From an uncultured Solirubrobacterales bacterium (GTDB lineage Bacteria > Actinomycetota > Thermoleophilia > Solirubrobacterales > Solirubrobacteraceae), in contig CAWCZI010000012.1 of assembly GCA_963799995.1 (NCBI GenBank), forward strand, positions 1,964,492-2,028,491: a stretch of 64,000 nucleotides of DNA, written 5' to 3'. The first letter of the stretch is position 1. The number at the start of each line of letters is the position of its first letter. The notes below the pieces were generated by a model that had not been told where the DNA came from, ran no database searches, and was given only the letters and a program-made list of their open reading frames with translations. The position numbers and the translations under genes were made by a program. Shown here piece by piece: positions 1 to 64,000 of the stretch.

Positions 1-52
1 GCAGATCCTCCACGGCGAGGCAGACGTGATGGATGCGGCGCAACGAGATCAT
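1..52 (-). CDS. VOC/glyoxalase-family protein, N-terminus only (runs off the window edge)
   Basis: Minus-strand ATG at 52 reads MISLRRIHHVCLAVEDL, the typical VOC first beta-strand with a metal-binding His (HHVxLxVxDL). It lies 4 nt after the GntR stop. Confidence 0.7.
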   Translation of the reverse strand, partial: MISLRRIHHVCLAVEDL

Positions 53-56
53 TGGG

Positions 57-752
57 TCAAGAACCGGCGTCTCGCAGGAGGTCGGTGGACCGCTGCATCG
101 CGTCGGCCAGGTGCCTGCGAGTCAGTGACTCAGCGCGGCGGCCGTTGCCGGCCTCGATGGCGGTCACGATCTGCTCGTGCTCGTCGGCATCGAGGCTCAT
201 GCGTTGCGGCGTCTCGCTCTGGCGTTCGTAGATCACCTCGCCGATCCGGGCCACCCAGAGGCGCTGCACGAACTGGAGCAGGAACCCGTTGCCCGACGCC
301 TGCACCAGCGCGATGTGGAATTCCCGGTTGGCGTCGAAGCTTCGCCGCACGTTTCCGATCGCCCGTCGCTGAGCGGACAGCGCGGCGTGCATCTGCGCCA
401 GCGGCGCCGGCGGTCGCTCGGCGGCGGCCAGCCTGGCGGCCCCGGGCTCGATCACGAGCCGGGCCTCATACGCCGAGCGCATGTCGGCCTGACCGACGTC
501 GGCGACACGGGCGCCGCGGTTGGTGCGCATCTCCACCAGCCCCTCGGCTGCCAGTCGGCGCAGCGCCTCGCGCACCGGGGTTCGTGACACACCAAGGTCT
601 TCGGCCAGGTCCTCCTGATGGATGCGCGCGCCGCGCTCAAGCTTGCCCTCGACGATCCGGTCGCGGATCACCGAGTACACCTGGTCGACCACGCTCGCGA
701 TCGCCAGCGGCACGGCGTCCGCGCGCGCCGGAGCTGTGGCGCTGCCCTCCAT
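57..752 (-). CDS. GntR/FadR-family transcriptional regulator (FCD domain)
   Basis: wHTH LGVSRTPVREALRRL; C-terminal FCD domain with NREFH and EHEQI. Confidence 0.93.
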   Translation of the reverse strand: MEGSATAPARADAVPLAIASVVDQVYSVIRDRIVEGKLERGARIHQEDLAEDLGVSRTPVREALRRLAAEGLVEMRTNRGARVADVGQADMRSAYEARLVIEPGAARLAAAERPPAPLAQMHAALSAQRRAIGNVRRSFDANREFHIALVQASGNGFLLQFVQRLWVARIGEVIYERQSETPQRMSLDADEHEQIVTAIEAGNGRRAESLTRRHLADAMQRSTDLLRDAGS

Positions 753-754
753 CG

Positions 755-1998
755 TTACACGGCGCCGGCCACGTCGCCGAGCGCCCCTTCCAGCGCATCG
801 ACCAGCTCGTCGATGTCGGCGTCGGAGATGATCAGCGGCGGCGAGAAGGCCACGGCGTTGGCATATGGCAGCGCGCGCGCGATCACACCCCGGGCCAGGA
901 GCGCCTCGACCACCCCCGCGGCGACCACCGGTGCCGCCGGCACGACTGCCTGCATCAGCCCCTCGCCGCGCACGCCGGCAACCTCATCGCGGCCACGCAG
1001 CTTGTCGAGGCCGTCACGCAGCCGCCGCCCGGCTGCCCGGGCGCGCTCGGGCAGCTGCTCGCGCCGCAGAATCTCCAGATTGGCCAGGCCGGCCGCGCAG
1101 CAGGTCGGGTGGCCGGCGTACGTGCCGCCGTGCGTCAGCAGGTAGGCCTCGTCGGCTTCGAGCCACTGCCTCGGGCGCGGACCGACGACGACACCGCCGA
1201 GCGGCAGGTACCCGCTGGTCACCGCCTTGGCGAACGTCATCATGTCCGGCGCGACGCCGTAGTGGTGGCTGGCAAACCACGAGCCCAGGCGCCCGAACGC
1301 GGTGATCACCTCATCGAAGATGAGCAGCGCGCCGCACTCGTCGCACAGGTTCCTGAGCCCCTGCAGATAGCCGTCTGCGGGGGGAACACGCCGCCGGCCC
1401 CGATCACCGGCTCGGCGAGGATCGCCGCGATCCGCTCCGGCCCGTGGTAGGCGACGGCGTCGCGCATCGCCTGCAGGCTGTCGTGGGGCACCTGGTAGGT
1501 GTCAGGCAGCAGGGGCCCGAACGGCGTCCGGTTGGAGGGCAGGCCACCGACCGAGGTGCCTCCGACCATCACGCCGTGGTAGGCGTTGTGGCGGCTGAGG
1601 AAGATCGTGCGCCCGGCTTCACCGTTGGCACGGTGACTGGCGCGAGCCAGCTTGAGCGCGCTGTCGATCGCCTCTGACCCGCTGTTGGTGAACAGCACCC
1701 GCGCGCCGGCGATCGGCTCGAGCTCCATGAGCACGTCCGCCAGGCGCTGTGCCGCCGGGTTGGTGAAGCGCCCGAACGTGTGGTACGCCTCCAGCTCGAG
1801 CATCTGCGCGTGCACCGCGTCGATGATCTCCGTACGGCCGTGGCCGGCCGCGCAGTACCACAGCGAGGCGGTGCCGTCGAGGTAGGTTCGCCCCTCGGAG
1901 TCCCACAGACGGCAGCCCTCGGCCCGGACGACGTCCAGGAAGTCGGCGGCGGCCCGCGCCGGCGCCGCGAACGGGTGAAGCGCTCGCGGGACGCTCAT
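755..1998 (-). CDS. Class III PLP aminotransferase (omega-amine/putrescine transaminase-like); one gene split by a frameshift at the G6 run 1379-1384
   Basis: ORF 1306..1998 gives the N-half (DGTASLWYC, NSGSEA, YHG, AEPVIGAGG). ORF 755..1309 gives the C-half (DEVITAFGR, TFAKAVTSGY with the PLP Lys, GGTYAGHP). One added base restores GGVFPPADGYLQGLR. Confidence 0.88.
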
Positions 1999-2852
1999 CG
2001 GGCTGCCTGCCCCACTTCGCGCTCCGCCTCTTCCTCGGAGATCGCGAGCGCCACATGGAGCGTCTGTGCCGTCACCGCCGGCTGCTCGCCGACCGGCTCG
2101 AGCTCCTCGTCGGACTGCACGACGTGATTCTCCAGGCGTCCGATCCCCTCCACCTCCACCGTCACCGTGTCGCCCGGGTCGACGGGACGCGAGTTGGCGG
2201 GCGTTCCGGTCAGCAGGACGTCGCCCGGCTCGAGCGTGATCAGCCGCGCGAGGTCGGCGATCTGATACGCGAACGAGAACATGAGGTCGGTGCCGGTATG
2301 GCCCTCCTGGACCTGCTCGCCGTTGACGAAGGTCCGCAGTGTCAGGTCCTCGGGGTCGACGTCGGCCGCGTCGACCATCACCGGGCCCAGAGGGCAGAAG
2401 CCGTCCTGGCCCTTGACGCGCAGCATCGACCCGCGGTCGGCATGGCGGAAGTCGTGCACGCCCCAGTCGTTGGCGACGGTGTAGCCGCCCACGTAGTCAA
2501 GCGCGTCGGCGAGGCTCACGCCACGGCAGCGACGGCCGATCACGACCGCCACCTCGCCCTCGTAGTTGAGGAAGCGGCAGCCGGGCGGCCGGGTCACCGG
2601 TGCCAGGTGCGCCGACAGCGACGATGGTGGCTTCATGAAGTACGAAGGGGTCTGCGGGAGCCGCGACATCATGTACTCCTGCGCGCGCGAGCGGTAGGTC
2701 AGGTGCGTGGCGATGATCTTCCCCGGCGTCACCGGCGACAGCCACTCGCTGACTTCGGCGACGGGAATCTCAGCCGCGCCGGCGCGGATGCTGTCCCCGT
2801 CCAGGGTGCCCTCGACCGGCTGCCCGTGGTGCACGATGCGGACGTGTCTCAT
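1995..2852 (-). CDS. Fumarylacetoacetate hydrolase-family protein (HpaG-like), 285 aa
   Basis: True start MRHVRIVHHG at 2852 overlaps the upstream stop (ATGA). Motifs FMKPPSSL, YEGEV, GYTVAND, KGQDGFCPLGP, PGDVLLTGTP. Confidence 0.9.
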   Translation of the reverse strand: MRHVRIVHHGQPVEGTLDGDSIRAGAAEIPVAEVSEWLSPVTPGKIIATHLTYRSRAQEYMMSRLPQTPSYFMKPPSSLSAHLAPVTRPPGCRFLNYEGEVAVVIGRRCRGVSLADALDYVGGYTVANDWGVHDFRHADRGSMLRVKGQDGFCPLGPVMVDAADVDPEDLTLRTFVNGEQVQEGHTGTDLMFSFAYQIADLARLITLEPGDVLLTGTPANSRPVDPGDTVTVEVEGIGRLENHVVQSDEELEPVGEQPAVTAQTLHVALAISEEEAEREVGQAAR

Positions 2853-3655
2853 ATCTCGACCTCCTGGCGGTGCTGGGCGACGACGTCGACGCCGTCGACG
2901 GTGTAGCCGAATGTGAAGCGGTAGCCGCGGAGCATCTCGCGCGGGGCGATGGCCTGCAGGTCCTCGAGGGTGTCGTCGTAGAAGCGCAGCTCCGCGCTGC
3001 CCTCCCAGATCGGTGTGGCGTCGCGGTCGCGCCCGCCGGCTCGGACGAGCTCGAACACGGCGGGCCGCGGCCCATTGGCCGCCGGGAAGTGGCGGGTGTT
3101 GTGCATCGGCGGGTCGTTGACCGTCGGTCCCGTCTGCGACACGTGTTCGAGCGTGACGACCAGACGGGCGATCTGGCGGTCGTTGGCGGCGCAGGTGGCG
3201 CCGAACCGGGCGCCCTCGTGCAGCTTGGGGGTCGCCTTGCCGGCGGCGAACAGGCGGGTCATGTGGATCGACCCGAGCTTCTTGGGAAAGCCCTGGATCC
3301 ACCCGCGGTACATGGCGAAGTCCTTGTCGACCCAGATGTAGACGCACCGGCTCACCGGCTCTCCCCGGTACCGAGCGCCGACGACGATGAAGAACTCGCG
3401 GTACTGGGACTGGACCGGATCGATCAGCTCGTGCCCGTCGGCCGAACACGACTGCCAGTCGGCGAAGATGGCGGCGACCGCACCGGGATCCTCGGCGGGC
3501 TCGAGCTCGTCGGGCAGCAGCGCGGCGACAGCGGCCGGGTCCGTCCGGTACTCGGCGATCAGGAAGTCGCCCGAATAGTGCCACGGCGGCGGCGGGACGA
3601 GGCCGGCCCGACCGTCCGGTGACAGCGGCGCGGTGTAGCCGCGCAGCGGGGTCAT
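2849..3655 (-). CDS. Acetoacetate decarboxylase-family protein
   Basis: PPPWHY motif, YREF, and G(W)IQGFPKKLG carrying the Schiff-base Lys motif. Confidence 0.85.
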   Translation of the reverse strand: MTPLRGYTAPLSPDGRAGLVPPPPWHYSGDFLIAEYRTDPAAVAALLPDELEPAEDPGAVAAIFADWQSCSADGHELIDPVQSQYREFFIVVGARYRGEPVSRCVYIWVDKDFAMYRGWIQGFPKKLGSIHMTRLFAAGKATPKLHEGARFGATCAANDRQIARLVVTLEHVSQTGPTVNDPPMHNTRHFPAANGPRPAVFELVRAGGRDRDATPIWEGSAELRFYDDTLEDLQAIAPREMLRGYRFTFGYTVDGVDVVAQHRQEVEI

Positions 3656-3721
3656 GCGCCAGCCCTCCGCAGCCGGCTCAAGCGCCAGCCCTCCGCAGCG
3701 GGGTCAAGCGGCAGCCCTCCG
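3642..3721. repeat. About 3 copies of a 26-nt tandem repeat duplicating the stop/RBS/start junction
   Basis: cagccctccgcagc(c/g)gg(c/g)tcaagcg(c/g) at 3660-3685 and 3686-3711, with partial copies on both sides. Confidence 0.85.
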
Positions 3722-4453
3722 GAGGGCGGCGCGGGCGTCGTGAAGCAGCTGCTCGAACAGGCCGCGCTGCTCGGGCTCATCCATCTTCTCCGGGTGCCAC
3801 TGGACTCCGACGCACGCCCAACCGGTCCGCGGCTCGACCGCCTCGATCACGCCGCCGGGCGCGGTGGCGGTTACCTCCAGCTCGCCGGGGTCCGCGATCT
3901 GGTGATGGTGGATGGTGTTGACACCGACCGTGTCCCGGCGCAGCGCCCGGGCGATGCGCGAGCCGGGGGCGAGCGTCACCGGGTGGCGCGAGGCCAGGAT
4001 CTCGTCCGGACGCAGCCCGGTCAGCTCGGGGTGCCCGCCCACCGCCGGCGGGCGCTGGGACAGCCGGCCGCCATGGGCGACCGCCAGCAGCTGGGCGCCG
4101 CGGCACACCGCCAGCATCGGCAGCCCGATCGCACGAGCCGCGCGGATGACGGCCAGCTCGAAGGCGTCAGCCTCCAAGTCGTCGTCGGCCACGTTCTCAC
4201 GCCCGGCGCCGTACGCGGCGGGATCGACGTCGCCGCCGCCGGTCATCAGCACGCCATCGGCGATCGCCACGAGCTCGCGTGCGGACTCCTCGCCGGACTG
4301 CGGCGGGCGGGAGACCAGCAGCGGTTGCCCGCCGGCCTCGCTGACCCGCTCCGCGTAGGCGGGGTCGAGCGTTTCGAGCCTGGTGTGCTCTCCCAGGAAG
4401 GTGGGCAGGTCCCGGCGCCAGCAGTTGACGAGGATCAGGGGACGGCGTTGCAT
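3704..4453 (-). CDS. Gamma-glutamyl-gamma-aminobutyrate hydrolase (peptidase C26/PuuD family), 249 aa
   Basis: LMTGGGDVDP, catalytic AVCRGAQ, VNTIHHHQI, QWHPE. Start placed at MQRRPLI (4453); the longer ORF-track N-terminus is translated repeat DNA. Confidence 0.9.
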   Translation of the reverse strand: MQRRPLILVNCWRRDLPTFLGEHTRLETLDPAYAERVSEAGGQPLLVSRPPQSGEESARELVAIADGVLMTGGGDVDPAAYGAGRENVADDDLEADAFELAVIRAARAIGLPMLAVCRGAQLLAVAHGGRLSQRPPAVGGHPELTGLRPDEILASRHPVTLAPGSRIARALRRDTVGVNTIHHHQIADPGELEVTATAPGGVIEAVEPRTGWACVGVQWHPEKMDEPEQRGLFEQLLHDARAALRRAAA

Positions 4454-4460
4454 GCCGGAT

Positions 4461-4473
4461 GCATACATTATGC
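4461..4473. promoter_or_regulatory. Candidate GntR operator (GCATA-cat-TATGC) upstream of the PuuD-like operon
   Basis: AT-rich 5-bp inverted repeat 8-20 nt upstream of the ATG, overlapping a CATAAT -10-like hexamer on the minus strand. A GntR gene lies in the same operon. Confidence 0.45.
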
Positions 4474-4520
4474 GACTTGCCCTGAGCGCGCCAGTTGTGC
4501 GCTCGACTGGCGGCGGCGCG

Positions 4521-5110
4521 GCCGTATGAAAAACGGCGGCATCGAGCATGGGGTTCCCAGCGCTCCGGACGCCAAATCCAAAAACCGGCCGCCCGGACCA
4601 GCCCGAACCGGCCCGAACCGGCCCGAACCGGCCCGAACCGGCCCGAATCGGCCCGAACCCGCCCAAAAACCGGGGGGTGTGCGTCCTCATACACACGGGG
4701 GCTGCATGAGGACGCAAGGTCCCTCCGCTTGACCGCTACAGCGGCGAGGTGCTCAGCCCACACGAAACCGGGCGTTCAGCCCACGCGCGGCGGGGCGTTC
4801 AGCCCACGGGCGATGGGGCGTTCCGGGCTGGACCGCCGCGCGACGCCGTAGGAAAAACGGCGGCATTGAGGGTGGGGCTCCCATGGGTCCCTGGGCCCCG
4901 TGGCGAGCCGCCGCGGCTCATCTCTCCCCTCCCGTCCCGGCCGCCCGAACCGGCCCGAACCGGCCCAAAACCTTGGGGTGTGCGTCCTCATGCACACGGG
5001 GGCTGCATGAGGACGCAAGGTCCCTCCGGCCGGCCGAACCGGGGGCTGCGCAACCTCATGCCCACGGGCGATGCATGAGGTTGCACGGCCCCCCCGGCCG
5101 GGCCCGAACC
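4521..5110. repeat. Mosaic intergenic repeat (REP/BIME-like) of hairpins, direct repeats and 10-nt tandem arrays
   Basis: 39-nt block at 4521-4559 and 4845-4883 (34/39 identical). 54-nt hairpin block at 4674-4727 and 4975-5028 (1 mismatch). gcccgaaccg x6 at 4601-4660 and x2 from 4943. Degenerate third hairpin at about 5050-5085. gttcagcccac-like units x3 at about 4751-4807. Confidence 0.9.
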
Positions 5111-5214
5111 GGGGGCACTGGGATCGCAGCGAGCGGGTGAACCCCCGGCCAGTCTCCCTGTCCCAAGCCCGCCTTTTTGCCGAGGCCGACTACTCGGCCG
5201 GGCCCCCGGAGCGA

Positions 5215-5243
5215 CCCGTCAGCCGCACTTCGCAGCTGACGGG
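5215..5243 (-). terminator. Possible terminator hairpin downstream of gabD
   Basis: 9-bp perfect stem cccgtcagc/gctgacggg 10 nt past the stop codon; no U-tract. Confidence 0.35.
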
Positions 5244-5252
5244 GGCCCGAGG

Positions 5253-6638
5253 TCAGCCGCCAACCCTAATCAGTTTCTTGTTGACGAACTCGTCGGCGCC
5301 GTAGCGACCGAGCTCGCGACCGAACCCGGAGCGCTTGACCCCGCCGAAGGGCAGCTCGGCTCCATCGGCTCCGACGACGTTGATGTAGACCATGCCGGCA
5401 TCGATCTTGTCCGCGACGCGCAGCGCCTGGTCGGGATCGTTGGTCATCACGTAGGAGCCAAGCCCGTACGGGGTGTCGTTGGCCAACTCGACGGCTTCGT
5501 CCTCCGAGCTCACCCGGTAGACCTGCGCGACCGGGCCGAAGAACTCCTCTCGGTAGGCGTCCATCTCGGGCTTGATGTCGGCCAGCACAGTGGTTGAGAA
5601 GAAGTTGCCCTCGTGGTCGCCGCCGGCCACCAGCCTGGCCCCCTGATCGACGGCGCGCTTGAGCTGGTCCGCGAGTCGGTCTGTCGCCGCCGAGGAGGAG
5701 AGGGGGCCGATCGCCGTGTCGGGCGAGGTGGGGTCGCCCGGCTTGACTGCGGTTATGGCAGCGGTGAATTTGTCCATGAACGGCTCGTACAGCTCGTCGG
5801 CGACGATGAATCGCTTGGCGGCGTTGCAGGACTGGCCGGTGTTGTCCAGCCGGGCGCCCACGGCAGCCTCGACGGCCCCGTCCAGATCGTCGGTGCCCAG
5901 CAGGATGAACGGGTCAGAGCCGCCGAGCTCGAGGACCACCTTTTTGAGATTGCGCCCGGCGATCTCCGCGACGGCGGTGCCGGCGCGCTCTGAGCCGGTC
6001 AGCGACACGCCCCGCACGCGCGGGTCGGCGATCACCCACTCGATCTGCTCGTTGGTGGCATAGATGTTGATGTAGGCGTCCGAAGGGAACCCGGCCTCGT
6101 GGTAGATCCGCTCGATCGCCTCCGCCGACTCGGGGCATTGAGGCGCGTGCTTGAGCAGGATCGTGTTGCCGATCACCAGATTCGGTCCCGCGAACCGTGC
6201 CACCTGGTAGTAGGGGAAGTTCCACGGCATGATGCCGAGCAACACGCCCAGGGAGCTGCGGCGGATGAACGCCGACCCGTCGCCCGCCAGCAGCTCGATC
6301 GGCTCGTCGGCCAGGAGCTTGGGGCCATTGTCAGCGTAGAAGCTGTAGATATCGACGCAGAAGTCCACCTCGCCGAGGGCCTGCTCGATCGGCTTGCCCA
6401 TTTCCCGCACGATGATCTCGGCCAGCCGCTCGCGCTGCTCGCCGTGCAACTCCCCCACGCGGCGAAGCAGAGCCGCACGCTCCTCCACGGTGGTCGACGC
6501 CGACCACTCGCGATGAGCCTTGTCGGCCCTGGCGATCGCGTCCTTGAGCTCCTCGTCGCTGATCGTCGGGTACTCCTTCACGACCTCGCCCGTCGCCGGG
6601 TTGACGACCGCGTAGTCAGCCGCCTGAACTTGAGCCAT
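5253..6638 (-). CDS. gabD: NAD(P)-dependent succinate-semialdehyde dehydrogenase
   Basis: IMPWNFPYYQ, KHAPQCP, TGSERAG, ELGGSDP, catalytic GQSCNA, EEFFGP; RBS GGGAGG upstream. Confidence 0.88.
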   Translation of the reverse strand: MAQVQAADYAVVNPATGEVVKEYPTISDEELKDAIARADKAHREWSASTTVEERAALLRRVGELHGEQRERLAEIIVREMGKPIEQALGEVDFCVDIYSFYADNGPKLLADEPIELLAGDGSAFIRRSSLGVLLGIMPWNFPYYQVARFAGPNLVIGNTILLKHAPQCPESAEAIERIYHEAGFPSDAYINIYATNEQIEWVIADPRVRGVSLTGSERAGTAVAEIAGRNLKKVVLELGGSDPFILLGTDDLDGAVEAAVGARLDNTGQSCNAAKRFIVADELYEPFMDKFTAAITAVKPGDPTSPDTAIGPLSSSAATDRLADQLKRAVDQGARLVAGGDHEGNFFSTTVLADIKPEMDAYREEFFGPVAQVYRVSSEDEAVELANDTPYGLGSYVMTNDPDQALRVADKIDAGMVYINVVGADGAELPFGGVKRSGFGRELGRYGADEFVNKKLIRVGG

Positions 6639-6806
6639 GTGACCCTCCCTTTTCTGGTCCCCGATCGTGCTCGCGGGGGCCGTCTTTGCTCTCCGAAACC
6701 GAACTCAGTCAGTCCTCGCGACGATACCTCAAGCACTGGGCTCCGAATATTCCAAGACCTCGGGCGAGTTCTGGCCGTTGCTGCGAACTGCGCACCTCGG
6801 GGCCCG

Positions 6807-7811
6807 TCAGCACGGGTTCCGACGAGCCCAGGCCAGGAAGTCGCGGGTTGCCTGCGGGGTACTGGCAAGCCGGCGTTCGCGCTGCTTGAGGGCGTGAGCG
6901 GTCTCCGAGCGGCTGAACACCCAGCCCAGCGTCTGAATCCGCCGCGCCATCAGGAACGTGGGCAGCTCGGCCGGCAACAGGTCGGGGAGCTCTCGAATCT
7001 GTCGGTAGCCGTCGACCAGGGCGTCCCGACGATCCCCCAGACTGCCAGTTCGGTCGTAGGGGTACAGGGCGACGGCGAACTCGTGCCCGTACCAGCTGTG
7101 TCCGCTGTCGTCGAAGTCGATGACGACGACCGCGCCGTCGTCGCAGACAAGGACGTTCTCGAACCCCAGGTCGCCGTGGATCAGCCCGAACCGATCCGGC
7201 CGTTCGCCGATCACATCCAGCCGCGCCCGGACCTCGGTCCGGCACGCCTCCAGCGCGGCCCGGTCATCCGCGGCGAACACGGAATGGGGGTCGGGCGGTC
7301 CCCACCGTGGATCGTCTCCCACCAGCGCCTCGGCGTCCCACGCGGGCCGCAAAAACCACGGGGGCGCCGCCCACGCGCGCGCGTGCGCGTGAATACGCGC
7401 CATTAATTCCCCCAGCCTCTCCCATGGCTTCACCTCGCTGACCGAACTCAGCGGTACGCCGTCGATCCACTCGAACAGCACCGCGGTGCGAGAGCAGCCC
7501 GGGCCGGCGGTCGCGGTCTGGAGCGGATCGCCATCGCATCCGGGCACCGCCGCGGCGGTCCGTACGCCGCTGCCCCGCAGGCTCTCCATCCACGCCAGCT
7601 CGGATCGAATCGCCGCGGCGGACTGGTATCCGGGCCGGTGAACGCGCAGGGCAAAGCGCCGTCCGTCCGGGGCGTGGATCCTGTACGTCGTGTTCTCGCC
7701 GTGGCGCACGAACGTGGCGCGGGCCTGTCCGCTGAACCCGAAGCGAGCCATCGCGTCGGCGACCAGAGCGGCCGGCAGCGGATCGCCGGCCACCTGGCCC
7801 GCCGACCTCAC
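6807..7811 (-). CDS. APH/choline-kinase-like phosphotransferase (amino-alcohol kinase type)
   Basis: ENTTYR, LRVHRPGY..AIRSELAWM, Brenner motif IHGDLGFENVL, IDFDDSG. GTGA overlap with the aminotransferase stop. Confidence 0.88.
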   Translation of the reverse strand: MRSAGQVAGDPLPAALVADAMARFGFSGQARATFVRHGENTTYRIHAPDGRRFALRVHRPGYQSAAAIRSELAWMESLRGSGVRTAAAVPGCDGDPLQTATAGPGCSRTAVLFEWIDGVPLSSVSEVKPWERLGELMARIHAHARAWAAPPWFLRPAWDAEALVGDDPRWGPPDPHSVFAADDRAALEACRTEVRARLDVIGERPDRFGLIHGDLGFENVLVCDDGAVVVIDFDDSGHSWYGHEFAVALYPYDRTGSLGDRRDALVDGYRQIRELPDLLPAELPTFLMARRIQTLGWVFSRSETAHALKQRERRLASTPQATRDFLAWARRNPC

Positions 7812-9115
7812 CGCGGGCTCTTGGCCCGCACGTGCCGGCTGGGGACGGGCCGGTCGACGTCCTTGGCGCGCTGCAGCGCGGCGTCGAGGCGCTCGAGCAC
7901 CGTGTCAGCGAGCGCATCCTCGAGCAGCAGGCCGGGCTTGAACTGCAGGACCGATTGGTCAAAGCCCGATGCGATCGCCCACACGCCGAGCTCGAACAGC
8001 TCCTGCTGCAGGTAGACGGCTCCGTCGGGGTGATCGACGCGCAGGCCGATCACGAGCCCGCTCTGGCGCACCTCGGTCAGGTACGGGTGGCGGTCGCGCA
8101 GCTCCGACAGGCCGCGGCCGACGTGCTCGATCAGGTGCGTGATCTGCGTCTGCACCGCGGGACGGGTCGTGATCTCCAGCACGCGCTCAGCAACCCGGCA
8201 GCCGATCTCGGCACCGCCGAAGGTCGAGACATGTCCCCAGCCGTTCTCGTGCAGCCACCCAGCGGCCCGCGCCGCGATCACCGTCGCCGCGATCGGATAC
8301 ATGCCGCCGGAGAGCCCCTTTGCGGTGACCAGGATGTCCGGCTGCACGCCGAAGGTCTCGACCCCCCACAAGCGCCCGGTGCGCCCCAGTCCCGTCTGCA
8401 CCTCATCGGCGATGTAGAGCGCCTCGTTCTCCTCGCACAGCGCCTTGACCGCGGGCAGATAACCGTCCGGCGGCACCGGGAAGCCATAGGTCGCCGGCAC
8501 CGTCTCTAGGAGCACCGCGGCCACGTCTCCCCTGGACATCTCGGCCGCGATCGCGTCGAGGTCGCCGAACGGCACCTTCGCGAACTGATCGGGCAGATCG
8601 GACAGGAAGTAGGCTGCCCCCGCGTCCTCGCCCGCGGCGCCCGAGAGTCCCGTGCGACCGTGGTATCCGGCGGCCAGCGTCACGATCCGCCGGCGCCCGG
8701 TCGCCCGCCGGGCGGTCTTGATGGCGACGTCGATCGCCTCGCTGCCCCCGGAGGCGAACACCGTGTACGCCAGGTCACCGGGGGTGAGCTCGGCCAGCCG
8801 GGCGGCCAGCTCGGCGCGAGCGGTGCTGGCGAAGTGGTGGTTTCCGATGTCCATCGTGGATGCGGCCGTGACCATCGCCTCCACAACCTCGGGGTTGCGA
8901 TGCCCGAGGTTGAAGGTGCCTCCGTTCAGGTGCAGGTCGATCAGCTCCCGGCCGTCGAGATCCCACAGCCGGTAGCCCTCGCGGCGGCCGATCACGAGCT
9001 GGGTGCCGAACGCCTCCCAGACGTCGACGCGGTGCGGGGCGACGTGCCGGCGGGTCAGCTCGAGCACGCGTTCCTTCTCGGATCCCCGGGCGCTCCCCGG
9101 GCCAGTGGAACTCAC
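7808..9115 (-). CDS. Class III PLP aminotransferase / putative phospho-lyase (AAU/RMM-like)
   Basis: HLNGGTFNLGHRNP, GGSEAID, YHGRTG, ETVPATYG, DEVQTGLGRTG, TAKGLSGG (PLP Lys), HVSTFGG. Confidence 0.9.
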   Translation of the reverse strand: MSSTGPGSARGSEKERVLELTRRHVAPHRVDVWEAFGTQLVIGRREGYRLWDLDGRELIDLHLNGGTFNLGHRNPEVVEAMVTAASTMDIGNHHFASTARAELAARLAELTPGDLAYTVFASGGSEAIDVAIKTARRATGRRRIVTLAAGYHGRTGLSGAAGEDAGAAYFLSDLPDQFAKVPFGDLDAIAAEMSRGDVAAVLLETVPATYGFPVPPDGYLPAVKALCEENEALYIADEVQTGLGRTGRLWGVETFGVQPDILVTAKGLSGGMYPIAATVIAARAAGWLHENGWGHVSTFGGAEIGCRVAERVLEITTRPAVQTQITHLIEHVGRGLSELRDRHPYLTEVRQSGLVIGLRVDHPDGAVYLQQELFELGVWAIASGFDQSVLQFKPGLLLEDALADTVLERLDAALQRAKDVDRPVPSRHVRAKSPR

Positions 9116-9885
9116 TCGTAGAACCCGTCCGGGGCCAACTTGAGCCGCTCGCGGTAGTCGAGATCGTGGGTGGCTATGAGCAGCGCGTCGTGCTCACGCT
9201 CGAGCGCCTCGATCCGCTCCCAGCTGGACACCATCGCATCCGGGCTCCACAGGACCGCCGGCAGCGCACGCTCGCGCATCTTGGCCAGCAGGTAGGTCGC
9301 GTCGGCGAGCAGGATGACCGTCTGTCCGCTGTCGAGCCTCACCATCAGCGACTGGTGCCCCCGGGAGTGACCGGGGGTGCTCAGCGCGACCAGGCGCCCG
9401 TCGCCGAAGATGTCGTGATCGCCGTCGAGCTGATGCCAGTCGAGCTCGTGCTCGAAGTCGGCGGCCACGTAGAGCAGGCGTTGGTACACCGGTGGCTGCC
9501 GCGCGAAGCTCAGCTCCTCGCGCTGCACCAGGACGGGTGCGTGGGTGAGCCACCCGAGGCCCCCGGCGTGGTCGAAGTGCAGGTGTGACTGGACCACGAT
9601 GTCGATGTCGGTGGGCTTCAGGCCGATGGTCGCCAGGCGCGCCTCGAGGTGGTCCTCGGAGCTCATCTGGACCTCGAACGACGCTGCCGCCGGCCCCAGC
9701 CGGGCCTCGGGATCGGTGCCCATCTGCGGGTGCACCCCGGTGTCGAACAGGACGTTGCCGCGCGGATGCGTGATGACGTACATGAAGTACGGGTTGTAGA
9801 CCTTCGTTCCCACGCGCTCGTCGAACGGGTCAAAGGCCGCCCAGTCCATCAGATCGCCGCCGCAGTGCAGCGCGTACAGCCTCAT
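9112..9885 (-). CDS. N-acyl-homoserine-lactonase-family metallo-beta-lactamase-fold hydrolase
   Basis: VLFDTG, SHLHFDHAGG (HxHxDH), TPGHSRGH, LADA; AiiA/AttM-like layout. Confidence 0.88.
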   Translation of the reverse strand: MRLYALHCGGDLMDWAAFDPFDERVGTKVYNPYFMYVITHPRGNVLFDTGVHPQMGTDPEARLGPAAASFEVQMSSEDHLEARLATIGLKPTDIDIVVQSHLHFDHAGGLGWLTHAPVLVQREELSFARQPPVYQRLLYVAADFEHELDWHQLDGDHDIFGDGRLVALSTPGHSRGHQSLMVRLDSGQTVILLADATYLLAKMRERALPAVLWSPDAMVSSWERIEALEREHDALLIATHDLDYRERLKLAPDGFYE

Positions 9886-11057
9886 CGTCGCACTCGCCCG
9901 CGGACCGCTTCGGCGGCGGCCTTCAGCGCCGAGCGCTCCGCGTCACTGAGGTTGAGCTCGACGATCTCGAGCACGCCGCCGCGACCCAGCACCGCGGGCA
10001 CCCCGAGGAACAGGTCCTCGATCCCGTATTCGCCCTGCAGATAGGCGGACACCGGGATCGCTCCGGCCTGGGCGCCGCGGATTGCCTGCAGCAGCTCGAT
10101 CGTCGCGTGGGCCGGCGCGACCGTGGCCGATCCAGTCCGGCGCAGGCTGACCACCGCGCCACCACCGGCGACGGTCTCACGGATGCACGCCTGGATTCGG
10201 TCAACGGGCAGCACGTCGACCAGCGGCCGGCCGCGGACGGTCGCGCCGGAGACGATCGGGACCATCTCGTCGCCGTGGCTGCCCAGCGTGATCGCCTCCA
10301 CGTCGAGCGGCTGGACCCCGGCGGCGGTGGCGATGGCGTTGCGAAAGCGGCTGGAGTCGAGCGTGGCGGCCATCCCGAGGACTCGCTCGGTGCCCAGCCC
10401 GCTCGCGCGCCACAGCTCATGGGTCATTTCGTCGAGAGGGTTGGTGACGACGATCACGACGGCGCTCGGGGCGAACTGCGCGATCGCCTCGCCGGCCCCT
10501 CTGATAACCGGGCCGTTGACCTGCATCATGGCGGCGCGATCCATGCCCGGGGTGCGGGGCCTGCCGGCGGTGACGACGACGACGTCGCAGCCTGCAATCA
10601 GGTCCAGCGTGGTTCCGCCGCGGGCCCGGGTCGGTGACCCGGTGATGCCCGACGCGTGCTCGATGTCGAGCGCGACCGACTCCGCGAGGCCGGGCACGAT
10701 GTCGATCAGGCAGATCTCATCCGCAAACCCGTCGATCGCGGCCAGATGAGCGGTGGTGGCCCCGACACCACCGGCGCCGATGAACCCCAGGCGCGTAAAG
10801 CGTGTGGGGGTCAGCCCGCGCGGCCTGTCGGATGCCACCCAGCGCGCGCCTCGGCGATACAGGCTGCGCCGGATCGCCCGGCCTGGATCCGCGCCGATCG
10901 GCGCCGGCTTCTCGAGCGGGCCGCGGACGATCTCCACGCCGAGGCGCTCGAGCGCATCGAGTGCCTGCGGCGTGACGATGTCGTCGTTGGCAACCACGAG
11001 CCGGCGCTGGCCGCGGCGAAATGCCTCGCGAACGTGCTCCTCGCCGACGACGTTCAT
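9882..11057 (-). CDS. mdh: LDH-like malate dehydrogenase with an N-terminal EutQ-N-like domain (about 85 extra aa)
   Basis: GAGGVG, LIDIV, TAGRPRTPGMDR (Arg at the malate-specificity position), VTNPLD, LDSSRF, GSHGD. N-terminus VREAFRRGQRRLVVANDDIVTPQALDALERLGVEI. Confidence 0.85.
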   Translation of the reverse strand: MNVVGEEHVREAFRRGQRRLVVANDDIVTPQALDALERLGVEIVRGPLEKPAPIGADPGRAIRRSLYRRGARWVASDRPRGLTPTRFTRLGFIGAGGVGATTAHLAAIDGFADEICLIDIVPGLAESVALDIEHASGITGSPTRARGGTTLDLIAGCDVVVVTAGRPRTPGMDRAAMMQVNGPVIRGAGEAIAQFAPSAVVIVVTNPLDEMTHELWRASGLGTERVLGMAATLDSSRFRNAIATAAGVQPLDVEAITLGSHGDEMVPIVSGATVRGRPLVDVLPVDRIQACIRETVAGGGAVVSLRRTGSATVAPAHATIELLQAIRGAQAGAIPVSAYLQGEYGIEDLFLGVPAVLGRGGVLEIVELNLSDAERSALKAAAEAVRGRVRR

Positions 11058-11665
11058 CAACGGCCTTCGAGGGCCTCCAGCGAGGACGCGGCGGTGTCGA
11101 TCGCCAGCCGTACGTCAGCTTCCGAGCCGGAGATGAACATCCGACCAAAGCGCCCCACGGTGCGCACCTCGACGATCTTGATCGTGGCCACCTTCTCGGC
11201 CTCGTTGGCCGCCGCGGCGATGTAGGCCGCGGGCCCGCACTCGAGAATCCCCAGGGTCTCGCCCGGCACGAGCAGCGATCCGCTGCGCCACTTGTTGAGC
11301 AGCTGCGCCTGGTAGGGCTCCACCGAGGTGATGATCTGGCTGGACTCGACGTTCGGGCGCCGGCGCTCGGTGAGGCTCATCCCGAGATGCGACAGGATCG
11401 CCTCGCGAGCGGCGCTCACCTCGGCGTTGGCGGGCGACCGCAGGATGAAGAAGCCAAATTCCCGCTCGACGATCTGCGAGGTCGCCTGGACGTCAGCCGC
11501 CTTCAGGGCGACGTCCACGACACGGAAGACCTCGTTGCCCGGACCGATCTCACCGACCAGGATGGTGTCGCCGGAGAGCGGAATCGAGCCCTGCACCGTG
11601 GCGCCGTTGTAGGCGGCGAACTGGGGCTGAAGCCGATCTATCTGCACCAGCGCGCGGAGGTCCAT
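11057..11665 (-). CDS. BMC shell protein, tandem-domain BMC-T (CcmP/CsoS1D-like double-stacking type)
   Basis: MDLRALVQIDRLQPQFAAY, EIGPG..VVDVALK, VEREFG, LECGPAAY...ANEAEK, GRFGRMFISGSEADV. Confidence 0.9.
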   Translation of the reverse strand: MDLRALVQIDRLQPQFAAYNGATVQGSIPLSGDTILVGEIGPGNEVFRVVDVALKAADVQATSQIVEREFGFFILRSPANAEVSAAREAILSHLGMSLTERRRPNVESSQIITSVEPYQAQLLNKWRSGSLLVPGETLGILECGPAAYIAAAANEAEKVATIKIVEVRTVGRFGRMFISGSEADVRLAIDTAASSLEALEGR

Positions 11666-11710
11666 CAGCTGTGCTCCGGGTAAAGGAGGTCCATCAGCTG
11701 GGCTCCGGGT
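11656..11710. repeat. 26-nt direct repeat (29-nt period) duplicating the AldDH stop / BMC-T start junction
   Basis: ggaggtccatcagctg(t/g)gctccgggt at 11656-11681 and 11685-11710. It creates the minus-strand mini-ORF MDLLYPEHS* (11694-11665). Confidence 0.85.
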
Positions 11711-13091
11711 CGAGGAGGTCGTTCAGCGACCGCCAGGGACGGGACTCGTAGGCGATCCGCTTGATGTTGATGAGATGAAGTGCGGTCACGTTGTCGGACA
11801 CGATCGATCCCGACCAGGTGCCGGTGCCGAGCATGAAGCTCGGGTCGATGTCACAGGAGAAGCCCATGCCGCCGTGCAGCGCCGGCGTGTTGACGAGCAC
11901 GCGGCCGGCAGGCAGGCGCGAGAATCGCGCCACGACGCTCGGATCGTCGGCGTGGACCACGGCGGTGTGGCCTTCGCCGCCGAAGCGCAGGACCTCGAGC
12001 GCCCGCTGCGCCCCCGCCTCGGCGTCGCCGACGTCGTAGAAGGCGAGGACCGGATCCAGCTTCTCGGCCGACAGGGGATCGCTGCGTCCCACGGTCTCGA
12101 GCTCCGCCAGCAGGACCCGCGTGCGGGGCGCCACATCGAAACCGGCCAGCTTGGCCAGGCGGGTCGCCGATTGCCCGACGTTCTCGACCTTCAAGCGAAG
12201 ATTGCGGTCGAACAGGACCTCCGCCAGGGACTCCGCCTGTCGCCTGGTGCACAGGTGGCCGCCCTGCTCGCGGATCGCGTGCCGCAGCCGCTCCGCGATC
12301 GGATGATCGGCGATCACGGCCTGCTCCGCGGCGCACGCCGTGCCGTAATCGAACGACTTGCTCGAGAGGATCATGTCCGCGACCTCGTCGAGGTCTCCCG
12401 CCTTGGAGCGATCGACGTAGACGGGAACGTTGCCGGGTCCGACCGCCAGCGTCGGCTTGCCCGAGGAGTAGGCCGCCCGCACCATCGCCGCGCCGCCGGT
12501 GGCCATCACCACGGCGATCCGGCGGTGGCTCATCAGCTCGCGCGTGCCGTCCAGGGTCGAGCCGTCCAGGCACTGGATCAGGCCCGGCGGCGCCCCCTCG
12601 TCCTCGGCGGCGTCGGCGAGGACGCGAGTTGTCTCGGCGCCGCAGTGGCGTCCCCGGGGATGCGGCGCGTGCACGATCGCGTTGCCGGCCTTCACCGCCG
12701 AGAGCGTCTTGAAGATGACGGTCGAGGTCGGATTGGTCACCGGGATCAGCGCGGCCACGACACCCATCGGCTCGCCGACCGCGATCACCTTGGTCGCCTC
12801 GTCGCGCCACAGCACGCCGAGGGTGCGGACGTTGCGCAACCAGTCCGACACCGCGATCGTGTTGAACAGGTTCTTGAGCGCTTTGTCGCCGGCGTTGCCG
12901 TACCCCGTCTCCTCAGCGGCGAGCTCGCCCAGGCGTGCCGCCTCGGGGGCGATCGCCCGCGCCATCGCCTCGACGACGCGATCGACGTCCGCCGGATCCC
13001 AGGTGCGGAACGTCAGCCAGGCCTCGTAGGCGCGGTCGGCCGCCCGCCGCGCCTGGGCGATCGAGTCCAGGTCGGGGTAGGCGAGCGTCAT
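11694..13091 (-). CDS. CoA-acylating aldehyde dehydrogenase (EutE/PduP/AdhE-N type), 465 aa
   Basis: Start MTLAYPDLD at 13091 (ATGA overlap). PVTNPTST, HAPHPRG, ATGGAAMVRAAYSSGKP, VGPGNVP, SKSFDYGTACAAEQ (catalytic Cys), EKLDPVL, GHTA. Confidence 0.92.
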   Translation of the reverse strand: MTLAYPDLDSIAQARRAADRAYEAWLTFRTWDPADVDRVVEAMARAIAPEAARLGELAAEETGYGNAGDKALKNLFNTIAVSDWLRNVRTLGVLWRDEATKVIAVGEPMGVVAALIPVTNPTSTVIFKTLSAVKAGNAIVHAPHPRGRHCGAETTRVLADAAEDEGAPPGLIQCLDGSTLDGTRELMSHRRIAVVMATGGAAMVRAAYSSGKPTLAVGPGNVPVYVDRSKAGDLDEVADMILSSKSFDYGTACAAEQAVIADHPIAERLRHAIREQGGHLCTRRQAESLAEVLFDRNLRLKVENVGQSATRLAKLAGFDVAPRTRVLLAELETVGRSDPLSAEKLDPVLAFYDVGDAEAGAQRALEVLRFGGEGHTAVVHADDPSVVARFSRLPAGRVLVNTPALHGGMGFSCDIDPSFMLGTGTWSGSIVSDNVTALHLINIKRIAYESRPWRSLNDLLDPEPS

Positions 13092-14190
13092 GCCAGCGCC
13101 TGCTCGAGCAGGGAGGCGTCGCCGCCGTCCAGGGCACGGCGGACGTCGTCGGGCCGGAAGCGGTCCAAACCAAGGCTCGGCAGGGTTCGCCCGTGCCGCG
13201 TGTAGTCGAGGCCTGCGAGGACCGAGCCGATATCGACGAGCGCAGCCGCGGTGCGAGTCGGGATGCCGGCCAGCGCGCCGGCGCTGATCGAGCGGCACCA
13301 GCGAGCAGCACAGCGCGTCGTGGACGCGGGGGTCGTCGCTCGCGAGCGCGGGACCGAGGTCCTCCTGCACCGGGGCCGGCGGGAGGTCGCGCACCCCGAA
13401 GGCAAACGCCACCCGGCGGCGCTCGTCGTCGATCCGCCGCGCGACCGACGCGAACTCGCGCAGCAGCGCCGGCGCGACGTCTCTGATTCCGGAGAGGTCC
13501 GAGAAGCTGGTCTCGAGCACACCGCGAGCGGGGATGAGCATCGGCAGCAGGGCCCGCAGCCGCTGCACCGCGTCCTCGGTGGCGCGGTTGGGCAGCGCCG
13601 CCGCGGGCACCTCCGCGCTCACGGCCGCGAGCGTGAGCGCACCCGGTTCAGAGGACTCGACCCGGTAGGGCGAAGCCGCCAGCTCGACGATCGTCGGAAG
13701 GTCCGGCGCAGGCGAAACGGCGCAGCGAGCGGGCGACCTCGACGGCCCCGAACGAGCGTCCTGGGACCAGCACCAGGAGCTGCTCGGGCCGCAGCCGGCC
13801 CGCCAGCAGGCCGCCGCAGGTGGCGTGGGCGATGCCGGGAGTCGCGACCAGGATCGCGTCGGCTTCGGTCACGGCGTCGTCGATCCCGGTTCTCAGGCCG
13901 ATCGCCGGCTGGGCGGATGGGCCGTCGGCCAGCCGGTAGGTGCCGACCAGATGCTCGCCCCGCACGGTCACCGCCCGCGGCGCGGCCAGCGCCGCGCGCT
14001 CGGGCTCGAATGCCGTGTGAAGCGTCACTTCGCACTCGGCCGCCAGACACTCGCAGGCCAGGGCCTGGCCCACCGGTCCGGCTCCCAGCACGGCGACGCG
14101 GCGCAGCGGGCGGCGCTCGGGCACCCCGGCCGCCGGCTTGACCTCGTTGAGGTCGGCCAGCAGCGCTTCGAATTCGCCGGCAGAGGTCAT
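13088..14190 (-). CDS. Opine (octopine/nopaline) dehydrogenase-like protein, frameshifted at about 13710 and 13291, apparently catalytically divergent
   Basis: Three frame segments: Rossmann VAVLGAGPVG...ADAILVATP...LVPGRSFGA; then PTIVELAASPY...LETSF...IDDERRRVA; then LVP..ISAGALAGIPT...GRTLPSLGL. This is the opine-DH domain order. Alternative start at 14211. Confidence 0.72.
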
Positions 14191-14215
14191 CCTCGCCGCC
14201 GACCGGGCCATGCGG

Positions 14216-14512
14216 CTACTCGCTGGCGGAGCCGGAGATCATCGAAGCGAGGTCGCCATGTGGCCGGGCGATGACATGGATCGACAGGACCTCGCCGACC
14301 TTGTTGGCGGCCACACCACCGGCGTCCGTCGCCGCCTTGACGGCGCCGACGTCGCCGCGGACGATCACCGTCACCAGGCCGCCGCCGACCCGCTCGTTCG
14401 TGACCAGCTCGACGTTCGCGGCCTTGACCATCGCGTCGGCGGCCTCCAGCGCTGGAACCAGGCCTCGAGTCTCGATCATCCCTAGCGCTACCTGCGGGGT
14501 TTCCGCCATCAC
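14216..14512 (-). CDS. BMC shell hexamer protein (BMC-H, EutM/PduA-like)
   Basis: [28 protein letters not shown]...[23 protein letters not shown]...HVIARPH. Confidence 0.96.
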
Positions 14513-14820
14513 TTGCTCCTTGTCTTGGTGGGCTGTTTGCGGCTCGACGTGCCGGCGTGCAGGTTGACGGCATCGACGATCGCGACGATCGTCAGGTCGG
14601 TGGCGGCCGCGCGCGACTGCGGCGGCTGCCGGGCCGCCGACCCGCGCGTGATCAGCACCTGATCACCGGGCCCGGCACCGACCGTGTCAACGGCGACCTC
14701 GGCCGGTCTGGCATCAGAACCGGCCGGGTCCAGCGGCTGGACGATCAACAGCTTGTGCGAGAGCAGGCTCTCGGTCTTCGCGGTCGCGGTCACCGAGCCG
14801 AGCACTTGCGCGAGCTCCAT
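14509..14820 (-). CDS. BMC vertex pentamer protein (BMC-P, EutN/CcmL family) with a basic C-terminal tail
   Basis: [48 protein letters not shown]. Confidence 0.95.
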
Positions 14821-14872
14821 CAGTGGCGCCCCGGGTGGCGGTTATGCTCGGCTATTTCCGCAATCATGGACG

Positions 14873-14889
14873 TTCGTGTACCGTATACA
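14873..14889. promoter_or_regulatory. Candidate GntR operator in the divergent BMC/oxidase promoter region
   Basis: Its reverse complement TGTATACGGTACACGAA is 15/17 identical to 19986-20002. Confidence 0.6.
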
Positions 14890-14918
14890 GTGACCCGAGG
14901 GAATGCAAGGGCCGGGCA

Positions 14919-14970
14919 CCGGGAGGACAGCTGATGGCCGGGACCCGGGAGGAGAGCTGATGGCCGGGAC
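14919..14970 (+). repeat. 26-nt tandem duplication of RBS plus start codon
   Basis: ccgggagga(c/g)agctgatggccgggac x2. The first copy encodes MAGTREES*, whose TGA overlaps the real ATG (TGATG). Confidence 0.85.
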
Positions 14971-16105
14971 GAGCGATGCGGTCGTGATCGGAGCCGGCAT
15001 CGCCGGAGCCTCGGCGGCGCTCGCGCTGCGCAGGCGTGGGCTCGACGTCACGCTGATCGATGCACGGGAGCCCGGACACGCGCGCGCAGCCTCCGCCGGA
15101 GATCACCGCATCCTGCGCGCCAGCCACGGGTCGGATCAGCTGTACACCCGCTGGAGCCGGGAGGCGCGTCTGCGCTGGATGGAGCTCGGAGCCGAGGTCG
15201 GCCAGGAGCTGTTCGTCCAGAGCGGAGCGGTCATGCTCGCCAAGGCCGGACACACGCAATGGGAGGACGCCTCCCGCGACACCCTCGCCCGGCTGGGGGT
15301 TCCGAGCTTCGTGGTCGACGTGGACGAGCTGCGCCTGCGCCTGCCGCTGATCGACCCGCGCGGCCTGGCGTACGGCCTGTGGGAGCCCGAATCCGGATTC
15401 GTGTACGCGCGGCGAGCCGTCCAGGCGACGGTCCGGCTGTTCGTCGAGATGGGCGGGGTTCTGCGGCGCGGCGTGGGCGGCACCGACGAGCGTGAGCGTC
15501 CCCTGGTCGACGGCCGGCCGATCGAAGCGGGCGTCATCGTCTTCGCCTGCGGCGCCTGGATGGGCCGGCTCTTTCGCCGCACCCTGGGGCAGCTGCTCGA
15601 CATCGTCCGCCAGGATGTGATGATGGTCGAGCCACCACCCGGGGCGACCGGCTATGACGCCGACAGCTTCCCGGCCTGGATCGATCATGGGTATCCCGCC
15701 TACGGGATACCGGCGTCCGGCGGCTACGGCTTCAAGGCGGTGCTCAACTGGCGCGGCATCACGCTCGACATAGACCGCGATGACCGCTTGATCTCCCCCA
15801 CGTCGGTGGCCCGCACGCGGCGCTATCTGGCTCATCGCTTTCCCGCGCTGGCCAACGCGCCGATCGTCGGCCAGGAGGTGGGCCAGATCGCCAACACCAC
15901 CGACACCCACTTCCTGATCGACCACCACCCCGCGCACGACCGCCTCGTGCTCGTGGCCGGCGACTCGGGACACCTGTTCAAGCATGGTCCCGTGGTCGGT
16001 GACCACATCGCCGCGCTCGCGCTTAACGAGATCGACCCCGAGCCGCGTTTCAGCCTCGGCAAGCGCCCCGCCGTGGCGGTCACGTCGGCCGACCGCCCGC
16101 AGTAG
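14960..16105 (+). CDS. FAD-dependent amine oxidoreductase (monomeric sarcosine oxidase/DAAO family), 381 aa
   Basis: AVVIGAGIAG, ASAGDHRILR, FACGAW, TTDTHFLIDHHP, AGDSGHLFKHGPVVG. Confidence 0.88.
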   Translation: MAGTSDAVVIGAGIAGASAALALRRRGLDVTLIDAREPGHARAASAGDHRILRASHGSDQLYTRWSREARLRWMELGAEVGQELFVQSGAVMLAKAGHTQWEDASRDTLARLGVPSFVVDVDELRLRLPLIDPRGLAYGLWEPESGFVYARRAVQATVRLFVEMGGVLRRGVGGTDERERPLVDGRPIEAGVIVFACGAWMGRLFRRTLGQLLDIVRQDVMMVEPPPGATGYDADSFPAWIDHGYPAYGIPASGGYGFKAVLNWRGITLDIDRDDRLISPTSVARTRRYLAHRFPALANAPIVGQEVGQIANTTDTHFLIDHHPAHDRLVLVAGDSGHLFKHGPVVGDHIAALALNEIDPEPRFSLGKRPAVAVTSADRPQ

Positions 16106-16121
16106 AGGACGATCGGTCCGC

Positions 16122-16931
16122 TCAGAGGGACGCAAGAAACGCGTCCACGACCTGGTTGAAGCCGTCGGCCTCCTCGAGGAACGGACAGTGGCCGCTGTCT
16201 TCGAACAGCTCTACTGCGGCCTGCGGGATGTTCTCTTTCAGGTGGGCTGCGCCTGAGACGGGGAGTAGCGCGTCGTGGCGGCCCCAGCAGACCAGAGTCG
16301 GAACGTCGACGGCGGGCAGAACCTCGCGGTAGTCCTGCACCGACTGATCGAACAGAATCGCGCTGAGCGGGCCGATCGGGAGGCGGGCGCACTCATGGAC
16401 CATCCACTCGGCGTCCTCGGGGGCCGGTTCATGGTTGAACATCAGGGCGACCAGATGGCGCAGAAATGCGTCCCTGTCGGCTTGGACATCGCTCATCAGC
16501 GAGGTGAGCGTTTCCAGATCGATGAAGCCGTGGGGAAAGCCATCCCATTTGAAATCCGAGGCGGCCTCGTCGACGACGATCAGTCCCCGCAGGTCACCGG
16601 TGCCGAACTGGCGTATGTAGTCCCAGGCGACGAATGCCCCCATCGACCAGCCCAGGAGGACCGGCCGGGCGAGGCCAAGCGCGTCCACGAACAGCTTCAG
16701 ATCGCGCGCGTACTGAGAAACCGTATGGCCGGACTGCACCTTCTCAGAACCGCCGTGGGCTCGTAGGTCCACGGCCAGGACCCGATGATCGGCGCTGAGT
16801 GGCTCGAGCTGGCGATGGAAGTAGCGCCTGCTCATCGACACGCCGTGGATCAGCACCACGGGCGGGGCGGTCGGATCCCCGGCGTCGTCGTAGGCCAGCG
16901 TTATCCCGTTCGAAAGGCGGATCTCGGGCAA
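16122..16931 (-). CDS. Alpha/beta hydrolase (non-heme chloroperoxidase/arylesterase-like)
   Basis: LIHGVS, DLRAHG, nucleophile GWSMGA, GRHDALL, GHCPFLEE. Confidence 0.88.
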   Translation of the reverse strand: MPEIRLSNGITLAYDDAGDPTAPPVVLIHGVSMSRRYFHRQLEPLSADHRVLAVDLRAHGGSEKVQSGHTVSQYARDLKLFVDALGLARPVLLGWSMGAFVAWDYIRQFGTGDLRGLIVVDEAASDFKWDGFPHGFIDLETLTSLMSDVQADRDAFLRHLVALMFNHEPAPEDAEWMVHECARLPIGPLSAILFDQSVQDYREVLPAVDVPTLVCWGRHDALLPVSGAAHLKENIPQAAVELFEDSGHCPFLEEADGFNQVVDAFLASL

Positions 16932-16941
16932 GGCAGGCTCC

Positions 16942-18351
16942 TCAGAACTGAAACGGGCGGTCGATGCCGGCCAGCGAGACGCCGGTGAATGCCGACGCTT
17001 CGAGCGTCAGCGCGCGGAGGTCCTCGGGCTCGAGGTTGTGCACCGATGACTTGCCGCACGCCTTGGCCAGCAGCGTGGCCTCCATCGTCATCGCGGTCAG
17101 CAGACGCAAGGTTCGCTCCGCGCCGGCCTCGACATCCATCCGCTCCTCGAGCTCGGGGTCCTGGGTGGTGATCCCGACCGGGCAGCGACCGGTATGGCAG
17201 TGATGACAGGAGCCGGGAGCGGTCCCGAGGGCGGCGTAGTCGTCGACGTAGCGCGGCGAATTACAACCGAGCCCGATCAGCGCCGCGGTCGCGATCATCG
17301 CGCAGTCGGCGCCGAGGGCGAGCGCCTTGGCGACGTCGACCCCGGAGCGGATGCCGCCGGAGACGACGAGCTTCACCTTGTCGGCCATCCCGCAGTCCTC
17401 GAGCGCGCGGCGCGCGGCGGGGATTGCGGAGATCAACGGCACCCCGGTGTGGTCCAGCAGCATCTCGGGCGAGGCGCCGGTCGAGCCCTCCATCCCGTCG
17501 AGCACGATCACGTCGGCACCGGTCTTGGCCGCCACCGCCACGTCGTAGTAGGGACGCGTCGCCCCGAGCTTGATGAAGATCGGGACGCGGTAGCCGGTGG
17601 CGTCGCGCAGCTCCTCGATCTTGATCTGCAGATCGTCGGCGCCGAGGAAGTCTGGATGGCGGACGGTCGCTCGCTGGTCCACTCCGAGCGGAAGCGAGCG
17701 CATGCGGGCGACTCGCTCGGAGACCTTCATGCCCAGCAGCAGCCCGCCGGTACCGGGCTTGGCGCCCTGCCCCACCACGACCTCGATCCCGTCGGCGCGG
17801 CGCAGATGGTCGAGGTCGAGCATGTAGCGCGACGGGGTCAGCTGGTACACGAGCGTCTGCGACTCCGCGCGCTCGTCCTCGAGCATGCCGCCCTCGCCCG
17901 TGCAGGTCATCGTGCCGGCCCGCGAGGCACCCCGGCCGAGCGCGGCCTTGGCGCTCGCCGACAGCGCGCCGAAGCTCATCGACGCGATGTAGATCGGGAT
18001 CTCGAGCTCGATCGGCTCCTCCACCAGTCCCAGCCCATCTCCCAGAACCGTTTTCGTGTCGCATTTCTCGCGGTAGCCCTCCAGCGGCAGCCGCGTCATC
18101 GTCGCCGGCTGGAAGACGAGATCGTCGAAGCTGGGCAGCTGGCGCTGGAAGGTGGAGAAGCCGCGGATCTGATAGCGCCCGAGCTGTGCCTTGGCGTGAA
18201 TGTCGGCGATCGCCGCCGGCGTCCACCGCGACGAGCCGCCGCGGGTGTAGGACCGGGCCACCCCCGCCGGCCGGCCGGCCTGCGCTCCGTCGGAGAACGC
18301 CGCCGGGTCCTCTTCGGGGTGGCCGTTGGCGCCGTTCAGATCATCAGCCAT
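16942..18351 (-). CDS. glxD: FMN-binding glutamate synthase-family subunit (GlxD / N-methylglutamate synthase MgsC-like)
   Basis: MSFGALS, TGEGG, GQGAKPGTGG, DGMEGSTGA, SGGIRSGVDVAKALALGAD, CHHCHTGRCPVGITTQDP. Start at MADDLNG. Confidence 0.85.
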   Translation of the reverse strand: MADDLNGANGHPEEDPAAFSDGAQAGRPAGVARSYTRGGSSRWTPAAIADIHAKAQLGRYQIRGFSTFQRQLPSFDDLVFQPATMTRLPLEGYREKCDTKTVLGDGLGLVEEPIELEIPIYIASMSFGALSASAKAALGRGASRAGTMTCTGEGGMLEDERAESQTLVYQLTPSRYMLDLDHLRRADGIEVVVGQGAKPGTGGLLLGMKVSERVARMRSLPLGVDQRATVRHPDFLGADDLQIKIEELRDATGYRVPIFIKLGATRPYYDVAVAAKTGADVIVLDGMEGSTGASPEMLLDHTGVPLISAIPAARRALEDCGMADKVKLVVSGGIRSGVDVAKALALGADCAMIATAALIGLGCNSPRYVDDYAALGTAPGSCHHCHTGRCPVGITTQDPELEERMDVEAGAERTLRLLTAMTMEATLLAKACGKSSVHNLEPEDLRALTLEASAFTGVSLAGIDRPFQF

Positions 18352-19016
18352 TGCTGCGCATCCCTTGACTCGAAGTGCCACAGCGCCTGCGCGGAGACGA
18401 TGCGCTGCCACGTCTGCCCCTCATCGCCGATGCCGAGGCCGGCGAGCAGCGCCCACACCTCCGCGACCTCGTCGGCCGGCGGCTCCTCGATCCGTGCGTC
18501 GACACCGAGACCGCCGATCGTGCCGGCGACCCAGATCTCCCCCTCCCACAGCGAGTCACCCGCGGCATCGGCGGTGTCACCGAGGCAGATCACCCGCCCC
18601 CCGTGGGCCATGAAGCCGCAGGCATGGCCGAGCGAGCCCTCGACCACGATCACCCCGCCCTTCATCGCCACGCCGCAGCGCGGACCGGCGTTGCCGCGCA
18701 CGTGGATCGTGCCTCCGCGGATCGACGCGCCGACGCTCATCGCGGCGTTGCCCTGCACGGTGATGTGCCCGCTGGCCATCGCCTCCCCGACGCCCCAGCC
18801 GGCATTGCGGGTGATCGTGATGCCGGCACCGTTGTTGAGGCCGCCGCAGTAATAGCCCACCGAGCCTTCGAACGTCACCTCGCCCCCTGGCGGCAACGCA
18901 ACGCCGAGATTGTGACGTGAGAGCGGCTCGGTCACGCGCACGTGCTCGCCGGCGGCGACGGCCGCCCGGATCTCCTCGTTGACCTCCCGCAGGGGACGAT
19001 CCCCGGCTCGGATCAC
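18336..19016 (-). CDS. glxC: GXGXG-domain subunit (GlxC / MgsB-like)
   Basis: Repeated GxxxG beta-helix (GSVGYYCGG, GNAGPRCG, GFMAHGG); flanked by glxB and glxD homologues. Confidence 0.85.
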   Translation of the reverse strand: MIRAGDRPLREVNEEIRAAVAAGEHVRVTEPLSRHNLGVALPPGGEVTFEGSVGYYCGGLNNGAGITITRNAGWGVGEAMASGHITVQGNAAMSVGASIRGGTIHVRGNAGPRCGVAMKGGVIVVEGSLGHACGFMAHGGRVICLGDTADAAGDSLWEGEIWVAGTIGGLGVDARIEEPPADEVAEVWALLAGLGIGDEGQTWQRIVSAQALWHFESRDAQQWLMI

Positions 19017-19963
19017 GCGGCCGCCCCCACCGCCACCGGCGAGCGGACGGACCAGATGCGAACGATCGACGGACCGTCGTGGACCTCTACGTCGACCTCG
19101 TCGACGTAGAGCGTGCGCAGCGCCTGCTCCTCGGTGGCGACGGCGACGCCATCGGGTCCGATCACCGCGACGACCGGCTTGATCGCCCAGCGATCCTTGG
19201 CCAGTGCGATCCCGTCGGGGGTGGCCAGCAGATATGTGAAGACGCCGTCGAGCTCGCTCAGGCTGCGCTCGAGCGACTCCTGAAGCGAATCGCCGGCCGC
19301 CATCCGCACCGAGTTCCAGACCGCGATCAGCTCGCTGTCGTTCTCGGTCGTGAAGCGGTATCCCTGCCGCTGCAGGCGCCGCCGCCAGGTGTAGTAATTG
19401 GTCAGCTGCCCGTTGTGGACGATCGCCACGTCGGGAAACGGCCGCGCCCAGAACGGATGGCCCGCGACCGGTGACACATTCGACTCCGTGGCCAGACGAA
19501 CGTGACCGAGGCCATGCGTCCCGATGAACTCCTCCACCCCGTGCTTGGATGCCACCTCGCCGGCGTCGCCGACGTCCTTGACGATCTCCAACGCGCGCCC
19601 GGCCGACTGAAGCTCGACCCGGTCAAGCGCGTCGCAGGCGTCGACCCAGGCTGAGAACGGCTTGGGATCGGAGACCACGAGCCTCGCCAGCACATGCCGT
19701 TGGCCGCTCTGGTCCCAGGTCGGCTCCTGCACGAAGTCCGCGCCGTGCTCGCGAGTGACGCCGCGCAGAGCCTCGAGATCCTGATCCAGGTGACCGCGGT
19801 CGGCAAGGAGCGCGCGCACGACGAACGCATCCTCGCGCGGCGTTCCATACAGCGCGAACCCAGTGCTGTCCCACCCCCGGTGACGCTGCGCGGCCATCAT
19901 CGCCGTCAGGTCGGCGCCGAGACGGCCCGGCTCATTCAGCGTCCGGCCTGCGATCCCGCACAT
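19013..19963 (-). CDS. glxB: Class II glutamine amidotransferase subunit (GlxB / MgsA-like)
   Basis: N-terminal MCGIAG, HRGWDSTG, GHVRLATES, HPF, VHNGQLTNY, NDSELI. Confidence 0.87.
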   Translation of the reverse strand: MCGIAGRTLNEPGRLGADLTAMMAAQRHRGWDSTGFALYGTPREDAFVVRALLADRGHLDQDLEALRGVTREHGADFVQEPTWDQSGQRHVLARLVVSDPKPFSAWVDACDALDRVELQSAGRALEIVKDVGDAGEVASKHGVEEFIGTHGLGHVRLATESNVSPVAGHPFWARPFPDVAIVHNGQLTNYYTWRRRLQRQGYRFTTENDSELIAVWNSVRMAAGDSLQESLERSLSELDGVFTYLLATPDGIALAKDRWAIKPVVAVIGPDGVAVATEEQALRTLYVDEVDVEVHDGPSIVRIWSVRSPVAVGAAA

Positions 19964-19985
19964 ACAGGGCTCTCCCTTTCGTTAT

Positions 19986-20002
19986 TGCATACCGTACACG
20001 AA
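19986..20002. promoter_or_regulatory. Candidate GntR operator overlapping the putative glxB -10 box
   Basis: TGCATACCGTACACGAA. The minus strand reads TTGTGA-17 nt-TACGGT, followed by RBS GGGAG. Confidence 0.6.
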
Positions 20003-20049
20003 ACACGAGACCCTCACAAGACCACCCGGGCGCCGAGATGCAACAAGTC

Positions 20050-20763
20050 CTAGGCGGCTCTTGATGCCCGGCGGCGCCGGGCCGTGCCGGCGCTGGGCGA
20101 CTTGGCCGCCGCGCCCTTCACGGTGCGCTCGAGGCCCCACGCGATGTGCTCGATCATCGCGCGGCGAGCGCGCACCGGATCACCGGCGGCGATCTCCTTG
20201 ATCAGCGCCTCGTGCTCGGCCACGAACGCGTCGTGCGGCGAGTGAACGTAGAAATCGTGGTACGCGAGAGCGCTGATGGCCCGGCCCCAGATCGCGTCGA
20301 AGAAGTTGAGCAGGTACGAGTTGCCGGTTGCCTGCACGATTGACCGGTGAACCGAGCGGTTGGCTTCGAACGACTCCCGGGTGGACCGCAGCTTTCTCGC
20401 GGTGGCCGCCGCGAGCGCGTCCCTCACCTGCGCCAGCGCGTTCGGACCGAGCTCAGCGACGATCGCGGCGGCGTGGCCCTCGACCGCGTCTCGCGCCCCG
20501 TAGAGATCGCGCACGTCTGAGTCCGACAGGCTGCGCACGACGTATCCGCGGCGTCCTGAAGGCTCCACCACGCCCTCTTCCTTGAGCCGCAGAAGAGCGT
20601 CGCGCACCGGCGTCCGGCTGACGTCGAGCTCTTCGGCCAGGCGGTCCTGGATCAGCCGATCGCCGGGATTGACCGTCCCCTGCACCAGCGCCTCGACGAG
20701 CCGGTCATAGACCTCGCTCGCGAGCCGGGAGTGCGAGCGGTCGATGCGCTGGATTGCTGCCAT
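20050..20763 (-). CDS. GntR/FadR-family transcriptional regulator
   Basis: LDVSRTPVRDALLRL wHTH; FCD domain NRSVH...EHEAL. Confidence 0.93.
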   Translation of the reverse strand: MAAIQRIDRSHSRLASEVYDRLVEALVQGTVNPGDRLIQDRLAEELDVSRTPVRDALLRLKEEGVVEPSGRRGYVVRSLSDSDVRDLYGARDAVEGHAAAIVAELGPNALAQVRDALAAATARKLRSTRESFEANRSVHRSIVQATGNSYLLNFFDAIWGRAISALAYHDFYVHSPHDAFVAEHEALIKEIAAGDPVRARRAMIEHIAWGLERTVKGAAAKSPSAGTARRRRASRAA

Positions 20764-20772
20764 GGTCGCAGT

Positions 20773-21225
20773 CTAAAGACCTTCACCATCAATGGACGGA
20801 GTTCGATATCCGGTAATCGCGTCCACCTCCACCTCCACCATCAGCCCCGGAGTCGCCAGCTGCGCCCCGACGACGGTCAGCACCGGAGCCGCGTCTCCGA
20901 GCGCCTCGCGGTGAGCCCGCGCGAACGCGGCGGCGTCGGCCATGTCAACCAGGTAGGCGCGGGTGCGGACCACGTCGCTCAGGCTCGCGCCCACGGCTCG
21001 CAACGCCGCATCGATGCGCTGCAGGGTGAAGCGGGACTGGGCGGCCGTGTCGCCCGGCTGATGGACGCGCCCTGACCGCTCGACGGCGGTCGTGCCGGCC
21101 ACATAGACGAACGGGCCGACCCGCTTGGCGCGGACATATCCGGCGAGCTCCTCGAAGCGGCCGCCGTCACGGTGCTCGGCGCTCTCCCAGCCCTCCGCGG
21201 CTCCCATCCCCTCGACAGCCTCCAT
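20773..21225 (-). CDS. RidA/YjgF-family protein
   Basis: GYVRAKRVGPFVYVAGTT, DVVRTRAY, VEVEVDA. Start at MEAVEG. Confidence 0.85.
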   Translation of the reverse strand: MEAVEGMGAAEGWESAEHRDGGRFEELAGYVRAKRVGPFVYVAGTTAVERSGRVHQPGDTAAQSRFTLQRIDAALRAVGASLSDVVRTRAYLVDMADAAAFARAHREALGDAAPVLTVVGAQLATPGLMVEVEVDAITGYRTPSIDGEGL

Positions 21226-21249
21226 CGTCTCACCTCGTATGCGGTGTTT

Positions 21250-21266
21250 CGCGTTCCGTACACGAT
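21250..21266. promoter_or_regulatory. Weaker copy of the candidate operator upstream of ridA-gntR
   Basis: CGCGTTCCGTACACGAT, 13/17 identical to 19986-20002. Confidence 0.4.
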
Positions 21267-21292
21267 AGCTCCGGGCGCGGGCGCCCGGGGGG

Positions 21293-22389
21293 TTAGTAGA
21301 CGATGACGCTGCGGGCTGTCTCCCCCGCCTGCATGCGCGCGAACGCATCGTTGACTTCGTCCAGCCCGCAGGTGGTGATAAGGGGTGCGAGGCGCAGCCG
21401 GCCGTCGCGGTAGAGGTCGACGAGGAGGGGGATGTCGCGCAGCGGCACGCAGGAGCCATACCAGGAGCCGCGCACGCACCTTTCCTCCAGGGTGGTCGTC
21501 AGCGCGTCCAGTGCCACCCGGGTCTCGGGTGAGGCCATACCGATCAGAACCGCCTGGCCGCCGCGGCTGGTCAGCGCCACCGCGGTGTCGATCGTGTCCG
21601 GACGTCCCAGCGCCTCGAAGGCGTGGTCGACGCCACCTCCGAGCAGCTCGGTGACGGCCTCGACGGGGTCGCACTCGGCGGCGTTCACGACCGCGGTCGC
21701 GCCCAGCTCGCGAGCCAGCTCGAGCTTGGCGGCGACGACGTCGACCGCCACGATCGTGCTCGCGCCCGCGATCCGTGCCCCCTGCACGACGTTGAGGCCG
21801 ACACCCCCGCACCCGACCACCGCCACGGAGTCGCCGGGGCGCACGTGCGCGGTGTTGATGGCCGCTCCCACCCCGGTCATGACGGCGCAGCCCATCAACG
21901 CGAGCTCGGTCAGCGGAAGGCCGGGATCGACCTTCACCGCCGTCCGCGCCGGCACCACCGAGCACTCGGCGAACGAGGACGTGTTGTAGTGATGAACCGG
22001 CTCCCCGTCACGGCTGAAAGCGGCACGTCCCGTCCTCCATCGTCGCGTCGTACCAGGCCGTGTTCTCGCAGATGTTCGGCCGCCCGCGCGCGCATTGGCG
22101 GCAGTGCCCGCAGTAGGGAAGCCAGGTCAGCAGGACATGGTCGCCCGGACGCAGGCCGACCACGCCCGGACCGACCTGCTCCACCACGCCCGCTCCCTCG
22201 TGGCCGAGGACGACCGGGAGCGAGGTCGGATGGATCGCCCTGGGCGACGTGAAGGTCGGAGTGGCAGACGCCGCTGGCCGCCATGCGAATCAGCACCTCG
22301 CCCGTCTTGGGCGGATCGAGCTCGAGGTCCTCGATCACGAGCGGCTGCCCGAATTCGTGCAGGACGGCGGCCCGTATCGGCGTCGACAT
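21293..22389 (-). CDS. Zn-dependent alcohol dehydrogenase (class III/aryl-alcohol type), two +1 frameshifts (about 22238 and 22019)
   Basis: ASGVCHSDLH, then (shifted) GHEGAG...CGHCRQC...C, then GCAVMTGVG, GCGGVG, GSWYG. The net frame change matches two single-base insertions. Confidence 0.85.
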
Positions 22390-22401
22390 GAGTTCTCCCC
22401 T

Positions 22402-23656
22402 TCAGCCGGACTTTTGCCCGGGCGACCGGACACGCACGGGCAGCGACTTGAACCCGTTTACGAAGTTCGAGCTCAGGCGAACCGGAGCCCCCGCGAGCTC
22501 GAAGCGGACATCCCGGGCCAGGATCTCCTCGAGCAGGACCCTGAGCTCGAGGCGGGCGAGGAACGAGCCGAGGCAGAAGTGCGGACCCCCGCGTCCGAAC
22601 GTCGTGTGCGGGTTGCGCCGGCGCCCGACGTCAAAGCGCTGCGGGTCCTCGAACACGTCCTCGTCGAAGTTGGCCGACAGGTACCACAACGCCACCCGAT
22701 CGCCGGCCTGGATCGGCACCTCGCGGATCTCCGTGTCCCGGGTCGCGGTCCGCCTGAAGTAGATCAGCGGCGTGCCGTAGCGCAGGATCTCATCGACCGC
22801 GGTTGGCACCAGCGACGGATCCGCCACCAGTCGCTCGAACTGATCTGGATGCTGCATCAGGGCAAGGATCCCCTGCGAGATTCCGGTGCGGGTGGTCTCG
22901 TTGCCGGCGAAGATGAACAGCTGGAAGAAGTTGGTGTACTCGGTGTCGTCCAGGTGCTCACCCTCGACCTCGGCGTGCACGAGCCGGGAGACCAGGTCAT
23001 CGCGGGGCTGCCCGCCGCCGCTCCGCCCCGATCCTGCGCCCGTACTCGAACACCGTGTGCGCGGCCGGCGTGCCGAACGGGAGCAACCGCGGATCGATCT
23101 CGCTCGGGTACTTGACGGGATCGGGCCGGTAGTCCGCGTCCGTGGCCGCCGCCATCTCGCTCGTCAGCTCGATCAGCATCGGAACGTCCTCGGCGGGCAG
23201 CCCGAGAATCGCGATCAGCACCGTGACCGGCACCGGCTCGGAGATCTCGGTCACCCAGTCGAATTCCCGCTTGGCGATCGCGGTATCCAGGAGGTCTCCG
23301 ACGACGGTGCGCGTGTACTGCTCGTACTCCCGGACCCGAGTCGGGGTGAACGCGTAGCTGACGAGCTTGCGCAGCCGGGTGTGCGCGGGCGGGTCGGTCT
23401 CGATCATCGACTGGCGCGCGGCCAGCGCGTCGGGCTCGCGGTCCTCCAGCGCGATGTGGCCGAGCTGTGAGGAGAAGCGCTGCGTGTCGCGGCTGACGGC
23501 GACGACATCGGCGTGCTTGGCCAGCAGCCAGAAGCCACCGCGTGTGCCCGGCCACGGATGCCAGTGCACGGGGTCGTCTCGTCGCAGCGCCGCCAGTGTC
23601 TCGTGCGGCACCCCTTCGGCGTAGACCTTCGGGCTCGCGACGTCGATGTGGCTCAC
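22402..23656 (-). CDS. Cytochrome P450, +1 frameshift at about 23012
   Basis: DPPAHTRLRK, FAGNETT, EILRY, heme motif FGRGGPHFCLG. GTG start overlaps the upstream stop. Confidence 0.9.
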
Positions 23657-24209
23657 GCGTCCGCCGGCGCGGCGGTGAAATCGCTCACCTCGACGAGGGT
23701 CGCGATCTCGTCGGCGAGCGCGCCGCAGAAGGCCGCGTGCACAGCGTCCGCTCGGAACGCTGCCGGCCGCGATGCTCCAGATCCGGCGCCGCGCACGCGT
23801 CATCGATCAGCACCGGCGCCATCCCCAGATCAGCGGCGGCGCGGACGGTCGCGTCGACGCACATCGACGTCATCATCCCGCAGAAGGCGACGCGGCTTGC
23901 GCCCAGGGTCGCGAGGTGCTCGGCAAGGTCGGTCTGCAAGAACGAGTTGGGGTGGTGCTTGACGATCACGAGCTCCCCCTCGGCCGGCGCCACCGCGCTG
24001 TGGGTCTCCGCGCCGCGGCTTCCGGGCACGAAGAACTCGTCGCTGCCCGGCTCTTCGTGGCGGATGTGGACGACGTGAACGCCGGCCTGGCGGGCCGCCT
24101 CGATCGCCTCGGCCGCGCGGCCGGCGGCGCGCTCGGCGTGCGGGAGCGCCAGCGCCCCGCCGGGGAAGTACTCGTTCTGGATGTCGATCACGACCAGAGC
24201 GTCGGACAT
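23653..24209 (-). CDS. Cysteine hydrolase/isochorismatase-family protein, frameshifted near 23760
   Basis: LVVIDIQNEY, KHHPNSF, GMMTSMCVDAT (catalytic Cys). The C-terminus continues in another frame (VHAAFCGAL...DA*). Confidence 0.85.
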
Positions 24210-24231
24210 CGGGCGAAGCCTACCCCCGACC

Positions 24232-25788
24232 TCAAGCCGTGACGGATGCGCCGCGCTTGCGCTGGTATGCCCGCCAGGTGGGCGCCCACCGCTCCGGGTC
24301 GTCGTGTGGTGCCTGGTCGAGCTGGTGAACCGTGCTGCGCTGCGGGGACGTCATCACAATCTCGGGAGTCTCGTACGCCTCGCGGGCGACCTCGGCGATG
24401 ATCTCCGCGTACTCGTCGAGGTCCGCCCGCGAGTAGGACTCCGAGGGCTCGAGCGTCATCGGCTCGGCGACCAGCCATGGTTCGTGGCTCGGGAAATAGC
24501 TGGCGACGCCGAAGTCGGCGGTTCGCCGGGCGACGTCAACCGTACTCACGCCGGTGTCCTCATGGAGCCGCGCGAGGCTGTAGCGGATCTGCTCCAGCCG
24601 GCGCGCGGGATTCGTGTCCGCGAACGAGACGTCGAGGCCGGGCACGCCGGCCAGCCGCGAGGCCAGATAGTTGTTGTTCAGGACGGCGGTCTGCGCGACT
24701 TCCCTGAGCCCCTCGGCGCCGAGGCTGAGGATCCACGCGAACGAGCGCACGACCGTCGCCGGGACGCCATGGAAGGCGCGGATCTTGCCGACCGATTGCG
24801 GCCGGTCGTACTCGAGCCGGTACCGCGAGCCGTCGAATTCGACCGTCGGCACGGGCAGGAAGGGCTCGAGCTCGGCGGTGACGCCGCAGGCGCCGACCGG
24901 CATGCCCATCGAGCAGTGCGGCGAGGAGAACGTCTTGTGCAGGTTGAACTGGCACAGGTCGAAGCCCGCGTCGCCCGCACGGGTGATGCCGAGGATCCCG
25001 TTCGCGTTGGCCTGGTCGTAGTGGCACAGGCCGCCCGCCTCGTGGACGATCTCCACGATCTCCTCGATGTGCGGGTTGAAGAGCCCGGTGTCCTCGGGGT
25101 TGGTGATCATCAGACCCGCCGTGCGCTCCGAGACCGCCTTCCGGATCGCGTCGGGCTCCGGGTATCCCTTCTCGCCCGCATAGACCGTGATCACCTTGCA
25201 GCCCGCGGTGGCCGGCCCCGCGCCGTCGCAGGGGTGCGAGAAGATCGTGGTGATGATCTCGTCGCGGTCGGAATCGCCTCGGGCGGCGTGGTAGGCGCGG
25301 ATCATCCTCGCGTTGGCGTACACGCCCTGCGACCCACCCGCCGGCTGAAGCGTGAAGCGCGACAGACCGGAGATCGAGCACAACATGCGCTCGAATCGGT
25401 AAAAGACCTCGAGCATCCCCTGCACCGTCTCGTCGTCCTGCAACGGGTGCAGATCGGCGACCTTCGGCGAACGGATCAGCTCCTCGTTGACCTTCGGGCT
25501 GTACTTCATCGTGCAGGTGCCCAGGCCGAGATGGATGTTCACGTCGTTGCCCAGCGTCTCCTGCGACAGGCGGAGGTAGTGGCGCAGAACGCGCTGCTGG
25601 CTGCACTCGGGCAGCTGCGGCGGGCGCGAGCGGCGAAGCTCCTGAGGAATACCGGTCAGCGGTTCCTGCTCGGCGCCGGCGAGCTCGGGCTCGACCTGCG
25701 GCGGGATGATGCCGCGCTCGCCCGGACTCGAGAGCTCGAGCAGGATCGGCTCATTCCAGCTGGCCTGATGAAAGGGACGAAGGGTCAT
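24232..25788 (-). CDS. gcvPB: Glycine decarboxylase P-protein subunit 2-like (divergent)
   Basis: GLGTCTMKYSP, LQPAGGSQG, YDQANANG, FNLHKTFSSPH (PLP Lys), EPSESY. Start MTLRPFHQ overlaps the gcvPA stop. Confidence 0.85.
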   Translation of the reverse strand: MTLRPFHQASWNEPILLELSSPGERGIIPPQVEPELAGAEQEPLTGIPQELRRSRPPQLPECSQQRVLRHYLRLSQETLGNDVNIHLGLGTCTMKYSPKVNEELIRSPKVADLHPLQDDETVQGMLEVFYRFERMLCSISGLSRFTLQPAGGSQGVYANARMIRAYHAARGDSDRDEIITTIFSHPCDGAGPATAGCKVITVYAGEKGYPEPDAIRKAVSERTAGLMITNPEDTGLFNPHIEEIVEIVHEAGGLCHYDQANANGILGITRAGDAGFDLCQFNLHKTFSSPHCSMGMPVGACGVTAELEPFLPVPTVEFDGSRYRLEYDRPQSVGKIRAFHGVPATVVRSFAWILSLGAEGLREVAQTAVLNNNYLASRLAGVPGLDVSFADTNPARRLEQIRYSLARLHEDTGVSTVDVARRTADFGVASYFPSHEPWLVAEPMTLEPSESYSRADLDEYAEIIAEVAREAYETPEIVMTSPQRSTVHQLDQAPHDDPERWAPTWRAYQRKRGASVTA

Positions 25789-27179
25789 CGCAGCACCTCC
25801 GCGAGCTCGTCGGCGAGACGGTCGATGTCGGCTTTGGTATGCACCTCGGTGACGCACACGAGCGCGCTCTGCCCGAGCTCCGGATACTCCTTGTGAAGGT
25901 CGAGGCCTCCGAAGATCCCGCGCTCGCGCAGCGCCCCGTTGACCTCAGCGACAGTGCGGCCACTTTCTGAGAAGTCGACTACGAACTCCTTGAAGAACGG
26001 AGCCGAGAGCGCTGGAGCGCGGACACCCGGCAGCGCGTCCAGACGCCGGGCGGCGTAGCGCGCGCGCTGGACGATGCCCCGCCCCAGTTCGGCGAGCCCC
26101 TGTGGGCCCACCATCGCCAGGTAGGCGCCTGCCGCGATCGCCCACAGGTTCTGGGTCGTGCCGGTGTACTCCTTGGAGTCGCCACGCTGGACGTAGGAGG
26201 TTCGCTCCCACACGATCTCGCCGAAGCCGTACTCGCCCTCGACGACGGTGGGGCCCACGCCGATCAGGAACATGGGGTACTCGGAGACGAATTGCTCGGA
26301 GTCCTGCGAGGCGACGAAGCCCGCGGCCCCGCCGCCGTAATGCATGTGGATCCCGAGCGGCTGGAGCTCGCCGCAGACGATGTCCGCGCCGTAGCGCGGC
26401 GGAGCCTCGAGCACGCCGAGCGAAATGGGGTCGACCCCAACAACGGTCAGCGCACCGGCTTCCCGGGCCAGCGCGGCGATCTCTTGCGCCTGGGTCTCGA
26501 CGACGCCCAGAAAGCCGGGCATCTCGAAGTAGACGCACGCCGTGTCGGCGCTCAGCAGCTCGCGGATCCGGCCGAGGTTGAGCAGGCCGGTGGCCGAGTC
26601 AAACGCGATCGTCTCGATCTCGACCCACGGCTCGCAGTAGCCCTCGATCAGCGAGCGGCGCTCGGCTCCGATGGATGCCGGAACGAGCGCCACCTGGCGA
26701 CCGGTGATCCGGGCGGCCATGCAGATCGAGGTCGCAGCGGCCGCGCCCCAGTCGTAGGTCGGCTGGCTGACCACGTCGCACTCGACCAGCTCTCCCATCA
26801 TGCTCGCGTACTCGAACAGCGCCTGCAGCTTGCCGTGGTCGCCGTACGTGTCGCCGTAGTAGGCGGTCAGGAACTCGCCCCGGTTGACGATCTCGTCGCA
26901 CACGGCGGGGACGTAATGAGGCCAGCATCCGCCCCCGAGAAAGCTCAGCCGTTCGGCGCAGCTCTGGTTGCGGTCCAGCACGCCGGTGACGTGGCGGCGC
27001 AGCTCATATTCCGAGCGCAGCGGCTCGGGGAGGTCGAGCAGCCCGGTGACCCGCAGCCGCTCGGGAATCGAGCTGTACAGCTCCTCGGCACTGCCGGCGC
27101 CGATCGCGTCGAGCATCGCGCGCCTGACGCCGGGGGCGGAGTTCGGGATGTAGGGATGGGCGGGCGGGGCATCGCTCAC
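25785..27179 (-). CDS. gcvPA: Glycine decarboxylase P-protein subunit 1-like (divergent)
   Basis: HPYIPN, FLGGGCWPHYVP, GELQPLG..MHYGGG, YTGTTQ, VCVTE. GTG at 27179 has RBS GAGGAGG; alternative start at 27206. Confidence 0.85.
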   Translation of the reverse strand: MSDAPPAHPYIPNSAPGVRRAMLDAIGAGSAEELYSSIPERLRVTGLLDLPEPLRSEYELRRHVTGVLDRNQSCAERLSFLGGGCWPHYVPAVCDEIVNRGEFLTAYYGDTYGDHGKLQALFEYASMMGELVECDVVSQPTYDWGAAAATSICMAARITGRQVALVPASIGAERRSLIEGYCEPWVEIETIAFDSATGLLNLGRIRELLSADTACVYFEMPGFLGVVETQAQEIAALAREAGALTVVGVDPISLGVLEAPPRYGADIVCGELQPLGIHMHYGGGAAGFVASQDSEQFVSEYPMFLIGVGPTVVEGEYGFGEIVWERTSYVQRGDSKEYTGTTQNLWAIAAGAYLAMVGPQGLAELGRGIVQRARYAARRLDALPGVRAPALSAPFFKEFVVDFSESGRTVAEVNGALRERGIFGGLDLHKEYPELGQSALVCVTEVHTKADIDRLADELAEVLR

Positions 27180-27205
27180 GTGGGTGACCTCCTCAGGGCC
27201 GTTCA

Positions 27206-28312
27206 TCAGGCGACCGGATATACGATTTCGCGGTTGTAGCCGACGGTGATGCGGGTGTAGCCGGCCAGGCTCGCGTCCACGGCCGGATCGCCGGTGTCGA
27301 CACGAAGCGGAGCTCCAGCGAGGCGCGCGATCTTCGCCTCGGTGGCCACGACGACGATGCGCTCGGTGCCGACCTGTTCGATCACCGCGGCGGACAGCTG
27401 CTGGTTACCGCGGCCGAACAAGAACCCCTGTCCGCCGACCGGCGCCACGACGATGCCGGCGTCCTGCGCCGCGAGCAGCTCGATCAGGACGTCCTCGTCA
27501 GCGTCGGCGATCAGGCAGCTGCCGGCCCGGACAACGTCGACGCCGAGCAGTGTCTTCTCAAGTCCGAGCAGCGCCATGATCAGGCCCGTTGTCGTACCCG
27601 GGCCGATCAGCCATGTGCCGTCGCCCAGCACGTTGTCGATCAGGTGGTGTGCGATCTCCTCCTGTGCCAGCGCCTCGCTCCCCAGCGAGCGCGCCTTGGC
27701 GTTCTGGAGGTGACGGCGGGCGTCCGGGACGTTCATGAAGCCGTGCAGACGTGCCGACACCGCGCCGGCGCGGAGCAGCGCCTCGTCGACGTCCATCACC
27801 TCGGCCCGTCGCAAGCTCCGCATGCCGTCGCGGGCGAGACGGGCGGCCAACTCGCCGGCGCTTCTCGGGTTGACCGCGAACACCGCCGAGTGCATCTTCA
27901 CACCTGCCGGGATGCCGAGTACGGGAATCCGGTCACCGATCGCCTCAAGGACATCCACCGCGGTCCCGTCGCCACCGGCGAAGAGGAGCAGGTCGACGTT
28001 GCGATCTGCCATCGCCACGGCGGCCGCGCGCGTGTCCTGCGCCGAGGTGGACGACCCGGTACGGCCGAGCACGGTCGTCGCCACCCGGGCATCGGCGGCC
28101 GCCCGCTCGCCCATCTCGCCTGCGTAGGCCAGCACCTCCAGACCGCCACCGAGCGCGGCGAGCGGTCGCAGCGCCTCCGTCGCCCGCGCGGGAGCGCTCG
28201 GGCTCGCGCCCCGCTCGCGGGCCGCCGCCACGAGAGCGGCGTCGTCGCTGCCCTTGAACGCGAGCCGACCGCCCATGCCGGCGATCGGATTAACGATGAG
28301 ACCGAGGCGCAT
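27206..28312 (-). CDS. ATP-NAD kinase / AcoX-like protein
   Basis: MRLGLIVNPIAGMGG, FKGSD, GGDGT, GIPAGVKMHS, GGQGFLFGRGNQQ. Confidence 0.85.
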   Translation of the reverse strand: MRLGLIVNPIAGMGGRLAFKGSDDAALVAAARERGASPSAPARATEALRPLAALGGGLEVLAYAGEMGERAAADARVATTVLGRTGSSTSAQDTRAAAVAMADRNVDLLLFAGGDGTAVDVLEAIGDRIPVLGIPAGVKMHSAVFAVNPRSAGELAARLARDGMRSLRRAEVMDVDEALLRAGAVSARLHGFMNVPDARRHLQNAKARSLGSEALAQEEIAHHLIDNVLGDGTWLIGPGTTTGLIMALLGLEKTLLGVDVVRAGSCLIADADEDVLIELLAAQDAGIVVAPVGGQGFLFGRGNQQLSAAVIEQVGTERIVVVATEAKIARLAGAPLRVDTGDPAVDASLAGYTRITVGYNREIVYPVA

Positions 28313-28626
28313 CTCACGCCGGTCAGAATGCCTCGTCCAGGCCGCACGGCGCCGCCACAAAGCTGTCGCTCTCCACTGCGCTCCCTCCTTGAGTTGCGGA
28401 AGCATACGCTGCCGGTGCAGGCACGTCAGGTGCACCTCGGGTGCCCGGGTAGTGACGCTGATACGCTCGTTGAGGGTGAGCCGCATGGGTTCAATGATCG
28501 GCTTCGTCGACCGCTGGGTGGTGCTCGCGGGACGGACATGCTGCGCCGGGCGCTCGTGGGAAGGTCTGGACCGCAGCCTGGATCGGCGGGCAGGTGAGAC
28601 GCCGCCCGGCTCCTGCCAGCCCTTGG

Positions 28627-28662
28627 GGTCGGTTGCCTCGGAGCGGTCGGTTGCCTCGGAGC
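28627..28662. repeat. 18-nt perfect tandem repeat upstream of the dehydratase
   Basis: ggtcggttgcctcggagc x2. Confidence 0.8.
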
Positions 28663-28733
28663 GCTCGAACGGCTCGGGCCGCGCGGACGAGCCGGTGCTC
28701 GCCGCCGAAGACGTCAGGACCTAGTCCCGGCAC

Positions 28734-30983
28734 ATGTACGTGCAGGACACGGCGTCGCGCCGATCGGAGTTCCTCGCCACCCGGCCGATCAGTCAGGACA
28801 ACCTCGTCCCGGAAGACCCTGCGCTGGGCCTGGTGGCCTTCTCGAGCCCGTTCGACCCCGAGCCTTCACTGCGCATCGAGCACGGCCGCGTCGTCGAGCT
28901 CGACGGCAAACCCGAAGCCGAGTTCGACATGCTCGACGAGTTCATCGCCCGCCGTGCCATCGACCTCGGCGTCGCCGATGAGGCGATGGCGGTGGCGACG
29001 CTCGATTTCGCCCGGATGATCGTCGACCCGGGCGTCCCGCGAGCCGACGTCACGCGGCTCGCCGCCGGCATGACCCCGGCCAAGATCGCGGCCACGCTCG
29101 CTCTCCTCACACCCGTCGAGATCCTTCAGGCGATGCAGAAGATGCGCGCCCGCAAGACGCCGTCGATCCAGGCGCACGTGACCAACCGCATCGACCATCC
29201 GCTGTTGATCGCCGCGGACGCGGCGGCCGCCGTGGCCCTGGGGTTCCGGGAGCTCGAGACGACCGTGCCGGTGCTGCGTGATGCCCCATCCAACGCACTG
29301 GCCCTTCTGATCGGCAGTCAGGTCGGGCAGCCGGGCGCGCTGACCCAGTGCTCCGTCGAGGAGCGAACGGAGCTCGAGCTGGGCATGCGTGGGCTGACGA
29401 CCTACGCCGAGACGGTGTCGGTGTACGGCACCGAGCAGGTCTTCGTGGACGGCGATGACACCCCCTGGTCGAAGGCGTTTCTGGCCTCGTGCTACGCATC
29501 GCGGGGACTGAAGATGCGCTTCACCTCCGGCTCGGGGGCCGAGGTGCTGATGGGCGCGAGCGAGGGTAAGTCGATGCTCTACCTCGAGGCGCGATGCATC
29601 GCGCTCACACGGGCTGCCGGCGCCCAGGGCGTCCAGAACGGCGGGATCGACGGCGTCAATGTGACCGCGTCGGTGCCCGACGGCATGCGCGAGGTGATCG
29701 CCGAGAACCTCTGCGTGATGCTCCACGACCTCGAGTCCTGCACCGGCAACGACACGCTGATGTCGGCCTCGGACATCCGGCGCACCGCGCACACGCTGCC
29801 GCTGCTGCTCGCCGGCACCGACTTCCTGTTCTCGGGCTTCGGCTCGATTCCGGCCTACGACAATGCGTTCGGACCCTCGAACATGAACGCCGAGGATCTC
29901 GATGACTACCTGGTCGTCCAGCGCGACTGGGGGTTCGAGGGCGGGCTGCGCTGGCGCGAGGACGCTGACCTGCTTGCCGTCCGCCGCCGCGCCGCGGAGG
30001 CCTGCCGGGCCGTGTTCGAGGAGCTCGAGCTGGCCGAGTTCGACGACGCCGATGTCGATGCATGCGTGCGCGCCCACGGAAGTCTCGACGTTCCGGCGCC
30101 ACCGTCCGATCTCCCAGGAGTCGCCTCCGAGCGGATCATGGACAGCGGGCTCACGGCGCTCGACGCCGTGCGGGCCCTCGCCGGGCGCGGCTACGAGCTC
30201 GAGGCCGAGCGCGTGCTCGAGATGATCCGCCAGCGGCTCCTCGGCGACGTGCTGCAGACGTCGGCGATCCTGGATCAGGACCTCAACGTCCTTTCCTCGC
30301 TGACCGACCCCAACGACTACGCCGGGCCGGGCACCGGATACCGCATGTCGGCCGAGCGCCGCGGCGAGGTGGCCAGCGTCCGGCAGGTGTGGCGTCCGGC
30401 GGACCTAGCGCTCGAACAAGCGCGCTCGCAAGGTTGCATCGATCTGCGCGAGATTGGTCCGGCCGGCGCCGGCGAGCGCGCGGACGAGGTCGTGGTCGGA
30501 CTTTCGCCCGCGTTTGCCACCGAGATCTGGGAGGCGCTGAACGGGATGCCGGTCGCCGAGGTCCTGCGCCAGCTGCTCGCTGGGATCGAGGAGGAGGGGC
30601 TCGTGTCGCGCCTTGTTCGCGTGCGCCGGTCGATCGATCTCGGCAGGATCGGCTGGGGAGCTGCTCACCTCTCGGGGTCGGGCATCTCGGTGGGGCTACA
30701 GGCGAAGGGAAGTGCGCTGATCCACCGCGCCGACCTGCCCCCGCTCGCCAACCTCGAGCTGTTCTCGATCGCTCCGCGCATCACGCCGGAGCTCTATCGC
30801 GCCCTGGGTCGCAACGCAGCTCGCTACGCCAAGGGCCTGGCACCCTTGCCGCTGCTGCTCCCGGAGTCAAGCGAGCCGATCGGACCCCGCTATCACGCCC
30901 GCGTCGTCCAGCTCGTCGCGATCGAGCGCCGGATGGTGCAGGACTCACAGCCGGTCGAGCTCGAGGCGACGTGGCCGAGCTGA
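28734..30983 (+). CDS. pduC: B12-dependent diol/glycerol dehydratase, large (alpha) subunit fused to medium (beta) subunit, 749 aa
   Basis: QAHVTN, TQCSVEE, YAETVSVYGTE, GDDTPWSK, GNDT. The C-terminal part carries beta-subunit motifs (EVVVGLSPAF, GIEEEG, SGSGISVGLQAKG, LELFS). Confidence 0.92.
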   Translation: MYVQDTASRRSEFLATRPISQDNLVPEDPALGLVAFSSPFDPEPSLRIEHGRVVELDGKPEAEFDMLDEFIARRAIDLGVADEAMAVATLDFARMIVDPGVPRADVTRLAAGMTPAKIAATLALLTPVEILQAMQKMRARKTPSIQAHVTNRIDHPLLIAADAAAAVALGFRELETTVPVLRDAPSNALALLIGSQVGQPGALTQCSVEERTELELGMRGLTTYAETVSVYGTEQVFVDGDDTPWSKAFLASCYASRGLKMRFTSGSGAEVLMGASEGKSMLYLEARCIALTRAAGAQGVQNGGIDGVNVTASVPDGMREVIAENLCVMLHDLESCTGNDTLMSASDIRRTAHTLPLLLAGTDFLFSGFGSIPAYDNAFGPSNMNAEDLDDYLVVQRDWGFEGGLRWREDADLLAVRRRAAEACRAVFEELELAEFDDADVDACVRAHGSLDVPAPPSDLPGVASERIMDSGLTALDAVRALAGRGYELEAERVLEMIRQRLLGDVLQTSAILDQDLNVLSSLTDPNDYAGPGTGYRMSAERRGEVASVRQVWRPADLALEQARSQGCIDLREIGPAGAGERADEVVVGLSPAFATEIWEALNGMPVAEVLRQLLAGIEEEGLVSRLVRVRRSIDLGRIGWGAAHLSGSGISVGLQAKGSALIHRADLPPLANLELFSIAPRITPELYRALGRNAARYAKGLAPLPLLLPESSEPIGPRYHARVVQLVAIERRMVQDSQPVELEATWPS

Positions 30984-31369
30984 GGTACCCCCTGGGGGCC
31001 GGGCCCCGCACCGACGTGAGCTCCGCCGCCGGAAAGCCGGTCGCCGAGATCACGCTCGACGCGGCCGTCGCCGGCAATCTGGACGCCCGCGACGTCACCA
31101 TCTCTGCCGACACCCTCCGCCTCCAGGCCGGGTTCGCCGAACGCGGGGGCAACCCGCAGCTGGGCGAGAACCTCCGTCGCGCCGCCGAGCTCGTCGCCTT
31201 CGAGGACGACGAGCTGCTGCGCTTCTACGAGATGCTTCGCCCCGGGCGTTCGTCAGCCCAGGAGCTCGAGTCTCTTGCCACCGCGCTGTCAGAGCGCGGG
31301 GCGCAGCGCTGCGCCGAGCTCGTGCTCGAGGCCCGTGCCGTCTATGTCCGGCGCGGGCTGATCGGCTAG
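30971..31369 (+). CDS. pduE: Diol dehydratase small (gamma) subunit
   Basis: GTG at 30971. YPL, EITLDAA, ISADTLRLQA, NLRRAAEL, YEMLRPGRS, EARAVYVRRG. Confidence 0.88.
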   Translation: MAELRYPLGAGPRTDVSSAAGKPVAEITLDAAVAGNLDARDVTISADTLRLQAGFAERGGNPQLGENLRRAAELVAFEDDELLRFYEMLRPGRSSAQELESLATALSERGAQRCAELVLEARAVYVRRGLIG

Positions 31370-31423
31370 AGGCACCGGCGGGGTCCATTAGCATCTGCAC
31401 GAGCCGCCAAAGGAGAGACCGAG

Positions 31424-31879
31424 ATGACACGTCAGGAGACGACCGCCCGCCGCCAACTCGCACAGCTCGCAGCCGAGCCGCGTGGTCGCCAGCTTCTGCA
31501 ACTCGCGCTCCGGGGGATCCAGACCTCCGGCCACGGCCTCACCATCGGCTGCTGGATCAAGCCCGGCGGCGGGGTCTCCGGCTGCGTGTTCCAGCACGCG
31601 TACTGGCAGGGGATCGCCGAGGGCGCGTTCGGCCCCGGCGAGGGCGCGAGCAAAGAGATCAAGGACCTCGTCGACGAGCGCGACTTCCACCTCGTGATGG
31701 AGGCCATCCGGGCCCTCGACAGCCTCGGCAAACATCGTTTCGTGCAGCGGCGAGGGCTGAGCCGCACGCTCGACGAGACCGCCTGGCGAAGCACAGTGGA
31801 GCAGCTGCTCGTCGACGCCCTCGCCACCCCCGCGCCCGCTCCCGCGGCGGACCCAGCGGCTGTATCCGGCTCCGTGTGA
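31424..31879 (+). CDS. Hypothetical protein (151 aa) between the dehydratase and reactivase genes
   Basis: RBS GGAGAG, GC3-rich codon use, co-oriented within the cluster; no family recognised. Confidence 0.7.
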   Translation: MTRQETTARRQLAQLAAEPRGRQLLQLALRGIQTSGHGLTIGCWIKPGGGVSGCVFQHAYWQGIAEGAFGPGEGASKEIKDLVDERDFHLVMEAIRALDSLGKHRFVQRRGLSRTLDETAWRSTVEQLLVDALATPAPAPAADPAAVSGSV

Positions 31880-31882
31880 CGG

Positions 31883-33571
31883 GTGCTGGTCGCCGGCATT
31901 GATGTCGGCAACTCGACGACCGAGGTCGCGGTAGCCCGCGTCGAACCCGGGCGCGAGCCGAGCTGGCTGTTCGTCGGGCGGTGTCCGACGACCGGCACCA
32001 AGGGATCCGTGGCCTGCGTCGGAGCGATCGCGGAGCTGCTGTCGCGGGCCGAGCGCAGGCTCGGCGCTCGCGCTGAGCTCGCGCTCCTCGCCGAGCTGCA
32101 TCCGGTCAAGACCGACCTGCTCGAGCTCGGAACGATTGAGGAGCTCGCGCTGGGGCGCGCGGCGATCGCGCGACCCGCGAGCCAGACGCCCTCCGGCGCC
32201 GGGGTGGGCGCCGGACGGCTGACGAGACTCGACGACCTCGCCGGCCCACCGGCCGCCGGGGAGGTGATCGCGGTCGTACCCAGGATCGACTTCGACGCGG
32301 CGGCGAGTCGGCTTCGCGAGGCCCGCGAGCGGGGCTGGCGCATCACCGCGGCCATCGTCCACGGGGATGACGGCGTTCTGATCGGCAACCGCTTCGACCG
32401 GTCGATGCCGATCGTCGACGAGGTCACCGATGCCGCCCAGCTGCCGTTCGGAGCGCTGGCCGCCGTCGAGGTCGCCGAGCCCGGAGGGTCGACGACGGTG
32501 CTCTCGGATCCGCTGCGTCTCGGGCTCCTGCTCGGACTGCACCCCGACGAGGCCCGCGCCGCCCGCGCCGCCGCCCGCGCCGTCGCCGGCTGCCGAGCGG
32601 CGGTCGTCGTTCGCACCGAACGCTCGGCGCAGAGCCGGCGGCCCGCCGATGCCGCGGTCCACCTCATCGACGATCAGGGTGGCGAGCAGCGGCTGGACGA
32701 GCGCGCCGATCCGCCGCCGCCCGGCGTCATCAAGGCGATCCGCGGCGCCGCCGGTGACCGCGATGATCTCCTCGACGTGGTCTGGCGCCCGCTGCCGTCC
32801 CCGCCCGAGGATCCGGGCTTCGCTCGCAGGCTCGCGCGCGAGCGGGCGATCGCGATCGCGCTCCTGTCCCGCGGTGAGAGTGGCGACCTGGTCACGGCGC
32901 TGTCGGAGCTCTGCCCCAAGGGGGCGCGGGTCGTTGCCCGCGAGTCCGAGGCCGCGATGCTCGGGGCCGCGAGCACTCCGGGCGCCGGCCGCGCCCCCTT
33001 CATCCTCGACCTCGGCGGTGGCACTGTCGACCTGCATCACGCCGAGGGAGCGGTCGCGACCGCCGGCGGGGGCGACCTCGTGACCCGCATCTGCGCTGCC
33101 CTGCTCGGCTCGCCCGCCGCCCTCGCCGAACGGGCCAAGCGTCATCGCTCGGTTCGGGTCGAGACGCCGTTCACGCTTCACCATGAGGACGGGAGCCGCA
33201 GCTTCCTCAACGAGCCGGCCCCGCCCGACGCGCTGGCTCGCTTGTGCGCGCTCGACGGCAAGCACCTGGTCGCTCTGCCCGCCCAGCTTGCACCGGAGGT
33301 CTGGTCAAGGCTTCGGCTCGCGGCTAAGCGACAGGTGCTGGCCTTCAACGTCCGGCGGGCGATGGACGCGGTCGGGGGCGCCCCGCGCGGTGAGCTCGTC
33401 CTGCTCGTCGGCGGCTGTGCCGTCGACCACGAGGTCCTCGACGTCGTCGCCGGCGAGCTTGAGGGACACGATCTGACCATCGCCCGCGGGAACGTGCTCG
33501 GCCGGCACGGCCCCCGCGCGGCCGTCGCCGTCGGCCTCGTGCTCACCTTCGCACGCGGAGGCGGGCGGTGA
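31883..33571 (+). CDS. pduG: Diol dehydratase reactivase alpha subunit
   Basis: AGIDVGNSTTE, TGTKGS, PIVDEV, LSDPL, ESEAAMLGAASTPG, DLGGGTVD, GNVLGRHGPRAAVAVGL. Confidence 0.88.
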   Translation: MLVAGIDVGNSTTEVAVARVEPGREPSWLFVGRCPTTGTKGSVACVGAIAELLSRAERRLGARAELALLAELHPVKTDLLELGTIEELALGRAAIARPASQTPSGAGVGAGRLTRLDDLAGPPAAGEVIAVVPRIDFDAAASRLREARERGWRITAAIVHGDDGVLIGNRFDRSMPIVDEVTDAAQLPFGALAAVEVAEPGGSTTVLSDPLRLGLLLGLHPDEARAARAAARAVAGCRAAVVVRTERSAQSRRPADAAVHLIDDQGGEQRLDERADPPPPGVIKAIRGAAGDRDDLLDVVWRPLPSPPEDPGFARRLARERAIAIALLSRGESGDLVTALSELCPKGARVVARESEAAMLGAASTPGAGRAPFILDLGGGTVDLHHAEGAVATAGGGDLVTRICAALLGSPAALAERAKRHRSVRVETPFTLHHEDGSRSFLNEPAPPDALARLCALDGKHLVALPAQLAPEVWSRLRLAAKRQVLAFNVRRAMDAVGGAPRGELVLLVGGCAVDHEVLDVVAGELEGHDLTIARGNVLGRHGPRAAVAVGLVLTFARGGGR

Positions 33572-33874
33572 GCGAGCCGCTGGTGCTGGCGCTCATCGGC
33601 GACCCCACGACCGGCTCGGCGCTCGCGGCGGGGTTCGAGGAGGAGGGCGTTCCGGTGACCGTGTTGGAGGCGGAGGGGGCTCCCGAAACCCTGGCGCGCG
33701 AGGCGGCAAAACGCGCGGTGCTCGGGATCGGCATCGGGGGCGATCGCGACCGGCTGGCGCTGGTTCTCGCCGGCGGCCCGCCGCGGCCGTATCTGGAGGC
33801 CCCGGCCGCCGCCGCGCGCTTGCTCGGGCAACACGCCGCCCGCATCGCCTCCCGCCGGCCGCTGTTGAGGCTGA
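33568..33874 (+). CDS. pduH: Diol dehydratase reactivase beta subunit (PduH-like); its stop is probably lost to a 1-nt indel
   Basis: AGFEEEGVP, LAREAA, LGIGIG, GQHAARI. An out-of-frame TGA sits at 33872-33874; as sequenced it reads through into the next gene. Confidence 0.7.
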
Positions 33875-33894
33875 CTCCGGTTAGGATCCGCCGC

Positions 33895-34692
33895 ATGGCG
33901 ACGACCACCGCAAACGGCGTCGAGCTCTGGGTCGAGCAGGCGGGTGACGGCGACGACGTCCTGTTCATCTCCGGCCTCGCCGATGAGGGCGCGTGCTGGG
34001 TCGACCAGGTCGCCGGCCTCGAGGATCGCTACCGGCTGACGACCTTCGACAACCGCGGCGTGGGACGCTCATCCACGCCCGACGGGCCCTTCCGGATCGC
34101 TGACTTCGCCGCCGATACCGCAGCCCTGATGGACAGCCTCGGGCTCGAGCGGCCCCACGTGGTGGGATCCTCGATGGGCGGCGCAATCGCCCAGGAGCTC
34201 GCGCTCGCCCATCCCGACCGCGTCCGCAGCCTCGTTCTCAACGGGACCTGGTGTCGCGGCGATCGCTTTCTCCATGAGGTCTTCCGCAACTGGATGTGGT
34301 CGGCCGAGAGGGCTGACTCGATCCGCGACTTTCTGGTCACCGTGAACCTGTGGTGCTTCTCGCCTCGAATTTGGAACGAGGGCACCATGGACGGCTGGAT
34401 CGACGCCGCCGAGGCGAGTCCCCATCCGCAATCGGTCGACGCCTTCTGCCGCTCGGCGCAGGCGCTGATCGACCACGACTCGGCCGACCGAATCGCCGCC
34501 ATCACGGCGCCGACGCTGGTGACGGTCGGCGAGCTCGATCTGTGCCTTCCCGTGCGCTTCTCCGAGGGATTGGTGCAGCGCATCCCGAACGCTCGACTTA
34601 CCGTGGTTCCGGCCGTCGGGCACCAGCCGTTTCAGGAACTCCCGGACGCCTACAACCGGCTTCTGGACGAGTTCTGGCAGTCGGTCGACTGA
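33895..34692 (+). CDS. Alpha/beta hydrolase, 265 aa
   Basis: MATTTANGVELW, FDNRGVGRS, GSSMGG, GELDL, GHQPFQE. TAGGAT lies exactly 7 nt before the ATG (leaderless promoter). Confidence 0.85.
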   Translation: MATTTANGVELWVEQAGDGDDVLFISGLADEGACWVDQVAGLEDRYRLTTFDNRGVGRSSTPDGPFRIADFAADTAALMDSLGLERPHVVGSSMGGAIAQELALAHPDRVRSLVLNGTWCRGDRFLHEVFRNWMWSAERADSIRDFLVTVNLWCFSPRIWNEGTMDGWIDAAEASPHPQSVDAFCRSAQALIDHDSADRIAAITAPTLVTVGELDLCLPVRFSEGLVQRIPNARLTVVPAVGHQPFQELPDAYNRLLDEFWQSVD

Positions 34693-34734
34693 GGGGCTAC
34701 GGCGCAGGCGAGCTCCCGAGCTGCTGAACCGAGC

Positions 34735-35148
34735 TCAGTGCACCACGAGCACGTCGCACGGCGCGTGGTGCACGATGTTCGTGCTCACCGACCCGAGGAC
34801 CACTCGCTGCACCGCGTTGAGCCCCCGCGTCCCGATCACGATCAGGTCGGCCCCGGACTCCTCGGCCTCCTGCACGATCACGTCCGCGGGGTTGCCGTGC
34901 CCCTCGACATAGACCCCCTCGATCCCGCGGCCCTCGAGATACTCGCGCGCCTCGGCGAGCGCCTGCGTGCGCGCCTCGGCGTCGGCAGGGTCGACGGGCC
35001 CGACGCCACCCGCCGGGTCGCGCAGGAGCCTCGCGACGTTTGCGGCGGAGACGACGGCGATGGTCGCGCCGTTCGCAATCTCGACGGCTCGCGCCAGCGC
35101 CTTTCGCGAGTGCTCGGATCCATCGAAGCCGACGACGATTCGTTCCAT
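34735..35148 (-). CDS. Universal stress protein (UspA family)
   Basis: IVVGFDGSEHS, GNPADVI, DLIVIGTRG, LGSVSTNIVHHAPCDVLVV. Confidence 0.93.
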   Translation of the reverse strand: MERIVVGFDGSEHSRKALARAVEIANGATIAVVSAANVARLLRDPAGGVGPVDPADAEARTQALAEAREYLEGRGIEGVYVEGHGNPADVIVQEAEESGADLIVIGTRGLNAVQRVVLGSVSTNIVHHAPCDVLVVH

Positions 35149-35155
35149 GTCCCGC

Positions 35156-35185
35156 ATCCTGATGTGTCAAGAGGGCCTGTGTCAA
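35156..35185 (-). promoter_or_regulatory. Sigma70-type leaderless promoter of the USP gene
   Basis: TTGACA (35185-35180), 18 nt, CAGGAT (35161-35156), 7 nt, ATG at 35148. tgtgtcaag is directly repeated with a 15-nt period. Confidence 0.6.
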
Positions 35186-35218
35186 GTGTTCCCTCCAGGC
35201 CTGGGCCTGCTCGCGCGG

Positions 35219-35899
35219 TCAGGTCCGCGTATCGACGACCATCGCCGCGCCCGCGCCGTCGTCGACTCTGAGCGTCGCTCCGCTCACATGCGCCGACAGA
35301 TCGCAGGCGAGCCAGGCGGCGAGTGAGCTGACATCCGTATCCGCGCGGGGGCAGAGCGCGTTCGAGCGGATACCGTGCGGCGCGCCCTCCGCGGCGAACA
35401 GCTCGGCGACGGCGATCACGCCCGCGCTCGTGACCGAGTACGCAGCGGTTTCATGGTCGGCGCGAATACCCGTGTCGGAGGCGATGTGGATCATCGAACC
35501 TCGGCCGTGCGTCCGCATCGCACCGAAGCACGCCCGAGCCACCCTGAACGGCGACGTCAGGTTCACTTCGAGGAGCTCACGGAAGCGCGCTTCTGAGGTT
35601 GCCTCGATCGAACCCGCGAACACCACGTCGGCGTTCGTGACCAGAACGTCCAGCCGGCCGCTGCCAAGCTCGAGAGCACGCTGCACCGCCAGGTTGGAGC
35701 TGGTGCGGTCACGGTGGTCGCAGGCGAGGAACGCTGCGCCGGTGTCCTGGGCGATCGACTCGCCGCGCTCGCGGCTGTGCCCCGTGAAGACAACCGCCAT
35801 GCCCTCTTCGCACAAGCGCTGTACGCACGCTCTCCCGAGCTCCGACGTCCCGCCGGTGACGAGCGCACTCCGGCCCTCGAGGCCGAGCCCGACGCTCAA
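35219..35899 (-). CDS. Degenerate SDR-family oxidoreductase paralogue
   Basis: TGGTSELG (Gly lost), NADV, YSVTS (catalytic Lys absent), shortened substrate loop. Confidence 0.8.
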   Translation of the reverse strand: MSVGLGLEGRSALVTGGTSELGRACVQRLCEEGMAVVFTGHSRERGESIAQDTGAAFLACDHRDRTSSNLAVQRALELGSGRLDVLVTNADVVFAGSIEATSEARFRELLEVNLTSPFRVARACFGAMRTHGRGSMIHIASDTGIRADHETAAYSVTSAGVIAVAELFAAEGAPHGIRSNALCPRADTDVSSLAAWLACDLSAHVSGATLRVDDGAGAAMVVDTRT

Positions 35900-36675
35900 C
35901 GTCGCGCCGCCTCGCGCGCGACCGAGCTCGCCCGCACCGCGGCGCGCATGCCTCCGTCGACGAGCAGGATCGTGCCGTTGCAGAACGCGCCGTCGGCCGA
36001 GGCGAAGAAGCCGACGGCGCTCGCGACATCGGCTCCGGTTCCGACCCGAGCCAGCGGCGGCAGCGTCCAGCTGGACGGATCGGTCGCCTCGCTGCGACCG
36101 GCGGTGTACGTCGCCATGCCCGGCGCGGTGTCGCCCGGGCAGACGGCGTTCACGCTGATCCCGTGTGGCCCTCCCTCGACGGCCAGCGTTTGCACGAGCA
36201 TGTTCACCGCGCGCTTGGAGACCGAATAGGCGCCGATCGCCGTCTCACCCCAGACGCCGGCGTCCGAGGAGATCATCGTGATCGAGCCGCCCCCGGCGGC
36301 TCGAAGGTGCGGCAGACAGGCGACGGCGTAGCGGTAGTAGCCAACGAGGTTGGTCTCGAGGATCGCGTCCCACGCCTCGTCCGTGGTCTCTGACAGGTGT
36401 GCCTCGTGGAGAATTCCGGCGTTGGTCACGAGCGCGTCGAGGCCCCCGAGCCGCGCCACCGCGGCGTCGACCGAGGACCGTACCGCGGCGCCGTCGCGCG
36501 CGTCCGCACAGACGAAGTCCGCGCCCGTCCGGGCCGCGACCTCGCTCCCGCGCGCCTGGTCGCGACCCGTCATCACGACCGCGGCCCCCTCGGATCTGAA
36601 GCGCTCGACGATCGACGCCCCGATCCCGGACGTGCCGCCGGTGACCACTGCTCGGATCCCCGCCAGACGCGCCAT
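35896..36675 (-). CDS. SDR-family oxidoreductase, 259 aa
   Basis: TGGTSGIG, NAG, SS, YSVSK, VNAVCPG. Start at MARLAG with GAGGAT 7 nt upstream. Confidence 0.9.
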   Translation of the reverse strand: MARLAGIRAVVTGGTSGIGASIVERFRSEGAAVVMTGRDQARGSEVAARTGADFVCADARDGAAVRSSVDAAVARLGGLDALVTNAGILHEAHLSETTDEAWDAILETNLVGYYRYAVACLPHLRAAGGGSITMISSDAGVWGETAIGAYSVSKRAVNMLVQTLAVEGGPHGISVNAVCPGDTAPGMATYTAGRSEATDPSSWTLPPLARVGTGADVASAVGFFASADGAFCNGTILLVDGGMRAAVRASSVAREAARR

Positions 36676-36865
36676 CGGTGCGATCCTCCCACAACCCGTC
36701 CCCGACCACATCCCCCTGGCCGCGATTCGAGCCCGGCTTGGATAAATAATCCAGTTGCCAACTTGCACGCCAGGTTGGCGGGCCGTAATCTGTGCCAACT
36801 CTCCCAGGCTGCGTCTCGGATCGAAGCGAGCACGGGGGCCGGAAAACCGAAGGAGGAGAAGGCTC

Positions 36866-38506
36866 ATGGCGGAAGTCACCAGCGCTCCCAGTACCCAGCC
36901 GGAGGGGGGGCGTGGACGTCTGACCGGTTCGACCGAGCTTGCCCGTAACGCGCTCGGGCTACCTCAGCTTCTGTTCTGCATCGTGACCGGGTCGGCGCCG
37001 CTCGCGGCGATGATGTTCAACGACCCGCTGTCAGGATCCGGGATCGGCATCGCGGTACCGGCGGCGTTCTGGTTGGCGGGATTCTCGTTCATGGCCTTCT
37101 CGATCGGCTACGTCCAGATGGCGCGGCGCAACACGACCGCGGGAGGCTTCTACTCCTACACCTCCTACGGCTTCGGGCGGATCATCGGCCTGGGCACGGC
37201 GCTTGCGATCGTCGGCGCGTACCTCCTGTTCGCGGTCGGCGTCAACGGCGTGACGACGTACTTCGCCAACACCAGCATCAAGGACCTCACCGGCTTCAGC
37301 ATGGACTGGCGCATCTACGCGCTCATCCTCATCCTGCTGCTGCTCACGGTCACCTACTTCCACGTGGAGGTGGTCGCCCGGCTCCTCGGGCTCGCCCTGC
37401 TCGGCGAGTTGGTGCTCCTCTTCCTGTTCTCGTTCCTGGTCCTCTTCAAGGGGGGCGGCCCGGACGGGATCGTCTGGAGCGCACTGAACCCAGCGGGCCT
37501 GTTCGGGCATGGCGCCGGGGTGGCCGGTGCGGCGCGAGTGTTCGGCGCCTCCGCGGCCGGCGTGGGCTTCTTCGGCGCGTACTGGTCCTGGGTCGGTTTT
37601 GAGATGGCGCCCAACTACGCCGAGGAGGCGCGCAACCCGAAGAAGATGATGGCCTACGCCACCTACGGCTCGGTGATCGGACTGGCCGTCGTGTTCACCT
37701 TCTGGGCATGGATGCTCGTGACCTCCTACGGAGGGGCCAAGGACCAGTGGCCATGGGCCGTCGCGGTCCAGTACGGCATCCACGCGCACGCGCCTGCGAG
37801 CGTCGGGCTGCCGGCCGGCAACTACGCCAGCGTCTACTACCCGGTCGCGCAGAAGTTCGGCGGCGTCTGGCTGAAGGACCTGTTCGAGATCTTCATCATC
37901 ACGGGCTCGTTCGCCTGCTCGCTGGCGTTCTGGAACACATCGAACCGCTACCTGTTCTCGATGGGCCGAGAGGGCATCCTGCCGCGGGCCTTCGGGCGGA
38001 CGCACTCCTCGCACAAGAGCCCATTCGTCGCGACGATGTTCACGTTCTGCTTCGTGATCGTGTTCACGCTGCTGTTCGCGGTGGGCATCATGGGCGGTGC
38101 TCAGCGCTCGGCGCTCAAGGTCGGTGTGTCGGACCCGATCGTCGCGCTCTCACAGGTCGGGACGTGGTGGCCGTTCCAGGGGAATCTGCTCTTGTTCTCG
38201 ATCATGTCGCTGTGCAGCCTCGCGATCGTGGTCTACTTCCTCAGACCCGAGAACCGAGACGGCTTCCACTGGTTCAAGACCTTCCTGGCTCCGATCCTGG
38301 GGGCCGGGTCGATCATGTTCGCGATCTACCTGATGATCAGCAACCGGGGGACGCTCCTGGGCACTCCGAACACCGGCTTCGCATTCCTGACGCCGTTCAT
38401 CGCGCTCGCTGTCTTCCTAGCCGGCTGCGTCCTCGCTGTCATCTACAGGCGGTGGTCGGTCGCGCGCTACGAGGCGGTGGGTAAGTTCGTCCACGAAGAG
38501 GCCTGA
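36866..38506 (+). CDS. APC-family amino acid/amine permease
   Basis: GSAPL in TM1, AGGFYSY, GFEMAPNYAEE, about 12 hydrophobic segments; RBS AGGAGG. Confidence 0.92.
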   Translation: MAEVTSAPSTQPEGGRGRLTGSTELARNALGLPQLLFCIVTGSAPLAAMMFNDPLSGSGIGIAVPAAFWLAGFSFMAFSIGYVQMARRNTTAGGFYSYTSYGFGRIIGLGTALAIVGAYLLFAVGVNGVTTYFANTSIKDLTGFSMDWRIYALILILLLLTVTYFHVEVVARLLGLALLGELVLLFLFSFLVLFKGGGPDGIVWSALNPAGLFGHGAGVAGAARVFGASAAGVGFFGAYWSWVGFEMAPNYAEEARNPKKMMAYATYGSVIGLAVVFTFWAWMLVTSYGGAKDQWPWAVAVQYGIHAHAPASVGLPAGNYASVYYPVAQKFGGVWLKDLFEIFIITGSFACSLAFWNTSNRYLFSMGREGILPRAFGRTHSSHKSPFVATMFTFCFVIVFTLLFAVGIMGGAQRSALKVGVSDPIVALSQVGTWWPFQGNLLLFSIMSLCSLAIVVYFLRPENRDGFHWFKTFLAPILGAGSIMFAIYLMISNRGTLLGTPNTGFAFLTPFIALAVFLAGCVLAVIYRRWSVARYEAVGKFVHEEA

Positions 38507-38531
38507 CGCCGGGGCCTTGAAGGTCGAGGTC

Positions 38532-38558
38532 GGGGCGAGGTCACAAGCACCTCGCCCC
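38532..38558 (+). terminator. Hairpin after the permease (possible terminator)
   Basis: 10-bp perfect stem ggggcgaggt/acctcgcccc with a 7-nt loop; no U-tract. Confidence 0.4.
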
Positions 38559-38571
38559 CGGGGGTGGACGA

Positions 38572-39279
38572 GTGCCGCTCGTCACCGAAGTCCCTGACCC
38601 GCTGAGATTCCACGGAATCGAGCCTGAGCGGGAGGCCCGCGGCTTCGCGATCACGCTCGATCAGGCGCAGCTGCAGGCCGGGGGACGGATCGAGGGCCGC
38701 GTGGAGCGGCGCGGCCAGCGGCGCGATCCCCGGCCGCTGCGCGTCGAGGTTCGCTGCGACGCCTGCTGGGTGGATATCGCGCCCCAGTTCGTCGGGCGTG
38801 AGTCTGTCTTCTCCTGGTCGGCCCCGGGCGACATGCGCAACCGGTTCGTGCCCGTCTGGCTCGAGGAGGAGACCTTCCGCGACCACCTCGAGGTGGGACC
38901 CCTCGACGAAGCCAACTGGAGAAGGTTCGCGCTCACCATCCCGGACGAGCTCCCGCGAGCGCTTGAGGGAACATTCGTCGCGTTCCGCTGGCGGCTGCAG
39001 GCGCGTCGCGCCCGACGCGTGGGGCACGAGCTGGCGTCGCTTCCGCTGCTCCTGGTCGAGCGCCAGGACCAGCCCGTGGTCCGGGTGGAGACGAGCCCGA
39101 TCGGCACTTGGCGCCTGCTGGAGTGGCGATCGGAGAACGACGTCGGCGGTTCCGCGGGCCCCTGCTCGATCACCTACGAAGCTCGCCGACCGGAGGACAT
39201 GCCCCGTCCGGGCGAGACGCCGCGAAGCGGAGCGCAAGCGCCTGGCCGGCCGGTGATCATCCGCGTACGCCATCATTGA
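38572..39279 (+). CDS. Hypothetical protein (possibly arrestin/Spo0M-like beta-sandwich)
   Basis: Coding-like composition; GGRIEG...FALTIPDELP.ALEG...WRLQAR resembles arrestin-N-like folds (weak). Confidence 0.65.
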   Translation: MPLVTEVPDPLRFHGIEPEREARGFAITLDQAQLQAGGRIEGRVERRGQRRDPRPLRVEVRCDACWVDIAPQFVGRESVFSWSAPGDMRNRFVPVWLEEETFRDHLEVGPLDEANWRRFALTIPDELPRALEGTFVAFRWRLQARRARRVGHELASLPLLLVERQDQPVVRVETSPIGTWRLLEWRSENDVGGSAGPCSITYEARRPEDMPRPGETPRSGAQAPGRPVIIRVRHH

Positions 39280-40583
39280 CCGCCGTGCGCGCCGTCCTCG
39301 CGGTCTGCGCCCTGGCGATCGCCGGGGCTCTCGCCTTAGCCCCCACCGCCTCGGCCGCTGGCTGCCCTACCGCGACCTACCTGGATTACAACCATCTCGC
39401 GTACGCCGACGTCAGCGTTCCCGCGACGGTCACACTTCCCACCGGCACCACGGCTGGAGCCGGCACGATCGACAAGCCCACCAGCTCGAACGGCTGCAAG
39501 CGAGGCCTGCAATCGGTCCACGTGCTGTCGGTGGGCCAGCTCGCCCCCGGCGTCGCAGTGCTCGTCAGCGGGGTGCCGCGAAAGATCTTCGTGATCGGGT
39601 CCAGGTGCGCAGGGTTTGGGGGCTCGTCCTACTGGGACTGCCTGCTGCGGCCGCTCGTGTTCGACGGACGCCAGTTCACGGCCACGAGCTACCCGACCGG
39701 ACCGCCGCCACGCAGAACGGTGGTGCTCGGGGCTGCCCTCGGGACGGCCCAGTACCAAGGAAAGCGGGTCACGGTCCGCCGCATCGACGGTGTCGATCCC
39801 TCGCTCGCCGTCGGTGTCACCGGCGAGCGCAGCGACGCCTTCCTCAGCTCGAGCACGTGCCCTTACGGTGCGTTCTCGAACGATCCCCGGTACGACAACC
39901 TCCTCCGTTGCCTGCACAGCCCCGTGTGGTTCACGTTCGATCCCCCGGGCATCGAGGCCGGCGGCACGGTCGTCGCCCGCAGCGACCGGCCCGTGACGGC
40001 CGCCGTCGCCAGCGCTTCGATCAGCCTGGCCCGGCTTCCGATCGCGGCCGACTTCGTCCCCCCCAATCCCCGGCTCGTGCGCGTCGGCCGCGTGGCCGGC
40101 CACGTCAGCCTGAAGGTGCCGGGGGTGGCCCCCGGCATCTACGAGGCGGTCGTCTCGTGCCCTCTCTGCGCCGCGCCCACACACGGCGCCGGGCCCCTGT
40201 ATCCGGCCGGGTCGTTCCTCGTCTCCCCGACGCCGAAGACCTCGCTCGGCATCCAGATCGTCTCCTACGTCCTCGCGGCCGCGGTGCTGGCCGCGTTGGC
40301 CCTGGGCTACCGAGCCCGTCGCCGGCGCCGCGCCCAGGGCCTCGGTCGCCCCAGCAGCGAGATGGGCCGGACACTGGGCGCAATGCTCCTCGGACCCGGA
40401 CCGGCGGGCTCCTCACGCCGTGCCAGGAGCTGGAGCGAAGACGCGGCCGCTCGCCCACCGGCTCGAGGCGCCGCGGCGCCCGAAGCACCTCCCCGGGCCA
40501 AGCCCGCAGCTGAGCCGGCGCGAGATGGACGCGGACGCGCGAGTGCGTCCCGCCGGCGGCGAAAGCGGCGCGGCGGGAGCTAG
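39276..40583 (+). CDS. Secreted/membrane-anchored hypothetical protein
   Basis: Signal peptide (AVLAVCALAIAGALALAPTASA), paired Cys, internally repeated domain, C-terminal TM helix plus basic tail. Confidence 0.7.
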   Translation: MTAVRAVLAVCALAIAGALALAPTASAAGCPTATYLDYNHLAYADVSVPATVTLPTGTTAGAGTIDKPTSSNGCKRGLQSVHVLSVGQLAPGVAVLVSGVPRKIFVIGSRCAGFGGSSYWDCLLRPLVFDGRQFTATSYPTGPPPRRTVVLGAALGTAQYQGKRVTVRRIDGVDPSLAVGVTGERSDAFLSSSTCPYGAFSNDPRYDNLLRCLHSPVWFTFDPPGIEAGGTVVARSDRPVTAAVASASISLARLPIAADFVPPNPRLVRVGRVAGHVSLKVPGVAPGIYEAVVSCPLCAAPTHGAGPLYPAGSFLVSPTPKTSLGIQIVSYVLAAAVLAALALGYRARRRRRAQGLGRPSSEMGRTLGAMLLGPGPAGSSRRARSWSEDAAARPPARGAAAPEAPPRAKPAAEPARDGRGRASASRRRRKRRGGS

Positions 40584-40605
40584 CGCACCGGCGGGCGGGC
40601 GGGCG

Positions 40606-41862
40606 CTAGCGCACCCGGAGCGGGAGGCTCTTGACCCCGTTGAAGAAGTTCGAGCGCAGACGCTTGGGCTCGGCGGCGAGCTCGAGGCGGCGAAGCAGCG
40701 GCAGCATCTCCTCGAGCCAGATGCGCAGCTCCAGCCGTGCCAGGTGGGCGCCGAGACAGAAGTGCGGGCTGCCGAGACCGAAGGCGAGATGCCGGTTGGG
40801 TTGGCGCCCCACGTCGAAGCGATCCGCGGCGGCGAACTGATCCTTATCGCGATTGCCCGAGACGTACCACAGCGCGACCTTGTCACCGGCCCGGATCGTC
40901 GCTCCGTGCAGCTCGATATCTCGCGTCGCGGTGCGGCGGAAGTGCAGCAGCGACGGCGCCCAGCGCAGGATCTCCTCCACCGCGGTCGGGATCAGGGCCG
41001 GATCGTCGACGAGCCGGTCGCGCTGCGCCGGATGCTCGAGCAGCGCGATCAGCCCGTTTGACATCGCGTGGCGGGTGGTCTCGTTTCCGGCCGTCACCAG
41101 CAGCAGGAAGAACAGTTCGAACTCGTGCTCGGAGAGACGGTCCCCGTCGACGTCGGCCTCGATCAGCCTTGTGGTGACGTCGTCGCGGCGCTCGCGGCGC
41201 CGCTGCGCCGCGAGCGCGTTGGCGTAAGCGAACATCTCCGGCGCCGCCGGACTGGAGAACGGCAGGTGCGCGTATTTCGAGAGGTCGGCCGCGCCCGCCA
41301 CGAACTCGCCGGCGTGGTCGGGATCGGTGTTCCCGAGCATCCGGTTGCCGAGGTCGACCAGGTGCCGCCGGTCGTCGAGCGGCACGCCCATGAGCTCACA
41401 CAGGATCCGCATCGGCAGCTCGGTCGCGACAGCGTCGACGAAGTCGAGCTCCGGCTCGGCGAAAGCGGAGGCGAGGACTTCGCCGAACATCGCGCGGATG
41501 CGCCCCTCGTAGGCGTTGACCACGCGGAGCATGAACGCCTTGTTGACGATGCTCCGCAGGCGCTTGTGCTTGGGCGGATCGGTGTCGAGCATCGACATCC
41601 GCGACTGCACCTGCTCCGGGGAGAGATCCATCAGCGAGGTGCCGCCGGCCTCGGACGAGAACGTCCGGTAGTCCTTGGAGGCGGCCAGGATGTCGTCGTA
41701 GCGGGTCAGCGACCAGAACCCGCGTCCCTGGCGCTCCTCCTGCCAGAACACCGGCGCCTCGCGCCGGAGCTGCGCGAACCACTCGTGCGGTGCTCCACCC
41801 GCCCAGCGGTCGAGATCGGTGAGGTCCACGTCGGCCAGCGAGCCGCCGGCGACGGCTGTCAT
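40606..41862 (-). CDS. Cytochrome P450
   Basis: DPPKHKRLR, TAGNETT, EEILRW, FGLGSPHFCLG. Confidence 0.93.
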   Translation of the reverse strand: MTAVAGGSLADVDLTDLDRWAGGAPHEWFAQLRREAPVFWQEERQGRGFWSLTRYDDILAASKDYRTFSSEAGGTSLMDLSPEQVQSRMSMLDTDPPKHKRLRSIVNKAFMLRVVNAYEGRIRAMFGEVLASAFAEPELDFVDAVATELPMRILCELMGVPLDDRRHLVDLGNRMLGNTDPDHAGEFVAGAADLSKYAHLPFSSPAAPEMFAYANALAAQRRRERRDDVTTRLIEADVDGDRLSEHEFELFFLLLVTAGNETTRHAMSNGLIALLEHPAQRDRLVDDPALIPTAVEEILRWAPSLLHFRRTATRDIELHGATIRAGDKVALWYVSGNRDKDQFAAADRFDVGRQPNRHLAFGLGSPHFCLGAHLARLELRIWLEEMLPLLRRLELAAEPKRLRSNFFNGVKSLPLRVR

Positions 41863-41912
41863 GCTCGCCGTTCTCCAGGACGTGACACGTGCGAAGTGTA
41901 GAGTCGGCCGCG

Positions 41913-43259
41913 ATGGCTGTTACGCCCCGAATCGCGCGTCCCGCCGTCCGTCCCGAAGCGCTCGCTGCGGCATTCTCATTCTCCGCGCTCGACGCGATCT
42001 TCACCCGGCGAGCTCGCCGTTTCGCGCTCGGGGCGACGCTGACCGGACCGCTCGCCTTCCGCTCGGAGAAGGAGCCGGTGCCGCTGGCCGTCGAGGAGGA
42101 GGCGATCCTGGTCGCCGCTGCGACCGGCATCACCGGCGTCGTGCGCGAGGAATGGCCTTTCCGCGACAGCGAGGACGGCACGACCAGCGCGGACAAGCTC
42201 GCCTCGTTCACGGGACGGAGCTTCCCGAGCCCGCTCGCGATCCACGGCACCGAGCTGTTCTGGACCAACGACGAAGGGGTGTTCGTCCTCCCCCAGCGCG
42301 ATCACACGCCCGAGCGCTACCTCCAGCTCCAGACCCATGAGGAGCGCGATGAGCTCTACCGGCAGGCGATCAAGCTCCAGGACGGGCGCCTCGACGTTCC
42401 GCGCCGGCGGCCCAACCTGTTCAAGTTCAATGAGTGGCTGGTCAACACAGAGGGCGCGACGCTCTTCATCCCGGTGTCGGACGTGACGCGCCAGTGCATC
42501 GCCGCCATGCTGCTCTACTTCGATCGGCCGCACGGCTACTACATCGTCGACAAGCAGCTCGGGAACGACCCGCTGCGCCCCTACGTCGACTCGGGGCTGC
42601 TCGATCCCGCCCACCCCGTCGACCTGTGGGACTTCGAACGCTGGCAGATGGTGGACATGAACGGCGTCGAGGAGGGGCTCATGATCGAGAACCTCATGAT
42701 CGCCACCCAGGCGCTCGGGATCGGCGGGCATCCGTTCTCGGGGGGAAAGGGCCGCGTGACCCTGGGCGGCGAGCAGCAGTGGCGCGAGATCGGCGGCGAG
42801 GGCCCGTGCGGCTCTCTCGGCTTCACCTTTCACCGCGTGCCCGACGACGCTCCCGTAGGTGCCGGGGAGGAGATTCCCGTCGGGCTCGAGGGGATCTTCG
42901 AAGGCGCGTGCCCGCCGTTTCACACCGACATGGACGCGGCGGTGGACTTCATCCTCGATCAGCGCTGGGGCGAGGACGGCATCTTCTCGGCTCCGGAGCG
43001 CCGGCAGACCCCGTGGCGCTCGCCCGAGGTCGCGCGTGGCGTACCGCGCCCCTCGGACGAGGCGATCGAGGCGACCAAGACCCTCTGCCGCTACATCTGG
43101 AACACCTACGGGCGCTTCCCGGCGACGATCGACCCCTTCCTGATGACGGTCTGGTACCAGGCCGCGCACCTCGACGTCGACTTCTACGACCGTTACTACC
43201 CGCCGGAGGCGCTGCCCGCGCACGTGCGCTCGCACATGCACGATTGGCACGAGCTCTGA
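41913..43259 (+). CDS. Conserved hypothetical protein with nitroreductase/SagB-like motifs, 448 aa
   Basis: RRARRF, GRSFPSPLAIHGTELF, GLMIENLMIATQALGIGG. TAGAGT lies 8 nt before the ATG. Confidence 0.7.
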   Translation: MAVTPRIARPAVRPEALAAAFSFSALDAIFTRRARRFALGATLTGPLAFRSEKEPVPLAVEEEAILVAAATGITGVVREEWPFRDSEDGTTSADKLASFTGRSFPSPLAIHGTELFWTNDEGVFVLPQRDHTPERYLQLQTHEERDELYRQAIKLQDGRLDVPRRRPNLFKFNEWLVNTEGATLFIPVSDVTRQCIAAMLLYFDRPHGYYIVDKQLGNDPLRPYVDSGLLDPAHPVDLWDFERWQMVDMNGVEEGLMIENLMIATQALGIGGHPFSGGKGRVTLGGEQQWREIGGEGPCGSLGFTFHRVPDDAPVGAGEEIPVGLEGIFEGACPPFHTDMDAAVDFILDQRWGEDGIFSAPERRQTPWRSPEVARGVPRPSDEAIEATKTLCRYIWNTYGRFPATIDPFLMTVWYQAAHLDVDFYDRYYPPEALPAHVRSHMHDWHEL

Positions 43260-44197
43260 TGGGTGACGCCACACTCGAGCTCGGCGATCTCGAGCTCGAG
43301 CTGGGCGGGGTGATCCCCGCGGCGCGGCTTGCCTACCGGACCCACGGGACGCTCGCGCCGGACCGCAGCAACGCGATCCTGTTCGCCCACCAGTATTCGG
43401 CGACGCCGGCCTCGCTGGATCCATGGATCGGGAGCGGCCGGGCGCTCGACCCCGAGCGTTGGTTCGTGATCTGTCCCGGGCAGCTCGGGAACGGGATCTC
43501 CTCCTCCCCCAGCACGACCGCGGGCCCGTTCCCCGAGCTCACGATCGGCGACGACGTTGCCGCGCAGCACCGGCTCGTCTCGGATCTGTTCGGGATCGAG
43601 CGGCTCGAGCTCGTGCTCGGATTCTCGATGGGCGGGCAACAGGCCTACGAATGGGCCGTCCGCTTCCCCCCGATGGTCTCGAAGCTCGCGGTGTTCGCCG
43701 CGCTCGCGCGGACCACGCCCGCCAACGACCTGCTCGTCGCGGCGGCGGCCGAGGCGCTCGCGGCCGGGAGCATTCAGCACGCCCACTTCTGGGCGGCGAC
43801 AGCGCTGTCAGCCGAGCTCTTCCGGACGCAGGCCTGGCGCGAGGCGGGCTTCGCTTCGGTCGCCGACCTCATCACCCGCCTGTTCGAGGAGGACTTCGAG
43901 CACCTGCCGGCGGCCGATCTGCACTCCCAGCTCGCGAAGTGGCGCCGGGCCGACGTCGCCCGGCATGCGGATGGCCACCTCGAGGGGGCCCTCGGCCGCA
44001 TCACGGCTCGCGCCGTGGTCGCCGCGTTCTCGCATGACAGCCTGTTCCCGGCCCCCGACTGCCGGACCGAGCAGGAGCTGATTGCCGGCAGCTCACTGCG
44101 GGTGGTCGAGAGCTTCTGGGGCCACTACGCCTGGGGTATCAGCGCTGCCGAAACCGCCCAGATCGAGCAGATTCTCAGCGACCTGCTGGTTACATGA
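43259..44197 (+). CDS. Homoserine-acetyltransferase-like (MetX-fold) alpha/beta hydrolase, 312 aa
   Basis: LAYRTHG, GQLGNG.SSSP, GFSMGGQQ, DSLF, WGHY. TGATG coupling to the upstream gene. Confidence 0.82.
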   Translation: MGDATLELGDLELELGGVIPAARLAYRTHGTLAPDRSNAILFAHQYSATPASLDPWIGSGRALDPERWFVICPGQLGNGISSSPSTTAGPFPELTIGDDVAAQHRLVSDLFGIERLELVLGFSMGGQQAYEWAVRFPPMVSKLAVFAALARTTPANDLLVAAAAEALAAGSIQHAHFWAATALSAELFRTQAWREAGFASVADLITRLFEEDFEHLPAADLHSQLAKWRRADVARHADGHLEGALGRITARAVVAAFSHDSLFPAPDCRTEQELIAGSSLRVVESFWGHYAWGISAAETAQIEQILSDLLVT

Positions 44198-45537
44198 CCT
44201 CGCGGTAGCGGTCGCGTTCGAAGTCGGTGACGTGTCGCGCGAACAGCTCGAGTTCGTGCCGAAGCATGACGACGTAGACGTCCACGAACAGGTCGCCGTA
44301 CGCGTCGCGGATGAAGCGGCTGTGCTCGAGTGCGGGCAGCGCCTCCTCGAGGTTGGTGGGCAGACGCGTGAGCGACGCATCGACGTGAGGGTCACCGGTC
44401 ACGATCGGCGGCACCTCGAGATCGCGCTCGAGCCCGTCGGCCCCGGCAGCGAGACAGCCGGCGACGACGAGGTACGGGTTGGCATCGGCCGATGCCCAGC
44501 GGCACTCGAGCCTCGTCGCGGCACCGCGGCCGACGGCTGAGCGCACGCCGACGAGCCGGTGGTCGAGCCCCCAGCTCACCTGCGTCGGGGAGAACGAATA
44601 GTCCTCGACGCGCTTGTACGAGTTGATCGTGGGGCAGTTGACCGCCTGCAGCTCGACCTGATGCTCAAGGAGCCCGGAGAGGTAGCGGCGCATCAGCTTC
44701 GAGCGCAGCGGGGGATCGTCGTCCTCCTCGCGCAAAGGCGTTGCGGCCGTCGGCACCGAGGAGGCTCTGGTGGATGTGCAGCCCGTTCCCCGCCTCGGTG
44801 ATGTAGGGCTTCGGCATGAACGTGGCCCGGAGGCCGTGCGCCGACGCGACCTGTTTGACGACGTACTTGAGCAGGATCGTCGCGTCCACGATCTCGATCG
44901 GCGACCCGTGACCGAGGTTGACCTCGACCTGCGCGGGCCCGTACTCGACGTTCCAGGCTTCGACCTCGATGCCGGAGCCCTCGAGGATCCGCTTGATCTC
45001 GGTGACCACGGGCTCGACCTCGGCGCCCTTCTGCATCGAGTAGCAGTGCGTCCCGGTGTACAGCGGCTCCCAGTTGGGATGACACAGGTGGAACTCGAGC
45101 TCGGTCGCGGCGACCGGCTCATAGCCGTGGCCCCGGACCCTCTCCACAGCTCGGCGCAGGATCGCGCGGCCGTCCATCGGGATGGGCTCGTCCGTGATCG
45201 GGTCGATCGTGTCGCAGATGCAGAAGGCGGTCCCGTCTCGCCAGGCGGCCCGGCGCAGGGTGGAGACGTCCGGGACCACGTGCATGTCCGGGTATCCGGT
45301 CACGTCGTTGACGAAGGCGGTCGGGAAGATCACGCCGTGCATGTCCCAGGTAAAGGCGACGTTCGCGATCGCGAAGCCGTCGCCGCCGGCACAGGAGCAG
45401 AAGTGCTTGGTGGCGAGCCGCTTTCCCCGGGGAATGCCCCACGTGTCGGCGAACATGCATTCGACCGTGTGGATCTGCTCCCGGTCGAGGAACTCCCGGA
45501 CAGACTCGATATCGGCTGCGGCTTCGGTCACGTTCAT
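44190..45537 (-). CDS. Glutamine synthetase-like gamma-glutamylamide ligase, frameshifted at about 44732
   Basis: RGKRL, ELEFHL, EYGPAQVEVN, MPKP, GNGLHIHQSL; then in a second frame NSYKR, WGLDHR, RLECR..ADANPY. Confidence 0.88.
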
Positions 45538-45632
45538 GCGACCCTCTCTCTTCCTCCCTCGCGAAGCGGGCGGTTATCGTAACGATCTCGCACGCGGCGA
45601 GGATGCAATCGAAGCGTTGAGGAGGTGGGCCC

Positions 45633-46586
45633 ATGCGCGCGGTAGTTCTTCGCGCTTTCAATGCGCCGCTCAAGCTCGAGGAGCGCGACATCCCGTCGGT
45701 CAGAAACGAGGGTGAGAGCGTCCTGCGCGTGCTTGCCTGCGGCGTCTGCCACTCGGACCTCCACGTCGTCGAGGGCTTTTTCGGCTCCGACCTCCCCCTG
45801 GTGCTCGGGCACGAGATCGTGGCCGAGGACGATCGGCTCGGGAACGTGCTCGTCTACGCCCCGTGGGGTTGCGGCGAGTGCCGCTTCTGCCTCGCCACCG
45901 AGGAGATGATCTGCCCCGACGGGCGCGAGGCCGGTCTCTTCCAGGACGGCGGCTATGCCGAGTACATGCGCGTGCCGGCGCGCCGGTACCTGTACCCGAT
46001 CGGAGACCTCGACCCGGTGCAGACGGCGCCCCTGGCCTGCGGCGGCCTGACGCCGTATCGCGCTGTCAAGCACGCGCGCGGCTGGCTCGGCTCCGGCTCA
46101 CGTGCGCTGGTTCTCGGTGCGGGCGGCCTGGGCCAGTTCGGGATCCAGTTCCTGCGGCTTCTGACCGACGCGGCGGTCGACGTCGGCGATCCGTCAGCGC
46201 AGAAGCGAGCGCGGGCGCTCGCGCTCGGCGCGCTCCAGGCGGCGGAACCGTCAGAGCTCGAGGGTCCCTACACCGCCGTGCTGGACTTCGTCGGCTCGGC
46301 TGAGTCGCTCCGTGAGGCGGCCCGGCTCGTCGACCGTCAGGGGGTTGTGATCGTGATCGGGCTGTTCGGGGGGACCGTCCCGTTCGGTCTCGGCGCCGTG
46401 CCGCACGAGGCGCACTTCCTCTCCAGCATCTGGGGCTCCCGGGACGAGCTCGCGGAGCTGATCGAGCTCGCCGGGCGAGAGCAGCTCGAGCACACGATCG
46501 ACACGATGCCGCTCGAGCGAGCCCAGGAGGCGCACGATCTGATCCGCTCCGGACAGGCCCGTGGCCGGATCGTCCTGATCCCGTAG
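45633..46586 (+). CDS. Zn-dependent alcohol dehydrogenase
   Basis: CGVCHSDLH, GHE, CGECRFC, APLACGGLTPY, GAGGLG; RBS GAGGAGG. Confidence 0.92.
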   Translation: MRAVVLRAFNAPLKLEERDIPSVRNEGESVLRVLACGVCHSDLHVVEGFFGSDLPLVLGHEIVAEDDRLGNVLVYAPWGCGECRFCLATEEMICPDGREAGLFQDGGYAEYMRVPARRYLYPIGDLDPVQTAPLACGGLTPYRAVKHARGWLGSGSRALVLGAGGLGQFGIQFLRLLTDAAVDVGDPSAQKRARALALGALQAAEPSELEGPYTAVLDFVGSAESLREAARLVDRQGVVIVIGLFGGTVPFGLGAVPHEAHFLSSIWGSRDELAELIELAGREQLEHTIDTMPLERAQEAHDLIRSGQARGRIVLIP

Positions 46587-46677
46587 CGGCTCCGAGACGC
46601 TCGGCTCACGCCACCGTGTCCGGGGACAGTGCGGCTTACGCCACGCTGAGGCCCGAACCGAATACGCTGCGCGCGAG

Positions 46678-47382
46678 GTGGACGGCGCGCACGACATGGG
46701 CGGGATGCACGGGTTTGGCCCGGTCGTCGAGCCGGGCGGCGAGCTGCCCTACCACGAGCGCTGGGAGCCGCGGGTGTTCGCGATCCAGATGCTGGTGGGC
46801 CTCGAGGGCCTGGGCGCCGGGCCGGGAGGACGGGCGACCCGCGAGGAGATGGACCCGGCTGACTATCTGGCGGCTTCCTACTACGAGCGGTGGCTCTTCA
46901 GCGCCGAGCGGCGCCTGGTGCGAAAGGGCACGATCGCGCCCGGAGATGTGGAGGAGATGATGGGGAGACTCGAGACCGGCGAGCCCATGCCGACCCATCA
47001 CGACGCCGCGATGGCGCAGCGGATCCTGGCCGACCTGCGGGCGGTGTACCCGATGGAGCCGCCGCCTGATGCGGCGCGTTTCAGCGTGAGTCAGCGGGTG
47101 CGCGTCAAACGGATGCACCCGAGCGGTCACACCCGCTGCCCCCGCTACGTCCGCGGCGCGGTCGGCGTGGTCGAGGCCGTGCGCGGAGCCGACCGCCTGC
47201 CCGACCGGGCCGTGTACGGCGAACAGGTGTGCCCGGAACCGGTCTACGCGATCGCCTTCCGTTCCGATGATCTGTGGGGGCCCGGCGACGCGGGGCGGCC
47301 GGACGACGCGGGAAGGTCGGGCGACGCGGGTCCCTGGACCGTCGCCCTCGACCTGTGGGAGAGCTACCTCGAGCCGGCATGA
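46678..47382 (+). CDS. nthB: Nitrile hydratase beta subunit
   Basis: [38 protein letters not shown]. Confidence 0.93.
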
Positions 47383-47996
47383 GCCACGACCATCACCATC
47401 CACGCCCGGAATCGGCGGTCGAGCTTCGCGCCCGGGCGCTCGAGGCGCTGCTCGCCCAACGGGGGCTCGTCTCGACGGACGCGATCGACGCGGTTGTCGA
47501 GCTCTACGAGCACGATGTGGGACCGCAGAACGGCGCCAGGGTCGTGGCGCGGGCATGGACTGACGACGAGTACCGGGGGCGTCTGCTGCAAGACGCGGGC
47601 GCCGCGATCGCCGAGCTGGGATTCGGTGGCGCCGAGGGCGACAACATGGTCGTGGTCGCCAACACCCCGGCTGTCCACAACATGGTCGTCTGCACGCTGT
47701 GCTCCTGCTATCCGTGGCCGGTGCTGGGCCTGCCCCCGACCTGGTACAAGAGCTCGCCGTACCGGGCCCGGGCCGTATCTGAGCCGCGCGCCGTGTTGAG
47801 CGAGTTCGGCGTCGAGCTCTCCGATGAGGTCGAGATCCGGGTGTGGGACTCGAGCGCCGAGGTCCGCTACCTGGTGCTGCCGATGCGCCCGAGCGCCAGC
47901 GAGGACTGGAGCGAGGCCGAGCTGGCGACGATCGTCACCCGCGACTGCATGATCGGCACCGGGCTTCCGGCTGTGCCTGAGCGTGTGACCACATGA
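47379..47996 (+). CDS. nthA: Nitrile hydratase alpha subunit, cobalt type
   Basis: Metal motif [10 protein letters not shown] (Thr indicates Co-type), [22 protein letters not shown] at 47379. Confidence 0.95.
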
Positions 47997-48340
47997 GCGG
48001 GAGCGCGCCCGAGGGGTTGGTGGACCGCGCGCTGGGCGACGCGCCCGAGCTGGGGTTGGTGGACCGCGCGCTGGGCGACGAGACGCCGCTCCCGCGCGAC
48101 AACGGTGAGCTCGTGTTCGAGGAGCCCTGGCAGGGACGTGCGCTCGGAATGGGCGTCGTCGCGCTCGAGCGCACCGGAGCCTCCTGGCCCGAGTTCCGCC
48201 GGCACCTCGCGTCAGCGATCGCGGCCCGTCCCGCTGTTGAGGGAGAGTCCGCGGCGGCGGCGTACTACACCTGCTGGCTTGATGCACTCGAGGCGCTGCT
48301 CGCCGAGCGCGGCGCGCTCGAGGGTCAGGCGTCGGAGTAG
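47993..48340 (+). CDS. Nitrile hydratase accessory/activator protein with an in-frame N-terminal duplication
   Basis: [32 protein letters not shown] is duplicated (48013-48041 and 48052-48080). Confidence 0.85.
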
Positions 48341-48365
48341 ATCCGCGGTGTCTGCAAGCGAGCTG

Positions 48366-49766
48366 ATGCGAAAGGACGTGACCGAGCAGGCCGCTCTGGT
48401 CCGCAGCGGGGAGGTGTCGGCCCTCGAGCTCGTGGACGCGGCGATCGCCCGCCTCGAGGGCGCGCGCGAGCTGAACGTCCTTGTCCTCGAGGAGTTCGAT
48501 GCGGCCCGCGAGAGGGCTGCCGGTCCGCTGCCGGATGGTCCGCTGGCGGGTGTGCCGTTCCTGCTCAAGGATCTCGCCGAGCCCCAGGCGGGGCTGCCCG
48601 AGCGCATGGGTTCGCGCGCGCTGCGCAACCACGTCGCCTCCGAGACCGCGTGGACCGTCGATCGCTATCTCGCCGCCGGCCTGATCATCTGCGGGCGCAC
48701 CAACACCCCGGAGTTCGGCAATCACTGCGCGACCGAGCCGTCGCTGTTCGGACCAACGCTGAACCCGTGGGACCCGAGCGTCTCGCCGGGCGGCTCGAGC
48801 GGCGGATCGGCCGCCGCCGTCGCGGCGGGACTTGTCGGCGCCGCGTCCGGCGGCGACGGCACCGGCTCGATCCGGATGCCGTCCTCGTGCTGCGGCCTGG
48901 TGGGCCTCAAGCCGCGCCGGGGCCGCAGCTCCTTCGCACCATCTGCCGGACAGATGCTCGACGGCCTGGTGAACAAGCACGCGCTGACCCGGACCGTGCG
49001 CGACACCGCGCTGCTCCTGGACGTCACGGCGGGGTCTGCTCCGGGTGATCCGTATTCAGCTCCAGCGCCGCAGCGCCCGTTTGTCAACGAGGTCGGCGCC
49101 GATCCGGGAAGGCTGCGGGTCATGCTCGCTCCGGGTCCCCCATTCCCCGGCCACGTCGACCCACGCGTCCAGGCGAGCGCCGACGCAGCCGCGCGGGCGC
49201 TCGAGTCATTGGGCCACGACGTGGAGCCGGGAGCCCCGCAGCTCGACCCCGAGGTAGTGCGCCATGCCATCTCCGTCATCCACGCCGTCGACAACGCCGC
49301 GACCTTCGACGGGGTGACCCGCGAGCTCGGACGTCCTCCGGAGCCCGACGAGCTCGATCCGGTCACCTGGGACATGCTGCGCGAAGGCCTCGCGCTGACC
49401 GCGGTCGACCACTTGTCAGCGATCGCGGATCTCCACGCCCAGACGCGTCGGGCAGCAGCGGCGTTCGAGTCAAACGACCTGCTCCTCTGCCCCACCCTCA
49501 ATCTCCTGCCACCCAAGCCGGGGTCGCTGTCCACCTCGCGCGGCACCGTCGACGCGTTCTTCGATGTCGAGTTCGCCGCGACGGGCTGGACCGCGGTGGC
49601 CAATGCCACCGGCTGGGCCGCGATCACCCTCCCGCTCGGAGAGGTCGAGGGGTTGCCGGTGGGCGTCCAGCTCCTCGCACCGGACGAAGTCGTTCTCCTC
49701 CGGGTCGCCGCGCAGCTCGAGCAGGCGCTTCCCTGGGCCAGCCGCCGGCCGGCGGCCTACGCCTGA
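48366..49766 (+). CDS. Amidase (amidase-signature family)
   Basis: PFLLKDL, GRTNTPEFG, GGSSGGSAAAV, GDGTGSIRMP. Confidence 0.93.
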   Translation: MRKDVTEQAALVRSGEVSALELVDAAIARLEGARELNVLVLEEFDAARERAAGPLPDGPLAGVPFLLKDLAEPQAGLPERMGSRALRNHVASETAWTVDRYLAAGLIICGRTNTPEFGNHCATEPSLFGPTLNPWDPSVSPGGSSGGSAAAVAAGLVGAASGGDGTGSIRMPSSCCGLVGLKPRRGRSSFAPSAGQMLDGLVNKHALTRTVRDTALLLDVTAGSAPGDPYSAPAPQRPFVNEVGADPGRLRVMLAPGPPFPGHVDPRVQASADAAARALESLGHDVEPGAPQLDPEVVRHAISVIHAVDNAATFDGVTRELGRPPEPDELDPVTWDMLREGLALTAVDHLSAIADLHAQTRRAAAAFESNDLLLCPTLNLLPPKPGSLSTSRGTVDAFFDVEFAATGWTAVANATGWAAITLPLGEVEGLPVGVQLLAPDEVVLLRVAAQLEQALPWASRRPAAYA

Positions 49767-49840
49767 GGCCCGACGGCTCCGACCTCCTGACGCGCGAGGC
49801 TCGACGCTCGACGCTCCTACCGCTCCCGAGCCCGGAGGCA

Positions 49841-50128
49841 TCACCTCAGCGCCCCGCCCGGCGGCACCAGGAAGATGTTGTCGGAGATCGCGTCCGCGAT
49901 CTCCTCGATGATCGTGGTGGCCGTGATCACCTCCTCCTCGGAGTGCAGCGGCGTCACATCCGCGATGACGCCGCGGATCAGGGAATGGGCAGCGTCGGGG
50001 ATCGGGGCAGCGTCGGGAGCGGAGCGGCCCGAAGCCTGAGCCTCCACCATGTGGCTGATGATCTGGCTGAGGACACCGCCGCAGGCGAGCATCTGGGTGG
50101 TGAGCTCGTCGATCGTGTCGGGATGCAT
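49841..50128 (-). CDS. Hypothetical protein (about 95 aa)
   Basis: Helical, coding-like ORF MHPDTIDELT...; start uncertain. Confidence 0.6.
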   Translation of the reverse strand: MHPDTIDELTTQMLACGGVLSQIISHMVEAQASGRSAPDAAPIPDAAHSLIRGVIADVTPLHSEEEVITATTIIEEIADAISDNIFLVPPGGALR

Positions 50129-50208
50129 GTTGGAACCGCGGTGATCGTTCATGCATACAAGAGGCTGGACGGAGCCGCTTTCCACCCCCAGACGCAAAAA
50201 AGATTCGC

Positions 50209-50586
50209 ATGAACAGAGAAGAACTCAGAGATCTCTGCCTCACCTTCCGCGGCTCGGAGGAGACATTCCCGTTCGGATTCGAAACCTCGGTGTTCAAGGT
50301 CGCCGGCAAGATGTTCGCCCTCTCGCGCCTGCAGGCCGATCCGCTCAGCGTCAGCCTCAAGTGCGAGCCGCTCCTGGCCCAGCAGCTGCGCGCCGCACAC
50401 ACGGCCATCACCGGCGGCTACCACCTCAACAAGCGCCACTGGAACACTGTCGCGCTCGACGGCTCGCTGCCCGCCACGATGATCGCCGACATGGTCGAGG
50501 ACTCCTACGACCTCGTCGTCAGCCGGCTCCCCCGCGCACGCCGGCAGGCGCTCGGGTGGCGCGGCGACGCTTCCGCCGCCGGATAG
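50209..50586 (+). CDS. MmcQ/YjbR-family DNA-binding protein
   Basis: FPFG..VFKVAGKMFA, SLKCEP, GYHLNKRHWNTV. Confidence 0.92.
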   Translation: MNREELRDLCLTFRGSEETFPFGFETSVFKVAGKMFALSRLQADPLSVSLKCEPLLAQQLRAAHTAITGGYHLNKRHWNTVALDGSLPATMIADMVEDSYDLVVSRLPRARRQALGWRGDASAAG

Positions 50587-50599
50587 CTCGACCGTCAGC

Positions 50600-51814
50600 G
50601 TGGCCGCGCCGCACCACGGCCTGCCTTCTCACCGGCAGCCTGATCGAGCCGCTCAGCGACTGAAACAATGGCGGCTTGTCGCTCACGATCGAAGACCTCG
50701 TAATGACGGGCCGGCGGTGTTGATCGTCCGCAGGACCGGGCTGTGGGGACTGACGGGCGGGCTGGTCGCACTCGGGGCCCACAGCTTCCGGCGCCGGCTA
50801 CGAACGGCGATTGAAGAGCGTGACGATGCGCGGCGCGAGGCTGAGGTGCTGGGCGTCGCGGCACGGGAGTTGAACGCGACGCTTGATCCCGAGTGGGTCG
50901 TCGCGACGGCGGTTCGGCTCGCCGCGGAGATAGCCTCGCCGGCGGGTATGCAAGCGCGGCGCGCGAACTACTGCCGGATCGCTGACGGCGTGGTCAGAGT
51001 CGATGCCGAGTTTGACGCGGCAGGCGAGTACCTGGGGGCGACGTGGCCGTTGGCGGAGCATCCTCTCCTGGCCAGGGCGGTGCGCGAGCGAGTCACGACC
51101 TCCGGGCCGCTCGATCCAGCGCAGCTCGGGCCGACCGTGCGCGACTTGGCGCGCCGACAAGGAGTCGCCCACGGCGCCTGGGTTCCCGTGGTCGTCGATG
51201 GCGATTTGCACGGGGTGCTTGCCGTCGCGGGGCGCAACAGGCCCCTCTCGGAGCGGGAGGTGTCACATTGCGTCGCAATCGTCGCGATCATGGAGCTGGC
51301 GCTGGGGAACGCGATCGCGCATGAATACTCGCGACGCGCCGCGCACACGGACCCGCTCACCTCTCTGGCCAACCGTCGGGGAATGGAGCACCTGGTTCGC
51401 CAGCGCCGCGGACGGCGACCCTTCGCAGTGCTCGCCATCGACATCGACCATTTGAAGGACGTCAACGACCGATACGGCCACGCGGCCGGCGACAAGCTGC
51501 TCCTGTTGACGTCCGACGCGATCGCGTCGGTCGTTCGCACCGGCAACGTGGTGGCCCGGGTGGGCGGGGATGAGTTCGCCTGCGTGGTCTTTGACTCCGA
51601 CGAGAACGGCGGCGCGCAGGTCGCCGCACGGATGCTGGACGCACTACTCCGGATATCTCACCTTGGTCAGACGCCACACATCAGCATCGGCGTCGCTTGC
51701 GTCGACCCCGGGGAACCGCTTGACGGTGGCCTGCGCGACGCAGACGACGCGATGTACGCGGCCAAACGGGCAGGCGGGATGCGCTACGCCCTGGCCGGCT
51801 CCGACGGAGGCTGA
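50600..51814 (+). CDS. GAF-GGDEF diguanylate cyclase (start uncertain)
   Basis: DPLTSLANRR, DIDHLKDVNDRYGHAAGD, ARVGGDEF. The I-site RxxD is altered to RTGN. Confidence 0.85.
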   Translation: MAAPHHGLPSHRQPDRAAQRLKQWRLVAHDRRPRNDGPAVLIVRRTGLWGLTGGLVALGAHSFRRRLRTAIEERDDARREAEVLGVAARELNATLDPEWVVATAVRLAAEIASPAGMQARRANYCRIADGVVRVDAEFDAAGEYLGATWPLAEHPLLARAVRERVTTSGPLDPAQLGPTVRDLARRQGVAHGAWVPVVVDGDLHGVLAVAGRNRPLSEREVSHCVAIVAIMELALGNAIAHEYSRRAAHTDPLTSLANRRGMEHLVRQRRGRRPFAVLAIDIDHLKDVNDRYGHAAGDKLLLLTSDAIASVVRTGNVVARVGGDEFACVVFDSDENGGAQVAARMLDALLRISHLGQTPHISIGVACVDPGEPLDGGLRDADDAMYAAKRAGGMRYALAGSDGG

Positions 51815-52001
51815 GGTCCGCCCGCGCGCGGAGGTGGCGGCGATCGGCGACCTCTGAGAATCTCGCCCCGGTTTCCGGCGAGATGTCGGCTATGCTGAGG
51901 TGTCTAGGGCTCGCGAACGCTGGCAGAGGCCGGTTTCGCAGGTAATGGGGCAAGCCAACGAACAGGTACGCGCGAGGCGCGTCCTGGATAGGAGCATGGA
52001 G

Positions 52002-54833
52002 ATGAGCCGCAGTGCAGCCGGGCGCCGGCAATGGCGCCATGTAGGGCTGATCATCATCGGGGCGTGGCTCATGGCGGCGGTCATCGCCTCCACCGCGGCC
52101 GCGGCGACGACCAGCGTGGCGCAGATCTCCACCTACGCGGGCAGTTCACAGTCCGGCCCGATCCCCGCGACGAGCATCGGTATCGGGGCGTGGGGCGTGG
52201 CCACGTCCGGCGGGAACCTGTTCATCACCGACGTCAACGGCGACGTCATTCGCAAGGTCGCGGCGAACGGAACCCAGACGGTCACGGCAGGTGATGGCAG
52301 CTATGCCACCGCAACGAGCGACGGGCGGCCCGCCACGACCACCGGAATCTCGAACCCTGGCGGAGTCGCCACAGACTCGCGCGGCGACCAGCTCATCGCG
52401 GACACCGCGAACCAACGCGTACGGCTGGTGGCGGCGTCCGCGTGCTCGTCCTCCTGCCCCTTCGGTCTGGCCTCGATGACCGCCAGGGACATCTACACAG
52501 TGGCGGGCACCGGCGCCGCCGGCTACTCGGGCGACGGCGGACCGGGCGCGGCGGCCACGCTCCACGCTCCCACCGGGGTGGCGACCGATGCAAGAGGAGA
52601 TGTGCTGATCGGCGACGCCGTCAACAACCGCGTCCGGATCGTCGCGGCGTCCGCGTGCGCATCATCGTGCCCGTTCGGTCTGACCTCGATGACCGCCGGA
52701 CACATCTACCTCGTCGCCGGAAACGGCAACACCGGCTACACGGGCGATGGCGGACCTGGCACCGCGGCAGCCGTCTACTACCCGGTGGGCGTCGCGACCG
52801 ATCCTCGCGGAGACGTGCTCATCGCCGAGAACATCGGCAACCTGGTGCGGATCGTGGCGGCCTCGTCGTGCTCGTCGGCCTGCCCTTTGGGCCTCCCCTC
52901 GATGACCGCAGGACATATCTACCTGGCGGCCGGCAACGGCACCGCCGGCCTCTCCGGTGACGGCGGACCCGCCACCTCGGCCGAGCTCAGCGACCCCTAC
53001 GGGGTGGGCGCTGACGCGAAGGGCAATCTGCTCATCGCTGACAGCAACAACGCCCGGGTACGGATGGTGGCCACCTCAGCCTGTTCGTCGGCGTGCCCGT
53101 TCGGCCTCGCCTCCACGGTCGCAGGGGACATCTACACCGTCGCCCACACCGCAGCGGGGTATCCGGCCTTCCCGACCGGCGTGACCGCGGATTCCAAGGG
53201 GAACCTGCTGATCGGCGACAACGGCTCCTCCAGCGTACGGATGGTGGCCGCGGCCTCCTGCTCGTCGGCATGTCCATTCGGTCTGCCGTCGACCACGGCC
53301 GGCCAGATGTATGTCGTCGCCGGCAACGGCAGCACGGGCTACTCGGGCGATTCCGGGGCTGCCACCACCGCCGGGATCAGCGATCCTCGCGGCGTCGCCA
53401 CCGACTCCAAATACGACGTACTGATCGCCGACAGCGTCGACAATCGCGTGCGCATGGTGGCCGGGACCTCATGCTCGTCCTCGTGTCCGTTCGGCCTCGC
53501 ATCCACCGTCAAGGGCCAGATCTATACGGTCGCCGGCACCGGCAACTTCTCCGGGCCCGAGGGGGACGGTGGCCCCGCCACCTCCGCCGCGCTCTGGAAC
53601 CCGGACGGTGTCGCCGTCGATGCCAAGGGCAACCTGTTCATCGCCGACACCGACAACAGTCGTATCCGCATGGTCGCCGCCGCCTCTTGCTCCTCGGCAT
53701 GCCCGCTCGGCCTCCCCTCCACCACCAGAGGAGACATCTACACCGTGGCCGGCAACGGCACCACCGGCGATTCGGGCGACGGTGGCCCGGCAACCTCCTC
53801 CGTCGTCTACTTCCCCGAGAGCGTTGCGGTCGACGCCACGGGCGACCTGATCATCAGCGACACCTACAACAGTCGTGTCCGCATCGTGGCCGCGACGTCG
53901 TGCTCCTCCGCATGCCCGCTCGGCCTCCCCGCGACCACCGCCGGTGACATCTACACGGTGGCCGGCGGCGGAACCGGCGGGCTGGGCGACGGCGGCCCGG
54001 CCATAGCGGCCAAGCTCGCCTATCCGGCGGGTGTGGCGGTCGACTCCAAGGGCGACCTGCTGATCGCCGACGCCAACGACCAGCGCGTGCGGCTGGTGGC
54101 TCGCGCCGCCTGCTCCTCCTCGTGCCCGCTGGGCCTGGCCTCGACCTTGCGTGGCGACATCTACACCGTGGCCGGCAGCGGCGGCTTCGGCGGCTCGGGC
54201 GACGGCGGCCCCGCCACCTCCGCAGCGCTCGGACTGTCCGGCAACTTCACCTCGGGCGTCGCCCTCGACCCCAGAGGCGATCTGCTGATCGGCGACGCCC
54301 TCAACGGCCGGGTGCGGCTGGTGGCCAACGCGTCGTGCGCGTCCGCATGCCCTCTCGGGCTGAGTGCGACCACACGCGGAGACATCTACACAGTGGCCGG
54401 CGGGGGCACGTCCGGACTGGGCGACCATGGCCTGTCAACCGCCGCGCAGCTCGCCTACCCATCGGGTGTGGCGGTCAATGCCCGAGGTGACCTGTTCATT
54501 GCCGACGCCAAGAACAACCGCGTGCGGTTCGTCACGGTGCCCCCTCGCAACACGGTTCGGCCCGTGATCTCCGGCACCCCGAAGTCAGGGCAGACCCTGA
54601 CGACGACGACGGGAACGTGGGCCAGTCCGAGCGACGTGACCTACGGCTATCGGTGGCTGCGATGCACGAGCACCGGCACCAGCTGCGTGATCATCACGGG
54701 CGCAACCGGCTCCTCCTATACGCTGGCCAGCCCCGACGTGGGGCACAAACTCTCGGTCTCGGTCACCGCCACAGACGTGGAGGGTCAGGCTGCGAGCATC
54801 GCAGCCACACCGGTCGGGCCTGTGACGAGCTGA
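52002..54833 (+). CDS. Secreted NHL/teneurin-like beta-propeller repeat protein with C-terminal Ig-like domain, 943 aa
   Basis: Signal peptide; repeated GDGGPAT..L..P.GVA.D..G.LLIAD..N.RVR, each with a CxxxCP(F/L)GL insert (10 copies); C-terminal PVISG...TGTW...YRWLRC domain. Confidence 0.85.
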
Positions 54834-54926
54834 GGAGCAACAGGCGATCCGGCGGCCGGCGCCGGTCCCGGCCGCCTACATGCCTCCTCGAGCGTTCGGC
54901 GTGGGCGACCCGGGCGGTGCTCAGTT

Positions 54927-54976
54927 GTCACAGAGTGGTCACATTCCTTGACCTAAAAAGGGCGCGGCGCCAAGCT
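54927..54976 (+). promoter_or_regulatory. Leaderless promoter with an upstream OmpR/PhoB-type direct repeat
   Basis: GTCACA-N5-GTCACA (54927-54943, 11-nt period), TTGACC (54948-54953), 17 nt, CAAGCT (54971-54976), 7 nt, ATG. Confidence 0.55.
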
Positions 54977-54983
54977 GCCGGTC

Positions 54984-55190
54984 ATGCCCTGGACGCTCGA
55001 GGCAAAGATCGAAGCGGAGCACCGGCTCCGGGAGTTGCTGCGCTCGGAGGGGCTGCCTCAGCCTGACGAGGTGGAGTACAGCTACACCTGCGTGCGCTTC
55101 ATCTTCCACGAAGCAAAGGCGTGCATCGTGATCGATCTCGATGAGGGCGACCGCGATGGCGGCTCCGGCCCCCGCACGTGCGTTGAGTAG
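54984..55190 (+). CDS. Small hypothetical protein (68 aa)
   Basis: Complete promoter directly upstream; protein-like sequence EAEHRLRELLRSEGLPQPDEVEY..CVRF. Confidence 0.7.
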   Translation: MPWTLEAKIEAEHRLRELLRSEGLPQPDEVEYSYTCVRFIFHEAKACIVIDLDEGDRDGGSGPRTCVE

Positions 55191-55254
55191 GGTGGACTCG
55201 CTCGATCGGCGCTCCGCGGTGCTCGCCGCCGACCGTGATGGCAGACTCTGCGGG

Positions 55255-56088
55255 GTGTCTGGGGACCCACGCGCGGGCGCCGAGTTTGTGGTGGCCCTGA
55301 ACCCGCAGGCGGACAGCAAGCTCCCGTACCTCGTGCGCCTGCCGCTCGATGACGGGCTGGTGCTCAAGGCGCGGGAGAAATGGCCCGTGAGCGCGCGCGT
55401 CTATTGCCATCGCTTCGAAGAGCCGTGGCCGGCCGACGCCGAGGTGGTCGAACGCGAGCCCGTGCGTCTGTGCCGCCGACGGGGCGCAGCGGTCGACCTC
55501 GTGCTGGAACGTGGTTCGCAGGCGCGGTCGCAGTTCATCTTCACGCAGGTGCGCGGCCGCAACGCGATCTTCTGGCAGACCCAGCGGACGGCTAAATCTG
55601 CCAATCCGGGCGCTCGCGTGCCGCGCGGCCGAACACTCAGCGAGCCGCTCGCGGTCCTGGTGGACACGCGCGAGCGCTATCCCTACCGCTTCTCCACCCT
55701 GCCCGTCGAGCGCCACCGCGAGGCGCTGCCCGCAGGCGACTACGGGGTCCGCGACGCCAATGGCGACCTGCTGGCCGCCGTCGAGCGCAAGACGCTCGAG
55801 AACCTTGCGAGCTCTCTCTCCGATGGCAGCCTCGTCTTTCAGATGGGACGGCTGGCGGAGTTGCCGCTCGCCGCGGTGGCCGTGGAGGGCCGGTACGCGG
55901 CGCTGCTTGTTCACCCGCATGCGCCGGCCGGGTGGCTGGCCGATCAGCTCGTTCGGGTCCAGACCCGCTACCCACAGGTACCCGTGGTGTTTCTCGATTC
56001 TCGCCGCCACGCAGAGGACTGGACCCACCGTTTCCTCGCCACCGCCCTCACCGACCGCCAAGCAATCGCCGACACCCCGCCGACCTGA
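55255..56088 (+). CDS. ERCC4-domain (XPF-like) nuclease
   Basis: LVDTRERYPY, LPAGDYG, AVERKT, QTRYP. GTG start with CAGACT 7 nt upstream. Confidence 0.85.
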   Translation: MSGDPRAGAEFVVALNPQADSKLPYLVRLPLDDGLVLKAREKWPVSARVYCHRFEEPWPADAEVVEREPVRLCRRRGAAVDLVLERGSQARSQFIFTQVRGRNAIFWQTQRTAKSANPGARVPRGRTLSEPLAVLVDTRERYPYRFSTLPVERHREALPAGDYGVRDANGDLLAAVERKTLENLASSLSDGSLVFQMGRLAELPLAAVAVEGRYAALLVHPHAPAGWLADQLVRVQTRYPQVPVVFLDSRRHAEDWTHRFLATALTDRQAIADTPPT

Positions 56089-56092
56089 GAGC

Positions 56093-56596
56093 TCACCTGG
56101 TCAGGATCTTCTGGAGCAGGACAAGGTCTCGCCACGAACCTCTCGTCTGGCCGACCTCGGGCATGCGGCCTGTCTCGCGGAACCCTGCGCGAGTGTGGAA
56201 GCGCAACGAGCCGTCGTTCTCGGCGTCGATGCCAGCGACCATGACATGAGCGCCGCGAGTCCGCAGCGTCGCTTCCATCGCATCAAGCATGCAACCCCCG
56301 ACACCGCGAGAGCGAACGTCCCGGCGAACGTGAACCGAGTGCTCCCAGGACGCCGCATAGCCCGGCCACGGACGAAACTGCTCGGCGGCGATAAAGCCGA
56401 GCACGCCTGAGGCACCTGTCGCAACGAGGATCGGGTACCCCATCGTCGAGCTGTCCGCGAGCCATTGCCGACGCTCGGCAACCGAGGTGGGCTCATCCCG
56501 CCAGATCGTGAACGTCGTCTGCATCACATCGTTGTAGATGGCGACGATCGCCGCAAGATCGCCTTCCTCCGCGGGCCGTATCAGCCGATCGCTCAT
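56093..56596 (-). CDS. GNAT acetyltransferase (phosphinothricin acetyltransferase/MddA-like)
   Basis: AIYN, EHSVHV, RSRGVG, NDGSLRFH, EVGQTRGSWRD. Confidence 0.9.
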   Translation of the reverse strand: MSDRLIRPAEEGDLAAIVAIYNDVMQTTFTIWRDEPTSVAERRQWLADSSTMGYPILVATGASGVLGFIAAEQFRPWPGYAASWEHSVHVRRDVRSRGVGGCMLDAMEATLRTRGAHVMVAGIDAENDGSLRFHTRAGFRETGRMPEVGQTRGSWRDLVLLQKILTR

Positions 56597-57204
56597 CGGG
56601 CCTCGCCAGCGTGGCCGAGAAGTCCTCTGAGCAACAGCTCCAGACCGAAATCGAAGTGCTCGTCCAGACGGGCGACCTCATACTCGCCGCGCAGCGAGTT
56701 GAGCAACGGATGGAGCGCGCCACCGTCGTTCCACGGCAGGGCTCGGCGCACCCCGGAAGCCCGTACCGCCTCCTCGAGTTCCCCGCGGGCCAGCACGTAG
56801 GAGAACAACGAGTTCGCGGCGGCCACAAGCTCGAATGCTTCAAGGCCCACCCGGTGAAACACGTCCAGAAGAGCCTCGACCACGTCGAGGACCGAGGGCA
56901 ACTCATACCAGCGAAGCAACACGAGGCGCGACAGGCCAGGAACATCGATCAACCAGGCTCTGAAGTCACGCGCCCAACGCGGTAGGTCATCGATGGAATC
57001 CGGTCGAGCGGGAAGCGACTCGCACAGCCGTGCCAGCACCGCATCCCGCAGATCGCTCGCGTCTGACACATAACGGTAAAGCGCCATCGGCGTTGCCCCA
57101 GCGACCCTCGCCACCGATCGGACGCCGAGGGCCTCCACTCCGTCCGTGCGCGCCAGCTGACAGCCGGCACACACGATCCTCGAACGGTCGAGAGTCGCTC
57201 GCAC
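56593..57204 (-). CDS. TetR-family regulator (TetR_C type)
   Basis: GVEALGVRSVARVAGATPMALYRYV HTH; C-terminal FDFGLELLL. Confidence 0.9.
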   Translation of the reverse strand: MRATLDRSRIVCAGCQLARTDGVEALGVRSVARVAGATPMALYRYVSDASDLRDAVLARLCESLPARPDSIDDLPRWARDFRAWLIDVPGLSRLVLLRWYELPSVLDVVEALLDVFHRVGLEAFELVAAANSLFSYVLARGELEEAVRASGVRRALPWNDGGALHPLLNSLRGEYEVARLDEHFDFGLELLLRGLLGHAGEAR

Positions 57205-57211
57205 GTCTCAA

Positions 57212-57227
57212 GTATACGCCCGTATAC
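57212..57227. promoter_or_regulatory. Candidate TetR operator overlapping the -10 box
   Basis: Perfect 7-bp inverted repeat GTATACG-CC-CGTATAC; TATACT on the minus strand lies 6 nt before the GTG. Confidence 0.65.
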
Positions 57228-57436
57228 CCAGCGTGACTTCCGCAGCGCCCTCTCACGGGGGGTGAGGGAGATTCAGTACCGCCACGGTTCCGAATTTCCA
57301 TCACGTCGGCGGTACAACGTTGCGCTCGTCCACAGCACCGATGGGCGGGAGCGCAACCGGTTCACCCGCCCGCTACTGCCGGATGATCGGTTGCAGTCCT
57401 TCCGGCTACTCGGCCCCAGGGTCTACCCTGCCGACG

Positions 57437-57658
57437 ATGCTCAGAGCATTAGCCGGCAGGATCGACCGTCGCGTGGCGAAGATCATCCTGGCCCGCGCCC
57501 GGCGCCGCTGGCCGCTATTGACGCTGATCCCAGCCGGCTGGCTCGGGCCGCTGGCCATACCGTTGGCCACGCGCCTGCGTCATTCGCTGGCCCGGGGCGC
57601 AATCACGACATCAGCCACGATCGGCGTCGTCATCGTGCTTGTCGCCCTTCTGCCCTGA
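57437..57658 (+). CDS. Small membrane protein (73 aa)
   Basis: TACCCT 7 nt before the ATG; basic N-terminus and hydrophobic C-terminus (GVVIVLVALLP). Confidence 0.5.
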   Translation: MLRALAGRIDRRVAKIILARARRRWPLLTLIPAGWLGPLAIPLATRLRHSLARGAITTSATIGVVIVLVALLP

Positions 57659-57868
57659 GCCCGTCTCGATGTCGCCGGCGAGTACTCCTCGCCGCGGTCA
57701 TACACGATCGCGGACAGAATGCGTGTTGACGGGTGTGCATCCGGTACCCTCCTGGAGTCGATGCCCGCGCGTTTCTCGCCAAGATCTGGCGCGGGCATTG
57801 GTTTGTGCGGCCGTCCCAGTCACTCGGGGCGGCCGTTTCTTGTTGGCTGCTCGCGTGACCGAATGTCC

Positions 57869-58879
57869 ATGAACGCCGTCCCGCTCACGGCAGTGCGCAA
57901 CTGTCGCCGCTGCACCGTGGCGGCCGCGGTGCTGGCCGCGACAGTCGCCGTATCGGGATGCGCGGCCGACGCCGCCCCGACGGGCTCGACCGCGGCGCAG
58001 TCCACCTCGGCGCCGGCGACGGTGGGCGCCACCGCCCTGACCCGCCCGGCGAAACGACCACCTCACCGTCGTCGTCGCCCGCGCCGTCGTCACCCAGCGC
58101 CGCCGATCAAGCATCGCTCGGGCTCCCTCGCGTACTCGACGGCGAGCAACGACATCGTTCAGTCGCAGCCCGCCCCCGCGTCCTGCCACGCGATCGGCAC
58201 AGGCCTCTACTCCCGCCCGGACCCGACCTGCACGCCGGGCGCGCTCAACCCCGCGGTGACCCAGGCGACGATCGACCAGACGATCTGCATCGAGGGCTGG
58301 ACGGCCACTGTCCGCCCCCCGGAGAGCATCACCGAGGCAGAGAAGGCGGCGAGCATGGCGGCCTACGGCGACACCGGCTCACTCGGCGACTACGAGTACG
58401 ACCACTTCGTGCCACTCGAGCTCGGCGGCGCCACGAACGATCCCCGCAACCTGTGGCCCGAACCCGGCGCGTCGCCGAACCCCAAGGACACGGTCGAGAA
58501 TGAGCTGCGCCAGAAGGTGTGCGACGGGCAGATGACCCTGGCCGCGGCGCGGGGCGAGATCGTCACGAACTGGGTGCGGCTCGGCCAATCCTCATCACCC
58601 CCGACGAGCGGTTCACCGGCACCGTCGGCGCCAGCCAAGGGTGCTGAGTGCACGGTCTCAGCCTCCTACAGCTCGGCTTATCACGACTACGACGTCTACG
58701 TTCACTCCAATCAGCCCGACCAGACCGTGACCGTGACCGACGCCTACGGCCATTCGGACACCTGGCATACCGACGCGTCCGGCTACGCCGACATCTACTT
58801 CAAGTCAGGTGGTGGATACGCCTCTGGGCGCCAGGTCACTGCGCGAGTCGGCAGCGCCAGCTGCTCGACGACGCTCTGA
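57869..58879 (+). CDS. Lipoprotein with an HNH/His-Me finger nuclease-like domain
   Basis: Lipobox VSGC; TPGALNP, YEYDHFVPLELGG..N..NLWPEP, K...EN.L...VC.G. The Ser/Pro linker appears to carry a compensated double frameshift (about 58030-58120). Confidence 0.72.
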   Translation: MNAVPLTAVRNCRRCTVAAAVLAATVAVSGCAADAAPTGSTAAQSTSAPATVGATALTRPAKRPPHRRRRPRRRHPAPPIKHRSGSLAYSTASNDIVQSQPAPASCHAIGTGLYSRPDPTCTPGALNPAVTQATIDQTICIEGWTATVRPPESITEAEKAASMAAYGDTGSLGDYEYDHFVPLELGGATNDPRNLWPEPGASPNPKDTVENELRQKVCDGQMTLAAARGEIVTNWVRLGQSSSPPTSGSPAPSAPAKGAECTVSASYSSAYHDYDVYVHSNQPDQTVTVTDAYGHSDTWHTDASGYADIYFKSGGGYASGRQVTARVGSASCSTTL

Positions 58880-58904
58880 AAACGGGCCGAAATCACAGCC
58901 TGCG

Positions 58905-61280
58905 CTAGCGCGGCCAGGTCGGCCAGCCCGGGGGCATGCTCTGATTGGGAATCGGCTGAAACAGCCCGGACGGCGCCCCGAGGCGCACGAGCAGTGCGTT
59001 CATGTTCCGCCCTTCGATCGTCGACCAATCTCCCACATCGGGGCACGTGTGGCACCAGTGCCCGTCCGCCCTCGCCAGCGCCTCGGGTCCGGGTCCGGCC
59101 GCCCAGCCCGACTCCGACCACGGGTACCCCGCGTAGAGCGTGGCGATCTGCTGCCCGGCGCTGACCGTCTGCCCGGCGCGAACGCTGACCACGATGTGCT
59201 CGGCCACATACACGTACTTGCCGGCGAACGGACCGTCCAGAAGCCGCATGACGACGATCCCGCCCCCGGGCCAGCAACTGATCGCCCAGCAGCTCGACGG
59301 ACCCGAGTCCGTGTCGCTGGCCATCGTCACGCGGGCCCGGCCGATCGCCAGCAGCGGCCCGGTGCCCGCATAGTCCACGCCGAGGTCGATCCGCCGCGGC
59401 GTCAGGCCGCTCACCTCCCGGACCGGGTTGACGTAGATCCAGACGTCGTAGTGGACGGTCGTTCGGGCCCGGCTGCCGTTCTTGTCGATCGCCGTGACCA
59501 CGAACGGCACGGTGCCGAGCCGCCCGGTGCCGATCGCCTGGCCACGAGCGACGCTGCCTGTGCACGTGGCGATTGTGCTTGCGACCCCTCCCTCGTCGCA
59601 CCGGAAGCGGGCGCGGATCCGCGAGCCGCGTTCGTATGACGCGCCCCGGGACGGCGTGATCATCGTGATCCGGGGGAGCGCGAACTCGTAGGCGCCGATA
59701 TCGCACGCCCGCCCCTGGGGCCGCCGTACGCCGCGCTGATCGGTTGCGGGACAGCCGCCGTTTCTGCGGGGAATCACGTCGATCGCCGCGCTGCCCGCCC
59801 CGATCGCCATCGTGGTGCTCGGGCCTCCGTTGTCCTTCGGCGGGCCCAGCCCGGGGTTACCGGCGCGACCGGGACAGGTCTGGTCGCCGTAGCTCAGGTC
59901 GTGGCCGCCGTTCGCGATTGCACGGCCGGCGCTGCCGGCGCAGTTCGCGCCGAGGCTCGAGGCGACGATCGTGTTCTGCAACTGCATATCGTCGGCGCTC
60001 AGCGCGGATCGGACGAACAGACCTCCGCCCACACCTGCGGCCCCGGGGGCGCCTGCGCCGGAGCCCGGCGCGCCGCCGGTCCCGACCCCGTTGCCGGCCA
60101 CGGTCGCGTTCCGCACCCGACTGGGTCCCACCGCAACCGCGATCGCACCGCCGCTGCCGCCGCTGCCGCCCGGACCCGTGAGCCCGCCACCGGCGCCGCC
60201 AACGCCCGCGATGTTGCCGTACAGGGTGCTGTCGAGCACCGTCAACAACCCGGCTGCACTGAAGATGCCGCCCCCCGCGGCGCCCAGGCCACCGCTGCCG
60301 TCGCCACCGGGCGGTCCCGCGCCGGTACCTCCCGGGCCCCCGGCCCCCCCGGCTCCGGCGCTGTTGCGGCCGATCGTCGAGGCCGTCACCGACAGCGTGC
60401 CTTGATTGTCGAGCCCGCCGCCGCTCCCGCCCGGCCCTCCACTGCCGCCCGTGCCAGACGCTCCGAGCGGGTTGGCGTTCCCGCTGCCTCCTCCGCCCCC
60501 CGAACCGGCGCGGTTGCCCGAAACAGTGGAGTCGACCAGCGTCAGCCTGCCCTGGTTGTACACACCACCGCCGCTGCCTCCGAGGCCGCCGTCTCCGCCG
60601 TCGCAGCCGGCGCCTCCGCCACTCCCGCCCGCTCCCCCAGCCCCCGCCGTGTTCCCGGTGACCACGACCGTATCGAGGACCAGCGTCCCACCGTTGAAGA
60701 TGCCCCCGCCGCTGCCCGGGGCCCCAGCGTCGACGCCATCGGCGCCGGCACCGCCCGCGGCGCAGCCGACGCCCGCCACGCCGCTCGCCCCCGCCGATGG
60801 GGCTGGTGCTCGCCCGCCGGTGATGGTCAGGCGGCTTAGCACGAGCCGCGCGCCGCTCGCCACCGACAACACTCGGTCGCCAAGCCCGCCCGCATCGATC
60901 ACCGTGGCCCCTACGCCGGCGCCGGTGATCGTGAGCGGCGCGGCGCCGTCCACGTTCAGGTCGCCGTTGGTGTTGTCATCCGCCCCCGCGGGGGGGATCG
61001 ACAGCACGTATCGGCCCGAGCCGAGCACGATCGTGTTCGAACCTCTGCTGACGCGCCCGCAGTCGGGCCGCCTACCCCGCGACTCGACCGCCTCGATCGC
61101 CTCCCGCAGCGAGCACCTCCCGTCGTGCGCGACCACCTCGTCCCTGGTGGTGGTGACCGTCAGGGTGGCTGCGGCGGCAGCCACGGGACTCACGAGCGGC
61201 ACGCAGGTGACGACGCCGACGGCCAACGCCACGATCCGGCAGACGCGCCCCAGATCGAGCGTTGACCGTAAGGCGATCAC
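58905..61280 (-). CDS. Secreted CSLREA / Gly-rich / choice-of-anchor-Q protein with a C-terminal M23-like domain
   Basis: Signal peptide; CSLREAIE; NGG...TDQRG..RPQG..CDIGAYE; RIDLGVDY...YVAEHI..V.AGQTVSAGQ. Confidence 0.82.
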   Translation of the reverse strand: MIALRSTLDLGRVCRIVALAVGVVTCVPLVSPVAAAAATLTVTTTRDEVVAHDGRCSLREAIEAVESRGRRPDCGRVSRGSNTIVLGSGRYVLSIPPAGADDNTNGDLNVDGAAPLTITGAGVGATVIDAGGLGDRVLSVASGARLVLSRLTITGGRAPAPSAGASGVAGVGCAAGGAGADGVDAGAPGSGGGIFNGGTLVLDTVVVTGNTAGAGGAGGSGGGAGCDGGDGGLGGSGGGVYNQGRLTLVDSTVSGNRAGSGGGGGSGNANPLGASGTGGSGGPGGSGGGLDNQGTLSVTASTIGRNSAGAGGAGGPGGTGAGPPGGDGSGGLGAAGGGIFSAAGLLTVLDSTLYGNIAGVGGAGGGLTGPGGSGGSGGAIAVAVGPSRVRNATVAGNGVGTGGAPGSGAGAPGAAGVGGGLFVRSALSADDMQLQNTIVASSLGANCAGSAGRAIANGGHDLSYGDQTCPGRAGNPGLGPPKDNGGPSTTMAIGAGSAAIDVIPRRNGGCPATDQRGVRRPQGRACDIGAYEFALPRITMITPSRGASYERGSRIRARFRCDEGGVASTIATCTGSVARGQAIGTGRLGTVPFVVTAIDKNGSRARTTVHYDVWIYVNPVREVSGLTPRRIDLGVDYAGTGPLLAIGRARVTMASDTDSGPSSCWAISCWPGGGIVVMRLLDGPFAGKYVYVAEHIVVSVRAGQTVSAGQQIATLYAGYPWSESGWAAGPGPEALARADGHWCHTCPDVGDWSTIEGRNMNALLVRLGAPSGLFQPIPNQSMPPGWPTWPR

Positions 61281-61402
61281 GCGCGAGAGGTTCGCAGATC
61301 AAAATGATCGCCAACACGGAGCTTGCCGGCGTCCTCCTCGATTTTCCACCGGCAGTCATCCTCAGAGCGATGCTCGACGGTCCCGAACTTTCGGATCAAC
61401 AC

Positions 61403-61822
61403 TCAGGCGGCGAGCACCGGTCCCAACCGCTGCTCGAGAGCAGCGCGAGGCAACGCGCCGACAACGCGATCGATCTCTTTACCGTCCCGGATCACGACCA
61501 GCAACGGGATCGACTGCGCCCCGAACCGGCCGGCTAGTCCTGGGTTCGCGTCGACGTCGACCTTCACGACCTTGAGGTGTCCCGCGTGACTCTTCGCGAG
61601 GTCTTCGAGTACCGGAGAGATCATCCGACACGGACCACACCATGCCGCCCAGAAATCGACCACAACCGGCACAGACGCGGTGCTCTCGGCAGCAAACGTG
61701 TCGCTGTCGGCGTCGACGACCCACGGCAGCGTCGACTTGCATCGTGGGCATCGCGGGACTCCCTGCGCGATCGGGCCGACGCGATTCCGGGCGTTGCAGG
61801 TCGGACAGCCGATGACAGTCAT
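61403..61822 (-). CDS. trxC: Thioredoxin with N-terminal zinc finger (TrxC/Trx2 type)
   Basis: CPTC..N..CPRC zinc site, DFWAAWCGPC, SIP. Confidence 0.9.
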   Translation of the reverse strand: MTVIGCPTCNARNRVGPIAQGVPRCPRCKSTLPWVVDADSDTFAAESTASVPVVVDFWAAWCGPCRMISPVLEDLAKSHAGHLKVVKVDVDANPGLAGRFGAQSIPLLVVIRDGKEIDRVVGALPRAALEQRLGPVLAA

Positions 61823-62071
61823 CATCACAAAGGGTAGAACCCGGCCGGGCTGCGGTTGCCTCGCCCCCCGATCGAGCCCGAACATCTCACACCTGTCGGA
61901 CCGTCACTCGGCCGCGGCGGGCCACAGGTTCATCCGTCGCGTCCCGGTCAGGGTCCGGTGGTCGGCCGTGAGAGCGGTGAGGTCGTCGGAGACCAAGGAG
62001 TGGCCTCGAGCGAGCGGCGGCGAGCCGGCCTCGATCCCGGCCTGCAGGCGCCACCCAGGAATCCCTGCCCA

Positions 62072-64000
62072 CTACTTGGACAGCATCCACTTGCGGAACA
62101 CCGCCCCCATCACGGTCGGCGTCCCGCCGTAGTCGCGGATCATCAGGGGGCCGCCTTCGCCGTCGGGACCGGTCGGGCACTGCCAGCCGCCGCCGGCGTT
62201 CCAGGTCCATCCGAGCACCCCGAAGACCGTGCCCCGGCCCGCCTCGCCGTCGATCAGCGAGAGGACATGGCTCGTGTAGGCGGCCGTGCCCGAGTCGCAG
62301 TTGCGCTCGCCGAGCTCGCCGAGGATGACCGGCAGCTGCTTGGCGATCGGCTCCAGCTGGCCGGTGAACATCGAGTCCACACCCGAGCCCTCGACGAAGT
62401 CGTACACATGCCCCGAGGCGATCAGCTGGTGCTGGGGATCGGCGGGAAGGTGGCTGAGTAGCTGGCTCAGATCGGCGTTGTAATCAAGGCCGCCGAGCAC
62501 GATCGGCTGCGTCGCGCCGGCGGAGCGAATCGCGTTGACCAGCGACTGCAGCCCGGCCGCGGCGAATCGCGGGGCTCCGGGGTAGATCGAGTCGAGCGTG
62601 CAGCCGTGCAGCCAGCAGTTCCACTCTCCCGCGGGCTGCGGGTGCGGGTTGTTCCAGCTGGCCATCGCGACCTCGGTCACCGGATCGAAGATCACCCCAT
62701 GGTCGGAGCGCAGGTCGTAGGCGAGCTGATGCCATAGCGTCGGCATGTGCCCCGCGTCGGGCATGTACTCGATGCTGGTTGCCTTGACCGTGCCGGGCGC
62801 GTCCACCTCCACGACCGGCATCGCGTACAGGCCGTTGGCCCGCAGTAGCCGGATGTAACTCACCACCGCCTGCCGGTAGCCAGCCGCGTTCCCGTCCGCG
62901 GGCAACCCGTTGATGCCGAGCCAGCAGTCCTCGTTGATCGTGACCCGTACGGCGTTGATCTTCCAGGCGAGCATCGCGTTGACCGAGGCCTGATCGGTCG
63001 GTCCGTCGGCGACGCCGGTCTTGTCATACACGCAGCGGCTCTCGAACACCGCGCGGTTGGTGCCTCGGAGCTGCACCGGGCTCCCGGCTCCGTCGACCAG
63101 GCGAGCCCCCACGACGGCGAGAGTGGGCGAGCCGCCGAGCCGGGCGTTCACGACCCGGATCCGGTGGTCGAGGTGGTCGGCGATCAGCACCGAGCCGTCG
63201 GACGCCACGCTCACTCCGTACGGGGTGTTCAGCTTCGCCTTGGTCGCGGGCCCGCCGTCTCCGCACGCGGCGGTCGGCGTCGCGCACGGAGCGTCGGCGA
63301 CGCCGGCAAGCGTCGAGATCGTCCCGGCGGTGACGACCCTCACGAGATGGCTGTCAGTGTCGGCGATCACGATCGAGCCGTTGGACGCCACGGCGACGCT
63401 GCTCGGGTCGTTCAGATTCGCGGTCGTGGCCCGCACCCCGTTGCCATAGCTCCCAGCGACACCGTCGCCGGCGATCGTCGTGATCACCCCGGTGCTGGAC
63501 ACCTCGCGAACGCGGTTGTCGCCGGAGTCACTGATCACGAACACGCCGCTCGGAAAGACCGCCACGCCGTTCGGGGCGTTGAGAGCCGCCTTCGTGGCCG
63601 GTCCTTTGTCACCGCAGGCCGAGGTCGGGTCGGCGCATCGAGCGCCCGTACCGACGACCGTCGTGATGGTCCCGGTGGCCGATACTTTGCGGACCTTCTG
63701 CGCCTGGTCGTCAGTGATCAGGAACCCGCCGTCGGGTGTCGGCACGGCCCGATCAGGCGCGTTCAACTCCGCCTTCGTCGCCGGGCCGCCGTCGCCGCAC
63801 GCGCCTTGGGGGTTCGCGCAGGCGGCACCCGTGCCGGCCACGGTGGTGATCACCCCGCTCGGGGAGACCTTCCGGATCCGGCGGTTGGCCCTGTCCGCGA
63901 TCAGGAACCCGCCGTCGGCCGTCGGATAGACGCCCGTCGGCTGGTTGAGGTGGGCGGAGGTGGCCGGTCCGCCGTCCCCGCCGAACGAGCCGGCGCCTGC
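62072..64000 (-). CDS. NHL-repeat / GH5 glycoside hydrolase fusion, 5'-truncated by the window end
   Basis: The frame is open to 64000 ([14 protein letters not shown]...). NHL repeats are followed by LRGTNR, W.INAVR..INEDCWLG, FDPVTE (acid/base) and PVILGELG (nucleophile). Confidence 0.85.
   Translation of the reverse strand, partial: AGAGSFGGDGGPATSAHLNQPTGVYPTADGGFLIADRANRRIRKVSPSGVITTVAGTGAACANPQGACGDGGPATKAELNAPDRAVPTPDGGFLITDDQAQKVRKVSATGTITTVVGTGARCADPTSACGDKGPATKAALNAPNGVAVFPSGVFVISDSGDNRVREVSSTGVITTIAGDGVAGSYGNGVRATTANLNDPSSVAVASNGSIVIADTDSHLVRVVTAGTISTLAGVADAPCATPTAACGDGGPATKAKLNTPYGVSVASDGSVLIADHLDHRIRVVNARLGGSPTLAVVGARLVDGAGSPVQLRGTNRAVFESRCVYDKTGVADGPTDQASVNAMLAWKINAVRVTINEDCWLGINGLPADGNAAGYRQAVVSYIRLLRANGLYAMPVVEVDAPGTVKATSIEYMPDAGHMPTLWHQLAYDLRSDHGVIFDPVTEVAMASWNNPHPQPAGEWNCWLHGCTLDSIYPGAPRFAAAGLQSLVNAIRSAGATQPIVLGGLDYNADLSQLLSHLPADPQHQLIASGHVYDFVEGSGVDSMFTGQLEPIAKQLPVILGELGERNCDSGTAAYTSHVLSLIDGEAGRGTVFGVLGWTWNAGGGWQCPTGPDGEGGPLMIRDYGGTPTVMGAVFRKWMLSK

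What the first reader, a model, noticed from the sequence alone, without database searches (positions are those of the whole stretch)
6807..14820. Bacterial microcompartment operon with an unusual cargo set (AAU/RMM-like core plus opine-DH-like protein, EutQ-N-MDH and lactonase)
SEEN: nine co-oriented genes, in order BMC-P, BMC-H, opine-DH-like, acylating AldDH, BMC-T, MDH fusion, lactonase, class III aminotransferase, APH kinase. Nearly all are joined by overlapping stop/start codons, so they form one coupled operon. KNOWN: APH kinase + class III aminotransferase + acylating AldDH + BMC-T is the core of aminoacetone-utilisation (AAU/RMM) microcompartments of mycobacteria and rhodococci. There an amino alcohol is phosphorylated, and a PLP phospho-lyase is proposed to release an aldehyde that becomes acyl-CoA. 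DIFFERENT HERE: the operon has no SDR aminopropanol dehydrogenase, alcohol dehydrogenase or phosphotransacylase, only one gene of each shell class, and three cargo enzymes I do not know from that type. INFERENCE: a new BMC subtype for an N-substituted or lactonised amino alcohol. Possible route: the lactonase opens a ring, amine cleavage frees an amino alcohol, kinase plus phospho-lyase give an aldehyde, AldDH makes acyl-CoA, and MDH recycles NADH. I cannot confirm novelty without a search.
Basis: partly seen in the sequence, partly recalled or inferred. Interest (0 to 1): 0.92.

Follow-up and report, generated by a model that had tools for sequence, protein, structure and literature searches.

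The report
MIC2 microcompartment operon fused to amine-catabolism cassette
This is a real protein-shelled bacterial organelle operon, but its core is the already catalogued, function-unknown "MIC2" type rather than a new aminoacetone-type compartment, and here a separate kinase/aminotransferase/lactonase cassette that also works without a compartment sits directly behind it.

Summary
The nine co-oriented minus-strand genes exist at 6807-14820, and six of eight junctions overlap. In this sequence the opine-dehydrogenase-like gene is broken by two 1-base insertions. Close relatives in four public runs lack both, and four other genes in the window are also frameshifted, so these are most likely assembly errors.

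The first six genes (BMC-P, BMC-H, opine-DH-like, acylating AldDH, BMC-Tdp, EutQ-N-MDH) match BMC type MIC2 of Sutter et al. 2021, whose function is unknown. They are not an AAU/RMM core.

Across 71 species, nearly every locus long enough to show them has the same partners: GntR, N-methylglutamate-synthase-like genes, a sarcosine-oxidase-like flavoenzyme, a GS-like ligase, RidA and an ABC transporter. This points to amine catabolism through glutamylated or N-alkylglutamate intermediates.

Lactonase-AT-APH is a separate Thermoleophilia cassette. Copies up to 87-89% identical occur without any shell genes and have no extra termini. Flank synteny shows the MIC2 block lies inside a P450/ADH/kinase/gamma-glutamyl-hydrolase amine operon.

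Verdict: a lineage-specific variant of a known type. The main value is a testable hypothesis for MIC2 function.

The parts
14877..14909 (-). Conserved promoter/operator-like element in the divergent intergenic region. It has a -35-like TTGCAT (14902-14908) and the palindrome-containing TGTATACGGTACA (14877-14889), of the TGTA-N5-TACA GntR/FCD operator type.
   Evidence: The same motif lies upstream of the operon in L007, L008 and L009. Function is inferred.
14821..14867 (-). 15-codon remnant ORF. It keeps the start and the stop/ATG overlap of the GS-like gene that precedes BMC-P in other MIC2 loci.
   Evidence: In L009 the same start (ATGATTGGGGAA) opens an intact GS-like gene that ends TGATG on BMC-P. 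The window, L007 and L008 keep only short remnants.
14509..14820 (-). BMC-P pentamer (vertex) shell protein, 103 aa.
   Evidence: PF03319, 2e-28. 82-84% identical to the L008/L009 orthologues.
14216..14512 (-). BMC-H hexamer shell protein, 98 aa.
   Evidence: PF00936, 5e-28. 79% identical to the Thermocrispum MIC2 BMC-H.
13088..14211 (-). Opine-dehydrogenase-like (6PGDH-like) protein with an N-terminal encapsulation-peptide-like helix. The likely start is 14190. The gene is interrupted in this assembly by 1-base insertions near 13711 and 13288.
   Evidence: Three-frame alignment to the intact 366-aa orthologue, 76-82% identity per piece. Profile hit to 1BG6 at 5e-47. Invariant-Phe helix plus a variable linker in 48/48 orthologues. 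Both extra bases are absent in relatives.
11694..13091 (-). CoA-acylating aldehyde dehydrogenase, 465 aa. Its start overlaps the ODH stop (ATGA).
   Evidence: PF00171. TIGR02518 EutE-type 1.5e-139 and AdhE N-domain 6e-137. 67% identical to the Thermocrispum MIC2 AldDH.
11057..11665 (-). BMC-Tdp (CcmP/CsoS1D-like double-stacking trimer) shell protein, 202 aa.
   Evidence: CcmP model 8e-62. 75% identical to the Thermocrispum agreste Tdp, which Sutter et al. file as Tdp_bluish_MIC2.
9882..11060 (-). Malate dehydrogenase (residues about 88-392) carrying an N-terminal EutQ-N-like domain of about 88 residues.
   Evidence: Ldh_1_N and Ldh_1_C. MDH subfamily above the cut-off. Best PDB matches are LDH-like MDHs. 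N-terminus aligned to EutQ 1-47. More than 100 full-length homologues.
9112..9885 (-). MBL-fold lactonase-like hydrolase (AttM/AiiA type). First gene of the separate cassette.
   Evidence: PF00753. AttM model 1.4e-55, below its cut-off. PDB AHL lactonases 5e-37. 89% identical to the BMC-free copy in L080.
7808..9115 (-). Class III PLP enzyme (aminotransferase or phospholyase), cassette gene 2.
   Evidence: PF00202, 1e-76. 87% identical to the BMC-free L080 copy, with no extra termini. An AT-then-APH pair also occurs on Pseudomonas and Rhizobium plasmids.
6807..7811 (-). APH-family small-molecule kinase, cassette gene 3.
   Evidence: PF01636. Best PDB match is 6EF6 at 1.3e-44.
5253..6638 (-). 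Non-acylating aldehyde dehydrogenase (succinate-semialdehyde-DH-like), 168 nt downstream of APH.
   Evidence: PF00171, 4e-134. SSADH models are the best hits but fall below their cut-offs. Present after APH in L001 and L004.
3737..4468 (-). Peptidase C26 / class I GATase (gamma-glutamyl-amide hydrolase type). Continues the cassette operon, followed by ADC and FAA-hydrolase genes (2010-3646).
   Evidence: 83-92% identical to L080 C26, ADC and FAA.
14960..16105 (+). Monomeric sarcosine-oxidase / N-methyltryptophan-oxidase-like FAD enzyme, transcribed divergently from the shell operon.
   Evidence: PF01266. MTOX model 1.5e-53. Present in this position and orientation in nearly all MIC2 loci.
16942..19963 (-). 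Three genes like N-methylglutamate synthase MgsA/B/C: class II amidotransferase 19013-19963, GXGXG 18336-19016, and glutamate-synthase FMN domain 16942-18411.
   Evidence: Pfam. Conserved upstream of the shell genes in the loci long enough to show it.
20050..21170 (-). GntR/FCD regulator (20050-20763) and RidA imine deaminase (20773 to about 21170). These mark the upstream end of the MIC2 block.
   Evidence: Pfam. Synteny. The Zn-ADH orthologue of L080 begins right after, at 21296.

Best explanation
The region is a composite of two modules.

(1) Positions about 9886-21170 hold a MIC2-type metabolosome locus with its usual partner genes. [quoted passage not shown] Three enzymes go inside:
- an opine-dehydrogenase-family protein, targeted by a short N-terminal amphipathic helix;
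- a CoA-acylating aldehyde dehydrogenase;
- a malate dehydrogenase, tethered by an EutQ-N-like domain.

Proposed pathway (inferred). A small primary amine is taken up and joined to glutamate. A GS-like ligase does this where present, and then the N-methylglutamate-synthase-like MgsABC acts. The resulting N-substituted glutamate is oxidised at the C-N bond. Inside the shell the NAD-dependent opine-DH-like enzyme does this. A sarcosine-oxidase-like flavoenzyme plus RidA provide a parallel or upstream imine route. The products are glutamate and a volatile or toxic aldehyde. AldDH converts the aldehyde to acyl-CoA. MDH re-oxidises the NADH by reducing oxaloacetate to malate. No phosphotransacylase is present, so CoA or acyl-CoA must cross the shell, probably through the Tdp pore.

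(2) Positions 6807-9885 (lactonase-like MBL, class III PLP enzyme, APH kinase) belong to a separate Thermoleophilia operon: P450, Zn-ADH, MBL, AT, APH, (AldDH), gamma-glutamyl hydrolase, ADC, FAA hydrolase, GntR. This operon resembles the Ipu alkylamine pathway. The MIC2 block sits in the middle of it. These three enzymes are most likely cytosolic. The kinase and PLP enzyme probably turn an amino alcohol into an aldehyde plus ammonia and phosphate, as in the AAU/RMM system. That aldehyde would then go to the compartment's AldDH or to the adjacent soluble AldDH.

Shown: gene identities, MIC2 synteny, the independence of the cassette, and the insertion geometry. Inferred: every substrate and reaction step, encapsulation, and the coupling between the two modules.
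For: MIC2 identity:
- The catalogue description matches feature for feature.
- Thermocrispum agreste shell proteins filed as MIC2 are 55-79% identical to the window's, in the same gene order.

Partner genes:
- In 71 species loci the order [GntR] MgsA MgsB MgsC DAO< GS P H ODH AldDH T MDH RidA ABC is nearly invariant.
- Unsupervised clustering finds no other conserved enzyme.

Enzyme families:
- ODH-like profile hits opine DH 1BG6 at 5e-47 over its full length.
- The DAO is MSOX/MTOX-like.
- The GS is like gamma-glutamylputrescine or type III GS.
- The AldDH is of the acylating type and the MDH is above its subfamily cut-off.

Targeting:
- Invariant-Phe helix plus variable linker on the ODH-like protein in 48/48 orthologues.
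- EutQ-N homology on the MDH.

Cassette independence:
- MBL-AT-APH occurs without shell genes in L078, L079 and L080.
- Those copies are 87-89% identical to the window's, with the same termini.
- AT-then-APH pairs occur on proteobacterial plasmids.

Insertion geometry:
- The window's flanks match L080 gene for gene on both sides of the MIC2 block.

Cassette makes an aldehyde:
- The kinase's closest solved relative is 6EF6. From memory, this is the M. smegmatis aminopropanol kinase.
- In the window, L001, L004, L079 and L080 an AldDH gene lies in the same cluster as the cassette or its APH; L078 shows none.
- The Ipu scheme runs GS-like, P450, amidohydrolase, amino alcohol, propionaldehyde (PMC6776027).

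The fused arrangement is common:
- It is present in L009.
- At least eight further metagenome contigs appear to carry both the MDH and the AT, judged by matching contig lengths.
- It is present in relatives' contigs.
Against: - No experiment exists for MIC2. As of late 2024 its NAD+ recycling was still called undetermined.
- The ODH-like family has no invariant His. The column of the His202 position of 1BG6 holds D, T, E or A, so canonical opine-DH chemistry may not apply.
- Typical opine DHs release 2-oxo acids, not simple aldehydes.
- Two enzymes (DAO and ODH-like) compete for the same proposed step.
- The GS-like gene is deleted in the window, L007 and L008.
- The AT is closer to putrescine/acetylornithine transaminases than to anything named as a phospholyase.
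- The lactonase has no assigned role.
- Coupling of the cassette to the shell rests only on operon continuity.
- Transcription evidence is limited to a few short, low-depth metatranscriptome contigs from relatives.
Confidence: 0.55

Rival explanations
1. This is a new AAU/RMM-like BMC subtype in which lactonase, aminotransferase/phospholyase, kinase, opine-DH-like protein and MDH are all cargo of one pathway for a lactonised or N-substituted amino alcohol.
For: - One translationally coupled nine-gene string.
- The APH kinase is related to 6EF6.
- By AldDH phylogeny, RMM1 is the nearest characterised type after MIC1.
Against: - The core matches MIC2, not RMM1. It has a single Tdp where RMM1 has two, no SDR, and MIC2-type Tdp and AldDH.
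- The cassette proteins are the same as in BMC-free loci and lack any targeting extension.
- About 65 other MIC2 loci run without lactonase, AT or APH.
- Two of the four Solirubrobacterales loci lack the AT in the tail.
Confidence: 0.1
2. The two modules are merely neighbours. The MIC2 block landed in, or was lost from, an unrelated catabolic operon. The lactonase/AT/kinase pathway uses only the soluble SSADH-like AldDH and never touches the compartment.
For: - The insertion geometry relative to L080.
- The cassette works in BMC-free contexts.
- A soluble AldDH follows APH in the window, L001 and L004.
- In Rhizobium the AT-APH pair sits beside homoprotocatechuate genes and gabD.
Against: - The MDH/MBL junction is an ATGA overlap in the window and in L004, so the modules are co-transcribed and probably co-translated.
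- The arrangement is retained in all four Solirubrobacterales genomes and in several metagenome contigs.
- Both modules contain gamma-glutamyl/amine-type enzymes, which suggests a shared substrate class.
Confidence: 0.3
3. The opine-DH-like gene is a true pseudogene in this strain, so the compartment is decaying or has been repurposed.
For: Two frameshifts in the deposited sequence. Neither lies in a homopolymer run.
Against: - All three pieces keep 76-82% identity and contain no stop codons.
- Relatives from four runs have the intact frame.
- At least five further frameshifts hit unrelated genes in the same 64 kb. That rate fits long-read assembly error, not gene-specific decay.
Confidence: 0.12
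4. The compartment actually serves the B12-dependent diol dehydratase encoded 14 kb upstream. It would handle propionaldehyde or acetaldehyde from diols, in the PDU manner.
For: A PduCDE-like dehydratase and its reactivase lie at 28734 to about 33900. An acylating AldDH is the natural partner of such an enzyme. Axen et al. saw diol dehydratase genes near RMM2 loci.
Against: - The dehydratase is separated from the BMC operon by unrelated housekeeping genes (GcvP, NAD kinase) and lies on the other strand.
- About 65 MIC2 loci show no dehydratase within 10 kb.
- Sutter et al. found the dehydratase association incidental even for RMM2.
- No targeting peptide was looked for or found.
Confidence: 0.05

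Closest known systems
MIC2 bacterial microcompartment type (Sutter, Melnicki, Schulz, Woyke, Kerfeld 2021, Nat Commun; Supplementary Data 2)
   Same: [quoted passage not shown]
- AldDH without an EP.
- pfam02866 MDH with a roughly 70-aa EutQ-like N-extension.
- 6PGDH-like protein with a short N-terminal EP.
- Same gene order as the catalogued Thermocrispum agreste locus.
   Different: - The pfam00120 GS gene is deleted here, leaving a 15-codon remnant.
- The host is Solirubrobacterales (Thermoleophilia), a lineage not named in the 2021 description.
- The operon continues into a lactonase-AT-APH cassette.
- Two relatives (L004, L009) carry a second BMC-like cluster nearby, whereas the catalogue says MIC2 genomes have no other BMC.
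RMM1/AAUM aminoacetone-utilisation microcompartment (Mycobacterium smegmatis)
   Same: - An APH-family kinase (6EF6 relative) next to a class III PLP enzyme and an acylating AldDH.
- No phosphotransacylase or alcohol dehydrogenase.
- A GntR regulator.
- A plausible shared logic: amino alcohol, then phospho-ester, then aldehyde, then acyl-CoA.
   Different: - RMM1 has two different Tdp, an SDR aminopropanol dehydrogenase and a permease in the locus.
- RMM1 has no opine-DH-like protein and no EutQ-N-MDH.
- Here the kinase and AT belong to a cassette that also exists without shells.
- The window's AT was not compared with the M. smegmatis enzyme.
MIC1 microcompartment type (Actinobacteria)
   Same: Closest AldDH clade, also without an EP. 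Its LDH/MDH-family protein carries a similar EutQ-like N-domain. It has one Tdp and one P.
   Different: [quoted passage not shown]
N-methylglutamate pathway of methylamine oxidation (GmaS, MgsABC, MgdABCD)
   Same: A GS-like ligase, a three-gene amidotransferase/GXGXG/FMN synthase, and a sarcosine-oxidase-family enzyme are clustered together.
   Different: - The oxidase is monomeric MSOX-like, not the four-subunit MgdABCD.
- No model reaches an equivalog cut-off.
- The cluster is welded to a shell operon with an opine-DH-like enzyme.
- The substrate is unknown.
Ipu isopropylamine pathway (Pseudomonas sp. KIE171; Arthrobacter aurescens TC1)
   Same: The operon that the MIC2 block interrupts has a P450, an ADH, (an AldDH), a class I amidotransferase-type gamma-glutamyl hydrolase and, in L080, a GS-like gene. 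This is the Ipu enzyme set.
   Different: Orthology to the Ipu proteins was not tested. The lactonase, kinase, class III PLP enzyme, ADC and FAA hydrolase are not part of the described Ipu pathway.
N-(1-D-carboxyethyl)-L-norvaline dehydrogenase, an opine dehydrogenase (PDB 1BG6)
   Same: Full-length profile match at 5e-47. The Rossmann GxGxxG/A, ERR and GR(T/S)L motifs are shared.
   Different: - The MIC2 protein has an N-terminal targeting helix.
- It has no invariant His.
- The column of the His202 position and the R-Y-x-x-E-D region are not conserved.
- The Solirubrobacterales copies have two internal deletions (366 aa versus about 415 aa).

Membership tests
MIC2 BMC type | [quoted passage not shown] | tested here: met
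   Pfam and NCBIfam. tblastn with the three shell proteins finds no paralogue elsewhere in the 64 kb.
MIC2 BMC type | pfam02866 lactate/malate dehydrogenase with a roughly 70-aa EutQ-like N-terminal extension | tested here: met
   MDH domain at residues 88-392. Residues 1-46 align to EutQ 1-47 at E 4e-5.
MIC2 BMC type | 6-phosphogluconate-DH-like (opine-DH-like) protein with a short N-terminal helical EP | tested here: met
   Present between BMC-H and AldDH. The helix with an invariant Phe is conserved in 48/48 orthologues. The gene is frameshifted in this assembly but intact in relatives.
MIC2 BMC type | Aldehyde dehydrogenase (pfam00171) without an EP, in the MIC1/MIC2 clade | tested here: inconclusive
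   It is an acylating AldDH with no N-extension. It is 67% identical to the Thermocrispum MIC2 AldDH and 35% identical to the AldDH of the second cluster in L004. No tree with catalogue references was built.
MIC2 BMC type | pfam00120 glutamine-synthetase-like gene in the locus | tested here: not met
   Only a 15-codon remnant lies between the DAO and BMC-P. The gene is intact in L009 and in nearly all other loci. A distant GS-like gene lies at 44193-45474.
MIC2 BMC type | Shell proteins fall in the MIC2 HMM clades (e.g. Tdp_bluish_MIC2) | tested here: inconclusive
   75% identity to a Tdp that the catalogue labels Tdp_bluish_MIC2. The BMC Caller HMMs were not available.
RMM1/AAUM BMC type | [quoted passage not shown] | tested here: not met
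   A single Tdp. Definition.
RMM1/AAUM BMC type | Short-chain dehydrogenase (aminopropanol dehydrogenase) and amino-acid permease in the locus | tested here: not met
   None within the operon. Two generic SDRs and an APC permease lie 20-23 kb away. Their similarity to 6CI8/6CI9 is unremarkable, about 1e-27 among many hits.
RMM1/AAUM BMC type | APH-family amino-alcohol kinase paired with a class III aminotransferase-like phospholyase | tested here: inconclusive
   The pair is present, and the kinase's best solved relative is 6EF6. The AT's best matches are transaminases. The pair is not BMC-specific.
MIC1 BMC type | [quoted passage not shown] | tested here: not met
   There is one BMC-H and none of these enzymes in the operon.
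Opine dehydrogenase family (PF02317) | Two-domain fold with an NAD(P) Rossmann domain and a helical domain, matched over the full length | tested here: met
   Profile versus 1BG6 at 5e-47, covering residues 7-357 of 359. PF02317 is recorded for the Thermocrispum and Nocardioides orthologues.
Opine dehydrogenase family (PF02317) | Conserved catalytic His (His202 of 1BG6, recalled from memory) and the Arg/Asp of the R-Y-x-x-E-D region | tested here: not met
   No His is 95% or more conserved in 48 sequences. The His202 column holds D, T, E or A. This depends on an alignment at about 30% identity.
N-methylglutamate pathway | GmaS, MgsABC and the four-subunit MgdABCD | tested here: inconclusive
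   MgsABC-like domain sets are present. GS-like is present in other loci. The oxidase is monomeric MSOX-like, not MgdABCD. No equivalog-level hits were found.

The most novel reading that the evidence does not exclude
MIC2 is an alkylamine-utilisation microcompartment. Its signature enzyme would be an opine-dehydrogenase-derived, NAD-dependent N-alkylglutamate dehydrogenase that releases the aldehyde inside the shell. NAD+ would be regenerated by an encapsulated malate dehydrogenase instead of an alcohol dehydrogenase. In Solirubrobacterales this organelle would have been spliced into an Ipu-like operon, so that a second, AAU-like kinase/phospholyase route feeds the same shell. The result would be a two-entry aldehyde organelle.
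Probability: 0.25. Interest if true: 0.8.

Novelty: new variant of a known kind. Interest (0 to 1): 0.5.

Why it matters
MIC2 is one of the metabolosome types whose substrate, signature enzyme and NAD+ recycling are still unassigned.

The synteny assembled here gives a concrete and cheap set of experiments in cultured carriers. Across 71 species the partner set is near-invariant: N-methylglutamate-synthase-like genes, a sarcosine-oxidase-like enzyme, a GS-like ligase, RidA and an ABC transporter. In Thermoleophilia the block sits inside an alkylamine/amino-alcohol operon.

If the hypothesis is confirmed, it would add amine oxidation through N-substituted glutamate to the chemistry known to be compartmentalised. 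It would also show a dicarboxylate shuttle (oxaloacetate/malate) serving as the redox valve of a protein organelle.

For this particular window the practical message is more modest. The locus belongs to a known type, its supposedly odd cargo is that type's standard cargo, and the true add-on is a separate cassette.

Tried and rejected
- Exact look-up of the window's MDH in the assembly index: not on record. The window's genome is also absent from the species-representative scan.
- Pfam on the isolated MDH N-extension: no hit, even at E 10.
- Promoter/terminator consensus scan: counts at chance level, nothing usable.
- Literature searches found nothing on MIC2 function or on BMCs in this lineage. 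The searches covered MIC2 function, microcompartment plus N-methylglutamate/ethylamine/opine dehydrogenase, N-ethylglutamate, and microcompartment plus Thermoleophilia.
- One search was badly posed and returned only Roseobacter papers.
- Mallette & Kimber 2018 is not held. The identity of 6EF6 and 6CI8/9 as the M. smegmatis kinase and dehydrogenase therefore rests on memory.
- Plasmid search for an RMM reference locus: it returned AT-APH pairs without shells instead.
- SDRs near the diol dehydratase: only generic SDR similarity, so they were rejected as evidence for an AAU-type dehydrogenase.
- Metatranscriptome runs: only 150-260-nt contigs at depth 2-6 from relatives. One (X8, 9759-9913) spans the MDH/MBL junction. 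This is too weak to show co-transcription.
- Reading the ODH-like gene as a pseudogene was considered and rejected. The assembly shows frameshifts throughout, and relatives are intact.
- A glyoxylate/opine substrate, with MDH acting as the 'alcohol dehydrogenase' equivalent, was considered and left open. There is no evidence either way.

Full report
OBSERVATION.

- BMC-P, 14509-14820.
- BMC-H, 14216-14512.
- Opine-dehydrogenase-like gene, 13088-14211.
- CoA-acylating AldDH, 11694-13091.
- CcmP-like BMC-Tdp, 11057-11665.
- Malate dehydrogenase with an 88-residue N-extension, 9882-11060.
- AttM/AiiA-type MBL-fold hydrolase, 9112-9885.
- Class III aminotransferase, 7808-9115.
- APH-family kinase, 6807-7811.

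Six of the eight junctions are stop/start overlaps (ATGA, GTGA or TGATG). The other two are gaps of 4-25 nt and 28 nt.

The third gene is not a single ORF here. Translation in three frames and tblastn with an intact 366-aa orthologue show that it switches frame twice, near 13711 and 13288. Each switch comes from a one-base insertion relative to the orthologue.

Laying contigs from four public runs that hold about 95%-identical relatives onto the region shows one base 'left out' at exactly 13711 and 13288 in all four. Over the first 20 kb, the only single-base indels shared by two independent relatives are these two and one at 1377. The one at 1377 is the frameshift in another aminotransferase gene. 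A GS-like gene (44193-45474), the p450 (22426-23656) and the Zn-ADH (21296-22389, two shifts) are also split across frames. At least seven frameshifts in 64 kb, all absent from relatives where checked, point to assembly indel errors rather than decay of this gene. The nearest genomes are long-read soil MAGs.

WHAT THE CORE IS.

The N-extended MDH has over a hundred full-length homologues in Actinomycetota and Alphaproteobacteria. Their genomic contexts always show P-H-(opine-DH-like)-AldDH-Tdp-MDH.

Supplementary Data 2 of Sutter et al. 2021 describes exactly this as BMC type MIC2 (22 loci at that time):
- an AldDH without an EP;
- a pfam02866 dehydrogenase with a roughly 70-aa EutQ-like N-extension found only in BMC loci;
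- a 6PGDH-like protein with a roughly 10-aa N-terminal EP;
- a pfam00120 glutamine synthetase;
- nearest relatives MIC1 and then RMM1; function unknown.

The Thermocrispum agreste proteins in that paper's trees are labelled MIC2. Their locus (L002, L003, L012) is collinear with the window at 55-79% shell identity, 67% AldDH identity and 61% MDH identity.

RMM1/AAUM is defined by two different Tdp, and MIC1 by two BMC-H. Neither fits this locus. A 2024 paper from the same group still lists MIC2 among types whose NAD+ regeneration is undetermined. I found no later functional work.

I confirmed the 'EutQ-N' label directly. MDH residues 1-46 align with residues 1-47 of E. coli EutQ (32% identity, E 4e-5), although Pfam sees nothing there.

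The opine-DH label also holds at family level. A five-sequence profile matches the Arthrobacter opine dehydrogenase 1BG6 over its whole length at 5e-47.

CONSERVED CONTEXT OF MIC2.

A scan of one genome per species with the opine-DH-like profile returned 71 loci:
- three Solirubrobacterales MAGs;
- several Actinomycetes, including Thermocrispum and Nocardioides;
- about 55 Alphaproteobacteria, mostly Rhodobacterales and Hyphomicrobiales;
- Granulosicoccaceae and Geminicoccaceae.

Scoring every locus with the window's proteins gives an almost invariant order: [GntR] - class II amidotransferase - GXGXG - glutamate-synthase FMN domain - (class I amidotransferase) - FAD oxidase on the opposite strand - GS-like - P - H - ODH - AldDH - Tdp - MDH - RidA - Liv-type ABC transporter. 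Unsupervised clustering of all ORFs from 48 long loci finds no further conserved enzyme.

The three-gene set has the domain make-up of N-methylglutamate synthase. The oxidase is closest to monomeric sarcosine / N-methyltryptophan oxidases. The GS-like protein is closest to gamma-glutamylputrescine and type III GS models. The catalogue text mentions only the GS. All of these partners except the GS-like gene and the ABC transporter are present in the window, at 14960-21170.

In 48 of 48 orthologues the ODH-like protein starts with a roughly 12-residue helix containing an invariant Phe. A variable linker of about 20 residues follows before the Rossmann fold. This is the classic encapsulation-peptide layout. 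The family has many invariant Arg, Glu and Asp residues but no invariant His, and the column of His202 of 1BG6 is variable. Its chemistry may therefore differ from that of textbook opine dehydrogenases.

THE TAIL IS A DIFFERENT MODULE.

MBL and APH follow the MDH only in the window and the three Solirubrobacterales loci. The AT sits between them only in the window and L009.

The AT family is very large in Thermoleophilia metagenomes. Three contexts chosen from it carry MBL-AT-APH, or AT-APH with a nearby MBL, and no shell gene at all. The copy in L080 is 87% (AT), 89% (MBL) and 71% (APH) identical to the window's. The AT and MBL are as close as or closer to L080 than to the BMC-linked L009 copies. 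No copy has an added N- or C-terminal segment. AT-then-APH pairs also occur on Pseudomonas and Rhizobium plasmids.

The window's flanks are collinear with L080.
- L080 reads: NAD kinase - GcvPA - GcvPB - isochorismatase - RNR - DUF1059 - P450 - AldDH - Zn-ADH - MBL - AT - APH - C26 hydrolase - ADC - FAA hydrolase - GntR.
- The window reads: NAD kinase - GcvPA - GcvPB - isochorismatase - P450 - Zn-ADH | RidA - GntR - MgsABC-like - a/b hydrolase - oxidase - MIC2 operon | MBL - AT - APH - AldDH2 - C26 - ADC - FAA - AT2 - GntR.

The roughly 12-kb MIC2 block therefore lies inside an older operon, and the MDH/MBL overlap is the right-hand seam.

That older operon resembles the Ipu alkylamine pathway. 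It has a P450, an ADH, an AldDH and a gamma-glutamyl hydrolase, plus a GS-like gene at the end of the L080 locus. In the Ipu pathway gamma-glutamylation, P450 hydroxylation and hydrolysis yield an amino alcohol that goes on to propionaldehyde or alanine (PMC6776027).

The kinase's best solved relative is 6EF6 (1.3e-44). From memory, this is the aminopropanol kinase of the M. smegmatis AAU compartment. The AT's best matches are PigE, putrescine and acetylornithine transaminases, so phospholyase activity is a hypothesis only.

MECHANISM.

Shown: the identities above, the MIC2 architecture, the conserved partner set, the targeting-like features on the ODH-like protein and the MDH, the independence of the cassette, and the insertion geometry.

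Inferred: an amine is imported and attached to glutamate by the GS-like ligase and then the MgsABC-like synthase. The N-substituted glutamate is oxidised at the C-N bond. Inside the shell the NAD-dependent opine-DH-like enzyme does this. The sarcosine-oxidase-like enzyme and RidA handle the same or a neighbouring imine step outside. The aldehyde released is trapped by the acylating AldDH. The encapsulated MDH regenerates NAD+ from oxaloacetate. With no phosphotransacylase, acyl-CoA must leave, presumably through the gated Tdp.

In this lineage the downstream kinase and PLP enzyme probably make an aldehyde from an amino alcohol in the cytosol. Whether that aldehyde enters the shell or goes to the soluble SSADH-like AldDH (5253-6638) is open. 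I put functional coupling and mere adjacency at roughly equal odds.

A Puu-like reading of the upstream steps is an alternative: GS-like ligase, FAD oxidase, AldDH, then C26 hydrolase. It does not explain the MgsABC-like genes.

NOVELTY AND SCORE.

What is not in the catalogue:
- the Thermoleophilia host range;
- the loss of the GS gene;
- the fusion to the lactonase-AT-kinase cassette.

Matching contig lengths between the hit tables suggest that at least eight further soil contigs carry both the MDH and the AT. This makes the locus a new variant of a known kind.

The more interesting product of the analysis is the conserved amine/N-alkylglutamate gene set around MIC2, together with its placement inside an alkylamine operon. 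Together these make the unknown function of MIC2 testable. Interest 0.5.

Noticed in passing
window 761-1998; 21296-22389; 22426-23656; 44193-45474: Four further genes are split across reading frames: a class III aminotransferase, a Zn-ADH (two shifts), a P450 and a GS-like ligase. Relatives' contigs have an extra C at 1377. The assembly seems to carry about one indel error per 9 kb.
   Followed up: partly
window 14821-14867 and 14877-14909: A 15-codon ORF keeps the start and the stop overlap of the GS-like gene that normally precedes BMC-P. L007 and L008 have remnants of different length, and L009 has the intact gene. Just upstream lies a motif conserved in all four, TGTATACGGTACA with a -35-like TTGCAT, which looks like a GntR/FCD operator over a promoter.
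   Followed up: partly
window 14925-14962: A 26-bp tandem duplication spans the ribosome-binding site and start of the sarcosine-oxidase-like gene (CCGGGAGGA[C/G]AGCTGATGGCCGGGAC, twice). One relative's contig lacks 26 bases at 14919.
   Followed up: no
window 28734 to about 34700 (+), and 35219-38506: A B12-dependent diol/glycerol dehydratase lies here: a large+medium subunit fusion ORF of 749 aa and a small subunit ending at 31369. It is followed by a two-subunit reactivase, an a/b hydrolase, two SDRs and an APC-family permease, 14-24 kb from the shell operon. The set recalls the diol dehydratase genes once noted near RMM2 loci. No targeting peptides were examined.
   Followed up: partly
L004 17049-21185; L009 19100-21098: Two Solirubrobacteraceae relatives carry a second BMC-like cluster a few kb downstream of the MIC2 operon. 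It comprises a class III AT (433 aa, 49-51% identical to the window's AT), a 525-aa AldDH and another Tdp (36% identical to the MIC2 Tdp). The 2021 catalogue states that MIC2 genomes have no other BMC locus.
   Followed up: partly
window 16122-16931: An alpha/beta-hydrolase gene lies between the FMN-domain gene and the oxidase. It is present only in the window and in none of the 71 other loci.
   Followed up: no
L001/L004/L009 ODH-like genes versus L002/L005/L006 (alignment A3): The Solirubrobacterales opine-DH-like proteins (366 aa) lack two internal segments of about 30 residues each that are present in the roughly 400-415-aa forms of other lineages. Family-wide there is no conserved histidine.
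   Followed up: partly
L082 (Rhizobium leguminosarum pRL9b4) 4325-14541: Two class III aminotransferases and an APH kinase sit beside hpaR and homoprotocatechuate genes, a PLP decarboxylase and gabD. This hints that some AT-APH pairs act on aromatic ethanolamines such as octopamine. HpaB and extradiol dioxygenase genes also lie near the cassette in L001 and L080.
   Followed up: no
window 40618-41838: A second P450 gene, 46% identical to the P450 of the cassette operon.
   Followed up: no
window 5000-20000 in RNA runs X8 and X9: Short soil-metatranscriptome contigs (150-260 nt, depth 2-6) from close relatives match BMC-H, AldDH, MBL, the oxidase, the hydrolase and the FMN-domain gene. One contig spans the MDH/MBL junction.
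   Followed up: partly

Follow-up and report, generated by a model that had tools for sequence, protein, structure and literature searches.

Hydroxylysine kinase/phosphohydroxylysine phospho-lyase and ethanolamine-phosphate phospho-lyase (AGPHD1/AGXT2L2 and AGXT2L1) are systems in which an APH-fold kinase works with a class-III PLP enzyme, and pairs of the AGPHD1/AGXT2L2 type turn a vicinal amino alcohol into an aldehyde or semialdehyde with release of ammonia and phosphate. We know of no lactonase partner described for them. An aminopropanol kinase (PDB 6ef6) was reportedly described by Mallette and Kimber in 2018 for the RMM1/AAUM aminoacetone-aminopropanol microcompartment of M. smegmatis; to our knowledge, the aminotransferase of RMM loci has itself been proposed only as a candidate phospho-lyase. 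MIC2 is one of many catalogued bacterial microcompartment (BMC) types without known substrate or aldehyde-generating enzyme. Its catalogue entry (Supplementary Data 2) lists no MBL-fold hydrolase, class-III aminotransferase (AT3) or APH kinase, and according to the same catalogue no other BMC type is present in MIC2 genomes (Sutter et al., 2021, PMC8217296).

The window analyzed here is a 64,000-nucleotide stretch of DNA from an uncultured Solirubrobacterales bacterium, and all genes given below by window position lie on its minus strand. The span 7808-9885, singled out by the first-pass annotation, consists of two genes, our focus gene encoding an MBL-fold hydrolase of the AHL-lactonase type (MBL, 257 aa, 9112..9885) and a gene for a class-III aminotransferase-family PLP enzyme (AT3, 7808..9115). 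The operon starts with a BMC-P shell gene (14509-14820), followed by a BMC-H shell gene (14216-14512) and by a gene for an opine-dehydrogenase-like protein with an N-terminal helix (13088..14211), which is read in three frames in the assembly and whose intact homolog in locus L110 matches Pfam Octopine_DH. Next come an EutE/PduP-like acylating aldehyde dehydrogenase (AldDh, 11694..13091; residues 184-628 of a long ORF match TIGR02518 with E 5e-139, and the start is placed by inference at an MTLAY motif), a double-stacking, CcmP-like BMC-T shell protein (11057..11665) and an LDH/MDH-family dehydrogenase (9882..11060; Ldh_1_N and Ldh_1_C over residues 91-385), whose N-terminal extension of ~90 aa fits the MIC2 catalogue description. 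MBL and AT3 are followed by an APH-fold, aminopropanol-kinase-like small-molecule kinase (6807..7811; Pfam APH) and by a succinate-semialdehyde-dehydrogenase (SSADH)-like NAD(P) aldehyde dehydrogenase (ALDH, 5253..6638; Aldedh, E 4e-134). The dehydrogenase stop and the MBL start share an ATGA overlap, while the MBL/AT3 and AT3/APH junctions are GTGA overlaps; each is 4 nt long, and identical overlaps are preserved in at least eight related loci. An HxHxDH metallo-hydrolase of AiiA/AttM layout, coupled between MDH and the aminotransferase, had been proposed at this position, and both its layout and its coupling were borne out. The APH stop is separated from the ALDH ATG, which is preceded by the ribosome-binding site AGGGAGG, by 168 nt.

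An operator-like palindrome lies 5' of the BMC operon (14876..14890, minus strand), with a second copy at 19985-19999 (three matches, compared with 0.25 expected), and no copy of the GntR operator motif was found in the 168-nt gap before ALDH (6639-6806). Scanning the operon for promoters and terminators revealed nothing significant. By synteny, the island further includes a frameshifted cytochrome P450 (22402..23656), a frameshift-split class-III-type Zn alcohol dehydrogenase (ZnADH, 21296..22389), which in BMC-less relatives stands directly upstream of the MBL gene, and a tail of Peptidase_C26 (3704-4453), acetoacetate-decarboxylase-like (ADC, 2849-3655) and FAA-hydrolase-family (1995-2852) genes, a second, frameshifted class-III aminotransferase (755-1998) and a GntR regulator (57-752).

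MBL matches Pfam Lactamase_B (E 5.9e-17) and reaches the cut-off of no named lactonase family: it scores 188.6 bits against the 390 required for AttM (NCBIfam, E 1.4e-55), 127.4 against 325 for 4-pyridoxolactonase, 126.5 against 375 for AiiA and 97.2 against 475 for AhlS, and is also below the YtnP and AidB cut-offs. Among solved structures it is closest to AhlX (9kho/9khq, E 5e-37), followed by AiiA (E ~1e-28); a literature search on entry 9KHO returned nothing relevant. The AlphaFold model (pLDDT 95.5) superposes on AhlX with a TM of 0.93 (rmsd 1.7 Å) and on AiiA with a TM of 0.88, and its first strand begins at residue 2, the termini being devoid of extensions. The HxHxDH motif corresponds to H101-L-H103-F-D105-H106, and the remaining AiiA-type residues H173, D195, Y198 and H240 are all present (AiiA reference: metal ligands H104, H106, D108, H109, H169, D191 and H235, catalytic Y194), with D195-A-T-Y198 aligning to D-A-S-Y of AiiA. 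These catalytic residues are invariant in 48 homologs. MBL is a genuine di-metal hydrolase of the AHL-lactonase fold, for which lactone hydrolysis is predicted from sequence and model. Its subfamily, distinct and centered on Thermoleophilia, stands as a well-supported group of its own in the tree (SH-aLRT 99) and keeps additional invariant residues (R62, R204, R206, H52, H177, Q178, E226 and E229), among which the three arginines hint at an anionic group on the substrate that a simple amino-lactone would not have. Searched against plasmids, the MBL protein yielded nothing but a Rahnella match at 39% identity. The family matches at the observed E-values and the conserved synteny are far beyond chance.

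AT3 (Pfam Aminotran_3, E 1e-76) shares 54% identity with its counterpart in the RMM1 locus of the same genome and is a paralog of that candidate phospho-lyase. Its nearest sequence relatives are true transaminases, namely PigE and putrescine aminotransferase (its best solved relatives) as well as ArgD, and it scores 172.6 bits on the PRK06148/06149 models of fused kinase-aminotransferases, whose cut-off is 1128. Since AT3 matches transaminases and not characterized phospho-lyases, the putative lyase step rests on the identity to the RMM-locus enzyme. The closest solved structure to the APH kinase is aminopropanol kinase 6ef6 (E 1.3e-44), and the kinase falls far short of the cut-offs of the type II homoserine-kinase models (ThrB_alt, 23.9 against 255.9 bits; PRK05231, 28.9 against 271). 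An SSADH had been reported 170 nt downstream of the operon; an ALDH does follow after a gap, and it misses all SSADH cut-offs (best NCBIfam model, 496.7 bits against 730). It is a variable accessory of the cassette, found 3' of APH in seven of ten BMC-linked loci and in one BMC-less locus, and in L023, L082 and L135 it overlaps APH by 8 nt. MBL, AT3 and APH have equal lengths in loci with and without BMC, with no targeting-type extension.

The compartment core of the window is not of the aminoacetone (RMM/AAUM) type but appears to be of the uncharacterized MIC2 type. As is common to MIC2, it combines AldDh, an LDH/MDH (pfam02866) with an N-terminal extension (~70-90 aa in MIC2), a 6PGDH/opine-DH superfamily protein with a short N-terminal helix (6PGDH-like with a short EP), and BMC-P, BMC-H and BMC-T(dp) shell genes. 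Unlike the catalogued MIC2 loci, the window operon additionally carries MBL, AT3, APH and ALDH, and, contrary to the catalogue, the genome also contains a complete RMM1 locus, located on another contig (G000:C14, L119). That locus has AT3, APH and SDR genes of its own and lacks MBL. An RMM1/AAUM assignment was taken to mean AT3, AldDh, two BMC-T, BMC-H, BMC-P, APH, an SDR aminopropanol dehydrogenase, GntR(UTRA) and a permease in one locus; the window operon is without the SDR enzyme and the second BMC-T. No glutamine-synthetase gene (pfam00120) occurs in the window operon; a GS-like gene lies ~2 kb to the left of the window (C12:1961421-1962416), and the MIC2-like locus of genome G071 has a glutamine-synthetase gene inside the operon. 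The first-pass annotation had taken absence of the hydrolase from otherwise syntenic BMC loci as evidence against its proposal, and such an absence is seen in part, a MIC2-like locus in another family being without MBL, AT3 and APH.

The MBL cassette is found mostly without shell genes. Among 78 MBL loci, an APH ortholog lies within 5 kb of MBL in 34 and an AT3 ortholog in 25, while BMC genes are present in 10. Within the MBL tree, the link to APH and AT3 extends over three deep clades, whereas BMC loci are confined to one shallow clade. Nine loci (two of them BMC loci) have MBL and APH without AT3, and in 32 neither a kinase nor a class-III aminotransferase is nearby. All 24 loci with MBL at least 75% identical have next to MBL either APH or another class-III aminotransferase, and of the six loci that an AT3-centered metagenome scan gave at an AT3 identity of 70% or more, four have MBL adjoining AT3. 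When 400 genomes of the class and 400 of the family were searched with the kinase, only two further orthologs emerged, which leaves the reverse co-occurrence test low-powered. Judged from sequence and gene order, MBL is a conserved, translationally coupled partner of an APK-like kinase and a class-III PLP enzyme across three deep clades.

Comparison with BMC-less relatives bears on how the cassette and the compartment came together. Locus L017 reads P450, ALDH', ZnADH, MBL, AT3, APH, C26, ADC, FAAH, GntR, and the window order matches it except for an 11.4-kb MIC2/Mgs block (9903-21296) placed exactly between ZnADH and MBL, as is also seen in genomes G661 and G016. The cytosolic ALDH' was found in five of five BMC-less genomes and, at E <=1e-100, in none of five further BMC-bearing genomes (best match in the window genome, G000, 41% identical). 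The MBL cassette is older than its BMC link, and the BMC block looks to have been inserted beside it. Because the cassette is older and usually lacks a BMC, it points to an unstudied route of amino-compound breakdown and not to a definition of the compartment's substrate.

Our preferred reading, put forward tentatively, is that MBL may be a cytosolic di-metal lactone (cyclic-ester) hydrolase that opens a lactone upstream of the kinase in an old MBL/AT3/APH cassette headed by the MBL gene, where the PLP lyase would give an aldehyde. A lactone bearing an amino group would be imported, or made by the dehydrogenase that is always just upstream, and its ring opened by MBL; the APH kinase would then phosphorylate the freed hydroxyl next to the amine, and AT3 might strip phosphate and ammonia, in line with the proposal for its RMM paralog, to yield an aldehyde or semialdehyde acid. 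In BMC-less genomes, this aldehyde would be oxidized by the cytosolic ALDH, while in the window lineage the job has apparently passed to the inserted MIC2 microcompartment with its acylating AldDh and/or to the SSADH-like ALDH. Gene order does not prove reaction order, and it is the conserved coupling of a lactonase-fold MBL to a kinase and a PLP enzyme that makes lactone opening before the kinase a reasonable reading. The proposal that the BMC substrate enters as a lactone is upheld as far as this coupling goes; its tie to the BMC substrate is weakened by a cassette that mostly occurs without BMC. As substrates, we considered 5-amino-4-hydroxypentanoate lactone, 5-hydroxylysine lactone, morpholin-2-one, amino-aldonolactones and vitamin-B6-type lactones. 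Homoserine lactone, which had been suggested to feed a type II homoserine kinase, is disfavored because homoserine does not have vicinal amine and hydroxyl groups, and because the kinase is similar to aminopropanol kinase and not to ThrB.

Alternatively, MBL could belong to a lactone/keto-acid branch of the same island, acting with the neighboring 2-hydroxy-acid/alcohol dehydrogenase and possibly the ADC- and FAA-hydrolase-like enzymes without feeding the kinase, while AT3 and APH act on an amino alcohol of their own. This is possible, if doubtful. In its favor, a dehydrogenase always stands next to MBL (ZnADH or Gfo/Idh/MocA) or is fused to it as Ldh_2-MBL; these fusions and one NCS1-permease-MBL fusion fall inside the same subfamily clade, and no Ldh_2-MBL fusion was found in 400 genomes of the phylum. 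Moreover, in a freshwater clade MBL has a GabD-like SSADH and a TPP enzyme as its conserved partners, with AT3 and APH in only 5 of 25 loci, and other clades pair MBL with a different class-III aminotransferase and a split transketolase, without kinase. However, the two clades nearest to the window show MBL/AT3/APH or MBL/APH overlaps of 4 nt in most of their loci, and the MBL-APH pairing survives AT3 loss and changes of orientation, which argues against separate branches.

It is improbable that MBL acts after the kinase, as a phosphoester or cyclic-phosphate hydrolase on a phosphorylated or anionic intermediate, or as a proof-reading/repair hydrolase: the invariant arginines would suit such a role and the MBL-fold phosphotriesterases MPH and OPHC2 are among the structural neighbors, but the full AiiA-type catalytic set is kept, Tyr198 included, and the closest folds are all lactonases (TM 0.85-0.93, compared with 0.6-0.75 for the phosphotriesterases). 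The database label 'N-acyl homoserine lactonase family protein' and the AHL lactonases among the nearest solved structures would fit a quorum-quenching enzyme that merely sits in the operon. This we consider very unlikely, given the missed AiiA, AttM, AhlS, YtnP and AidB cut-offs, an identity to AhlX of only 32% in the structural alignment, and the conservation of MBL within catabolic operons with amino-acid-type transporters, aminotransferases and the kinase. There is equally slight reason to expect a lumenal, glyoxalase-II-like thioesterase recycling CoA in a compartment without phosphotransacylase. The operon shows neither a Pta nor a PduL gene, and hydrolase-based CoA recycling has been raised for RMM loci (Axen et al., 2014); yet most subfamily members occur without any BMC, and MBL has no targeting extension and falls outside the glyoxalase II clade.

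Returning to the preferred reading of an MBL that acts before the kinase, the cassette might represent an undescribed route in which a hydroxy-amino-acid lactone is opened and phosphorylated, with PLP-dependent loss of phosphate and ammonia to an aldehyde or semialdehyde, and which one Solirubrobacterales lineage plugged into MIC2 by swapping a cytosolic for an encapsulated acylating aldehyde dehydrogenase. In this complete form we regard the scheme as speculative and rather unlikely. The MIC2 core lies within a conserved island for amino compounds, and among close relatives the shell/AldDh block and the cytosolic ALDH exclude one another; this exclusivity is a natural experiment that suggests which pathway's aldehyde the compartment handles. 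If true, the MIC2 plug-in would give the first concrete handle on the aldehyde processed by this compartment, and would be a naturally occurring case of a BMC module entering an operon that was already there. Additionally, although routine annotation labels the MBL subfamily 'N-acyl homoserine lactonase', its members probably are catabolic lactonases that act on a small polar amino compound, which, if true, would correct a widespread annotation in soil Actinomycetota. The MBL cassette is at this stage a well-defined lead and not a discovery.

With the RMM1/AAUM system the window shares the logic of a kinase with a class-III PLP enzyme, its APH being a homolog of aminopropanol kinase and its AT3 the relative noted above of the RMM-locus aminotransferase, and it differs in having one BMC-T instead of two and no SDR, plus the LDH/MDH-like and opine-DH-like proteins. 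Compared with AGPHD1/AGXT2L2 and AGXT2L1, the window AT3 differs in resembling PigE, putrescine aminotransferase and ArgD more than the PRK06148/06149 models. MBL has the fold of the AHL-lactonase clade (AiiA of Bacillus thuringiensis, AhlX 9khq, AiiB/AttM of Agrobacterium and 4-pyridoxolactonase of Mesorhizobium loti; TM 0.85-0.93), as well as its length of ~250-275 aa and its HxHxDH...H...D..Y...H set, but shares only 26-32% identity with these enzymes in structural alignments, and in genomes it is accompanied by a kinase, class-III aminotransferases and dehydrogenases, not by quorum-sensing or blc genes. The Agrobacterium blcABC (attKLM) operon for gamma-butyrolactone assimilation resembles the window in uniting a lactonase-type MBL, an SSADH-like ALDH and a dehydrogenase. 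This analogy, drawn in the first-pass annotation between AttM/BlcC with BlcA and the window pair, proved weak: MBL is not an AttM equivalog, the ALDH does not reach the SSADH cut-offs and is carried by only some relatives, the regulator is of the GntR type, and the partners that are conserved in the window cassette are the kinase and the PLP enzyme, neither of which occurs in blc.

In the window (G+C ~70%; nearest relatives, uncultured Solirubrobacterales MAGs), the genes from BMC-P to an APH-fold kinase form one minus-strand operon. BMC-P (14509-14820) comes first, followed by BMC-H (14216-14512), an opine-dehydrogenase-like gene (13088-14211, spread over three frames in this assembly), an acylating aldehyde dehydrogenase (AldDh, 11694-13091), BMC-T (11057-11665), an LDH/MDH-family gene with an N-terminal extension of ~90 aa (9882-11060), the metallo-beta-lactamase-fold hydrolase under study (MBL, 9112-9885), a class-III aminotransferase-family gene (AT3, 7808-9115) and the kinase (APH, 6807-7811). 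Stop and start codons overlap by 4 nt at MDH/MBL (ATGA), MBL/AT3 (GTGA) and AT3/APH (GTGA); an SSADH-like ALDH gene (5253-6638, same strand), with its own ribosome-binding site (AGGGAGG), lies 168 nt beyond APH. Given these overlaps and the gap, the first-pass annotation was correct in describing a hydrolase coupled between MDH and the aminotransferase with an ALDH downstream; the span of 7808-9885 that it assigned does contain the hydrolase, but takes in AT3 as well. The BMC operon and the MgsABC-like genes are each preceded by an operator-like motif, namely CTGTATACGGTACAC and a copy with three mismatches (14876-14890 and 19985-19999); the gap before the SSADH-like ALDH contains no copy. Besides the opine-dehydrogenase-like gene (13088-14211), frameshifts split a second aminotransferase (755-1998), a ZnADH (21296-22389), a P450 (22402-23656) and a glutamine-synthetase-like (GS-like) gene (44205-45174). 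Orthologues of these genes are intact in relatives and, since the related assemblies are highly contiguous MAGs, we consider assembly indel errors more likely than pseudogenes.

MBL has a Pfam Lactamase_B match (E 6e-17); of the NCBIfam models, the AttM family comes closest (188.6 bits), followed by 4-pyridoxolactonase and AiiA, each below its curated cut-off. AhlX (E 5e-37) and AiiA are its nearest relatives of solved structure. The full AiiA-type catalytic set (H101, H103, D105, H106, H173, D195, Y198, H240) is present, and 48 homologues (53-90% identity) retain it without exception. The AlphaFold model derived from their alignment (pLDDT 95.5) superposes on AhlX with a TM of 0.93, on AiiA, 4-pyridoxolactonase, GcL and AiiB with 0.85-0.89, and on MBL-fold phosphotriesterases with lower values of 0.6-0.75. 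In the model the chain is compactly folded from its second residue to its last, which leaves no room for an encapsulation peptide, and targeting extensions are absent from the MBL, AT3 and APH proteins alike. Compared with AiiA, the subfamily adds invariant R62, R204, R206, H52, H177, Q178, E226 and E229, and a tree that includes further MBL paralogues (30-40% identity) from the genera carrying it recovers it as a clade (SH-aLRT 99).

With each GTDB species represented by a single genome, a scan yielded 75 loci with an MBL 52-89% identical to that of the window, giving 78 together with two metagenome loci and the window itself. An APH orthologue lies within 5 kb of MBL in 34 of the 78, an AT3 orthologue is found in 25, a different class-III aminotransferase adjoins MBL in 17, and MIC2-type shell genes occur in 10. 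Every locus whose MBL shares 75% identity or more with that of the window (24/24) has APH or a class-III aminotransferase as a direct neighbour, and in an AT3-centred metagenome scan MBL adjoins in four of the six loci where AT3 reaches 70% identity. The link to APH and AT3 recurs in three deep clades of the MBL tree (Solirubrobacterales; Thermoleophilaceae/Gaiellaceae; freshwater Gaiellales), and the BMC-linked loci all fall within one shallow clade, interleaved with BMC-less loci. From these distributions we conclude that the MBL-AT3-APH cassette is, as far as gene neighbourhoods indicate, older than its BMC link and independent of compartments.

Comparison with the BMC-less locus L017 (MBL 89%, AT3 88% and APH 72% identical) locates the compartment genes within the cassette's surroundings. 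This locus reads NAD-kinase-like, GcvPA-like, GcvPB-like, isochorismatase, RNR-small-like, P450, ALDH' (a cytosolic aldehyde dehydrogenase), ZnADH, MBL, AT3, APH, C26 peptidase, ADC-like, FAA-hydrolase-like and GntR, and the window keeps the same order at 72-92% identity apart from three differences. An 11.4-kb block (~9903-21296), holding RidA-like, GntR, MgsABC-like, alpha/beta hydrolase and DAO genes with the whole MIC2 core, lies exactly between ZnADH and MBL, an arrangement shared with two further BMC-bearing genomes; the SSADH-like ALDH and the second aminotransferase are extra; and the window has neither ALDH' (L017:7392-8828) nor the RNR-like gene, the corresponding site being between 22389 and 22402. 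ALDH' is lactaldehyde-dehydrogenase-like (470 bits against a 650-bit cut-off). Its orthologue (83-100%) is present, as is an RNR-small-like gene, in 5/5 BMC-less genomes with the cassette, and for ALDH' no match at E 1e-100 or better was found in 5/5 further BMC-bearing genomes searched whole, counts which come from kin genomes and are not independent. A search of the whole window genome returned nothing above 41% identity, and ALDH' was likewise not found at the locus in two other BMC-bearing genomes. Since the distributions of ALDH' and of the BMC are complementary, and loci with and without a BMC intermingle in the tree, the most economical interpretation would be that the encapsulated acylating AldDh took the place of a cytosolic ALDH serving one and the same pathway.

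The gene just upstream of MBL in BMC-less loci invariably encodes a dehydrogenase: in Solirubrobacterales it is a ZnADH of class-III type, in freshwater Gaiellales a Gfo/Idh/MocA oxidoreductase; classically, a lactol is opened by a dehydrogenase and then a lactonase. Natural fusions of an N-terminal Ldh_2-family dehydrogenase to a C-terminal MBL were found in at least 15 protein clusters, and an NCS1 permease is fused to MBL in a Microbacterium protein; the MBL domains of both kinds (P0123-P0138 and P0121) fall inside the subfamily clade. A recurrent module in both Thermoleophilaceae and Mesorhizobium (L036:8727-20768; L060:6478-15738; L030:8754-12617) has MBL between a second class-III aminotransferase type and a split transketolase; E1 subunits, a class-IV aminotransferase and ABC transporters of amino-acid or peptide type accompany them. 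The L060 protein, from a cultured strain of Mesorhizobium loti, is 61% identical to MBL of the window. Upstream of MBL, the freshwater clade has an SSADH of nearly canonical GabD type and a TPP enzyme of the PRK08199 type, and downstream an MttB-family gene. Collectively, these neighbours and fusions suggest that MBL probably acts on a small ring compound that is polar and bears an amine. Five freshwater Gaiellales/Thermoleophilia loci (L083:6862-15240, L080, L086, L087, L079) carry a GabD-like SSADH, a PRK08199 TPP enzyme, MBL, a second MBL and an MttB-family methyltransferase, with the Gfo/Idh/MocA gene and AT3-APH only sometimes present.

For the cassette as a whole we infer every step of a route in which MBL would open a lactone in the cytosol so that an amine and a freed hydroxyl lie side by side, APH, as an APK-like kinase, would phosphorylate this hydroxyl, and AT3 would eliminate phosphate and ammonia to give an aldehyde or semialdehyde acid. 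The aldehyde would then be taken by ALDH' in BMC-less genomes, and by the MIC2 AldDh and/or the SSADH-like ALDH in the window genome. The latter gene overlaps the kinase gene by 8 nt in three relatives (L023, L082, L135), and is thus a true operon member in some relatives and optional overall. [quoted passage not shown] By sequence, AT3 comes nearest to PigE, putrescine aminotransferase and ArgD, and it may be an ordinary transaminase rather than a lyase; nine loci have MBL and APH without AT3, and some clades lack the kinase partner of MBL altogether. Known phospho-lyase chemistry requires a vicinal amine and hydroxyl. This excludes homoserine lactone as substrate; hydroxy-omega-amino-acid lactones, or ring-opened products processed further, are the candidates left.

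The BMC core of the window, with its AldDh, N-terminally extended LDH/MDH and a 6PGDH/opine-dehydrogenase-superfamily protein with a short N-terminal helix, fits the uncharacterised MIC2 type, whose catalogue entry lists AldDh, a pfam02866 dehydrogenase, a 6PGDH-like protein and glutamine synthetase, with no MBL, aminotransferase or kinase (Sutter et al., 2021, PMC8217296). Within the same class, a different family has a MIC2-like locus (L110; G071:C19:16000-35900) that runs DAO, GntR, three MgsABC-like genes, GS-like, BMC-P, BMC-H, opine-DH-like, AldDh and BMC-T, with unrelated genes next; DAO is divergent, and the GS-like and MgsABC-like genes lie directly upstream of the shell genes. This gene set ties MIC2 to a gamma-glutamyl/N-alkylglutamate type of amine pathway, with the encapsulated opine-DH-like protein as a candidate source of the aldehyde. 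MDH, MBL, AT3 and APH are missing from L110, which in part matches what the first-pass annotation had named as refuting its proposal, namely loss of MBL from BMC loci that are otherwise syntenic. A GS-like gene also lies ~2 kb left of the window, just past the GntR gene at its left edge (G000:C12:1961421-1962416). Taken with the genes for the C26 peptidase, DAO, ALDH and the second aminotransferase, it forms a Puu-like set of gamma-glutamylation genes.

Elsewhere in this genome, on a different contig, lies a complete RMM1-type locus (L119; G000:C14:705500-725400), ordered AT3, AldDh, BMC-T, BMC-P, BMC-H, BMC-T, APH, SDR, GntR(UTRA) and amino-acid permease; its aminotransferase is 54% identical to AT3 of the window, and MBL is absent from it. 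Hence, the organism already has an aminoacetone/aminopropanol compartment, and AT3-APH of the window is a paralogous pair. The first-pass proposal of a lactonase-type enzyme functionally tied to a kinase is well supported; its extension, that the BMC substrate enters as a lactone and not as aminoacetone, is unsupported, because the compartment is not of the aminoacetone type, the cassette is BMC-independent and its proteins lack targeting extensions. We regard the cassette as a good lead on an unstudied catabolic route and on MIC2 function, and as no more than that. In seven relatives (L018, L023, L024, L034, L067, L082, L135) an RMM1/AAUM-type locus lies 2-4 kb downstream of the MIC2-type locus. 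Unlike the catalogued MIC2 genomes, which are said to have no other BMC type (Sutter et al., 2021, PMC8217296), the genome studied here holds an RMM1/AAUM-type locus beside its MIC2-type locus.

Follow-up and report, generated by a model that had tools for sequence, protein, structure and literature searches.

How a malate dehydrogenase (MDH) encoded at the end of the core of a bacterial microcompartment (BMC) operon would be brought to this protein-shelled organelle, and what it would do there, is the question raised by the locus described here, which lies in a 64,000-nucleotide stretch of DNA (the window). A first-pass annotation of the window had proposed that the N-terminal extension of this MDH resembles the N-terminal domain of EutQ, that it targets the enzyme to shell or cargo and that reduction of oxaloacetate to malate balances the NADH made by the aldehyde dehydrogenase (AldDH) of the operon. 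The fusion of MDH to such a domain is not new, because Sutter et al. 2021 (Nat Commun, Supplementary Data 2) recorded for the MDH of MIC2 BMCs a EutQ-like extension of roughly 70 aa, possibly ligand-binding. As the fusion is already in the literature, the worth of the present analysis lies in consolidation and testable hypotheses and not in discovery; what goes beyond that record is the 2025 work on shell binding by EutQ together with the profile search reported below. MIC2 BMCs are widespread and await a function, and the literature gives their NAD+ regeneration as undetermined (PMC11626177). A literature search found no link between MIC2 and Rhodobacterales, nor with either of two pathways, N-methylglutamate and gamma-glutamylation. 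Overall, we favour, with modest confidence, the view that the protein is a cargo malate dehydrogenase of a MIC2-type BMC, which would be docked to the shell by a EutQ-type domain and would reduce oxaloacetate.

The MDH gene closes the core of a MIC2-type BMC operon

The features of the operon and of the MDH are collected in Table 1. We detected 505 relatives of the MDH and fetched the related loci from 80 species genomes, which are those of soil and marine Actinomycetota, Alphaproteobacteria and Gammaproteobacteria. Culturable carriers of the locus include Thermocrispum agreste DSM 44070, Ruegeria profundi, Hoeflea poritis and Sulfitobacter sediminilitoris. The extended MDH gene was found inside a BMC operon in every case. 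Across these three groups, nearly all of the 80 loci with enough flank kept the core order BMC-P, BMC-H, opine-dehydrogenase-like (OctDH-like) gene, AldDH, BMC-T and, last, MDH; only in four loci, all from Acidimicrobiia (L039, L057, L059 and L080), is the OctDH-like gene instead downstream of MDH. The BMC-T gene, whose Thermocrispum orthologue bears CsoS1D_N, was at about −620 nt of MDH in every related locus with enough flank, and in the window its stop codon TGA and the MDH ATG share one base (TGATG). Our comparison shows that the MDH gene invariably accompanies the BMC-T gene and that its translation is coupled to that of BMC-T.

Table 1. Positions of the operon genes and of the parts of the MDH fusion within the window
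Feature	Position	Strand	Remarks
MDH fusion, coding sequence	9882..11057	−	391 aa plus stop; start ATG at 11057
LDH-like MDH catalytic domain, residues 89–389	9891..10793	−	Pfam, NCBIfam NF004863, PDB 1uxi/4cl3
R168 codon (LDH/MDH position 102)	10554..10556	−	invariant in 68 homologues
Second conserved motif, residues 57–75	10833..10889	−	DPGRAIRRSLYRRGARWVA; alignment, AF2
Pro-rich linker, residues 46–56	10890..10922	−	GPLEKPAPIGA; alignment; pLDDT about 70–76
EutQ-N-like domain, residues 2–45	10923..11054	−	hhalign, shuffle control, NF012001, AF2 pLDDT 91
BMC-T shell protein, double-BMC, CsoS1D-like	11057..11665	−	202 aa; directly upstream of MDH
BMC-type aldehyde dehydrogenase	11694..13091	−	465 aa; start from comparison with relatives, not 13622 as in the ORF list
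Opine-dehydrogenase/6PGDH-like NAD(P) oxidoreductase	13088..14211	−	two frameshifts in the window
BMC-H shell protein	14216..14512	−	98 aa
BMC-P (EutN/CcmL) vertex protein	14509..14820	−	103 aa

The MIC2 set of AldDH, pfam02866 MDH with N-terminal extension and 6PGDH-like protein (frameshifted in the window) is present in this one locus. A pfam00120 glutamine synthetase was absent beside BMC-P in the window and in L004–L006; it was found in L007 and nearly all other loci, and the only match of this kind in the window is 35% identical and about 35 kb away. The MDH gene is followed by an RMM1-like module (MBL hydrolase, class-III aminotransferase and APH kinase). Assignment of the locus to RMM1, from the APH kinase and class-III aminotransferase, was rejected because the shell and the core gene order are those of MIC2; the RMM-like genes are an add-on of Solirubrobacterales loci only. 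The locus is a MIC2-type BMC.

As the first-pass annotation had stated, the operon has no alcohol dehydrogenase, in that neither an Fe- nor a Zn-type enzyme was found among the annotated operon genes. A second NAD(P)-type dehydrogenase of the operon, the opine-dehydrogenase/6PGDH-like gene, had been overlooked; the N-terminus of its product resembles an encapsulation peptide (SAGEFEALLADLNEV). This enzyme could equally be an NAD+ recycler or a producer of NADH, and NAD(H) might also cross the shell directly by way of the BMC-T(dp) pores.

The catalytic domain has the predicted specificity of a malate dehydrogenase

Pfam assigned residues 91–229 of the protein to Ldh_1_N (111.4 bits, cutoff 27) and residues 233–385 to Ldh_1_C (97.6 bits, cutoff 22.6). 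The NCBIfam subfamily model NF004863 gave 316 bits against a cutoff of 283, and the MDH equivalog model TIGR01763 gave 282 against a cutoff of 351.85. Foldseek of the full model returned MDH and LDH structures exclusively, with PDB 1uxi/4cl3 at about 43% identity, a TM score of 0.92 (normalised by target length) and an rmsd of 1.8 Å. All three motifs on which the enzyme had been called an intact LDH-like MDH were located: AGRPRTPGMDR at residues 164–174 (R168 is LDH position 102 and R174 is R109), LDSSR at 233–237 (D234 is D168 and R237 is R171) and GSHG at 259–262 (H261 is H195). The residues equivalent to R102, R109, D168, R171 and H195 line up with those of the Chloroflexus MDH. In 68 homologues they never vary, and neither do the GxGxxG motif and D119, the Asp that selects NAD. 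Arg at position 102 is the specificity residue for dicarboxylates and oxaloacetate. By sequence, the protein is predicted to be an intact NAD-type LDH-like MDH with this Arg specificity residue. In the loop around it, position 100 is an unusual invariant Arg and position 103 is Thr or Ser, not Lys, so that the canonical G(A/V/I)PRKPGM reads GRPR[TS]PGM in the MDH fusion.

Given the conserved specificity residues and the logic of the operon, recycling of NAD+ by oxaloacetate reduction is plausible, although we stop short of calling it probable. Alternatively, and in our view unlikely, the MDH would be encapsulated through its EutQ-type domain yet act as a pathway enzyme and not as an NAD+ recycler. 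It might, for instance, oxidise malate and so supply oxaloacetate, along with NADH, to the opine-dehydrogenase-like enzyme as its keto-acid co-substrate; opine dehydrogenases use 2-oxo acids as substrates, and the operon has a conserved second NAD(P) oxidoreductase whose N-terminus resembles an encapsulation peptide. Its substrate could also be another 2-oxo or 2-hydroxy dicarboxylate or, following the proposal made for PvmO, an aldehyde that it would reduce, and NAD+ could then come from the opine-dehydrogenase-like enzyme or from exchange via the BMC-T(dp) pore. The score under the MDH equivalog cutoff and the altered specificity loop are consistent with such a role, as is the prediction of an aldehyde/alcohol pair for the LDH/MDH-family protein of the PVM BMC (Axen 2014). 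However, Arg 102, which is invariant, makes up with R109, R171 and H195 the classical signature for oxaloacetate, and the AldDH would still require a sink for its NADH. The equilibrium of the MDH reaction, which lies strongly towards oxaloacetate reduction, likewise speaks against a pathway role.

The N-terminal module is very probably homologous to that of EutQ and probably associates the MDH with the BMC

Residues 2–54 of the MDH fusion are, on sequence comparison, very probably homologous to H1/H2 at the N-terminus of EutQ. Profile–profile alignment with the EutQ N-terminus (hhalign) gave a score of 53.5 (96.5% probability, E 7.7e-10) against a top score of 18.5 for 100 column-shuffled control profiles, the EutQ profile being shallow (13 sequences, Neff about 1.4) because the homologue search with E. 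coli EutQ gave enterobacterial EutQs only among its best 120 matches. BLASTP against E. coli EutQ gave 37% identity over 38 aa (E 1e-4), and the NCBIfam EutQ model NF012001 was matched over its positions 5–54 of 233 (E 1.2e-3). The proposed similarity to EutQ is therefore present, and far above chance, but it holds for part of the extension: it covers residues 2–54, whereas residues 57–75 have no counterpart in EutQ. The length of the extension, which precedes the MDH as proposed, is 88 aa and not about 85.

The part of EutQ that is matched is the non-cupin H1/H2 region and not the cupin domain. Pfam gave no PF06249, PF05899 or PF07883 match in the MDH fusion even at E ≤ 1, and it placed no family on residues 1–90. 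The MDH fusion is not a EutQ; what the two proteins have in common is the N-terminal module of EutQ alone. In the AF2 model, residues 2–45 form a beta-alpha-beta-alpha-beta fold (pLDDT 91) with strands at 19–22 and 42–45 and helices at 6–14 and 30–39, the helices being at positions aligned with H1 and H2 of EutQ. The linker that follows (residues 46–56) differs in sequence among homologues. The N-domain by itself had no significant Foldseek match (best E 0.09) in the PDB, which contains no solved EutQ N-terminus for comparison, and therefore no fold is assigned.

In EutQ, residues 1–99 suffice to bring GFP to Eut BMCs; H1/H2 attach to the shell where EutM and EutL meet, and H3/H4 bind the encapsulation peptides of cargo (Sci Adv 2025, PMC12487888). 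A search with the 89-aa extension alone against 5.8 billion proteins returned two fragments only, the word index used being too insensitive for a short domain; one of these fragments (P0002), considered as a stand-alone domain, looks like a frameshifted gene call. When 1.84 billion representative proteins were searched with a profile of the ~45-aa module, 1,301 of them matched at E ≤ 1e-3. The partners in the 96 top matches scanned were the EutQ cupin (17), Ldh_1_N (15), RpiB (4), Flavoprotein (3), PTA_PTB (2), PduL (1), AldDH (1) and a PduO-type adenosyltransferase (1), a list that is not wholly independent evidence because at least one apparent fusion (P0261) is probably a deletion product. 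This PTA fusion was rejected as an independent cargo example, since it appears to be a eutQ'-'eutD deletion in an enterobacterial eut operon, where no separate eutQ or eutT was called between eutP and eutM. The module is widespread and mobile; it is seen at the C-terminal end of TIGR02536 'eut' proteins too, and in places two or three copies stand in tandem. Its presence on several BMC enzymes agrees with the first reading of the pattern as one found in other BMC-associated proteins too.

We infer shell anchoring, with good support, because EutQ H1/H2 binds the shell and the module is joined to varied BMC proteins, and on this analysis the MDH fusion probably associates with the BMC through its EutQ-type domain. 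The suggestion in Sutter 2021 that the extension is a ligand-binding domain has been published and would suit a compact folded unit, but we regard it as improbable: the match is to the non-cupin N-terminus of EutQ, which is its shell-binding part; the occurrence of the module on many unrelated BMC enzymes and in tandem copies is easier to reconcile with a scaffold or anchor than with a sensor of metabolites; and Foldseek gave no ligand-binding fold.

A second conserved motif completes an extension that is part of the gene

Within the second motif (residues 57–75), R64, L66 and W73 are invariant, D57, R68 and R69 are nearly so, and residues 58–66 form a short amphipathic basic helix in the AF2 model. 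These features raise the alternative that the extension serves mainly in MDH oligomerisation, much as the N-terminal arm does in vertebrate LDH, with BMC association being incidental. Residues 57–85 directly precede the first Rossmann strand, which is the position of the LDH arm, and they combine high conservation with a monomer pLDDT of 54–65, as expected of a segment that binds in trans. Nevertheless, such an arm would account at most for the second motif and not for the EutQ-like domain, and the extension is found only on BMC-encoded paralogues, so that we consider this explanation of the extension as a whole highly improbable.

The open reading frame was listed as 9882–11060 on the minus strand, from a TTG. 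We place the true start at the ATG at 11057 because the homologues all open with M-[NSP]-V-V/I-G/S-E. The extension is kept in 118 full-length homologues, shows 40–76% identity across phyla and is present in about 79 of the 80 genome loci (L080 ends at a contig end), where tblastn matches begin at residues 1–3. GC3 over codons 1–90 is 0.83–0.90, equal to that of the remainder of the MDH gene. A start codon downstream of the extension is ruled out by the codon positions, the homologue N-termini and the starts of the tblastn matches, and no homologue starts past the extension. The notion that the extension is an annotation artefact, with translation from near residue 89 and unexpressed in-frame sequence upstream, can be dismissed: in-frame ATG, GTG or TTG codons before residue 110 occur only at positions 1, 2, 22, 42 and 75, with no plausible start near residue 89; GC3 is of the coding type throughout; the overlap with the BMC-T stop codon leaves no intergenic gap upstream of MDH; and conservation across phyla, with invariant residues, already refutes it.

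A proposed malate/oxaloacetate shuttle

In the mechanism that we propose, the EutQ-type domain would dock the MDH on the lumenal side of the shell, at or close to contacts between BMC-H and BMC-T, the kind of site reported for EutQ. Docking of this kind would therefore mean that a folded targeting module stands in place of an amphipathic encapsulation peptide. In the lumen, and less certainly than the docking, the MDH would reduce oxaloacetate to malate and so re-oxidise the NADH from the acylating AldDH, and possibly also that from the opine-dehydrogenase-like enzyme. Malate would leave and oxaloacetate enter through the shell, making a malate/oxaloacetate redox shuttle.

If the MDH is the recycler, malate would carry reducing power out of the organelle, giving bacteria a counterpart to the malate shuttle of mitochondria, and a simple assay follows, namely oxaloacetate-driven AldDH turnover in isolated BMCs. 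A wider reading, which we hold only tentatively, joins two propositions: that the ~45-aa domain is a general, portable, folded shell tag, and that in MIC2 BMCs this tag keeps the MDH at the shell, where it runs a malate/oxaloacetate shuttle. The first, if true, would mean that BMC lineages attach to many cargo enzymes a tag distinct from the amphipathic encapsulation peptides; engineered microcompartments would gain a useful targeting tag in a compact folded domain able to anchor varied enzymes to shells. The second, if true, would provide export of reducing equivalents from the lumen and explain NAD+ regeneration in metabolosomes with neither an alcohol dehydrogenase nor the MNdh/BMC-T(SE) system.

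Comparison with known systems

The tetrameric LDH-like MDH of Chloroflexus aurantiacus (4cl3/1uxi) shares its fold, catalytic and specificity residues and NAD-binding motif with the MDH fusion. Canonical LDH-like MDHs, however, are without the 88-aa extension and are encoded by housekeeping TCA-cycle genes, in contrast to the BMC operon here.

Like the classical encapsulation peptides at the N-termini of PduP, PduD, EutC and EutE, the module is N-terminal, joined by a linker and, as we propose, brings a cargo enzyme into a BMC. Those peptides are single amphipathic helices of 15–20 aa, whereas the module is a folded domain of about 45 aa; moreover, the module in EutQ binds the shell itself, whereas they are cargo peptides. 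The MDH fusion and EutQ of the Salmonella/E. coli Eut BMC are both BMC-associated enzymes with the module at their very N-terminus; they are homologous at profile level over about 50 residues and have the same predicted order of helix, strand and helix, followed by a flexible Pro/Ala-rich linker. The partner domain is a cupin acetate kinase in EutQ and an MDH here, no counterpart of the H3/H4 region, with which EutQ binds the encapsulation peptides of cargo, is detectable in the MDH fusion, and the shell partners differ, EutL being a BMC-T(sp) protein and the BMC-T of the present locus a BMC-T(dp) protein. The restriction of the match to H1/H2 and this difference in shell partners weigh against the docking proposed here.

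LDH/MDH-family proteins were proposed as NAD+ recyclers in PVM and MIC1 BMCs by Axen 2014. In the account given there of Erbilgin 2014, PvmO of the PVM BMC is predicted to act on an aldehyde/alcohol pair, with lactaldehyde as substrate. As far as that account goes, PvmO resembles the MDH fusion as an LDH/MDH-superfamily enzyme in a metabolosome locus without a classical alcohol dehydrogenase and as a proposed regenerator of NAD+ for AldDH; its proposed substrate is an aldehyde, as opposed to oxaloacetate for the MIC2 MDH. The two also belong to different groups in the HMM table of Sutter, HMM02866_1_pvmeut for PvmO and HMM02866_2_mic12 for MIC1/2.

The closest relatives are the LDH/MDH-family proteins of MIC2 and MIC1 in Sutter 2021, with which the present locus shares the set of AldDH, pfam02866 MDH and 6PGDH-like/opine-dehydrogenase-like protein; the EutQ-homologous N-terminal extension, confined to a BMC context, is shared with MIC2. 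The extension given there as ~70 aa is 88 aa here and consists of the 45-aa EutQ-H1/H2-like domain and then the second motif. The present copy, from a Solirubrobacterales-like actinobacterium, differs from the MIC2 described there in having no adjacent glutamine synthetase, two frameshifts in the opine-dehydrogenase-like gene and the RMM1-like module after MDH. Only two actinobacterial MIC2 loci were known in 2021, and the proteobacterial MIC2-like loci that we fetched have the same gene order as the locus here.

The N-terminal extension belongs to an intact malate dehydrogenase

The open reading frame of the LDH-like malate dehydrogenase (MDH) spans 9882-11060 on the minus strand if a TTG is taken as the start. 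Because all homologues begin with M-[NSP]-V-V/I-G/S-E, sequence comparison places the true start at the ATG at 11057, giving a product of 391 aa. This ATG shares one base with the TGA that ends the upstream BMC-T shell protein gene (TGATG), an arrangement that commonly marks translational coupling. GC3 is 0.83-0.90 over the first 90 codons, the same as in the remainder of the gene, and no start codon is present near residue 89. A downstream start was excluded because the 88-aa extension is kept in every full-length homologue retrieved (118 cluster representatives from Actinomycetota, Alpha- and Gammaproteobacteria, 56-88% identical overall) and because tblastn matches start at residue 1-3 in ∼79 of 80 species genomes. 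The extension seen in the first-pass annotation is thus real, and no homologue has a downstream start.

Pfam assigned Ldh_1_N to residues 91-229 and Ldh_1_C to residues 233-385, and no Pfam family was found on residues 1-90. Among solved structures, tetrameric LDH-like malate dehydrogenases come closest, including that of Chloroflexus aurantiacus (1uxi/4cl3; E 7e-73, ∼43% identity), and the AlphaFold2 model (mean pLDDT 88.8) matches 4cl3 with a TM score of 0.92 (normalised by target length) and an rmsd of 1.8 Å. All motifs quoted in the first-pass annotation are present: AGRPRTPGMDR contributes R168, at LDH position 102 (the Arg choosing oxaloacetate over pyruvate), and R174 (R109), LDSSR contributes D234 (D168) and R237 (R171), and GSHG contributes H261 (H195). 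These five residues, together with the GxGxxG motif and D119, are invariant among 68 non-redundant homologues; in this fold, D119 is the Asp that favours NAD over NADP. In NCBIfam, the protein scores above the cutoff of the MDH subfamily model (316 versus 283 bits) and below that of the bacterial MDH equivalog model (282 versus 351.85). Its specificity loop, G-R-P-R-[T/S]-P-G-M-x-R, is the family's own: LDH position 100 holds an additional, invariant Arg that the canonical LDH-like MDH pattern lacks, and position 103 is Thr/Ser, whereas canonical LDH-like MDHs have Lys103. Substrate preference could be tuned by this loop. By every sequence criterion the protein is an MDH, yet a divergent, dedicated paralogue.

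The extension resembles the shell-binding part of EutQ

With BLASTP, residues 9-45 of the extension aligned with residues 10-47 of E. coli EutQ as annotated in the K-12 record (37% identity, E 1e-4), and the NCBIfam EutQ model NF012001 matched the extension at model positions 5-54 of 233 (E 1.2e-3). Profile-profile comparison of 68 extensions with 13 EutQ N-termini placed residues 2-54 on EutQ 2-55 with a probability of 96.5% (E 7.7e-10, score 53.5), compared with a best score of 18.5 in 100 column-shuffled profiles and of 11 for the reversed profile. The likeness to the EutQ N-terminus, originally recognised by eye, therefore held under profile comparison, and the extension is EutQ-like well above chance. 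It is the N-terminus of EutQ that is homologous; the cupin domain (which begins near residue 100) lies outside the match, and Pfam gave no cupin family match to the MDH of the window. A Foldseek search of the isolated domain against the PDB returned no significant structural relative (best E 0.09); the EutQ N-terminus is without a solved structure. Separately, residues 5-91 of E. coli EutQ (L003, the E. coli locus, 8303-9001) match positions 2-88 of NF007991, the NCBIfam model of a EutA reactivase variant (E 1.5e-9), which suggests that the entire N-terminal region of EutQ is present in some EutA proteins.

The extension is predicted to begin with an alpha/beta domain (short strand contacts 3-4, helix 6-14, strand 19-22, helix 30-39, and strand 42-45), followed by a linker and a second, highly conserved basic motif, D-P-x-R-A-x-x-R-x-L-Y-R-R-x-P-R-W, with R64, L66, and W73 invariant and D57, R68, and R69 almost invariant. 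This motif is modelled at low confidence (pLDDT 54-65) as a short amphipathic helix, and no counterpart was found in EutQ. Its partner in trans could be the shell, another cargo protein, or a neighbouring MDH subunit, the last much as vertebrate LDH uses its N-terminal arm.

In the Salmonella Eut bacterial microcompartment (BMC), EutQ residues 1-99 suffice to target GFP to the organelle, and shell and cargo are uncoupled when EutQ lacks residues 9-99 (PMC12487888, 2025). The shell-binding elements are helices H1/H2, which dock at the EutM/EutL interface; the EutC and EutE encapsulation peptides are bound by H3/H4, residues 63-99 (PMC12487888). The MDH extension corresponds to exactly the H1/H2 part. 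The EutQ-type domain probably anchors MDH to the shell and would be a folded module for targeting, a task for which other cargo carry an amphipathic peptide.

The EutQ-type module is found with diverse partner domains

A domain profile HMM built from 26 MDH extensions and 6 EutQ N-termini (alignment A4) matched 1,301 of 1.84 billion representative proteins at E ≤ 1e-3, of which 57 reached E ≤ 1e-10. Among the top 150 matches, the domain is N-terminal, C-terminal, or present in 2-3 tandem copies. Pfam scans on 96 of these top matches revealed as partners the EutQ cupin (17 proteins), Ldh_1_N (15), RpiB (4), Flavoprotein PF02441 (3), PTA_PTB (2), and, in one protein each, PduL phosphotransacylase (with the module C-terminal), AldDH (aldehyde dehydrogenase), and PduO-type adenosyltransferase. 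RpiB is listed as a signature enzyme of SPU-type BMCs (Sutter 2021, PMC8217296). The C-terminal-copy proteins checked match TIGR02536, "ethanolamine utilization protein," weakly and below the curated cutoff. In one enterobacterial eut operon (L084, 8001-9284), protein P0261 joins an N-terminal EutQ module to EutD phosphotransacetylase, and no separate eutQ or eutT was called between eutP and eutM; this eutQ'-eutD is probably a natural deletion product, so the partner domains are not all independent evidence. As a whole, this spread is much better explained by a module for BMC association than by a regulatory domain specific to one substrate.

MDH is the last gene of a conserved MIC2 operon

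The locus is of the "MIC2" type, whose description lists AldDH, a pfam02866 lactate/malate dehydrogenase, a 6PGDH-like protein, glutamine synthetase, and a minimal H/P/T(dp) shell (Sutter et al. 2021, PMC8217296, Supplementary Data 2). MDH closes its shell/core operon. We compared a Thermocrispum orthologue and 80 genome loci, taking positions from those with enough flank. Relative to MDH, the DAO-type gene lies at about -6.4 kb (opposite strand), a glutamine-synthetase-like gene at -5.1 kb, BMC-P at -3.9 kb, BMC-H at -3.5 kb, the opine-dehydrogenase/6PGDH-like (OctDH-like) oxidoreductase gene at -3.2 kb, AldDH at -2.0 kb, and BMC-T at -0.62 kb. The core order and nearly fixed spacing are common to these loci; in four Acidimicrobiia loci (L039, L057, L059, and L080) the OctDH-like gene is downstream of MDH. 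As the first-pass annotation stated, no alcohol dehydrogenase (Fe- or Zn-type) was found among the annotated operon genes.

Features of the MIC2 locus and of the MDH in the window
Feature	Position	Strand	Remark
RidA-like gene	20773-21459		upstream of BMC core
GntR regulator	20050-20763		upstream of BMC core
GATase/GXGXG/Glu_synthase trio	19963-16942	minus	MgsABC-like
Alpha/beta hydrolase		minus	after the GATase/GXGXG/Glu_synthase trio
DAO-type FAD oxidoreductase	14903-16105	plus	divergent; PuuB- or Mgd-like
BMC-P	14820-14509	minus	shell protein
BMC-H	14512-14216	minus	shell protein
OctDH-like gene	13088-14211	minus	
AldDH	13091-11694	minus	
BMC-T	11665-11057	minus	double-domain
MDH alpha/beta domain		minus	residues 2-45; confident prediction (pLDDT 83-91 in full model, 91.4 alone)
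MDH linker		minus	residues 46-56; Pro-rich, variable
MDH basic motif	10833-10889	minus	residues 57-75; DPGRAIRRSLYRRGARWVA
MDH specificity loop	10536-10565	minus	residues 165-174
MBL-fold hydrolase, class-III aminotransferase, APH-family kinase	6807-9885	minus	directly after MDH
Second AldDH		minus	after APH-family kinase
Peptidase C26	3704-4717		PuuD-like; minus strand; last of the listed genes, after second AldDH

Genes of the gamma-glutamylation/N-alkylglutamate amine catabolism type (the GATase trio, the DAO-type oxidase, and peptidase C26) flank the BMC core, which hints that MIC2 handles an aldehyde from a gamma-glutamylated amine.

The nearest relatives are from Solirubrobacterales/Solirubrobacteraceae MAGs (82-88% amino-acid identity). 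The MBL/aminotransferase/APH trio follows MDH only in the window and in Solirubrobacterales loci L004-L007, and in none of the other ∼75 loci. The best PDB relative of the kinase is 6ef6 (E 1.3e-44), an aminopropanol kinase from the RMM1 BMC of Mycobacterium smegmatis. The relation suggests that in this lineage the aldehyde arises by way of an amino-alcohol kinase and phospholyase, and the trio looks like an RMM1-type module of that kind grafted onto a MIC2 core. The glutamine-synthetase-like gene, a defining MIC2 gene elsewhere, is absent next to BMC-P (14820-16120) from the window and L004-L006, whereas it lies just upstream of BMC-P in L007 and nearly all related loci; the sole such match in the window is 35% identical and ∼35 kb off, near 44700. 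The OctDH-like gene of the window is split over three reading frames, compared with an intact 373-aa orthologue in L004, by two frameshifts near codons 167 and 307, and its segments are 80-89% identical to that orthologue; it is either a pseudogene or the product of assembly indel errors. Because of this frameshifting, the ORF list overextends AldDH to 13622; the gene actually begins with the ATG at 13091.

Candidate route of NAD+ recycling and comparison with known BMC types

Taken as a whole, the alignments show an NAD-type MDH that is intact, has the Arg specifying oxaloacetate, and carries a domain of the EutQ H1/H2 type. Such an enzyme may oxidise lumenal NADH by reducing oxaloacetate to malate, a reaction that is thermodynamically strongly favoured in this direction, and a role in cofactor recycling is plausible. 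The main rival is the OctDH-like enzyme, which would be the recycler, or a producer or consumer of NADH, with MDH serving a pathway role. Its N-terminus is encapsulation-peptide-like (SAGEFEALLADLNEV, then a Pro/Gly linker); for MIC2 AldDH, Sutter 2021 (PMC8217296) reports the lack of an encapsulation peptide. NAD(H) could also be exchanged straight through the large BMC-T(dp) pore. The first-pass annotation had proposed that the extension targets MDH to shell or cargo and that MDH recycles NAD+ in the lumen: the fusion itself is confirmed and the interpretation partly supported, its EutQ homology by the profile match and its targeting by analogy with EutQ H1/H2. The finding would be of greater interest if a shell-anchored malate/oxaloacetate shuttle is confirmed by experiment, and likewise if the folded anchor domain proves general.

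We found no paper on MIC2 function, and in 2024 MIC2 was listed among the BMC types for which [quoted passage not shown] (PMC11626177). Because an EutQ-like extension of roughly 70 aa on the MIC2 MDH was already noted (Sutter 2021), the fusion is a rediscovery of a published kind, and an LDH/MDH-family protein replacing alcohol dehydrogenase as the NAD+ recycler has been proposed for the PVM and MIC1 types (Axen 2014, PMC4207490).
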